NCBI RefSeq assembly: GCF_001545095.1
Contig: NZ_CP013213.1
Span: 2,280,001 to 2,312,000, forward strand
Source of the DNA: Erysipelothrix larvae
GTDB taxonomy: Bacteria > Bacillota_I > Bacilli_A > Erysipelotrichales > Erysipelotrichaceae
DNA: 32,000 nucleotides
Reading direction: 5' to 3'
The notes under the pieces were generated by a model. It searched no databases. It had not been told where the DNA came from and worked only from the letters and a program-made list of their open reading frames with translations. The translations under genes were made by a program, and so were the position numbers. Below, one piece after another: positions 1 through 32,000 of the stretch (positions are counted from its first letter, which is position 1; each line of letters starts with the position of its first letter).

Positions 1-85
1 TTTGAGAACCAACCCAGATTGTCATTGACAGTATGATAACAAGAAACCCACCAACCATCCAAAATCGTCGTGATTTGTGTCTCAT
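1..85 (-). CDS. N-terminus of a membrane-anchored or secreted protein (partial, continues off the window)
   Basis: The reverse complement of 1..85 reads ATG at 85..83, then MRHKSRRFWMVGGFLVIILSMTIWVGSQ (basic N-terminus plus a hydrophobic helix). The SD-like AAGGTGGGGG lies about 8 nt upstream. Not in the ORF track because it is truncated. Confidence 0.45.
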   Translation of the reverse strand, partial: MRHKSRRFWMVGGFLVIILSMTIWVGSQ

Positions 86-221
86 ATATATTTCCCCCAC
101 CTTAAATATTCAACATCTTTGTTCAATTGTACCGAAATTATGACTCAATGTAAAATTGAAGGAACTAATAACGCATAAGAGTCAAACGGCGAGAGACGAT
201 GATTACAGGTGAGATTTACAC

Positions 222-1487
222 TTATTGGTTCTTAATGATGCGCATGAACCGATTGCAATAATGGATGTCAATGGTGCATGCAGAAACGTCTTGATTCTTC
301 ACGATTTTTTGGATGCCTTTGGACATGTAGAGGGTATCGAGTAGTTCTAATTCAACATAGGTATCAGAGGTACCTGAAACAAAGTTTGCACCACCAATAT
401 CGATTGAGAATTGATCCGTTGTGAGAACCATACTAAATTCAGGCTTATACTGTTTAAAGAAACCGTCCGTAAAACCAACTGAAACACGATTGACAGATGC
501 CACATCAACGTGTGTTCCACGTGGGTTGAGTGCAGAGAAGCGAACAATCGATCCATCTACGTTTACCACACTGACGCTGGTGAAAAAGATGTAGAGAAAT
601 ATAAGGTTAAAACTAACCACGATTGTCCAATATTTACATATGACTTTAAAACATTCGTTGAAGATTTCAAAGTCCATGTCTTTTTTATGACTGTAGTATA
701 CCCCGAAGATAATCACGAGCACTTGAATCACAGTGAATCCAATAAATGCATGGTTTAGATACAGGATGTTGTGTGTATATAAGATACTTTGTGGCGTTAA
801 GATGAGTTTTTCTTGAATCAATGTTGCGATGATAAAAATAGCGAAAACCACAATCAGTGCCACCACAAATAGTACAATACTTACCAATGAATTTGATCGT
901 TGAAGTTTTGGATTTCGATTCTTATAATAATTCACCCAGATTACAGTTAGCAAGATGGTGGTAAAGAGTGCAAATGGTACAAGCAATTGTTGGTTAGAAA
1001 AGGTCACATCCGTATACGTAACTAAGATTAACCCTAAAACAGGACCTGAGAGGATGAGTGTACTGATGATTGTTGAGAATAGACTTGGTGATTTGATGTA
1101 ATCTATCAATTCGAACAAATCTTCATCATGAAGGGTTTCAATAATGTGTTCTGATTGATCAAAGAGCGCTTCATAAGAAGACTCGTTAAGGACATCAAAA
1201 AGCAACCTTTTTTTCTCGTCTTCTTTTTGCATTTTCTCAAACTCATGTTTATATTGATTCATAACAGTGTGCCATAACTCTGGATTTTCCATGACACGCT
1301 TAATATCTTCAATGCTGATTGATACATATCGCATTAATCGGATCGCATTGAGTTTTTTTACATCTGACTGGGTGTACTCTCGATACCTATTATCTTTACG
1401 CTTGATACGGATCAGCCCGATTGATTCGTAATAACGAATCGTTTTGTCTGAAAGCTGTGTTCGTTTTGATACCTCTTGTATATTCAT
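222..1487 (-). CDS. MerR-family transcriptional regulator fused to a multi-pass membrane domain and a ~110-aa C-terminal domain
   Basis: The N-terminus MNIQEVSKRTQLSDKTIRYYESIGLIRIKRKDNRYREYTQSDVKKLNAIRLMRY is a classic MerR HTH, followed by a helical linker. About five hydrophobic segments follow (LFSTIISTLILSGPVLGLILVTY, LLVPFALFTTILLTVIWVNYY, LVSIVLFVVALIVVFAIFIIATLI, AFIGFTVIQVLVIIFGVYY, YWTIVVSFNLIFLYIFFTSVSVV), then a soluble tail. SD GAGGTG precedes the ATG. Confidence 0.85.
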   Translation of the reverse strand: MNIQEVSKRTQLSDKTIRYYESIGLIRIKRKDNRYREYTQSDVKKLNAIRLMRYVSISIEDIKRVMENPELWHTVMNQYKHEFEKMQKEDEKKRLLFDVLNESSYEALFDQSEHIIETLHDEDLFELIDYIKSPSLFSTIISTLILSGPVLGLILVTYTDVTFSNQQLLVPFALFTTILLTVIWVNYYKNRNPKLQRSNSLVSIVLFVVALIVVFAIFIIATLIQEKLILTPQSILYTHNILYLNHAFIGFTVIQVLVIIFGVYYSHKKDMDFEIFNECFKVICKYWTIVVSFNLIFLYIFFTSVSVVNVDGSIVRFSALNPRGTHVDVASVNRVSVGFTDGFFKQYKPEFSMVLTTDQFSIDIGGANFVSGTSDTYVELELLDTLYMSKGIQKIVKNQDVSACTIDIHYCNRFMRIIKNQ

Positions 1488-1505
1488 GCGATCACCTCTT
1501 AATCC

Positions 1506-1536
1506 ATTATAAAGGTTATAGTCCCTAGAGGGTCAA
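1506..1536 (-). promoter_or_regulatory. Sigma-A type promoter with a 19-bp spacer (MerR-type architecture) upstream of the MerR gene
   Basis: The minus strand reads TTGACC (1536..1531), then CTCTAGGGACTATAACCTT (19 nt), then TATAAT (1511..1506). The imperfect dyad GACCCTCTAGGGAC overlaps the -35 box. Confidence 0.6.
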
Positions 1537-1548
1537 GCAAAATATAAA

Positions 1549-1586
1549 AAAAACACGCATTAGATAATGAATTATCGTCAAACGTG
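1549..1586 (-). terminator. Weak candidate intrinsic terminator after the cupin gene
   Basis: On the minus strand, ACACG, a ~25-nt loop and CGTGT are followed by TTTTTTTT. The stem is short and the loop long, so confidence is low. Confidence 0.3.
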
Positions 1587-1599
1587 TCGGTACCACTAA

Positions 1600-2037
1600 T
1601 TAAAGTGCATCATAATCTTCTTGGGAAACAACTTCAAGCCATTCGTTGTATGCTTCAACACCTGGGATGGCATACGCTAAGTGTGAGAACCAACTGTCTT
1701 TTTTGGCACCATGCCAATGCTTCACACCACTTGCGATTGTGATAATCATGCCTTCATGTAAACTTATTGCTTCTTTACCCGCTTCTTGATACCATCCTTC
1801 TCCAAAGGTACAGATTAACATTTGTCCTCCGCCTGATTGAGCATGGTGGATATGCCAGTTATTTCGACATCCTGGCTCAAATGTAACATTGCTTACACCT
1901 GTTGGTTCACCTTTATGGTTATGGATGGGATTCAAGAATGAATCTTTCGTAAAGTATGCTTTATAGGCTTCATTGTATGCACCCACTCCAAAGGTATCCA
2001 CTTTAGTAAAAACGTCTTTATCCATATACTTCATCAT
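1600..2037 (-). CDS. Cupin-domain protein (cupin_2 type, function unknown)
   Basis: Motifs WHIHHAQSGGGQMLICTFGEGWYQ and GVKHWHGA are typical of small bacterial cupins. The start was trimmed from the track ORF (2154) to ATG at 2037, which sits 3 nt downstream of AAGGAGG. The longer reading has no RBS and would run through the promoter. Confidence 0.8.
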   Translation of the reverse strand: MMKYMDKDVFTKVDTFGVGAYNEAYKAYFTKDSFLNPIHNHKGEPTGVSNVTFEPGCRNNWHIHHAQSGGGQMLICTFGEGWYQEAGKEAISLHEGMIITIASGVKHWHGAKKDSWFSHLAYAIPGVEAYNEWLEVVSQEDYDAL

Positions 2038-2080
2038 AAACCTCCTTAAGTTACTCTTAATGAGTATGGCTGTTGTAACT

Positions 2081-2117
2081 AGTATAAACCCTTGAGTCTG
2101 CTCTAAGTCAAGGGTTT
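2081..2117 (-). promoter_or_regulatory. Second 19-bp-spacer promoter with a 10-bp-arm perfect palindrome, upstream of the cupin gene
   Basis: The minus strand reads TTGACT (2111..2106), then TAGAGCAGACTCAAGGGTT (19 nt), then TATACT (2086..2081). The palindrome AAACCCTTGA-N12-TCAAGGGTTT (2086..2117) covers the -35 box and reaches the -10 box. Confidence 0.6.
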
Positions 2118-2267
2118 GTCCGCAATCATTTTCATGTAATCCGTTAATTGGCATAGGTTGAATGTTTTCAATACAGATACTTCTTTACTATCAACTTAGC
2201 AAGTATTTTAGTGTATAATGATTGGTAACTAAAGGAAGTAAGTACAGATACACTTAAAGGGGATGCT

Positions 2268-4307
2268 ATGAAACGATTAAGAAAATTAATCTATGCAATG
2301 ATTACGGTTGTTGTATTAGTTGGTATTACAAGTTGTTCGAGCTCGGAGTATGACTTCGCCCGAATTACTGGCCTCGATTACTCCGCCGTAGTTGTGGATG
2401 AAGCGGGTAGTAATGGTAAAGTTGTCATCACAGAACAACTCACTTTTGATATTCATGCTGCAGACGAAGACAATGGATTTTGGGAACTTTGGCGTGAACT
2501 GCCTGAGTCCTATGTTGATGGTGTTAAAGTGGAGTACAATGTGATATCCGTGAAACAAATCTTTGAGGATGGCTCAGTTCAAGTCTTTGAAGAAAGTCCG
2601 AAGCTCTATTGGGATGATGAAGACTTTGTGGGTTATGACGGCAAGTATGGACCTGGAAAATGGTTCCACAGCAAGGGGCCATATGATGGCTATACTAACT
2701 TCGAATGCCTCTTAATCTATGTAGATGGTTTATACCGCGAAACACCTGTGTTTGAAATTCAATATGAAATGTCAAATGCAGCCCTTCGTTACAACGATGC
2801 TTCTGAACTATACCTGTCCCTGTATTATGGTGATTCAATCAACTATCTGGACTCAGTAAAAGGGGAAATCCTTTTCCCGCTTGATAAGATGCCACGTGAG
2901 GGGAACTATGAGGCATTTACGTATGGTACCAATGCACATGAATTCCCATTTGAAGAATCCACATCAAAAAACGAAGGATATCATACATTCTTCTTTGAAC
3001 TCGATGAATCGCAATTAACTTTCAAATCTTTCAATCAATATATTGAGTTTGCACTTATAGCCTTTGGTGAAGACCGTCATGTCTTTACTCAATTCGCTTC
3101 GCAAAACAATTACTTTGACCAAGACATGCTCCCAAGTATTCGGGCAGCACAAGCTGAGTTTGAACAATTACCAATTGTTGCGGCACAAAATAGAATGAAG
3201 CTCTTTGTTGGATCAATCATTGGGACATTTGGTGTGATGATCCTTGCACTCTTCATCAACTTTATTGTCAAGAAAACAAATCCGATGTACAAACCTTCAA
3301 TGCATATTGATTACTTCAGAGATATCCCGAATGATTTAGATGCAAACTTCGCACGTAAGCTTGTCTTTGCGAAAACTTATACTAAAGATAACATTGGTGA
3401 TGGCTATGCAGCGGCTATGTTAAGCCTCGTGCATAAAGGGTATGTTGATGTAGAACAGATCAATCCTTCAAAGGGATGGAGTCAAAAGAATGTCAAGATT
3501 CATGTTCGCAATGACGTACCGAATGAATCACAGATAAACCCCGTTCAAAAACCGGTGCTTTCACCTGTAGAAGAACGCTACTTCAACTTAATATTAAGGC
3601 ATGCAAAAAGTGGAGAAATCACACAACAAGCATTCCAAAATAAAATCTCTAGCGACTATGAATACACCAATCGTTTTGTACAGGATGTGAAAACATCAAC
3701 CGATCGTATTGGTATCGTTGACGGTTACTTTAAAAACAAGAATTACAAGTCACCGAAATATACCATGTTGGGCTTTGCAATTACCTTTGTGGTAATTGGA
3801 ATCCTTGTGATGATTATCGGAAACCTTTCAATCTATCAAACACGATTGGAGTTAGCATATGGTGCCTTCTTCATTCTCGGATTTGGCTTTATCCTATCTG
3901 GCTTGTATATGGCATTTGTATCCCGTAACTATATTCTTCTCACCCAGTTTGGTCAAGACGAATATGAAAAATGGCATGGTCTGTATAAGTTCTTAAACAG
4001 CGAAACCTTGATGAAAGAACGGACGATATTGGAACTTGCTCTTTGGGAAAAATACTTAATCTATGCAACAGCATTTGGTATCTCTGAGAAAGTCGTGAAG
4101 GCTCTTGAGATACGATGTCCAGAAGCAGTCATGAATTCAAGTCCAATACTTAGAAACCCGCACTTTAGAACACGTGCATTCTATGCTACAAGTAGAAATT
4201 CATTCAGCAGTGCAACGCGTTCTGCTTCATTCACAGCCCGAAGCGGAGGCCATGGTGGTTATGGTGGCGGAGGCCGTGGAGGCGGTGGCGGTGGCGGTGG
4301 TCACTAA
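2268..4307 (+). CDS. DUF2207-family membrane lipoprotein with a glycine-rich C-terminal tail
   Basis: Signal peptide with lipobox (VLVGITS-C). A large extracytoplasmic domain is followed by internal TM helices (LFVGSIIGTFGVMILALFINFIV, MLGFAITFVVIGILVMIIG, AFFILGFGFILSGLYMAFV). The tail SGGHGGYGGGGRGGGGGGGGH is characteristic of DUF2207 proteins, which usually neighbour LemA. Confidence 0.8.
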   Translation: MKRLRKLIYAMITVVVLVGITSCSSSEYDFARITGLDYSAVVVDEAGSNGKVVITEQLTFDIHAADEDNGFWELWRELPESYVDGVKVEYNVISVKQIFEDGSVQVFEESPKLYWDDEDFVGYDGKYGPGKWFHSKGPYDGYTNFECLLIYVDGLYRETPVFEIQYEMSNAALRYNDASELYLSLYYGDSINYLDSVKGEILFPLDKMPREGNYEAFTYGTNAHEFPFEESTSKNEGYHTFFFELDESQLTFKSFNQYIEFALIAFGEDRHVFTQFASQNNYFDQDMLPSIRAAQAEFEQLPIVAAQNRMKLFVGSIIGTFGVMILALFINFIVKKTNPMYKPSMHIDYFRDIPNDLDANFARKLVFAKTYTKDNIGDGYAAAMLSLVHKGYVDVEQINPSKGWSQKNVKIHVRNDVPNESQINPVQKPVLSPVEERYFNLILRHAKSGEITQQAFQNKISSDYEYTNRFVQDVKTSTDRIGIVDGYFKNKNYKSPKYTMLGFAITFVVIGILVMIIGNLSIYQTRLELAYGAFFILGFGFILSGLYMAFVSRNYILLTQFGQDEYEKWHGLYKFLNSETLMKERTILELALWEKYLIYATAFGISEKVVKALEIRCPEAVMNSSPILRNPHFRTRAFYATSRNSFSSATRSASFTARSGGHGGYGGGGRGGGGGGGGH

Positions 4308-4323
4308 TACTCAAAACTAATTT

Positions 4324-4394
4324 AAAAACAAGGCGAATGACCTGTACCCATCTTTTTTAAGATTTGAAAGGTCAGTTTATAGCCTTGTTTTTTT
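4324..4394. terminator. Bidirectional intrinsic terminator between convergent genes
   Basis: Outer stem AAAAACAAGGC / GCCTTGTTTTT and inner stem TGACCT / AGGTCA. An A-run lies on the left and a T-run on the right, so it can terminate both the DUF2207 gene (+) and the 218-aa gene (-). Confidence 0.7.
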
Positions 4395-5049
4395 AATGGA
4401 AGTTGTCCTTCTTAGGTGGTTTGGGAATATCAATGACTTTCGGTGCATCATAACCATCCGTAATATATATCGTGATTCCTTTCTTTTGAAACTCATAGAA
4501 TATCTTCGCAAGATCTCGTTGTAGTTTCTCAGATCGTATAATAATCTTATCAATACCCTGTTGCTTAAAATATTGCGGCGATGGGATGTCTTGATTGTAT
4601 AAGTCCCAACTGTTATCAAATATAGAAGCGTTCATCTTGTAACGAAGCATTCGATTCGTATCAATCATGAATACAGGTGGCGCATCATGCCTTATGGTTA
4701 AAGTTTCTAGGTAGGGTGTTCCCCATATAAGTGCATGTTGGATATCCGCATTATCAACCAGTGACATTGCTTGGTCTTGTTGTGTTGTACCATTATAAAG
4801 TACAATGGGCCGATACCCTAGGGTTGCGCACGCCAACCCTTCTAAAACACCTTCATAGCTTGGCATATCAAGGAGTATTGCTGTATCCTTTTTGAGCGTT
4901 TCAATGTAGTGAATCTTTGGGATTGAAAAATTGACGTTAAGTGTGTCCTTTGCTCGTTCACTCAATCCGATAAATAGAACAGGACGAACCCAATCAACCC
5001 ATCGCATACCAAAGGGTGCCCATCGTTTATAATAGTCTTTATCGTTCAT
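4393..5049 (-). CDS. Hypothetical cytosolic protein (218 aa), translationally coupled partner of the ATP-grasp ligase
   Basis: The SD AAGGGG lies inside the end of the upstream gene, with only 2 nt between the upstream stop and this ATG. There is no signal peptide or TM helix. The alternating hydrophobic-strand/helix pattern (TAILLDMPSYEGVLEGLACATLGYRPIVLYNG, DKIIIRSEK...GITIYITDG) suggests an alpha/beta fold. I recognise no family motif. Confidence 0.7.
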   Translation of the reverse strand: MNDKDYYKRWAPFGMRWVDWVRPVLFIGLSERAKDTLNVNFSIPKIHYIETLKKDTAILLDMPSYEGVLEGLACATLGYRPIVLYNGTTQQDQAMSLVDNADIQHALIWGTPYLETLTIRHDAPPVFMIDTNRMLRYKMNASIFDNSWDLYNQDIPSPQYFKQQGIDKIIIRSEKLQRDLAKIFYEFQKKGITIYITDGYDAPKVIDIPKPPKKDNFH

Positions 5050-5051
5050 GA

Positions 5052-6260
5052 TTATTCCCCTTCAACCAAGACGGGTATGTCTTGGGCATGTGAATCAATC
5101 CGTGGTGACTCACTGATTCTTGCATAATACCCTGCACCTTTCCCATTGATGCTATAAGCACCAAGGCAGACATGATACGGTTTGTTTTCGTCATCAATTA
5201 ATGCTTTACTTTCAAATTTCTTTTGTGCAATATATCGCTTTGGATGTCTTCTAACGTCTTTCATGATTTTATCATACTCATCCCCACGACATGCTTCCTT
5301 TATGGTAATGCCTTCACCCACTCTTCCCCAAACGGGTTTATAGATGAACCCTTCTTTTCCTTTGGCCTCTCTAACTGTCACAGTTTCTGGAAGTAATTTC
5401 TTCCAAGTTGGTAGATCCACGCCTACTTGGGCTAAATCATCCCAGATAAGTGGAAACTGTTTGGATTGAGCAAATTCCGCAATTGGATGGTTGCATGAAG
5501 GTGTCAGTGTATTAAAGTAACCACCCCAATGTTTGGGTTTAATATCAATAAGCCATTCAAGTGGTGTAAACCGTATTATCCCATCTATTTTCCCTTCATG
5601 ATTATCAAGAATACTCATAGCTTGGGTATTCTCAAATTTTAAATGGTCAGCCGCACCATAGATAATGTCATAGCCTGAGGCTTTAAGTTGATCGCCTAAG
5701 AATTGCATGACTTGGCGATCATCACTATAAGAGGTACAATGGACCATCATAATCCGACCCCCTCGACGTACCTTTTCTTTGACAGCTTCTCCCATACGTT
5801 CACCAAAACTATGAACTGTGAATGTATGAGACGGGAAATATTTGGATGCAATTTGCGGCATCAGGGACGCTTCTGCAAAACCACCTGGAACATCACTATT
5901 AACTTCACTCAGTGCCCACCCACCTTGAACAACAGGATGAAAATCATAACGCATTAAGCGAATGTGCAGATGTGGATCATAGTTAGTCATGTTCTTAATG
6001 TCTTTTTTTATCTTACGCGACAACCCTAGTTTCTTGGTGAGATTCAGATTTTGATTGATGATTGTTTCAGCTTCAATCGTTTCTTTACTCAGACTTTCCG
6101 TCAGGGACTTAAGTTCTTGATGCTCTTGTTTACTTAAAACAAGAACATGTCGTGCAATGGTATTGTTATCAAGGAACTGAGGGTCCCATTTGTAGCCATC
6201 AAAAATAACATCGAGTCGATAATCCTCATATTGATCCTTTGGTATTGTTAATAGTTTCAT
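5052..6260 (-). CDS. Glutathionylspermidine-synthase-like ATP-grasp amidoligase (YgiC/YjfC-like, no CHAP amidase domain)
   Basis: Several segments parallel E. coli YgiC/YjfC motifs. These are RLMRYDFHPVVQGGWALSEVNSDVPGGFAEASL (R.D....G...L.E.N.D.P), FAQSKQFPLIWDDL, IYKPVWGRVGEGITI and LGAYSINGKGAGYYARISESPRIDSHAQDIPV. The start was trimmed from 6383 to ATG at 6260 (MKLLTIPKDQYEDY), which is preceded by AAAGGGG. Confidence 0.8.
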   Translation of the reverse strand: MKLLTIPKDQYEDYRLDVIFDGYKWDPQFLDNNTIARHVLVLSKQEHQELKSLTESLSKETIEAETIINQNLNLTKKLGLSRKIKKDIKNMTNYDPHLHIRLMRYDFHPVVQGGWALSEVNSDVPGGFAEASLMPQIASKYFPSHTFTVHSFGERMGEAVKEKVRRGGRIMMVHCTSYSDDRQVMQFLGDQLKASGYDIIYGAADHLKFENTQAMSILDNHEGKIDGIIRFTPLEWLIDIKPKHWGGYFNTLTPSCNHPIAEFAQSKQFPLIWDDLAQVGVDLPTWKKLLPETVTVREAKGKEGFIYKPVWGRVGEGITIKEACRGDEYDKIMKDVRRHPKRYIAQKKFESKALIDDENKPYHVCLGAYSINGKGAGYYARISESPRIDSHAQDIPVLVEGE

Positions 6261-6433
6261 GCATCTGCCCCTTTTTAGTAACACGTCTGTTTCAATACTA
6301 TCATTATACTTTAAGGGCATCAAAAAATGAAATGAAAATCCTTCATTTGTCTTTATCGGCAAGGTGAACAAAATGGTCTTCAAATTGTTTTTTATATGTA
6401 TTCGTGTTAGTATTTCTACAAAGGAGAAAACCT

Positions 6434-6985
6434 ATGGAACGCTATATTATTGGGGCAATACTATTCGCTCTTGCCATTTATGTTTTGGTTATGTACAACA
6501 GTCTTGTGAAACGTAGAAATATGGTTGAAAATCAAAAGAGTCAAATTGATGTTGAACTACAAAGACGCTTTGACCTCATTCCAAATCTTGTTGAGGTCGT
6601 TAAAGGGTATGCTGGTTATGAGAAAAATACATTAGAAGATGTCATCAGTGCACGAAACAACTACATACATACTAAAGACAATACTTCGGATGCACTTCAG
6701 TCAAATGCATCACTTTCTGGTGCTTTGTCTAGATTATTTGCGCTATCAGAAAGTTATCCTGACCTGAAGGCAAATAAGAACTTTCTTGACTTGCAAAGTG
6801 AATTATCAAATACTGAGAAGAAAATTGCGTACTCGCGTCAGTTTTACAATGACTCTGTTTACAGACTTAACAATAAGATTGATATGTTCCCTTCGAACAT
6901 TGTTGCAACCTTATTTAGGTTCAAGAAAGAAGCCTTCTTTGAGACCACTGATTCTCAACGGGCTAATGTCAATGTAACCCTATAA
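6434..6985 (+). CDS. lemA: LemA family membrane protein
   Basis: N-terminal TM anchor (YIIGAILFALAIYVLVMY) followed by YNSLVKRRNMVENQKSQIDVELQRRFDLIPNLVEVVKGYAGYEKNTLEDV and FYNDSVYRLNNKIDMFPSNIVA, typical LemA signatures. Start set to ATG at 6434, 7 nt after AAGGAG. Confidence 0.9.
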   Translation: MERYIIGAILFALAIYVLVMYNSLVKRRNMVENQKSQIDVELQRRFDLIPNLVEVVKGYAGYEKNTLEDVISARNNYIHTKDNTSDALQSNASLSGALSRLFALSESYPDLKANKNFLDLQSELSNTEKKIAYSRQFYNDSVYRLNNKIDMFPSNIVATLFRFKKEAFFETTDSQRANVNVTL

Positions 6986-7012
6986 CCGAAATAAATCGGT
7001 TCTTTAAAATTT
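6984..7012 (+). terminator. Candidate lemA terminator whose 3' stem half is supplied by the IS end
   Basis: AACCGA-aataaa-TCGGTT followed by CTTTAAAATTT. The last GGTT of the stem and the U-rich tail lie inside the ISL3 left inverted repeat, which begins at 6998. Confidence 0.4.
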
Positions 7013-8484
7013 GGTGTTGGTGGAGTTCAATCCATAGAATCTTAAGTTACAGTACTCACTATGATTTCTAGTGAGTACTTTTCATTTCTAATCTTACCAT
7101 AGTATTACAAATTAAGAGTACTCTTGTTCTAAAATTATCAAAGCTTCGATAACCGAAGGCAATCCGTTTAATTACTTTGATTAAATTATTGGTTCCTTCT
7201 AGACGACCGTTAGAGTGAGGATACTTTATTGCATTTGAGACTGATGTCTCATATTTTTTTAGCGTCTTAATTGCTTTTTTCATCTGGATTGAGATGTTCT
7301 TTGGAGGGTCATTCAGGATTTCTAAAAGTGAAGTTATATTTTTATTTCGGATTGCTTGAGTTAAGCGTTGATGTACCCAATACGTTTCCTCAAACGTCTT
7401 GTCAACTCTCAATAAATCATCGACGATCATTGATTCACTCATCAAGTGTTTATAACATCGATAGTGACGGCAGTCATTACTATCAAGCTTGAGATTATCT
7501 TTTAATATAAGCTTCCAATAGTTCTTCAGTTTTGTCTTTGAGTCTGGTGTATCATTCATGACCGATACACGTGTCGAATTGAGTGCGCGATTCAAGTGCT
7601 GAACGATATGGAAACGATCCGTAATGATTTCAGCATTATGGAAACATGATTTGATAAGTTGAATATACGGCTCATACATATCAATTGAAATGGTTTTAAC
7701 TTAATCACGGACTTCCTTTGGATATGTGTTGAAATAGCTCTTTAAATGGCCTAACAGCCTGTTTTGCACGATGTCGAGCACGTTCCCAGAGTCTGCATCC
7801 ATATAAATGAATGACATTTTACCTTTTACAGATTTGACGGATCTAAACTCATCAAATGCAAGGTGTTCAGGAAGGGACAATAGAGAGACAACAAAATCTT
7901 CACGAATGTTTCCCAGCCAATTATTGACTGTTGTATGAGAGATATTTAAACTCTTTGCAATATCTTTTACAGAACGTTTGGACTTCAATTCAAGTATCGC
8001 TGCATGAAAAGTATTTGTTGATATTGAATGATTTGGTTTTACACATGTAGTTTCAGCGATTGTACCTTTATTGCATTTCTTACAACAAAACCGAGGTTTC
8101 TTTAGTCTGAGAATTGTCGGAGTATTTGATGCATTTGGTAGTTTAATAGAAACAGTCTTTATCCCATTTTTATAAATTGAGTGATTCTCATTGATACACC
8201 CACAGTGTACACAATGAGGAGGCGTGTTTACAGACAGTATTGCTTTGCATATATGAGCGGTTTTACCCTTAACTGTTTCTTGAGAAACACAATTATCTGA
8301 AAAAATGATGTTTGGGTCTTTAATATTTAAGAGCGAACGTATACAATTAGAGATGGACATAGATTTGTTCCTTTCTTGTGTGTAGTAACTTAAGTATAAG
8401 GTAAATCTATGTCTTTTTCTATTGTCTGATTAACATTAAAAAAGATGTTGATGATTTCTCACCAACACCAGAATTTCAAGAACC
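6998..8484 (-). mobile_element. ISL3-family insertion sequence, decayed copy (no target-site duplication seen)
   Basis: Terminal inverted repeats GGTTCTTTAAAATTTGGTGTTGGTG (6998..7022) and the reverse complement of 8460..8484 (GGTTCTTGAAATTCTGGTGTTGGTG) match at 22 of 25 positions. They enclose an ISL3-type transposase reading frame. The flanking 8-mers AATAAATC and TGCGAAAT differ. Confidence 0.8.
7068..8360 (-). pseudogene. ISL3 transposase interrupted by a single in-frame TAA
   Basis: Track ORFs 7701..8360 (zinc-finger plus HTH N-terminal part) and 7068..7679 (DDE part, DRFHIVQHLN) are in the same frame, since 1293 nt equals 431 codons. The only break is TAA at 7701..7703, and the reading continues ...YPKEVRD*VKTISIDMYEPY. 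Confidence 0.8.
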
Positions 8485-8522
8485 TGCGAAATTCGCTTAC
8501 TAGTGCTTTGAATTTAATCATA

Positions 8523-8870
8523 TGGTGGAGCTGGCGGGAGTCGAACCCGCGTCCAAGCAATGTCCCACATTCAGATGTCTACAGTTTATTCCGTTTGAGA
8601 TAATCAAAGGGCTGCAAACGAACAAACAGCGATCTTTGATGTGCTCTTAGATTTTCGTCCATGCGTTCGAGCGACACACAGCTTATTCTTTGTAGGTTAG
8701 TTGATCTTACTTGCCCAAAGACTAAAACTTATAAGATCACACTGCAGCTTTAAAGCGTATTAAGCAGCGAATTGTAGTCTACTGTTTCCAGTTAATTTTG
8801 TTTGGTTGTAAGGCAACCACTCCACTGCAATCTGAATCAGACGAGAACCTGTCGAAACCATGACAGCCCC
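8523..8870 (-). ncRNA. ssrA: tmRNA (ssrA)
   Basis: On the minus strand the 5' end is GGGGCTGTCATGGTTTCGACAGG and the 3' end is GGACGCGGGTTCGACTCCCGCCAGCTCCACCA (tRNA-Ala-like acceptor/T-arm with CCA). The predicted tag frame at 8789..8760 is GGA AAC AGT AGA CTA CAA TTC GCT GCT TAA, giving (A)GNSRLQFAA. The resume context TTAACTGGA resembles that of Bacillus. An extended -10 (TGTTATAAT) lies just upstream. Confidence 0.93.
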
Positions 8871-9008
8871 ATAGAATTATTATAACAGATAAACTGTAGA
8901 CGTTTGCACATTTTATCACTTAAGCGCTGTATTATAATACCATTAATCTCTTGAAAATCAAATAGGTTATATGAAGACATTTTTTATTTGAGAATACAGT
9001 TCGCTAAT

Positions 9009-9266
9009 TTAGAAAGGTTTATTCACACCTAGCACAGAACAAGCTTGTTTATAATCCTTACGGTTTACATAAATATAGTACATATTTTGTAGGTTTGAAT
9101 TCTCAAATGCAGTACCCAGCGTACTTCTTCTACTTGAAAACAGACTAAATGATTGTGAGTTTTGCGATCGTACTTTTGTTGAATATTTGATACCCTGTGC
9201 TGATAAATTATCACAAGCACGTGTATAGTCGCTCATATTTTGTGTTAAGTAAACTTCTCTTTTCAT
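9009..9266 (-). CDS. Small conserved hypothetical protein (85 aa)
   Basis: Strong SD GGAGGGG 5-6 nt upstream of the ATG. The sequence shape (MKREVYLTQNMSDYTRACDNLSAQGIKYSTKV...YYIYVNRKDYKQA) recalls small beta-alpha-beta proteins of Firmicutes (possibly DUF2007-like), but that assignment is uncertain. Confidence 0.5.
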   Translation of the reverse strand: MKREVYLTQNMSDYTRACDNLSAQGIKYSTKVRSQNSQSFSLFSSRRSTLGTAFENSNLQNMYYIYVNRKDYKQACSVLGVNKPF

Positions 9267-9470
9267 TCTTTCCCCTCCATTTTTTTACTTCCATCATGCA
9301 CTAAAAACAAACTAATTTTCCTACCACAATTGTAGCATATTGCAGATTGATTTGTTGGAAAGAAACATCATCAAACCCACTAATTAGTAGTTATAAATTA
9401 ATTTTATCATAATGATTCGGACAATAATATGGTAAAATTATGAGTAATACAGCGAAAGGGGAATCGCTTA

Positions 9471-10202
9471 ATGACAATTAACATAGCACTGATCGACAGG
9501 GATATAGAAACACAGGAGTTTGTGCATTCTTACCTCAACTCTCAAAACTATACTTGTTCTACAAGATTATCTTTAAATACCTACAATACTAGCGATGATT
9601 TTTTTTACGATTTCCCTCAAGTGAAACCAGATCTTATTCTACTTGAGGTTGATCTCCCGGACATAAATGGACTCGAATTTTCAAATAAAATTCTTACATC
9701 GCATCCGGATACCTATATTGTCTTTTTAACATCAAATTGTCGAAATATTAACGAGGCATTTGAACATAATATATCAAACTATATTCTCAAGGAATCGATA
9801 AAAGCTGACTTACCGATTGTATTAGGAGATGTTTTGAAACACCTGTGCTCAAAGATATTCCAAAAGGTTACTTTAAGAACCGAGTATGGTCCAGCCGACA
9901 TTAACTGCGAAGATATTGTTTTGATTCAATATGTAAATCGCAAACCAATCATTTACCTAGAAAATGATACGATAAATATCTGTGGGCATTCTCTTAAATC
10001 AATCTATAAACATCTCAATCCTACACAATTTATTAGACCAAATAGTAGTACAATCATAAACATGAAGCACATTAAATCAATCTGTAAAAATACGATACAC
10101 TTATATAATAACAATCAGTTAATCAGCGTTTCTAGAGGGAGATATACTGACATTCGTCAACGCTACATTCAATATTGTCTTCAAGTGACAAATAATAATT
10201 AA
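9471..10202 (+). CDS. LytTR-family response regulator, orphan, with an atypical receiver domain
   Basis: The receiver domain (IALIDRD..., DLILLEVDLPDINGLEF, IVFLTSNC, YILKE) is followed by a LytTR DNA-binding domain (IVLIQYVNRKPIIYLENDTINICGHSLKSIYKHLNPTQFIRPNSSTIINMKHI). No histidine kinase gene is adjacent. Confidence 0.85.
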   Translation: MTINIALIDRDIETQEFVHSYLNSQNYTCSTRLSLNTYNTSDDFFYDFPQVKPDLILLEVDLPDINGLEFSNKILTSHPDTYIVFLTSNCRNINEAFEHNISNYILKESIKADLPIVLGDVLKHLCSKIFQKVTLRTEYGPADINCEDIVLIQYVNRKPIIYLENDTINICGHSLKSIYKHLNPTQFIRPNSSTIINMKHIKSICKNTIHLYNNNQLISVSRGRYTDIRQRYIQYCLQVTNNN

Positions 10203-10225
10203 TAATATCAAATAATTCTTCAACT

Positions 10226-10260
10226 GATTATCTTGCTTATTTTACTAGATAATCTTTTTT
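10226..10260 (+). terminator. Intrinsic terminator after the response regulator gene
   Basis: GATTATCT, a 13-nt loop and AGATAATC, followed by TTTTTT. Confidence 0.75.
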
Positions 10261-10302
10261 GTTATTATAAAGGAAATACTTATTATCAGAGGAGAAACCA
10301 CC

Positions 10303-11070
10303 ATGAAGTACTTTCACAGTAACATTGATATTAGCAATCACGATGAGATTATAGGAACACTGCTTCTTCATTCAAATCTCCCTGGACCGCGTGGTAACTT
10401 AGAATTAATTGAGGAATTTGCCACCGTGTTCTCAAATCTCCAACAAGATGATGCTCATTTTGAGTTTCTATTTAAGCTATGGAAGACACCTTCAACTGGA
10501 GACGATGCAGAAACAATTCTCGTTTTATCTGGACTTTGGGGGTTTGGATATTTTGCCATTAATAATCAATATAGATCTCGTGTGTATCCAGTATTCCAAT
10601 GTGCAATGAACGATCCACGATGGCGTGTTCGTGAAATCATTCAAGAAAGTTTGAAAATCGTTGCCCGTCATGATTATAATCAGTTTGTTTCTTTGTATGC
10701 TTCGTATGACCATCCTACACTATTAGAATTGCGCGCATTTCTCTCAACCGCTGCACACCCAGAAATTCTGAAGGAATCGCATCAACACAATTTCGCAATC
10801 CATCTGTTGAAACAGTCTTTTGACCGGTACCTTATAGTCTCACAACAACTCACCAAAAAAGATTTAGCCTTTGATGCATACCAAAAAGGACTTATGTTTG
10901 CACCGAGTGTTATTGTTGCTGCATGTCCTGCACTTGGTTTTCAAGTTCTGAATTCATATGCAAATAAATCTCCACTACTCAACAAAGTCCTTATTTCAAA
11001 CCTTAAAAAGAATCGATTAATAAAGAAGTATGGGGATACTTGTGAATCATGCTTGTCGATCCTGCAGTAA
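10303..11070 (+). CDS. Hypothetical all-helical protein, possibly HEAT/ARM-like repeat (DNA-alkylation-repair-like fold?)
   Basis: SD GGAGAAACCACC precedes the ATG. DPRWRVREIIQESLKIV resembles a HEAT-repeat signature. The family assignment is weak and comes from memory only. Confidence 0.6.
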   Translation: MKYFHSNIDISNHDEIIGTLLLHSNLPGPRGNLELIEEFATVFSNLQQDDAHFEFLFKLWKTPSTGDDAETILVLSGLWGFGYFAINNQYRSRVYPVFQCAMNDPRWRVREIIQESLKIVARHDYNQFVSLYASYDHPTLLELRAFLSTAAHPEILKESHQHNFAIHLLKQSFDRYLIVSQQLTKKDLAFDAYQKGLMFAPSVIVAACPALGFQVLNSYANKSPLLNKVLISNLKKNRLIKKYGDTCESCLSILQ

Positions 11071-11072
11071 GT

Positions 11073-12029
11073 TTATAAATATTCTCTTAATACGGATTTG
11101 TGTATAAGGTCACGTGCGCGCTTAGCATCTCCTTTTTCTAGTGTTCCAAAATAAAATTCAAGAACACGTTGCAGGGTGAAATTTCGAACGATTTTGATCA
11201 TCTCTGGATCCTTTAGAAGCGGAATTAGTTCTAAGAGTGTTTCTTTAGTTTCGCTATTTTCCATGAGTTTTTGTAGTGTGTTATCTGGGATTGCTGGTGT
11301 AGGTTCGTTTTGAAGGCGAATCCATTCAACGCTCAAATCAAACCACCGTGCAAAATGTGCTTCAACTTGTGTTGCATCATTCATGATTGAAGCATCTGCC
11401 ACTGACAATCCATGTGCTCCTCTTTCAAAGATATGTGCTTCAAAAGGCACATCATGCTTCTCAAGTGCATTCATATATTTTATTGTATTTTCAACCGGAA
11501 CTAAATCATCTCCAAAGGTTGTGAATAAAAAGGTTGGTGGAGTAAGTGCTGTAACACAGGTTTCTAATGATGGAGCATCAATGTTCATAAGATAAGCGAA
11601 AGAGCCAAGTAATGCAGGATAACCTAATAGACATCCGTTTGGTTTATGTTCGCCTAAATTTGACACAGCGGCTGCAAGATGGCCTCCAGCGGAGAATCCG
11701 AGTACATATATCCGGTCCGGGTCAACATTCCATGCTTTTGCATGTGTTCGAATCATATTAATTGATGTGGATGCTTCATTTAATGCCGTTTTGAAGTTTC
11801 TTTGGTCCCCTACACAATATCTAAGTACTGCACTATGGAACCCTTCACCTAGGTACTTAAATGCTACAGGATCTGCTTCTCTATCACTACAAAAACTATA
11901 ACCTCCCCCAGGGAAAATGAGTACTAATGGTCTTTTATTTACAGGACGCATTTCTTTTGATTGATTATGAAGATAGACATCTAAAGTACTGTTACCATCT
12001 TCACTTAATGTATAGCTCATATGTTTCAT
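11073..12029 (-). CDS. Alpha/beta-hydrolase esterase (acetyl-esterase/BD-FAE-like) with a ~80-aa helical C-terminal extension
   Basis: PLVLIFPGGGY oxyanion region, GFSAGGHLAA nucleophile elbow, and the later D (FGDDLVP) and H (GAHGLS). Start trimmed to ATG at 12029 (MKHMSYTL), 7 nt after GGAGG. Confidence 0.8.
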   Translation of the reverse strand: MKHMSYTLSEDGNSTLDVYLHNQSKEMRPVNKRPLVLIFPGGGYSFCSDREADPVAFKYLGEGFHSAVLRYCVGDQRNFKTALNEASTSINMIRTHAKAWNVDPDRIYVLGFSAGGHLAAAVSNLGEHKPNGCLLGYPALLGSFAYLMNIDAPSLETCVTALTPPTFLFTTFGDDLVPVENTIKYMNALEKHDVPFEAHIFERGAHGLSVADASIMNDATQVEAHFARWFDLSVEWIRLQNEPTPAIPDNTLQKLMENSETKETLLELIPLLKDPEMIKIVRNFTLQRVLEFYFGTLEKGDAKRARDLIHKSVLREYL

Positions 12030-12122
12030 ATCAATACCTCCTACTATATTTATTGTATCACAACATAAATATTCAGAAAGGATGTGCATATATATGGTTC
12101 TTCATTATTCTTTGAAATTAAT

Positions 12123-12148
12123 ATTAAAAAGATGTGAAAGACACATCT
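12123..12148 (-). terminator. Intrinsic terminator downstream of the TauE gene (end of the PTS-murQ transcription unit)
   Basis: The minus strand reads AGATGTG-tcttt-CACATCT followed by TTTTTAATATT. Confidence 0.7.
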
Positions 12149-12164
12149 GATTATTCTATATATT

Positions 12165-12932
12165 CTATTTGTTAATAATGTTGAATAAGTTTAATACGAT
12201 TAATAATAGTAGTATACAATTGAACACTATTTTTAGTACCTTGCTTGATAATAAAGAATTAAGTTTTGATCCTAAGAACCCTCCAATGCATGCGGATGGG
12301 ATAATTGAAAATAGAAATATTAGGTCAAAACTGGATAATCCCTTCGTTGTTGCGATGGTAATAAGCGTCGATATTTGAGTAAAAAAAATCGTCGCAATTG
12401 AGTAAAATGTAGCTGTTTTAAAATCAACAGAAAAGAACAAGCAAAATATTGCAACGTTTAAAGGACCTCCACCAATCCCAATATATGCAGAAAGCATCCC
12501 TAAAACGATTCCTATTGATAATACAAGAAGCTTTGATTTGAAATTATACGATAATATACTGGTAGAAACTAGTATTACAACCAGTAGTAGAATGATTATC
12601 AAAAGTATTGACTGGGACAACTGTACAGTACGTTCTCCATATCTCATGAGTAAAAGATTTAGTATCTTCGACCCAAGGAAACCACCAATTATCGAACCCA
12701 TTGATATTAAAGCTACTGTGTTGTAGTCAAAGTTTTTTTCACGTTTAAAGCTTTTAATCATATTTATTATTGCCATTGCCAAAACTGCACAAGAAGAATA
12801 AAAACCAATACTTTGGACATCATGATACCCAATAAGATCAAGTGCAGGTTTTATGATTACCCCGCCACCCATTCCACTCATTGCTCCAAGTGTCGTCGCA
12901 ATCAAAACAACAACACCATAAATCAATGTCAT
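12165..12932 (-). CDS. TauE/SafE (TSUP) family anion permease
   Basis: The protein is about 8 TM helices throughout, with glycine-rich motifs (GAMSGMGGGVIIKP, AYIGIGGGPLNV) typical of the family. Confidence 0.8.
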   Translation of the reverse strand: MTLIYGVVVLIATTLGAMSGMGGGVIIKPALDLIGYHDVQSIGFYSSCAVLAMAIINMIKSFKREKNFDYNTVALISMGSIIGGFLGSKILNLLLMRYGERTVQLSQSILLIIILLLVVILVSTSILSYNFKSKLLVLSIGIVLGMLSAYIGIGGGPLNVAIFCLFFSVDFKTATFYSIATIFFTQISTLITIATTKGLSSFDLIFLFSIIPSACIGGFLGSKLNSLLSSKVLKIVFNCILLLLIVLNLFNIINK

Positions 12933-12989
12933 GATTCACCCCTTTTCTGTTTAATCAGTTTCAGAATAAATATTTATAATTGGAATGAA

Positions 12990-13403
12990 CTAAAAATCTA
13001 TCTCATCGTCATCAAAGTCATACATTTGACCTTGAACACCATTTCTCCCAACTTCTTTTAAGTGGTCAGAGATTTCTTGTAGTCCTAGGTTTTGTGAAGT
13101 AACATACTCTATGATCATCCCTAAATTAACACCGGTAATAATTTCAATATCTTGTCTGTCTTTTTTTGCAACTACTGCTGCATTAAAAGGAGTCCCTCCA
13201 AACAAATCTGCTAGGACTAATATTTCTTCATTCTTATGTATATTGAAATAGTCACTTATTTTCTCTAAGGTCTGATCAAGTCCCATATCATGTGTCATGC
13301 AAATACTTTCTGCATTCGATATGTCTCCAACAATCATTTTTGCAGCATTCAAAAAATGTTCTGCAAGATAACCATGACTAATAATTAAAAGTTGTCTATT
13401 CAT
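12990..13403 (-). CDS. PTS mannose-family EIIA component
   Basis: MNRQLLIISHGYLAE contains the phosphorylatable His, and DLFGGTPFN is present. The start overlaps the murQ stop by 4 nt (ATGA). Confidence 0.85.
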   Translation of the reverse strand: MNRQLLIISHGYLAEHFLNAAKMIVGDISNAESICMTHDMGLDQTLEKISDYFNIHKNEEILVLADLFGGTPFNAAVVAKKDRQDIEIITGVNLGMIIEYVTSQNLGLQEISDHLKEVGRNGVQGQMYDFDDDEIDF

Positions 13404-14323
13404 TTTGATAACCCCGTTACAAATTGAATTGCTTTTCTAACATTTCCATTTTCTTTTATTAATGCCTGTTCTGCAACTTCCAAAGTTACATCACCAAGCT
13501 CCATAACGATTGAGTTGGCTACTGAATAATTTGCACTATTAAACAGGACAGTTGAGTCTTCAATGGATAGCCCAGTAATCGCATGTATCATATTTATTGC
13601 TCTCAATACGAGTTTCTCATTTGTAGCTTGGACATGAACCATATAATTATCATAGACCTTACCAGATAAGATCATTGCTGTTGTGGACAGCATATTAACT
13701 ACCATCTTTTGAGATGTTCCAGCTTTCATGCGTGTTGATCCAGAGACTACTTCTGATCCAACGGGAACTTCAATTGAACACTCAACTATCTTTGACATTT
13801 CACTATTAAGATTATTTGTTATTCCAATTGTGTATGCACCTAAATCGTTTGCTTTATTCAGTGCACCGAGTGTATATGGCGTTCTTCCACTTGCAGCAAT
13901 TCCAATAACTACATCTAGTTTGGAAACATTTGCTTGTAGAATGTCATTCTCACCCTCTTCATAATTGTCTTCAATTCCTTCAACTGCTTGGAACATTGCA
14001 CCTATTCCGCCCGCAATTATTCCGAATGCTCTTTCACTGGGAACATTGTATGTTGGTTGTAACTCAACTGCATCGAGTACGCCAATACGTCCTGATGAAC
14101 CTGCACCAATATAGATTATTCTTCCACCCATATTAAATCTTTTTGATATTTCAATTGAGGCACATGCGATTTTATCAATACTTGGTTGAATTGCATTTGC
14201 AACAACTTTATCCTGTTCATTGATAATTTTTACAATTTCTTGCGCACTAAAAACATCGATTGATTTCGATTCCTCATTTACTGATTCTGTAGATAGATCA
14301 GCAATCATATTTTTATTGTTCAT
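13400..14323 (-). CDS. murQ: N-acetylmuramic acid 6-phosphate etherase (SIS domain)
   Basis: Collinear with E. coli MurQ: GAGSSGRIGVLDAVELQPTY, AVEGIED, GIAASGRTPY, GSTRMKAGTSQKMVVNMLST and ATNEKL. Both catalytic Glu positions are present. Confidence 0.9.
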   Translation of the reverse strand: MNNKNMIADLSTESVNEESKSIDVFSAQEIVKIINEQDKVVANAIQPSIDKIACASIEISKRFNMGGRIIYIGAGSSGRIGVLDAVELQPTYNVPSERAFGIIAGGIGAMFQAVEGIEDNYEEGENDILQANVSKLDVVIGIAASGRTPYTLGALNKANDLGAYTIGITNNLNSEMSKIVECSIEVPVGSEVVSGSTRMKAGTSQKMVVNMLSTTAMILSGKVYDNYMVHVQATNEKLVLRAINMIHAITGLSIEDSTVLFNSANYSVANSIVMELGDVTLEVAEQALIKENGNVRKAIQFVTGLSK

Positions 14324-14326
14324 TCA

Positions 14327-15172
14327 TTACTCCTTTGATTTCAAGAGTGATGTTAGTTTACTTGTAGAAACGATTCCTTCCTCTATTTCGCTAAGACGTG
14401 GATTTATATACCCGAAATAGAGTAAATCAGCCATTAACATTGCATTGATCTTTGAAGTAATTGCACCAATTCTTACTAAGTTTTCTGAATCAGGTATCTT
14501 CAAGACAACACTTGAGCTTTGAGCAAGACGTGATTTATCATCTCTAGTAACTGAAATGACACTTGCTCCGTTCTTTATTGCAACTTCAGCAGGGTAAATA
14601 ACTTCAAGCGTTCTTCCACTGTATGAAAATGCAATTATTACGTCACCTTTCTTTGCATAATTAATAAACTCCAAAGTCATGTGACTATCGAAGTTAAAAA
14701 TTGCTGACTTATTAACTCTATTGAGCTTATGATATAGATCGTAAGCAGGAAGCGATGATGCACCAACTCCAAAAATAAATATTCTATTAGAGTTTTGTAT
14801 TATATCAATCGCTTTATCTAACGCTTCAACATCAAGTTGATAAAAGAAATCTTTAGTCCCATTTTCAATAACAACCCCTAGTTTTTCTGCTAATTGTTCG
14901 GTGCTATCATTTTGCATGATTATAGGGTCTATCGGTACAATGCCTACATTCGAGTCAATTACTAATTGTCGTTTAAGCTCCTCTAGACCTTCAAAATTAA
15001 AATACTTGGCAAAGCGTACAACTGAAGCAGAGGAAGTGGAACTTCTATCACCAATCTCTTGCGCTGTTAGTTTCACAAAATCATCAACATGCAAGAACAT
15101 GAAATCGGCAATTTGCTTTTGAGTCTTGCTTAATTTCTGGTATTCACTTCTAACCTGAAATAATATACTCAT
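14327..15172 (-). CDS. RpiR/MurR-family transcriptional regulator (HTH_6 plus SIS)
   Basis: N-terminal KLSKTQKQIADFM...TAQEIGDRSSTSSASVVRFAKYFNFEG and a C-terminal SIS domain (IFIFGVGASS, AFSYSGRT). GGAGG lies 8 nt upstream of the ATG. Confidence 0.88.
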   Translation of the reverse strand: MSILFQVRSEYQKLSKTQKQIADFMFLHVDDFVKLTAQEIGDRSSTSSASVVRFAKYFNFEGLEELKRQLVIDSNVGIVPIDPIIMQNDSTEQLAEKLGVVIENGTKDFFYQLDVEALDKAIDIIQNSNRIFIFGVGASSLPAYDLYHKLNRVNKSAIFNFDSHMTLEFINYAKKGDVIIAFSYSGRTLEVIYPAEVAIKNGASVISVTRDDKSRLAQSSSVVLKIPDSENLVRIGAITSKINAMLMADLLYFGYINPRLSEIEEGIVSTSKLTSLLKSKE

Positions 15173-15196
15173 TTAGGCCACCTCCTCTATCTATAT

Positions 15197-15667
15197 CTAA
15201 AACATTGTTGTAATTAATGAGTCTGTCTCTGTTGGTAACATTTGAGCTGTCACTATTATACCATCATTTACCAAATCTTGTAATTGTGATATTTCTGCTT
15301 CAGTCAGACTTACTGACTTCTTGATTGATCTGCTTCCATCTTTAGCAGCAACATTCCCAATATTGATTGATTTTAGGTTGAGGTTCTTTGCTAAGAACAC
15401 CATATCCGCAACAGTTTTAGTTATCAAAAATATATTCTGTCCATCATAACTATTGTCACTTAAGCGTATTAAGGCCCTCTCTTTTGATAAAAGGGATAGT
15501 TTGACACCTGCTGGTTTTGCAATCTTCAATGCTGCAATCTGCATTTCATCTCCGATAATTTCATCATTCACGACCACAATACGATCTGCTTTAATCGTAT
15601 TAGTCCATACCATTGCGACTTGACCGTGTATTAGCCTTTCGTCTACTCTTGCATTTACGATATTCAT
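15197..15667 (-). CDS. PTS mannose-family EIIB component
   Basis: The N-terminus MNIVNARVDERLIHGQVAMVWTN carries the phospho-His motif. Confidence 0.88.
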   Translation of the reverse strand: MNIVNARVDERLIHGQVAMVWTNTIKADRIVVVNDEIIGDEMQIAALKIAKPAGVKLSLLSKERALIRLSDNSYDGQNIFLITKTVADMVFLAKNLNLKSINIGNVAAKDGSRSIKKSVSLTEAEISQLQDLVNDGIIVTAQMLPTETDSLITTMF

Positions 15668-15686
15668 AAGTTACCTCCTAAATTAG

Positions 15687-16517
15687 TCAACTAAATATTC
15701 CAACAATAATATTCAAGATATTCTGAAGATTTCCGAGTACCATTCCTAATCCAATAAGTACAAAGATTAGTTTAGTTGAAGTCATTTTTTCTTTATCTAA
15801 CAATTTATATGACATGAAAACTATAAGCACTGGTATTAACCCAGGCATGATTTTATCAAGCATTTCTGATACTACCATCGATACTTCCCCAACATTAAAT
15901 GTTAGGTCAATTTTATAGGTAATAACTGATGCAACTAAACCACCTACAACCGTTAACCCTAATATGGATGCTCCTTCAGTAAGTGAACGTAGCTTATTGC
16001 CAAATTCTGTAGCAATTTTACGTCCTTGTTCATAACCAAGATAAGTAAATCTATATCTTACAAACATGACAGCGATAACACCAATTAAAGGAATTACAAG
16101 TCCAAATGCATTTCCATCAAGTGCCATATATGATGCAATTGAGAATATTATTGCTCGGTAGATGGCAATAAATAATGTATCCCCTACACCAGCAAATGGT
16201 CCCATGAGCCCGGCTTTTAGACCGCGAACAACTTCTTCAGATTCCATACCCATTTCTTCTTCAATTGCCATATCTGCCCCAATAATTAGATGGGACATTG
16301 CAGGTGTTGTATTGAAGTATGCAAGATGCATATCCAATGCTTTTTTCATTGCTTCAGGATCATCACCATAGAGCCGTTTCAATGCTGGCATGATTACATA
16401 AGCATAACCAAGACCTTGCATTTTTCCATAGTTCCATCCTAATTGTAGACCAAATAGATTTCGAACGTATACTTTATTTATATCACTTTTAGTAAGTTTA
16501 TTATGTTGATTAGCCAT
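15687..16517 (-). CDS. PTS mannose-family EIID component
   Basis: KLTKSDINKVYVRNLFGLQLGWNYGKMQGLGYAY matches the ManZ N-terminal signature. Start set to ATG at 16517, which overlaps the IIC stop (ATGGCTAA). The track start at 16565 lies inside the IIC gene. Confidence 0.85.
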   Translation of the reverse strand: MANQHNKLTKSDINKVYVRNLFGLQLGWNYGKMQGLGYAYVIMPALKRLYGDDPEAMKKALDMHLAYFNTTPAMSHLIIGADMAIEEEMGMESEEVVRGLKAGLMGPFAGVGDTLFIAIYRAIIFSIASYMALDGNAFGLVIPLIGVIAVMFVRYRFTYLGYEQGRKIATEFGNKLRSLTEGASILGLTVVGGLVASVITYKIDLTFNVGEVSMVVSEMLDKIMPGLIPVLIVFMSYKLLDKEKMTSTKLIFVLIGLGMVLGNLQNILNIIVGIFS

Positions 16518-17304
16518 CGATTTCAATCTCCTCATCATCTCCACCAAATCCTGTTTGTCCAACAAGTGTTCCTTGTCTCGATAAATGAATTCCTGCTAGT
16601 GCTAAACCAAGTAATGCAACCGCTAATAGTGAGAACATACTTGATCCATAAGCAATGACTACAAATCCAATAACCAAATAAGCCCAATAACGTTTTACTG
16701 GTAAGTAATGTAGTAAGATTGCCATACCCATTGCTGGCAAGATTTGACCCGCTGCTTTTAAACCAGTCATAAACCATGCTGGGATATAACTATTAATCGC
16801 AACTACTACAGTTTCACCAAATGCTAATCCAACGAATACGGGTATCATACGAGATAACATCCATGGAATTGATCCTAGTAAGTTCGCAATCTCAACACCT
16901 CTTGCATTCCCTTTTAATGCTTCTTTATCCGCTTTTCTTTGAACTATTGTATTTGACATTCTTCCAAGTACATCCAATTGTGTCAATAAAAGACCAATAG
17001 GAATTGCTAAACCAATGCCATATTCTGCCCCGTTACCAGATATTATTGTATATGCGGTTCCCATTATTGCCCCAGATAGATAATCCGGTACAGTCGCTCC
17101 TCCATAAGTTGCTACACCAAGTGTCATTAGTTGCAATGTAGCTCCTATTATTAGACCTGTTTGAAGATCTCCGAGCATAAACCCTGTAAATGTTGCTGCA
17201 AATAGTGGCGAATACAGTCCAGATTGAATTGATATTTGATCGATTACAGCGATACCAACATAAATTACGAGAACTGCAATTATAAAGATATTTAAGTCTC
17301 CCAT
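16510..17304 (-). CDS. PTS mannose-family EIIC component
   Basis: ManY-like sequence, including FTGFMLGDLQTGLIIGATLQLMTLGVATYGGATVPD. Start trimmed to ATG at 17304 (MGDLNIF), after AAGGAGG. Confidence 0.85.
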   Translation of the reverse strand: MGDLNIFIIAVLVIYVGIAVIDQISIQSGLYSPLFAATFTGFMLGDLQTGLIIGATLQLMTLGVATYGGATVPDYLSGAIMGTAYTIISGNGAEYGIGLAIPIGLLLTQLDVLGRMSNTIVQRKADKEALKGNARGVEIANLLGSIPWMLSRMIPVFVGLAFGETVVVAINSYIPAWFMTGLKAAGQILPAMGMAILLHYLPVKRYWAYLVIGFVVIAYGSSMFSLLAVALLGLALAGIHLSRQGTLVGQTGFGGDDEEIEIDG

Positions 17305-17334
17305 ACTTTCCTCCTTAACATTATTAATGTTATA

Positions 17335-17349
17335 GTGTAGCGCTTTCAC
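17335..17349 (-). promoter_or_regulatory. cre-like (CcpA) box downstream of an extended -10 promoter for the mannose-PTS/murQ operon
   Basis: The minus strand reads GTGAAAGCGCTACAC. The left half TGAAAGCG fits the cre consensus WTGNAANCGNWNNCW, while the right half is imperfect. TGTTATATT (extended -10) lies about 10 nt upstream. Confidence 0.45.
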
Positions 17350-17536
17350 TATATGTCTAATATAACACAGATGAAACGCCATTACAATATGTCTATCAAT
17401 ATTTTTTTATATGAAATCAAATTTCTTGTTTTGAGAAATTTTCTTTTCCATCCAAAATAATTCACTCAATATTATTTTTTTAAATTGCTAAAATAGTTTC
17501 TCTTTACTAAAATATCCAAGCAAATAGTAGAAAAAA

Positions 17537-19067
17537 GGTTCAATCACAAATCTTGTGGGATGGCACATTCCTAACATAGGTTTTCCTACTTGCATCAATT
17601 AACTTTAAGAAGAAGTATTCATCATCAGGGTAACCATAACCTTGTCTTCGTAGAGTCTTGATTTTATTATTGATACCTTCTATTTTACCCGCAGAAATCT
17701 TAATAGTTGCATGAGCGATGATTCCTTCAAAGTGATTGTCTAAGAGTCGTCCAAACCATTGAAAGTGTTTGTTTTTTGTAGCTTGACAGATTTCGACAAT
17801 TGAACTGATTTCATCTGCCATTTTACTCTCATCATTAAGGGTGTATGCGTAGCGCAATTTCTCTTTTACCACATCCAGTGTGAAGATTAATGCATTCTCT
17901 TTCAATAGTTCATCGTAACGTACTTCATGACCTTCTTTACGCGTAATGTTGGGTATATTAAATAAAGAACTGCCTTCCTTGATAATCTTTCCATTTCTGG
18001 CTTCATTGTCTTTTCTAATGAGCGTTTCTCGTGATGACATTAAGATGTATCTTGTCTTCTTAAGTGCCGCAGCAGCCTCTATATTCCCTTCATTCTTCAA
18101 ACGATTTTGCTCATCCTTGCGAACCTCGTTGATGACCTTATCATTAAAGTTTTTGATGATATGAAAATGATCAAATACAACTTGGATGTGTTCGCATTTT
18201 TCTTCAAACGCTTCTTGGTAATTTGAGTTCATATCGCATGCAACAGCTTCAACGTGATCCATCCACTTTAGGCCAACATGCTCTATAAAATCATAGACGA
18301 CTTGCTTCTTCTTTCCGTGTGCAATCCATAAAATGTGACCCGTTTCCATATCGATAATATGGGTTGCATACTTATGTCCATCATGGAGTTTAAACTCATC
18401 AATGCCTAGGTATCGTGTGTAGTCCTCTGGTTTCTTTAGTACCTCGCCATCAATTGTATAGAGTTCTTTCAAGCGTTTGAGGTCGATGGCTTTAACAGTG
18501 TTTTTCCCTAATCCTGTAATCTCAGCGACTTGCTTGAGGGTATATGTTCCAATACTGAGTAGGTCTCTTGTATAGTTTTCAAGTTCAATAGTAATAAAGT
18601 GGTTTTCAGCCTTAAACGGTACACTCTGCATCTTTGAATTCCTACAAGAAACACAATAGAATTGGGGTCTATCAAAACGAACATGCATCAGTGTTGCACC
18701 AATACTTAAATGCCTTAGTGTGCACGGTTTACGATTGTTTATATGCATCACCTTACCACAACCGCTGCATACTTTATCTGTTTCTTGAACTTCTAAAATA
18801 CCATGCATGCAATAAGCATCTCTTTGGGATCTTGTTGTTTCGATTGTGGTGTTGGTGTTATGAAATCCACGGAGTGTATTAGGGATTAAGAAATGATTTA
18901 AACATAGTTCTTGTGATTGGGTTAGTGTCTGTGTATAATTCATGTATGGACCTTCCTGTTTGTTTATTCTGCAAAATAAATTCTACAGTAAGGTCTTTTT
19001 TCATTCAAGTTGTTATTATTTTACAAATGTCATTCACAGGCAATCCCACATAAAAAGTGATTGACCC
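17537..19067 (-). mobile_element. Intact ISL3-family insertion sequence with an 8-bp target-site duplication
   Basis: The inverted repeats GGTTCAATCACAAATCTTGTGGGATGGC (17537..17564) and the reverse complement of 19040..19067 (GGGTCAATCACTTTTTATGTGGGATTGC) match at 21 of 28 positions. Identical direct repeats AGAAAAAA flank the element at 17529..17536 and 19068..19075. Confidence 0.9.
17540..18943 (-). CDS. ISL3-family transposase (467 aa, uninterrupted)
   Basis: N-terminal zinc-finger region (CSGCG...CVSC), an HTH (TLKQVAEITGLGKNTVKAI) and a DDE_Tnp_ISL3 core (LGIDEFKL..., VACDMNSNYQEAF, FDHFHIIKNFN, EGINNKIKTLRRQGYGY). Confidence 0.92.
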   Translation of the reverse strand: MNYTQTLTQSQELCLNHFLIPNTLRGFHNTNTTIETTRSQRDAYCMHGILEVQETDKVCSGCGKVMHINNRKPCTLRHLSIGATLMHVRFDRPQFYCVSCRNSKMQSVPFKAENHFITIELENYTRDLLSIGTYTLKQVAEITGLGKNTVKAIDLKRLKELYTIDGEVLKKPEDYTRYLGIDEFKLHDGHKYATHIIDMETGHILWIAHGKKKQVVYDFIEHVGLKWMDHVEAVACDMNSNYQEAFEEKCEHIQVVFDHFHIIKNFNDKVINEVRKDEQNRLKNEGNIEAAAALKKTRYILMSSRETLIRKDNEARNGKIIKEGSSLFNIPNITRKEGHEVRYDELLKENALIFTLDVVKEKLRYAYTLNDESKMADEISSIVEICQATKNKHFQWFGRLLDNHFEGIIAHATIKISAGKIEGINNKIKTLRRQGYGYPDDEYFFLKLIDASRKTYVRNVPSHKICD

Positions 19068-19181
19068 AGAAAAAATTAAGATAATACCCTATTATATATA
19101 ACTTACGAAACGATATTTCATATTTATAGTTTTATATTCTGATGTTGTAATATCGTTTCTTATGTGTTAGTATAAAATTAA

Positions 19182-19196
19182 TCGTAGCGCTTTCAT
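19182..19196 (+). promoter_or_regulatory. cre-like (CcpA) box between the promoter and RBS of the EEP lipoprotein gene
   Basis: The reverse complement ATGAAAGCGCTACGA fits WTGNAANCGNWNNCW with one mismatch. It shares the 12-mer GTAGCGCTTTCA with the box at 17335..17349. The candidate promoter is TTGTAA (19145..19150), 17 nt, TAGTAT (19168..19173). Confidence 0.5.
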
Positions 19197-19214
19197 AAGC
19201 AAGGGAGGATAATT

Positions 19215-21113
19215 ATGAAGAGATACGCATTATTTCTATTGAGTTGCTGCCTATTACTAGTAGGTTGTCAGTCTCACGATTCATCTGATAATAAAGGAAC
19301 GACCTTAAGAGTCGCAACGTGGAATATTGGAGCAAACCCTGATAGCAGCGTACCTGATATGCTCGACCAGATTACTTCAAACAATATTGAAATCGTAGGT
19401 TTGCAGGAGGTGGATATCAATAATGATCGAAATGATTATGATATGCTTTCTGAATTCAAAAGCGAGACTTACGAGCATTTACACTGGGCTAAAGGAAGGG
19501 ACTATGCGAATGGATATTTTGGACTCGGTATTGTATCTTCTTTCGCTTTTCTTCAATCTGCATCTATTCCAGTTGAATCAACAAGTAGCAATGCTACAAA
19601 AGTTATTGAAAAAGTAGTGTTTGAAAAAGAAGGAAAAGTTGTATCATTCTATAACGTTCATTTAAGTTGGGAAAATGAAAGTTTGCGAAAACGTCAATTT
19701 CAAGAACTAATTGACCGTGTAAACAACGATGAAAATGAATACAAGATTATCGTTGGTGACTTTAATGCTGATCAGAATAACAGAGAATATAAAATGTTTG
19801 CAGAACAGTTTACTTATGTTAACGGATATAAAGATCGTTGGATCGAAACCTTCCCAGATAAAGAAGCTGACCCTGCAATGAAGTCATATTCAATAGATAA
19901 TATTCTCGTCACAAAAAACATTCAAATTGATGGATTTAAATCTATTTCCAGTGATTTATCTGATCATGAAATGTTATACAGTGATCTTAAATTACTTGAC
20001 GATGCTACAGTCGAAACCGTAGCACCTAAAGATCGAAATATCGCACTTGCACAACTCGTAACTGTTTTACCTGAATCAGAACAAGATAACTATATACTTG
20101 TTGATGGTATTACAAATAACAATTGGAAGACTGTAGGAGAAGTGGAAATTACACTTGAACTCGACAGAATCTATCACTTATCTGATGTTAAGCTTTATAC
20201 TAACAACAAAAAGGTCGATGCATCTGCCCTTTCATTCTCTCTAGATGGTGAAAACTATACTGATAACACTGCCTTTGATATGGCTGATCTGGTTGAAATT
20301 GAGTGTAATCAATATGCTAAATTTGTGAAAGTATCCATCGAATCTTCAAGTGAAATTGTATTGAGTGAAGTCATGGTCTATGGTGAACCCGCTAATACAA
20401 CAATTAAGAACAGCTCAAACCTGCTCACGAGCACGCTTAATACAGATGCTTACGGAGGAATTAAACCTGGATGGAGTGTTGTAAGCAATAACCCTGCTGT
20501 GTCAGCGATTCAAGAAAATGATGCTATATCAATTTCCAACTTGATGGGAAATGGTTATGCAAGACTGAATCAACTCCTTCAACTAGAAGGAAATAAAACT
20601 TACAAACTAGCATTTGATGTTAAGGGAAATAATGTTGATTCCAGTGAATTTACACTGCGGATCCAGCAGTTTGATCGTCTTGGTGCACAAATAAAAACGT
20701 ATTCAACACAGCTTAAAAACAATCTTTTAATTAACGAAAATTACGAAACATTCCTAACAACATTTGTAACCGCTCCTAATGTGAATTTAGTCATTATTAG
20801 CATCGAGTTCTCAAATTCCGAAGGGCAACTATTCCTTAAATCTGCTGAATTGTCAGAAACAGTAAAAACACAAATGTTAACCGTTAAGGGATCCCACCAA
20901 ATGAAAATTGGAGAATCACAAACTCTTGAAACAATTAGCTATCCAACGAACGCTACCGATTACTCATATCATTGGGTAACAAGTGATCCAAGTGTTGCGG
21001 AAGTTGACGCTTCAGGGGTGGTAACTGCTTTAAAGAAAGGAACCGTGGTAATTTCACGAATATCGAATGAAAATCTTATCTTAGAATCATCGATTTTCAT
21101 AAACGTAGAGTAA
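19215..21113 (+). CDS. Surface lipoprotein with four domains: endonuclease/exonuclease/phosphatase (EEP), discoidin (F5/8 type C)-like, CBM-like beta-sandwich, and Big_2
   Basis: Lipobox LLLVG-C. EEP motifs are LRVATWNIG, GLQEV, VGDFNA and LSDHEM. The middle region (NNWKTVGEVEITLELDRIYHLSDVKLY...SEVMVYG) looks like a galactose-binding-like domain. The C-terminal VTSDPSVAEVDASGVVTALKKGTVVI is Big_2-like. Confidence 0.8.
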   Translation: MKRYALFLLSCCLLLVGCQSHDSSDNKGTTLRVATWNIGANPDSSVPDMLDQITSNNIEIVGLQEVDINNDRNDYDMLSEFKSETYEHLHWAKGRDYANGYFGLGIVSSFAFLQSASIPVESTSSNATKVIEKVVFEKEGKVVSFYNVHLSWENESLRKRQFQELIDRVNNDENEYKIIVGDFNADQNNREYKMFAEQFTYVNGYKDRWIETFPDKEADPAMKSYSIDNILVTKNIQIDGFKSISSDLSDHEMLYSDLKLLDDATVETVAPKDRNIALAQLVTVLPESEQDNYILVDGITNNNWKTVGEVEITLELDRIYHLSDVKLYTNNKKVDASALSFSLDGENYTDNTAFDMADLVEIECNQYAKFVKVSIESSSEIVLSEVMVYGEPANTTIKNSSNLLTSTLNTDAYGGIKPGWSVVSNNPAVSAIQENDAISISNLMGNGYARLNQLLQLEGNKTYKLAFDVKGNNVDSSEFTLRIQQFDRLGAQIKTYSTQLKNNLLINENYETFLTTFVTAPNVNLVIISIEFSNSEGQLFLKSAELSETVKTQMLTVKGSHQMKIGESQTLETISYPTNATDYSYHWVTSDPSVAEVDASGVVTALKKGTVVISRISNENLILESSIFINVE

Positions 21114-21156
21114 TCAAGGCATCAACTTTACGATATAAATACCACTCAGTTTAAAG

Positions 21157-21231
21157 AAAAAAGACGTATTATCATAAACAGAAAAATATATTCTTTGAAT
21201 ATATATATGTCTATGGTTTTCGTCTTTTTTT
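21157..21231 (+). terminator. Long composite hairpin terminator after the EEP gene
   Basis: Outer stem AAAAAAGACG / CGTCTTTTTT and inner stem TATATTC-ttt-GAATATA, followed by a T-run. Confidence 0.55.
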
Positions 21232-21290
21232 ACTTAGTAGAAAATATTCTGTATAGTATTCTGATTTATTAGAAACCCTATACTAAAATC

Positions 21291-21350
21291 TATAAAAACC
21301 CCATGGCATGAACACTAGATTATTCTACCAGTTCCATTTCCATAGGGTTT
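21291..21350 (-). terminator. Hairpin terminator after the GH1 gene
   Basis: The minus strand reads AAACCCTATGG, a ~33-nt partly paired loop, then CCATGGGGTTT followed by TTTATAGATTTT. Confidence 0.5.
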
Positions 21351-21376
21351 AACTAATTTCTATTTATCACAGGTAC

Positions 21377-23132
<1,756 letters not shown>

Positions 23133-23150
23133 AACTTACCCCCGATTCTA

Positions 23151-24386
23151 TTAATTAGCTTTTGCTGTTTCTTCAGCAAGCGATTGATTATCAAATACCT
23201 TAAAGAATGGATAGTATACCACCCACGAAATCGCAAATAGTACAAACCAATAAATTACTGATACAAATGAACCGGATTCAAAGTAAGCACTGATAAATCC
23301 AGGCAAGTACCAAAAGCCAAACAACCGAGTCGGAATTGGGACTATATTTAAACTCATCAGAATATAAGTGAGTACCGGTGCAATTAATCCATTTATCCAC
23401 ATTGGAATCATTAGAATTGGATTAAATGCCACTGGAGCTCCAAAGATAATTGGTTCATTAATATTACAAATTGATGGCACGATTGTGGATCGTCCAATTG
23501 TTTTAACCTTTTTTGACTTCGCTCTTAGCATCATTATGTTAAGTGCTAAAGTCATTCCTCCTCCACCAATACTAAAGAACGTTGTAGTTCCTAATGTATG
23601 AATGTATTGAGCACTACCCCCGGCAGCGATTAGTGCTTGATTTGCACTAAATGCCTGATTTGTGATTGCATACATAATCGGATAGAGAAGCCAAGTTGAG
23701 ATACCAAAAGTGTAAAGGAAGGAGTATCCCAAGAAGTTTAATATTACAAAGCCCCAGAATGACTGACCAACTTTGATAAATGGTGAGAACATTTGGTAAA
23801 TTAGATCAAATATGTTTAATCCCGCTAACTCTGTTAGTGCCCAACCAAATAAAATAATGAGTGCGATAGGAATTAATGTATCAAACCATACTGTAATGAA
23901 GTCTGGTAATGAAGAGTCTTCTTTGAAAAATGAAAGATTTGAAAATATATTCATAACCAATGATACAAAGACACCTGATACCAATGAAGCAATCATCCCT
24001 CCAGATCCTAAATTTCCAAATTGAACAATCATGTTGCCGTCTGCATCAAAAATTGGAGAAATGATCATCATGAAAAATGCAATACCAGCTAATCCTGCTT
24101 GTTTCGCAATTCGTCTACGTCTTTTCTTCGTAAGAATTGCTTCAGGAATCAAGTACGCTAGAAATAGCGACATAAGTCCAAACGAATAATTGCTCAATGC
24201 TGATAGATCTGGGAATCCAGGTATTAATTCTTGAAAGATTCCAGCAAACGTACCAATTGACCCAATTAAAATTACAGGCATGATTGTTAGTAGTGATTCT
24301 TGTACACCTGCAACCCACGGGTTGCGGGTAATTTTATTCATTGCTTTTGAAAAATCTCCAGACATCCAATCCATAAATTTTTGCAT
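23151..24386 (-). CDS. PTS lactose/cellobiose-family EIIC permease
   Basis: Polytopic membrane protein. The N-terminal MQKFMDWMSGDFSKAMNKITRNPWVAGVQESL and the later NINEPIIFGAPVAFNP motif are typical of cellobiose-type EIIC. Confidence 0.88.
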   Translation of the reverse strand: MQKFMDWMSGDFSKAMNKITRNPWVAGVQESLLTIMPVILIGSIGTFAGIFQELIPGFPDLSALSNYSFGLMSLFLAYLIPEAILTKKRRRRIAKQAGLAGIAFFMMIISPIFDADGNMIVQFGNLGSGGMIASLVSGVFVSLVMNIFSNLSFFKEDSSLPDFITVWFDTLIPIALIILFGWALTELAGLNIFDLIYQMFSPFIKVGQSFWGFVILNFLGYSFLYTFGISTWLLYPIMYAITNQAFSANQALIAAGGSAQYIHTLGTTTFFSIGGGGMTLALNIMMLRAKSKKVKTIGRSTIVPSICNINEPIIFGAPVAFNPILMIPMWINGLIAPVLTYILMSLNIVPIPTRLFGFWYLPGFISAYFESGSFVSVIYWFVLFAISWVVYYPFFKVFDNQSLAEETAKAN

Positions 24387-24389
24387 ATA

Positions 24390-24701
24390 TTATTCCCCCA
24401 GTAATTTTAGCGCTTGGTTTACCAACCCTTTACCATCAAGTTGTCCATATATTTCTTCGCTAATAATTTCGATTCTTACACCATATTCTTCGGTGATTTC
24501 TTTTAAATCATCAACCATATAGCTCAAATGAGGTCCTACCATTATTAATGCAGAATCCTCAATATAGTCTTCAACAACAGCGTCACTTCTTGCTATGAAT
24601 GTTAAGTCTACACCCATATCTTTAGCAGCTGAACGCGCATTACTCGCCATAAAACCACTAGACGCTCCTGTCCCACATAATAATAAAATCTGTCTTGCCA
24701 T
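24390..24701 (-). CDS. PTS lactose/cellobiose-family EIIB component
   Basis: ILLLCGTGASSGFMA carries the active-site Cys loop. About 100 aa. TAGGAGG lies upstream. Confidence 0.88.
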   Translation of the reverse strand: MARQILLLCGTGASSGFMASNARSAAKDMGVDLTFIARSDAVVEDYIEDSALIMVGPHLSYMVDDLKEITEEYGVRIEIISEEIYGQLDGKGLVNQALKLLGE

Positions 24702-24723
24702 AATTATTACCTCCTATACTTTG

Positions 24724-24780
24724 ATTATATTTGTAATGAAAATTTGATACCACTATATAAAGTTCCACCTATGAGGAACT
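24724..24780 (-). promoter_or_regulatory. Activator-dependent promoter of the cellobiose-type PTS operon with an upstream dyad
   Basis: On the minus strand the -10 is TATAAT (24729..24724), with a poor -35 (TGGTAT) 17 nt upstream. The perfect dyad AGTTCC-N8-GGAACT (24761..24780) lies immediately upstream of the -35 region, where LicR/MtlR-type activators bind. Confidence 0.45.
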
Positions 24781-24850
24781 AAACATATAGAATATGATTT
24801 TTATTACTTGATATGATTATATTGGGAAGTAATGCAAGGGGATGATCAAA

Positions 24851-26773
24851 ATGGTTTTAAATGCGAAACAAGAGCTTCTTATCGAACTACTCAAAGAAAA
24901 TGAGACTTTAACTGGGGAGATGATTGCAAACTCACTCAACGTATCAACAAGAAAAATTCGTAAATATGTACACGCCATTAACCAAACATTCGATTCTTTA
25001 GTTCTTTCTAGCAATCGAGGGTATGTTTTAAACAAAGAAAAATATACTTCTATTTACCAAGCACAACCGGATACTCTTGAGAGCATCGCGAATTTTTCAC
25101 CTGGACAAAGACGTGACTACCTAATACAAGTAATGCTCGCTGAAAAAACCACGAACATATTTGATTTAGCCGATGAATGCTTCGTCAGCTTAGCCACGAT
25201 TGAGAGTGATTTACAGAATCTTAAGAAACGACTAATAAAAAATAATCTTGAGATTCAAATTAAACAAAACCATGTCTCGATACTCGGTGATGAACTCGAT
25301 AAGCGCAAGCTCATGAATGAGATTATTGGGAAAAGAAATATTAGCGGTAATACTTTTACAAATGAGATGAAAATTCTCATTGATTATTATAAATTTGATG
25401 ACATTTCATCAGACATCCGCAATATTATGTTGTCATATGATATTTTTGCAAATGATTATGCACTCAATGCGATCGTTCTTCACGTCGTGATTATGGTTGA
25501 CCGATTCAAAAATAAGAAGGAGTTGCCACCACAATACATTAACGATGATTTTTCAAAATCACTATCGTATCAGGTCGCAATAGAAATTACGAACCTCATC
25601 AACTCAACCTTTAATATAACAATTAGTGATAGTGAAATATATCAACTAACACTCGTTATTGATAATAATACTTCCTCAATCGACTTCTCGATCATTAATG
25701 CGGAAAATATTAGTGATTATATTGATGACGAAATTATAGAGATTGCTAAGTTTCTCATGGGCAAAATTGAGCGCAAGTTTTATATCGATAGTCTAGATGA
25801 GAATTTCTTCGTTAAGTTTACAATCCATGTACATAACTTAATGAATCGAGTCAAAGCAAATCATACTACAATCAATCCCTTTAAATTGCAACTTAAAAAT
25901 CAAAATCCCTTTATTTATGACATAGCAGTCTATATGGCATACAAGCTTCAAAAAAAATATGACATAACCATCAATGAAGATGAGATATCATATTTTGCAA
26001 TACATGTAGGAGGTCATCTCCAACTGATTAATCAAAAATCTATGAAACTTAAAGCAATTTTTGTGTATATTGAATACTATGATTTACACAACACATTGAT
26101 AAAAGAAATCAATAACACTTTCAACGACCGCCTTGAAATTATAAGAATTCTTCCAGTAAGTGAATACGATATTAATTTAGAAGATGCATCAGACATTATT
26201 CTAATGTCTGAAACAATCAAAGAATCACCTAAACATATCTACGTTGGTCACTTCCTTACACCACGTATTGTTGAAGATATTCAAACACGTATTAGTCTAA
26301 TAATTTCAGAATATTATAAAGAAAAATTCAAAAATATCGCTTTAAATTTTTTTAACAAAGATCTCTATGCTGTAAAAGCAACGACTAATTACACTCGATT
26401 TGATATTATCAAATGGATTACAAAGCAAACAACGAAGTTTGGGTATACGAGCAAGTATTTCATTCATGATATCATTGACCGTGAAAAACTTTCGAGCACA
26501 AACTTTAAAACAGTTGCAATCCCTCATTCCTTGTCCACCACCGTAGAGAAAAGCTTTATCTATACATACCTAAGCAAAGAACCACTTCAATGGGGAGATT
26601 CTAGTGTGAATCTTGTTCTTCTGGTTGGCGTAAACAGTAATGATATGAATAATTTTTCAATCCTATTTGATACACTAGTCGAGATATTGATCAATCCAGT
26701 TAATGTATCTTATCTTCTAGAATCAGAAAGCTACACTATGTTTATTGAACGCTTATTCTCCCTTTACAAATAA
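24851..26773 (+). CDS. PRD-domain transcriptional activator (LicR/MtlR/CelR-like: HTH, Mga-like, 2 PRD, EIIB-like, EIIA-like)
   Basis: N-terminal wHTH (LTGEMIANSLNVSTRKIRKYV). PRD histidines sit in contexts LHVVIMVDR, FTIHVHNLMNR and FAIHVGGH. The C-terminal EIIA(Mtl/Fru)-like domain has VAIPHS. The EIIB-like segment (KAIFVYIEYYD) lacks the usual Cys loop. Start chosen at 24851 (10 nt after AAGGGG) rather than 24842. Confidence 0.85.
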   Translation: MVLNAKQELLIELLKENETLTGEMIANSLNVSTRKIRKYVHAINQTFDSLVLSSNRGYVLNKEKYTSIYQAQPDTLESIANFSPGQRRDYLIQVMLAEKTTNIFDLADECFVSLATIESDLQNLKKRLIKNNLEIQIKQNHVSILGDELDKRKLMNEIIGKRNISGNTFTNEMKILIDYYKFDDISSDIRNIMLSYDIFANDYALNAIVLHVVIMVDRFKNKKELPPQYINDDFSKSLSYQVAIEITNLINSTFNITISDSEIYQLTLVIDNNTSSIDFSIINAENISDYIDDEIIEIAKFLMGKIERKFYIDSLDENFFVKFTIHVHNLMNRVKANHTTINPFKLQLKNQNPFIYDIAVYMAYKLQKKYDITINEDEISYFAIHVGGHLQLINQKSMKLKAIFVYIEYYDLHNTLIKEINNTFNDRLEIIRILPVSEYDINLEDASDIILMSETIKESPKHIYVGHFLTPRIVEDIQTRISLIISEYYKEKFKNIALNFFNKDLYAVKATTNYTRFDIIKWITKQTTKFGYTSKYFIHDIIDREKLSSTNFKTVAIPHSLSTTVEKSFIYTYLSKEPLQWGDSSVNLVLLVGVNSNDMNNFSILFDTLVEILINPVNVSYLLESESYTMFIERLFSLYK

Positions 26774-26840
26774 CTACGTATTCCACTTTTTTGCATAAAC
26801 CGATTTATATTGACTTATTACTGTACTTTGTTTCAACAAC

Positions 26841-28334
26841 TTATTTATATTCTTTCGTACTAAATAAAAACTCTTCAAAGAAATACTCAGATTTATTTGA
26901 AAGATGCTCATTGACATGATCCATCCCATAGTATTCATAGAGTGTTGGTACATTGGAGAATAAGTTTGTTCCCAGTCCCAAACGATCCCCTTTAATATCA
27001 ACTCCAATTGCTGCAAGTGTTGTTGGGAAAACATCCATAATATACATCTCACGATTTTTATTTTTTGCCGCCTTAATCAAAGCATCATCTACATTTATGT
27101 AAGCATTGAACGTTGTCCGAAGATAATTTTGATCGAGTGTCTTGAAGTAGTTTTTCTCCATGCTTAAATGATCGCCATGAACGATAATCACGGTGTCTTC
27201 ATAGTAATCTTGTGCTTGAACATATTTAATAAAATCACTCACCATTCCATCAACACATGAAATAGAGTTTTCATAGGGTTGTGTAGAATCAGTTGGACAA
27301 GACTTATCGGTATAACCATCAGGAAAGTGGGAATCATCTGCTTCAATAACCATCATAAATGGATCATCAAGTTTAGATACTTCCTCAAGTCTTTGTTTTG
27401 AGAACTCAAAGAGTTTCTTATCCTCAAACCCCCACCATTCAGAGTAGTCTTGAGGAATTAGTCCTTTTTCTTTCGCAATTGTAAGGTCAAGGATATTAAA
27501 GTCTCCATGTGTTTTATAGAAGTTATTTACACCTGCGAATACGCCATCCGCACCCACTAGGAACTCCGTGTTATATCCTTCCTTCTTCAAGATATCACCA
27601 AGTGTAATTGTTCCTGGTGCAAACTCATATAGGTTTCCATAATCATTTCCATTGGTTGGTACTTTAAAAGGAAGTCCTGATTGTGAAGCATACATTGCTG
27701 CAATAGAATAGCCAGTTTCAGGTGCTTGGAATGGACCACCTAACTTATCGGTATTCGAGAAATTAATCGACCCTTTCTCGTTCACAATGTTTGTTAAGTT
27801 TGGAATGAGATTCCTGTCGACATTTCCGCCCAGCTCTTTTGATAAATAGGTAGTTTCATACGATTCAACATAAATAAAGATGAGGTTTTTCTTTTGTTGT
27901 GGAAACTTCAATATTTCAGACGATGGAAGTACATAGTTCTCTTCAAAAAACGTTGTTTTATCCGCAAAGAAATACTTTGATATTTTAAGACTTGTGTTCA
28001 TATATACTATGCTTCCCGCAAATATCGACAATGTAACAAGACCCAATCCAATCTTTTTAATAAGCATGCGTGCTTTTACTTTCTTTAAGATTCTTACATA
28101 TACCAGTGAAACCAGTATCGTAACCACGATTATCAGGAGTACATATTGTAGAATCTTAAGATAGAAACTCATCGGAGTCCCATCAGTGGGTGATGTGATA
28201 CTGAAATAATATTGCTCAAAACTCACATCCCCAAAATTCATGACCATCCATGCCGTGAATCCAAATATAAAAATTGAAATAAGCAAAACAAGTGCTGATA
28301 TTACCGTATATAATTTATATTTTTCTCTTTTCAT
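26841..28334 (-). CDS. LtaS/MdoB-like sulfatase-fold phosphoglycerol (or related) transferase, membrane-anchored
   Basis: N-terminal TM helices are followed by an extracellular alkaline-phosphatase-superfamily domain with IFIYVESYE, PETGYSIAAMYASQSG and IIVHGDHLS (metal/nucleophile motifs). Start trimmed to ATG at 28334, after GGAGGG. Confidence 0.8.
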   Translation of the reverse strand: MKREKYKLYTVISALVLLISIFIFGFTAWMVMNFGDVSFEQYYFSITSPTDGTPMSFYLKILQYVLLIIVVTILVSLVYVRILKKVKARMLIKKIGLGLVTLSIFAGSIVYMNTSLKISKYFFADKTTFFEENYVLPSSEILKFPQQKKNLIFIYVESYETTYLSKELGGNVDRNLIPNLTNIVNEKGSINFSNTDKLGGPFQAPETGYSIAAMYASQSGLPFKVPTNGNDYGNLYEFAPGTITLGDILKKEGYNTEFLVGADGVFAGVNNFYKTHGDFNILDLTIAKEKGLIPQDYSEWWGFEDKKLFEFSKQRLEEVSKLDDPFMMVIEADDSHFPDGYTDKSCPTDSTQPYENSISCVDGMVSDFIKYVQAQDYYEDTVIIVHGDHLSMEKNYFKTLDQNYLRTTFNAYINVDDALIKAAKNKNREMYIMDVFPTTLAAIGVDIKGDRLGLGTNLFSNVPTLYEYYGMDHVNEHLSNKSEYFFEEFLFSTKEYK

Positions 28335-28562
28335 TTTCCCTCCACACAAAAATCGACCATTGATTTAGTCAATCTTTGATTTTTTTTGACCTAATGTTTC
28401 ATAAACGTGCAAAAAAGGTGCTGTTTAAACAACACATGAAATCCATTTATAACGCCTAATATTTCCGTAAAATATCATGTTTCCCCCAACCTATATTGAC
28501 AGGTGTATTATATCATATGAACGATTACTATCATTATGAATCTTTTAATATTCGTAAATAAG

Positions 28563-28627
28563 AAAAACCAAATTGTATGGTCTGCCTTCCTTCTTAAAGG
28601 AATCAGCAACCATCAATTTGGTTTTTT
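28563..28627 (-). terminator. Long-stem intrinsic terminator after the S9 peptidase gene
   Basis: Stems AAAAACCAAATTG / CAATTTGGTTTTT, ATGGT / ACCAT and TTCCTT-ctta-AAGGAA nest into one ~65-nt hairpin. On the minus strand it is followed by TTTTTCTTATTT. Confidence 0.75.
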
Positions 28628-28630
28628 ATC

Positions 28631-30601
28631 TTACTTAAGGTATTTATTCATCCAACTTGTGATTTCTTCAAGTCGTTTAATACGTGATTTCGGACGGCCT
28701 CCTCGAGATAGTCCATGGCTCTCATTTTTGAACCACACAAAGCGTGTATCTACCCCTTGTTTTTTCACAACAGTGTATAACTGAAGTCCTTGTTCAATTG
28801 GACAACGGAAGTCTTCATCGCTGTGAATAAAGAGCAATGGTGTCGTGATATTACGTGCATGTTTTAGTGGTGATTGCTCCCATGCTTTTTCCATATCATC
28901 AATTGGATCAGCCGCAGTTTGATCGGGTTGGAAATAGTACCCAATGTCTGAAGTGCCATAGAACGATATCCAGTTTGAAATACTGCGTTGTGTCGCTGCA
29001 GCAGCAAATCTGTTTGTATGAGATACAATCCAGTTTGTCATGAACCCACCATATGATCCACCAGTCACACCAACACGTTTTGGATCAATTGGATACGCGT
29101 CGAGTACAATGTCGGTAAATTTCATGATGTCATCATAGTCAATGGTTCCATATTTTCCTCGGATATCCATAAACTCATTCCCATAAGCATCACCACCCCG
29201 TGGATTTGTGAAGAATACAACATATCCTTCGTTAGCCCAAACTTGCATCTCGTGGTAATAGACATCATTGTAAATCGTCTTTGGTCCACCATGGATATCT
29301 AGGATTGCTGGATAGGTTTTGGATGGATTGTAGTCTTTAGGTAAGAGGACCCAACCATCAAGTGTTACACCATCATTCTCAAACTCATGATGAATTGGTG
29401 TTGCGACATATTTATCACTCATGATTTCTTTATTGAATGATGAACGTCGTGTCACACTGTTATCTTCATTTAATGTCACAAGTTCTTGAAGGTCTTGACC
29501 AAATAGTCCAATCGCATAAACACGGTTTTCAAAGCTTACCCAACCATCAATAGAACCCTGTGGCGCATATTCTGTCTTCAATGAATGTGAATCAAAAGTA
29601 TAAAGCATTGTACGATCGTGGTAGGTACCAACAAATGAAAGACCATTATCCCCAACACGGTAGGTACGGCTACCTCCTAGACGAGCATCACTTCCTACTG
29701 AATTTCCGCCAGAAAGTCCAAAGTCATAGGATTTATCAAGACTTCCGTCTCGAAGAATGTATATATCTTTATTCGTATTGATGCCAAAGGTATCGTGTGT
29801 TGCAGCCATTGCGTAAACAGCACCGTATTGCTCCCATAGGTAGCTAATTGCTAAATTATCATTCTCAAACAGTTTATCCAGTTTGTCATAACGAACATCA
29901 TAAACATACCCATCTTGGAAGAATGAACCCACTCCGGTTTCTTTTTTTGCTGTTAAGTATAGCTTATGATAGTCTCGTTGGAAGTTTTGTACACCAACAG
30001 AAACATCTTTATCAAAGAGTCGTTTAAGTTCCTTGGTTTGTGGATTATAGCGGAACGCTTGAACATTCTTACCACGGGAGAATGTACCACCATCTGAGTA
30101 AAATGGAATTTCTTCAAATATTTCGACATACTCACGCTCTTCTTTTGTAGCATTGATGTAATCATCACGATTCGCTGGATCTTCATAGATTCCATGCTCA
30201 TTTTCATTTAATGCACTAAATACGATCCATGTTGATTTGTCTTCAACAAATATATTTGATACTGGAAGATATAATGTTGTCGCATATTCAAATGTCTTCG
30301 AATTTAAGTCATAGCGATACAACACAGTCTTTGATTCGCTAACTGCTTTCTTTTCATCTTCTGTTTTCGCATAGGGTACAAGAATCGAAGTTTCAGATTC
30401 CCAATAATATTGGCTACTTTTCCCAATGTCTACCGCTTTTGAATGGTTAACACCATCACTGAACATTAGGGTATGAGTATAGGTGTTCTCTTTCAAGTCT
30501 GGTTTTGATACAACAAAAGCCATTTTCGAAAATAGCGGACTTGTTGTGAGATTTGAAAGGTATTTAAACTGATTCATATCTTGAATTGTAATTTTATTCA
30601 T
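28631..30601 (-). CDS. S9 family serine peptidase (prolyl oligopeptidase / acylaminoacyl-peptidase-like; beta-propeller plus alpha/beta hydrolase)
   Basis: The C-terminal catalytic domain has GVTGGSYGGFM (Ser), LFIHSDEDFRCP (Asp) and NESHGLSR (His). The N-terminal ~400 aa are propeller-like. Confidence 0.88.
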   Translation of the reverse strand: MNKITIQDMNQFKYLSNLTTSPLFSKMAFVVSKPDLKENTYTHTLMFSDGVNHSKAVDIGKSSQYYWESETSILVPYAKTEDEKKAVSESKTVLYRYDLNSKTFEYATTLYLPVSNIFVEDKSTWIVFSALNENEHGIYEDPANRDDYINATKEEREYVEIFEEIPFYSDGGTFSRGKNVQAFRYNPQTKELKRLFDKDVSVGVQNFQRDYHKLYLTAKKETGVGSFFQDGYVYDVRYDKLDKLFENDNLAISYLWEQYGAVYAMAATHDTFGINTNKDIYILRDGSLDKSYDFGLSGGNSVGSDARLGGSRTYRVGDNGLSFVGTYHDRTMLYTFDSHSLKTEYAPQGSIDGWVSFENRVYAIGLFGQDLQELVTLNEDNSVTRRSSFNKEIMSDKYVATPIHHEFENDGVTLDGWVLLPKDYNPSKTYPAILDIHGGPKTIYNDVYYHEMQVWANEGYVVFFTNPRGGDAYGNEFMDIRGKYGTIDYDDIMKFTDIVLDAYPIDPKRVGVTGGSYGGFMTNWIVSHTNRFAAAATQRSISNWISFYGTSDIGYYFQPDQTAADPIDDMEKAWEQSPLKHARNITTPLLFIHSDEDFRCPIEQGLQLYTVVKKQGVDTRFVWFKNESHGLSRGGRPKSRIKRLEEITSWMNKYLK

Positions 30602-30964
30602 ATTCTAAATACTCCTTTGCATATATTTTACCGTTTACATTTAAATAAACAAGGGAATTAGCATAAAATATTCGTTTTACTTAATTATTTCTGTAATCTC
30701 AATAATGAAAATTAATAATATTTTCATGCTACTCTCTAAAGAATTTGATTTTAACTTAATATATTAGCAAATCTCCTATCAACTTTTTTATTTAGTTGTA
30801 TATTTACTTCCTAACACTTCCATGTATAATAATCCAGCGTAATGAGTCAGTTAATAATCTAAAAAAATGGATATTTTAATTTAATATTAAAGTATAAGAA
30901 AAAATCAATTGACTTTAAGTAGTAGTCGTATGATATCGTTTAACTATAGGAAGGAGTATATATT

Positions 30965-31801
30965 ATGAGTATCTTAATTAAAATTAGGGAGTACGGTGGT
31001 TTATCACAAAGTGAATCAATGGTACAAAAATACATTTTACATAACACTAAGAAGTTTTTATCACAGAGCTGTAGGGATGTAGCGAAAGAAACATACACAT
31101 CTCCTTCAACTGTTACTCGTTTTTGTAAACGAATAGTTCCAGAAGGAATGCATGCGATGAAATTAAAGCTTGCTACAGAAGTTGAAAGTTACAAAAATAT
31201 CAACTTAGATATCCTTAACTCAACCATTATCCAGCCCAATGACTCGGTTCTTGATGTAACTGACAAGATTACGAAAATTTCTATTCAATCAATAGAAGAA
31301 ACTCGACTGCTCCTTAATGAAGCAGATTTAGTTGACGCAGCCAAAATGATAGTAGATGCTACTGCTGTTGATTTTTACGGTACAGGTGCATCGAATGTAG
31401 TTGCAATTGATGCTTCATATAAATTTATGAGAATAGGCAAAATCGCTCAATGTTACCAACTTGTTGATCGCCAATTAGTACAGTCATTGAACTCAAATCA
31501 AAACCATGTCGGTCTTATTTTTTCTTTCTCTGGTGAGACTAAAGAAATGATTGAGATTGCTAAAAATCTTCAAGAAAGTGGAACTCCATCTATAGCTATC
31601 GTCGGCTCAATCGGAAGTCAACTCCCTAAATATACGGATTTAGCCATATTTGTTAGTGCAAAAGAAACAACATTTCGTAGCGGAGCAATGGCATCAAGAA
31701 CTGCTCAACTATTCGTCGTGGATTTACTCTATGCAATAAGCAGTCTATATGATTATGATAAATCCCATTTAAATGTCGCAAAAACAAGAATATCGGTGTA
31801 A
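30965..31801 (+). CDS. RpiR/MurR-family transcriptional regulator (second copy)
   Basis: HTH_6 region (LSQSCRDVAKETYTSPSTVTRFCKR) plus a SIS domain (VDFYGTGASN, IFSFSGET). GGAAGGAG lies upstream. Confidence 0.88.
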   Translation: MSILIKIREYGGLSQSESMVQKYILHNTKKFLSQSCRDVAKETYTSPSTVTRFCKRIVPEGMHAMKLKLATEVESYKNINLDILNSTIIQPNDSVLDVTDKITKISIQSIEETRLLLNEADLVDAAKMIVDATAVDFYGTGASNVVAIDASYKFMRIGKIAQCYQLVDRQLVQSLNSNQNHVGLIFSFSGETKEMIEIAKNLQESGTPSIAIVGSIGSQLPKYTDLAIFVSAKETTFRSGAMASRTAQLFVVDLLYAISSLYDYDKSHLNVAKTRISV

Positions 31802-31896
31802 GCTGTTTCAACATTTGAAACAACGTTTCTCAATGTCCCAATATCATTGAAAATAGAAGTCAGTTGTTTACAATTGAATTAAGAAGGAGGACAAAC

Positions 31897-32000
31897 ATGA
31901 TTTCTTTATTAAGAATTGATGAACGACTAATCCACGGACAAGTTGCTTATTCTTGGACAAATACTTATAAAAGCCAAGCGTTAATGGTGATTACACTAAA
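31897..32000 (+). CDS. PTS mannose-family EIIB component (5' part, continues off the window)
   Basis: ATG at 31897, 6 nt after AAGGAGG. The translation MISLLRIDERLIHGQVAYSWTNTYKSQALMVITL contains the ERLIHGQV phospho-His motif. Confidence 0.8.
   Translation, partial: MISLLRIDERLIHGQVAYSWTNTYKSQALMVITL

Follow-up and report, generated by a model that had tools for sequence, protein, structure and literature searches.

Organization of the locus

What does a stand-alone ATP-grasp ligase of the glutathionylspermidine (GSP) synthetase type act on, when its gene is coupled to that of a protein outside all annotated families, and both lie between the genes of two membrane proteins? The question is raised by a stretch of 32,000 nucleotides from Erysipelothrix larvae (contig NZ_CP013213.1, positions 2,280,001 to 2,312,000; hereafter the window), in which a prediction made from the sequence alone had proposed an amidoligase system formed by the ligase and a 218-residue partner, recorded as AOC36_10575 and here called protein X. 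The coordinates of the features are collected in Table 1.

Table 1. Features of the ligase-X locus, in window coordinates
Feature	Coordinates	Strand	Remarks
DUF2207 membrane lipoprotein	2268..4307	+	679 aa; convergent with X; PF09972 and PF20990
Gly-rich C-terminal tail of the DUF2207 protein	4239..4304	+	...SGGHGGYGGGGRGGGGGGGGH-COOH; candidate acyl substrate or recognition element
Convergent intergenic region DUF2207/X	4308..4392	.	Long hairpin between an A run and a T run
Protein X	4393..5049	-	218 aa, ATG start; soluble; tail-less "class 1" form
Ligase-X junction	5047..5066	-	Ligase stop TAA, 2 nt, X ATG; read from sequence
Ligase	5052..6260	-	402 aa; ATG at 6260; Pfam PF03738; without amidase domain
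Divergent intergenic region ligase/lemA	6261..6433	.	From ORF positions; presumably both promoters
LemA-family single-pass membrane protein	6404..6985	+	GTG at 6404 or, more likely, ATG at 6434; PF04011

The two open reading frames, originally placed on the minus strand between DUF2207 and lemA, are real genes, since homologues of X were recovered as 62 clusters at 41–59% identity. The ligase had been given 403 residues, a length that the ATG start corrects by one; its open reading frame spans 5052..6383, and a longer TTG start at 6383 is unsupported by the homologue alignment. The translational coupling suggested for the pair is borne out by the junction, which reads ...GAAGGGGAATAA-TC-ATG, with a 2-nt gap and a purine-rich, Shine-Dalgarno-like GAAGGGG inside the 3' end of the ligase gene. 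Ligase and X genes abut or overlap likewise in all related loci.

On the other side of X, the hairpin separating it from DUF2207 has a predicted RNA folding energy of -25.5 kcal/mol (z -4.26), and 0 of 200 shuffled sequences fold as well. It is likely a two-way terminator, and it is absent from a simple terminator scan because its loop is long. The divergent order of lemA and ligase recurs in five related loci (L001, L005-L007, and L090). A shared operator in this divergent region was considered and dropped, as conservation in the alignment is weak and a consensus promoter scan of 6261..6433 called none, doing no better than on shuffled sequences.

Several other accounts of the locus were rejected. 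The gene of a MerR-membrane regulator (222..1487) is not a member of the module, given that a search of 87 loci (L001-L087), among them all seven loci of class 1 then available, gave 0 homologues. A strain-specific insertion splitting a DUF2207-LemA operon does not fit either, since the architecture is conserved and the components are kept while their order varies. Against a defence system stands the lack of a PADLOC match for any of the four proteins (ligase, X, DUF2207, and LemA), and against a phage origin the fact that the sole PHROG match is a generic "glutathionylspermidine synthase".

The ligase belongs to a distinct GSP_synth subfamily

The ligase had been assigned to the GSP_synth ATP-grasp family without the amidase domain, and the Pfam search agrees: it matches PF03738 (E 2.5e-22, 80 bits, cut-off 29.3), with residues 35-396 aligned to profile positions 22-368 of 371, and no CHAP or other amidase domain was found. 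The NCBIfam model of the bifunctional enzyme GspSA (NF007801, PRK10507) gives 22 bits where 882 are required and covers only the last ~110 residues. Three motifs, R104-x-D106-F107, E119-x-N121-x-D123-x-P125, and K308-P309..R313-x-G315, are invariant across 21 subfamily members and E. coli YjfC; by analogy, they would be catalytic, with roles toward the nucleotide, the metal, and the acyl-phosphate.

As a single sequence, the window ligase has no match in the PDB. A profile of its subfamily finds YgiC (7uk8) as the closest solved structure (E 5.6e-10) and GspSA as the next (7e-7). The likeness to YgiC and YjfC put forward in the original prediction thus stands as far as the closest structure goes, but it is remote, with 20% identity to YjfC, so that the substrates of the window ligase may differ from those of YjfC. 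The ligase is a predicted carboxylate-amine ligase, a remote ATP-grasp enzyme of the YgiC/YjfC type, and it belongs to a GSP_synth subfamily always paired with X.

Protein X represents a large unannotated family

No motif had been recognizable in X by eye, and the searches returned the same picture: nothing at E<0.1 in Pfam, NCBIfam, PADLOC, and PHROGs, and a best E of 0.18 in a profile search of the PDB. The AlphaFold2 model (pLDDT 88.7) has five beta-alpha units, and no transmembrane (TM) segment is predicted; by this model, X is a soluble cytoplasmic alpha/beta domain of Rossmann-like type. The structural comparison that had been advised with Foldseek led to no known family, with best E values of 0.022 (PDB) and 0.006 (BFVD), none below 1e-3, and TM-scores of at most 0.36. 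Weak hints toward isochorismatase, PGK, SLOG, and generic Rossmann folds (TM-scores of 0.25-0.36) were all that could be gathered for membership in a known family, and this was rejected. A kinship with YjfK (DUF2491), which is of equal size and encoded in the E. coli yjf operon, was likewise discarded at an hhalign probability of 0.2.

The X family comprises 1139 clusters at 50% identity and occurs in at least 411 species genomes, archaea included, the genome scan having been made with class 2 sequences only (see below), as the very diverse alignment of X had no stretch conserved enough. Judging from these sequences, X defines a large unannotated family, new to Pfam and NCBIfam and spread over many phyla. 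Conserved family-wide are W10, W17, P23, F26, D61, N86, P125, F127, D130, R133, D145, N146, D154, P156, and D179, and the conserved surface is acidic and aromatic. About eight polar residues stay conserved even in those X proteins that have no tail, which is at least as compatible with an enzyme or a protein binding small molecules as with a passive adaptor.

Ligase and X are strictly paired, and X has three architectures

The co-occurrence of X with a GSP_synth ligase, which the original prediction had wished to see checked, was found in every locus examined: the subfamily ligase lies directly upstream of X in all of the ~156 loci with enough DNA, a set gathered by similarity and with many members from like habitats (e.g., termite gut), so that the samples are not independent. 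The result does not depend on the direction of the search. Starting from X, the orthologous ligase abuts it in 85/85 loci having upstream DNA; starting from the ligase, X is directly downstream in 65/65; and starting from DUF2207, the pairing is present in 3/3. In at least six cases (P0065, L128, L153, L154, L157, and L159), the ligase and X are fused in frame.

Most X proteins end in a C-terminal tail of the form ...RRNSAGGFG...GG, and three architectures were distinguished. Class 1, the type in the window, has neither tail nor TM segments, and its gene nearly always neighbors that of a DUF2207 protein that has both. Class 2 consists of X followed by a helix and the tail RRNSAGGFG..GG (e.g., ...RRNSAGGFGAVIPEPSSSGGYG), and in 70 of 71 loci the ligase gene is directly preceded by that of a DUF350-like membrane protein. 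In class 3, X is followed by four TM segments and a Gly/Tyr/Arg-rich tail that hydropathy predicts to be cytoplasmic, like the soluble ligase; the ligase, paired in 3/3 loci, is the only neighbor needed. In class 2 loci, GG[FY]G occurs within the last 40 residues of 58/58 class 2 X proteins and a terminal Gly in 73/80, compared with 4/960 and 77/960, respectively, for the products of the other genes, none of which shows both features.

A near-invariant tail on the neighboring DUF2207 protein

The DUF2207 protein of the window matches PF20990 (E 4e-35) and PF09972 (E 1.6e-7), both above the cut-offs. From its hydropathy, the protein is expected to have a lipobox signal, a domain outside the cell (26-311), three TM segments (312-330, 500-518, and 533-551), and a C-terminal region in the cytoplasm (552-679). 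Beside class 1 X, these proteins share a near-invariant ending, ...GYGGGGRGGGGGGGGH, which is predicted to be cytoplasmic. The stretch YGGGGRGGGGGGGGH is identical between the window and six distinct neighboring DUF2207 proteins of loci L001-L007, where X is 41-59% identical, and 93 of the 120 best DUF2207 homologues end in GGRGGGGGGGGH. The tail is thus conserved far beyond the body of the protein (48-65% identity). No plasmid-borne DUF2207 homologues were found for the comparison of tails.

The gene adjoins ligase-X in 10/10 database loci (L001-L007 and L090-L092), whichever side the search started from, and in 28/29 metagenome loci, so that ligase-X probably has the DUF2207 protein as its membrane partner or target. 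Two observations count against a modification of the tail by a polyamine, namely that the DUF2207 tail ends in His while other tails end in Gly, and that Gly-rich tails are also found on membrane proteins that have no ligase beside them (e.g., YgcG of E. coli).

Linkage to LemA and to a polyamine gene

The window LemA matches PF04011 with 188 bits (E 1.1e-55) and has one TM segment (residues 15-33). LemA is present in 10 of the 22 metagenome loci with enough flanking sequence and in 7/10 database loci (L001-L007 and L090-L092). Of the two envelope genes expected in the neighborhood, DUF2207 is therefore nearly constant but LemA is found in about half of the loci. The picture of a ligase-X pair wedged inside a DUF2207-LemA module has to be turned around: ligase, X, and DUF2207 are the conserved core, and LemA is a frequent, non-obligatory member. 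As a side observation, a MerR gene lies beside LemA in locus L007.

A polyamine had been suggested as one possible amine substrate, and a genomic link of this kind exists in about half of the loci of the class 1 clade. In 15/29 loci, as well as in class 2 loci of Nostoc, the PDB matches of the gene product encoded after X are homospermidine synthases only (2ph5, E 2e-36). The window itself has no polyamine gene, be it for a homospermidine synthase or another enzyme, which counts against a polyamine as the substrate.

Comparison with known systems

In the reaction of GSP synthetases, the Gly residue of glutathione is linked through its carboxylate to spermidine, by way of an acyl-phosphate. GspSA and trypanothione synthetase share with the window ligase the PF03738 domain and the attachment of a second domain to the synthetase, which here is X and is sometimes fused. 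They differ in that this second domain is an N-terminal CHAP amidase, whereas X is unrelated to CHAP and C-terminal to the ligase. Glutathione is the substrate of GspSA, but nothing in the window locus points to it. ATP-grasp ligases that act on specific C-terminal tails of proteins are also known, as in the case of RimK (ribosomal protein S6) and tubulin-tyrosine ligase. If the model proposed below holds, the ligase would resemble them in working on the C-terminal carboxylate of a specific tail; these enzymes, however, belong to another ATP-grasp family and add an amino acid, while here a polyamine would be added to a membrane target with the help of an extra subunit, X.

The closest parallels are in E. 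coli. YgiC and YjfC are, like the window ligase, stand-alone GSP_synth ATP-grasp enzymes without the amidase, and the catalytic motifs are common to both. Their substrates had been described as unknown in the original prediction, a statement now outdated: papers that quote Pederick et al. (2023) report peptide-spermidine ligase activity for both enzymes, so far in vitro only, and the RefSeq names agree with this. In their operons, as in ligase-X loci, a neighboring protein carries an RGG[FY]G...GG-type tail (YgiB, ..TRGGFG...SMGG; YjfM, ..SRGGYG...HWGG). YgiB is described as a lipoprotein, and its tail may for this reason be periplasmic. The yjf cluster resembles class 2 loci in its DUF350 membrane protein, YjfL, and, as the original prediction stated, it contains a PspA-family gene, yjfJ, a membrane-stress-type neighbor, as LemA is in the window. 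On the side of the differences, the E. coli partners are DUF1190 proteins (YgiB and YjfM), which were found neither in the window nor in related loci, where X or DUF2207 is in their place; X is missing from E. coli; the tail protein comes before the ligase there, whereas in ligase-X loci the ligase precedes X; and the E. coli tails end in GG, whereas in the clade of the window the tail is on DUF2207 and ends in His.

Operons in which PspA is linked to polyamine and ATP-grasp genes, with CesT/Tir, DUF1190, DUF2491, a K+ channel, and DUF350, have been described (Ravi et al. 2024, PMC11237479). They are similar to ligase-X loci in combining a GSP-like ATP-grasp ligase with polyamine enzymes and DUF350 in a membrane-integrity cluster; LemA and DUF2207 have 0 occurrences in that article.

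A proposed mechanism and its alternatives

Taken from sequence and gene context, the reading that we prefer is that ligase and X form a complex that couples a polyamine to the Gly-rich tail by amidation, for which we would put the probability at about 0.4. We base it on the strict pairing with fusions, the complementary architectures, the tail statistics, and the parallel in E. coli, together with the homospermidine synthase linkage, the GSP chemistry with its conserved motifs, and a tail predicted to lie in the cytoplasm. The ligase, X, and the product of the convergent DUF2207 gene would form one module on the cytoplasmic side of the membrane. Like all GSP_synth enzymes, the ligase would activate a carboxylate as acyl-phosphate, most likely that of the C-terminus of the DUF2207 tail, and couple it to a polyamine, e.g., spermidine or homospermidine, while X would dock the ligase either onto the tail or onto the protein that carries it, or else bind the polyamine end of the product. 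As an outcome, a flexible neutral tail would become a cationic tether, altering the behavior of the DUF2207/LemA membrane module. A wider generalization is possible but doubtful, namely that this would be an unrecognized post-translational modification of bacteria and some archaea, an ATP-dependent C-terminal polyamination of Gly-rich cytoplasmic tails on membrane proteins, with a GSP_synth-type writer and with X recruiting the ligase or reading the mark; the tail would be carried by X, DUF2207, or DUF1190, and the cationic tether would regulate LemA/DUF2207, DUF350, and PspA modules.

It is conceivable, though unlikely, that the product is instead a small molecule. The ligase would then make a soluble polyamine conjugate of a peptide, an amino acid, or another metabolite, with X as a second enzyme of the pathway, e.g., making or trimming the acid, and DUF2207, LemA, and DUF350 would sense, export, or respond to the product. 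GspS and trypanothione synthetase, the characterized members of the family, do use small molecules. The conserved Asp, Asn, and Arg residues of the Rossmann-like X, located where its strands end C-terminally, resemble an active site, the presence of a homospermidine synthase gene in the operon is in keeping with a metabolic pathway, and YgiC and YjfC were reportedly characterized on peptides in vitro. Such a pathway, however, leaves unexplained why every architecture has a Gly-rich tail on X or on a neighboring membrane protein and why conservation is higher in this tail than elsewhere in DUF2207, and the genes conserved in the loci include no transporter and no additional biosynthetic gene. 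Alternatively, X would be a hydrolase that removes what the ligase adds to the tail, mirroring the two halves of GspSA, which, like trypanothione synthetase, provides the precedent. To this, one can add the repeated single-chain fusions and the conservation of polar residues in all three architectural classes. We regard such an eraser as improbable, since no Cys, Ser, His, or Lys that could serve as nucleophile or general base is conserved family-wide in X, its fold is unlike CHAP or other amidases, and the fixed one-to-one, translationally coupled pairing better suits a structural subunit.

The two remaining alternatives keep the ligation to a protein but change one of the partners. In the original prediction, X was a candidate substrate or carrier. 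The ligase of the window locus would then modify the C-terminus of X (...KPPKKDNFH) or a side chain, with the linkage to DUF2207 being regulatory only. X is indeed the carrier in classes 2 and 3, where the tail lies within it, and many class 1 proteins end in a conserved KKPPKKDKFH. For the window copy, which has no Gly-rich tail next to a DUF2207 protein that carries a near-invariant one, this is very improbable: the class 1 C-terminus is variable, with ~11/37 ending in ..FH, and its counterpart in the alignment is the beginning of the helix in front of the class 2 tail, which makes it look like the remnant of a truncation. The least weight is given to a conjugation without polyamines, in which the C-terminus of the tail would be joined to a protein lysine, phosphatidylethanolamine, or a cell-wall amine, in a tagging of the ubiquitin, Pup, or Atg8 kind. 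Most tails end in Gly-Gly or Gly, like ubiquitin-like modifiers, a homospermidine synthase gene is missing from half of the loci, and the partners are membrane-bound. Against it, the nearest characterized relatives use polyamines, and the homospermidine synthase homologue recurs in loci of both Firmicutes and Nostoc.

Implications

The Gly-rich tails on three unrelated partners of the ligase (X, DUF2207, and DUF1190) offer a concrete candidate substrate for the stand-alone homologues of GSP synthetase. If polyamination of these tails is true, the E. coli enzymes YgiC and YjfC would have YgiB and YjfM, respectively, as their natural substrates. The X family comes with a strict genomic rule, as it always follows its ligase, and for DUF2207, LemA, and DUF350, which are widespread and of unknown function, ligase-X is the first enzymatic partner. 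Polyamination of protein C-termini, if confirmed, would be a new way of coupling polyamine levels to membrane homeostasis.

Ligase and protein X in the window

The two open reading frames called in the original prediction, a GSP_synth ATP-grasp ligase and its 218-aa partner (protein X), are real (see the table). Their junction reads ...GAAGGGGAATAA-TC-ATG, a 2-nt gap, and a Shine-Dalgarno-like purine run for X is read within the 3' end of the ligase gene. With 80 bits, the ligase clearly exceeds the Pfam GSP_synth cut-off of 29.3; a Pfam scan found no amidase domain in it, and the NCBIfam model of the bifunctional synthetase/amidase GspSA, whose cut-off is 882 bits, gave no more than 22. Neither protein has a TM segment by hydropathy, and the convergent gap between the DUF2207 and X genes is filled by a strong hairpin. 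X is identical to the recorded protein AOC36_10575 of Erysipelothrix larvae and does not belong to a well-annotated family, matching no Pfam, NCBIfam, PADLOC or PHROGs entry.

Coordinates of the features discussed (window positions unless a comparison locus is named)
Feature	Coordinates	Strand	Remarks
Ligase	6260 to 5052	minus	402 aa counted from ATG
Protein X	5049 to 4393	minus	218 aa
DUF2207 lipoprotein gene	2268-4307	plus	upstream flank of pair
lemA	6404/6434-6985	plus	downstream flank of pair
ISL3 transposase, DDE part	7068-7679		split ORF after lemA
ISL3 transposase, zinc-ribbon/HTH part	7701-8360		split ORF after lemA
Second ISL3 transposase	17540-18943		intact
PTS/MurQ-like/RpiR cluster	13400-17382
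MerR-type protein	222-1487	minus	421 aa
LytTR-type regulator	9471-11070		regulator of 243 aa; range includes the following ORF
ORF after LytTR regulator	10303-11070		255 aa
Ligase-X fusion	L128:6001-7887		in-frame, metagenome contig
Ligase-X fusion	L153:675-2672		in-frame, metagenome contig
Ligase-X fusion	L154:5962-7959		in-frame, metagenome contig
Ligase-X fusion	L157:492-2390		in-frame, metagenome contig
Ligase-X fusion	L159:895-2832		in-frame, metagenome contig
Class 2 operon, example	L008:5940-8756
Class 3 locus with radical SAM gene	L174:2001-5011
Additional ORF	L090:7243-7737		164 aa
ygcG	L173:2212-3084		E. coli

Directly after lemA lies an ISL3-family transposase gene which, being split into two ORFs (7068-8360), is probably a pseudogene; an intact second ISL3 transposase of 467 aa adjoins a mannose-type PTS/MurQ-like/RpiR cluster. 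Elsewhere in the window, a LytTR-type response regulator without an adjacent histidine kinase is followed by an ORF with no Pfam match. A protein of unusual architecture, with an N-terminal MerR HTH and a long hydrophobic-looking C-terminal region, was ruled out as a module member, since a search of 87 loci gave no homologue of it.

A word-indexed search with X gave 62 clusters at 41-59% identity, none of them named, and when 1.84 billion representative proteins were searched with a profile, 1139 clusters came up at E<=1e-3, 304 of them at E<=1e-30. Scanning GTDB gave relatives in the genomes of 411 species, and the 80 GTDB loci listed cover Verrucomicrobiota, Planctomycetota, Acidobacteriota, Gemmatimonadota, Nostoc, spirochaetes, Bacillota, Fibrobacterota and Lentisphaerota, as well as archaeal MAGs labelled Candidatus Bathycorpusculum and Nitrososphaerota. 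An AlphaFold2 model based on the family alignment has high confidence (pLDDT 88.7); in it, five beta-alpha units come after an N-terminal segment of 50 residues. In Foldseek searches of PDB and BFVD no match fell below E 1e-3 (TM <=0.36). Conserved family-wide are W10, W17, P23, F26, D61, N86, P125, F127, D130, R133, D145, N146, D154, P156 and D179. Judged from the secondary-structure positions of the model, the polar ones would lie at or just past the C-terminal strand ends, the place where Rossmann-like domains bind their ligands.

Conservation of the pair

Gene neighbourhoods were gathered from four starting points. Among these loci, chosen by similarity and many of like habitat, the two genes are co-conserved: starting from X homologues (7 database and 80 GTDB loci), the ligase adjoins X in 85/85 loci with upstream DNA, X lying at a contig edge in the other two; starting from the ligase (80 metagenome loci), X is adjacent in 65/65 with at least 300 nt downstream; and the adjacency holds in 3/3 loci each when starting from DUF2207 or from class 3 X (see below). 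Six natural in-frame ligase-X fusions of 628-673 aa were found, namely the protein P0065 and five loci. X represents a large family without annotation, always found with its ligase.

DUF2207 adjoins the class 1 (window-type) pair in 10/10 database loci and in 28 of the 29 metagenome loci whose flank spans 4 kb or more. The DUF2207/LemA adjacency is not unique to this strain, and the earlier reading of a cassette wedged inside a DUF2207-LemA module mistook a conserved module for an insertion. One otherwise window-like locus (L090) has an additional ORF without a Pfam match between X and DUF2207.

Architectures and their glycine-rich tails

The C-termini of the 150 best X representatives separate three classes. 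Class 1 (~215 aa) is X alone, with neither tail nor TM segment, and has as fixed neighbours the ligase and a DUF2207 gene carrying a tail. Class 2, the majority (~250 aa), consists of X, a short hydrophobic helix and the tail GLRRN[SA]AGGFGxxIP[ED]PSSGG.G, its fixed neighbours being a DUF350-like gene and then the ligase. Class 3 (395-600 aa) joins X to four TM segments and an Arg-rich, then Gly/Tyr-rich tail ending in GGFGG or GYGG, and needs no neighbour besides the ligase. All architectures comprise ligase, X, membrane anchor and Gly-rich tail; only the distribution over polypeptides differs.

The class 2 operon (DUF350-like membrane protein, ligase, X with the GGFG tail) is strictly conserved in many phyla (L008-L087); two archaeal MAGs of Candidatus Bathycorpusculum have it, and so does one of Nitrososphaerota. 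Its first gene, for a ~265-aa polytopic membrane protein, lies directly upstream in 70/71 loci by a custom HMM, and Pfam DUF350 matched one of two members tested. GG[FY]G occurs within the last 40 residues in 58/58 class 2 X genes versus 4/960 other genes of the same loci, and a terminal Gly in 73/80 versus 77/960; none of the 960 combines both. At one class 3 locus (L174), on a contig with a protein attributed by NCBI to a Defluviitaleaceae MAG, the gene of a 602-aa radical SAM protein overlaps the ligase gene start, which suggests that the operon of this lineage has one more gene; the other two class 3 loci lack it.

The DUF2207 C-terminus YGGGGRGGGGGGGGH is shared without change by the window and the six different DUF2207 proteins encoded beside the pair in L001-L007, loci in which X is only 41-59% identical. 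Among the 120 best DUF2207 homologues (48-100% identical overall), 93 end in GGRGGGGGGGGH, with His rather than Gly as the last residue. Most of the other 27, which lack the GGGGGGGGH end (P0247, P0259, P0261, P0263, P0266-P0268 and others), look as if the glycine codons of the (GGN)n tract were read in a shifted frame; past the tract they run on as, for example, GGGGGRRRSLKPIYKKE or RWRRWW. Since the ending RRRSLK[PL]IYKKE is common to about a dozen distinct ~700-aa clusters, it may be a genuine lineage variant rather than an assembly error. Hydropathy predicts a cytoplasmic location, on the same side as ligase and X, for the class 3 tail as well as for residues 552-679 at the DUF2207 C-terminus.

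Relation to the E. coli ligases and polyamine genes

The view that the substrates of YgiC and YjfC, the stand-alone E. coli homologues, are still a blank is outdated: RefSeq names both 'peptide--spermidine ligase', and papers citing Pederick et al. 2023 treat this activity, though not the natural substrate, as established. Glutathionylspermidine is made by neither (Sui et al. 2012). In a subfamily profile search, YgiC is the closest solved structure to the window ligase subfamily (E 5.6e-10), before GspSA. Catalytic-type motifs are common to this subfamily and YjfC; identity to YjfC is only 20%, which on sequence grounds sets the window ligase in a separate subfamily.

The operon partners of the E. 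coli ligases, the DUF1190 proteins YgiB and YjfM, share with class 2 X a C-terminal RGG[FY]G...GG theme (YjfM ends in ...VSRGGYGRSSSARGHWGG), and yjfL, just upstream, encodes a DUF350 protein. YgiB has been described as a lipoprotein, which could place its tail in the periplasm. A Gly-rich tail (...GGFSGGGGSSGGGGASGRW) is also seen with no ligase gene adjacent in E. coli YgcG, a TPM-domain membrane protein with the small envelope-stress gene yqcG just upstream of its own; this raises the question of whether YgiC or YjfC perhaps act on such tails too.

In 15/29 class 1 loci, and also in class 2 loci of Nostoc, X is followed by the gene of a ~490-aa Sacchrp_dh_NADP protein that matches nothing in PDB but homospermidine synthases (2ph5, E 2e-36). 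The window itself holds no homospermidine synthase homologue and no other polyamine gene.

Proposed role

GSP_synth enzymes turn a carboxylate into an acyl-phosphate and join it to a polyamine amine; the founding member uses the carboxylate of the Gly at the glutathione C-terminus. As the C-terminus is the sole carboxylate common to all tails, C-terminal amidation is proposed: the ligase-X complex would amidate the C-terminus of a Gly-rich tail, at the window locus that of the DUF2207 protein, with spermidine or homospermidine. As a subunit, X would either dock the tail carrier or hold the polyamine end; by analogy, its conserved Asp/Asn/aromatic mix may resemble polyamine-binding sites. The analysis itself shows the architectures, the pairing, the homospermidine synthase link, tail conservation and topology; substrate, amine and the role of X are what we infer, and we give this model a probability of about 0.4. 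Against it count the His end of the DUF2207 tail, the Gly-rich tail of YgcG without a ligase gene beside it and the perhaps periplasmic tail of YgiB. X had earlier been proposed as substrate, carrier or hydrolase partner; for this copy, an enzyme subunit is more likely than a substrate. X might also be an enzyme itself, for example a hydrolase, instead of an adaptor, but no Cys, Ser, His or Lys is conserved in the family alignment.

GSP-like ATP-grasp ligases have already been linked to PspA, DUF1190, DUF350 and polyamine genes by Ravi et al. 2024 (PMC11237479), who mention neither LemA nor DUF2207. LemA-DUF2207 pairs have been noted as recurrent neighbours without an assigned function, and a full-text literature search gave no paper tying either to this ligase family. 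The libraries and literature searched likewise did not contain the X family, its strict coupling to the ligase subfamily, the invariant DUF2207 tail or the shared-tail argument for a protein substrate of YgiC/YjfC. The general idea of the original prediction, an amidoligase system recurrently tied to an envelope module, stands, and none of the refuting conditions it set was borne out; the interpretation is partly supported, with corrections to the statement on YgiC and YjfC, the insertion and the role of X. That the finding reveals a new protein modification is possible but less likely than not. The system is best classed with the peptide-polyamine ligase modules tied to membrane homeostasis.
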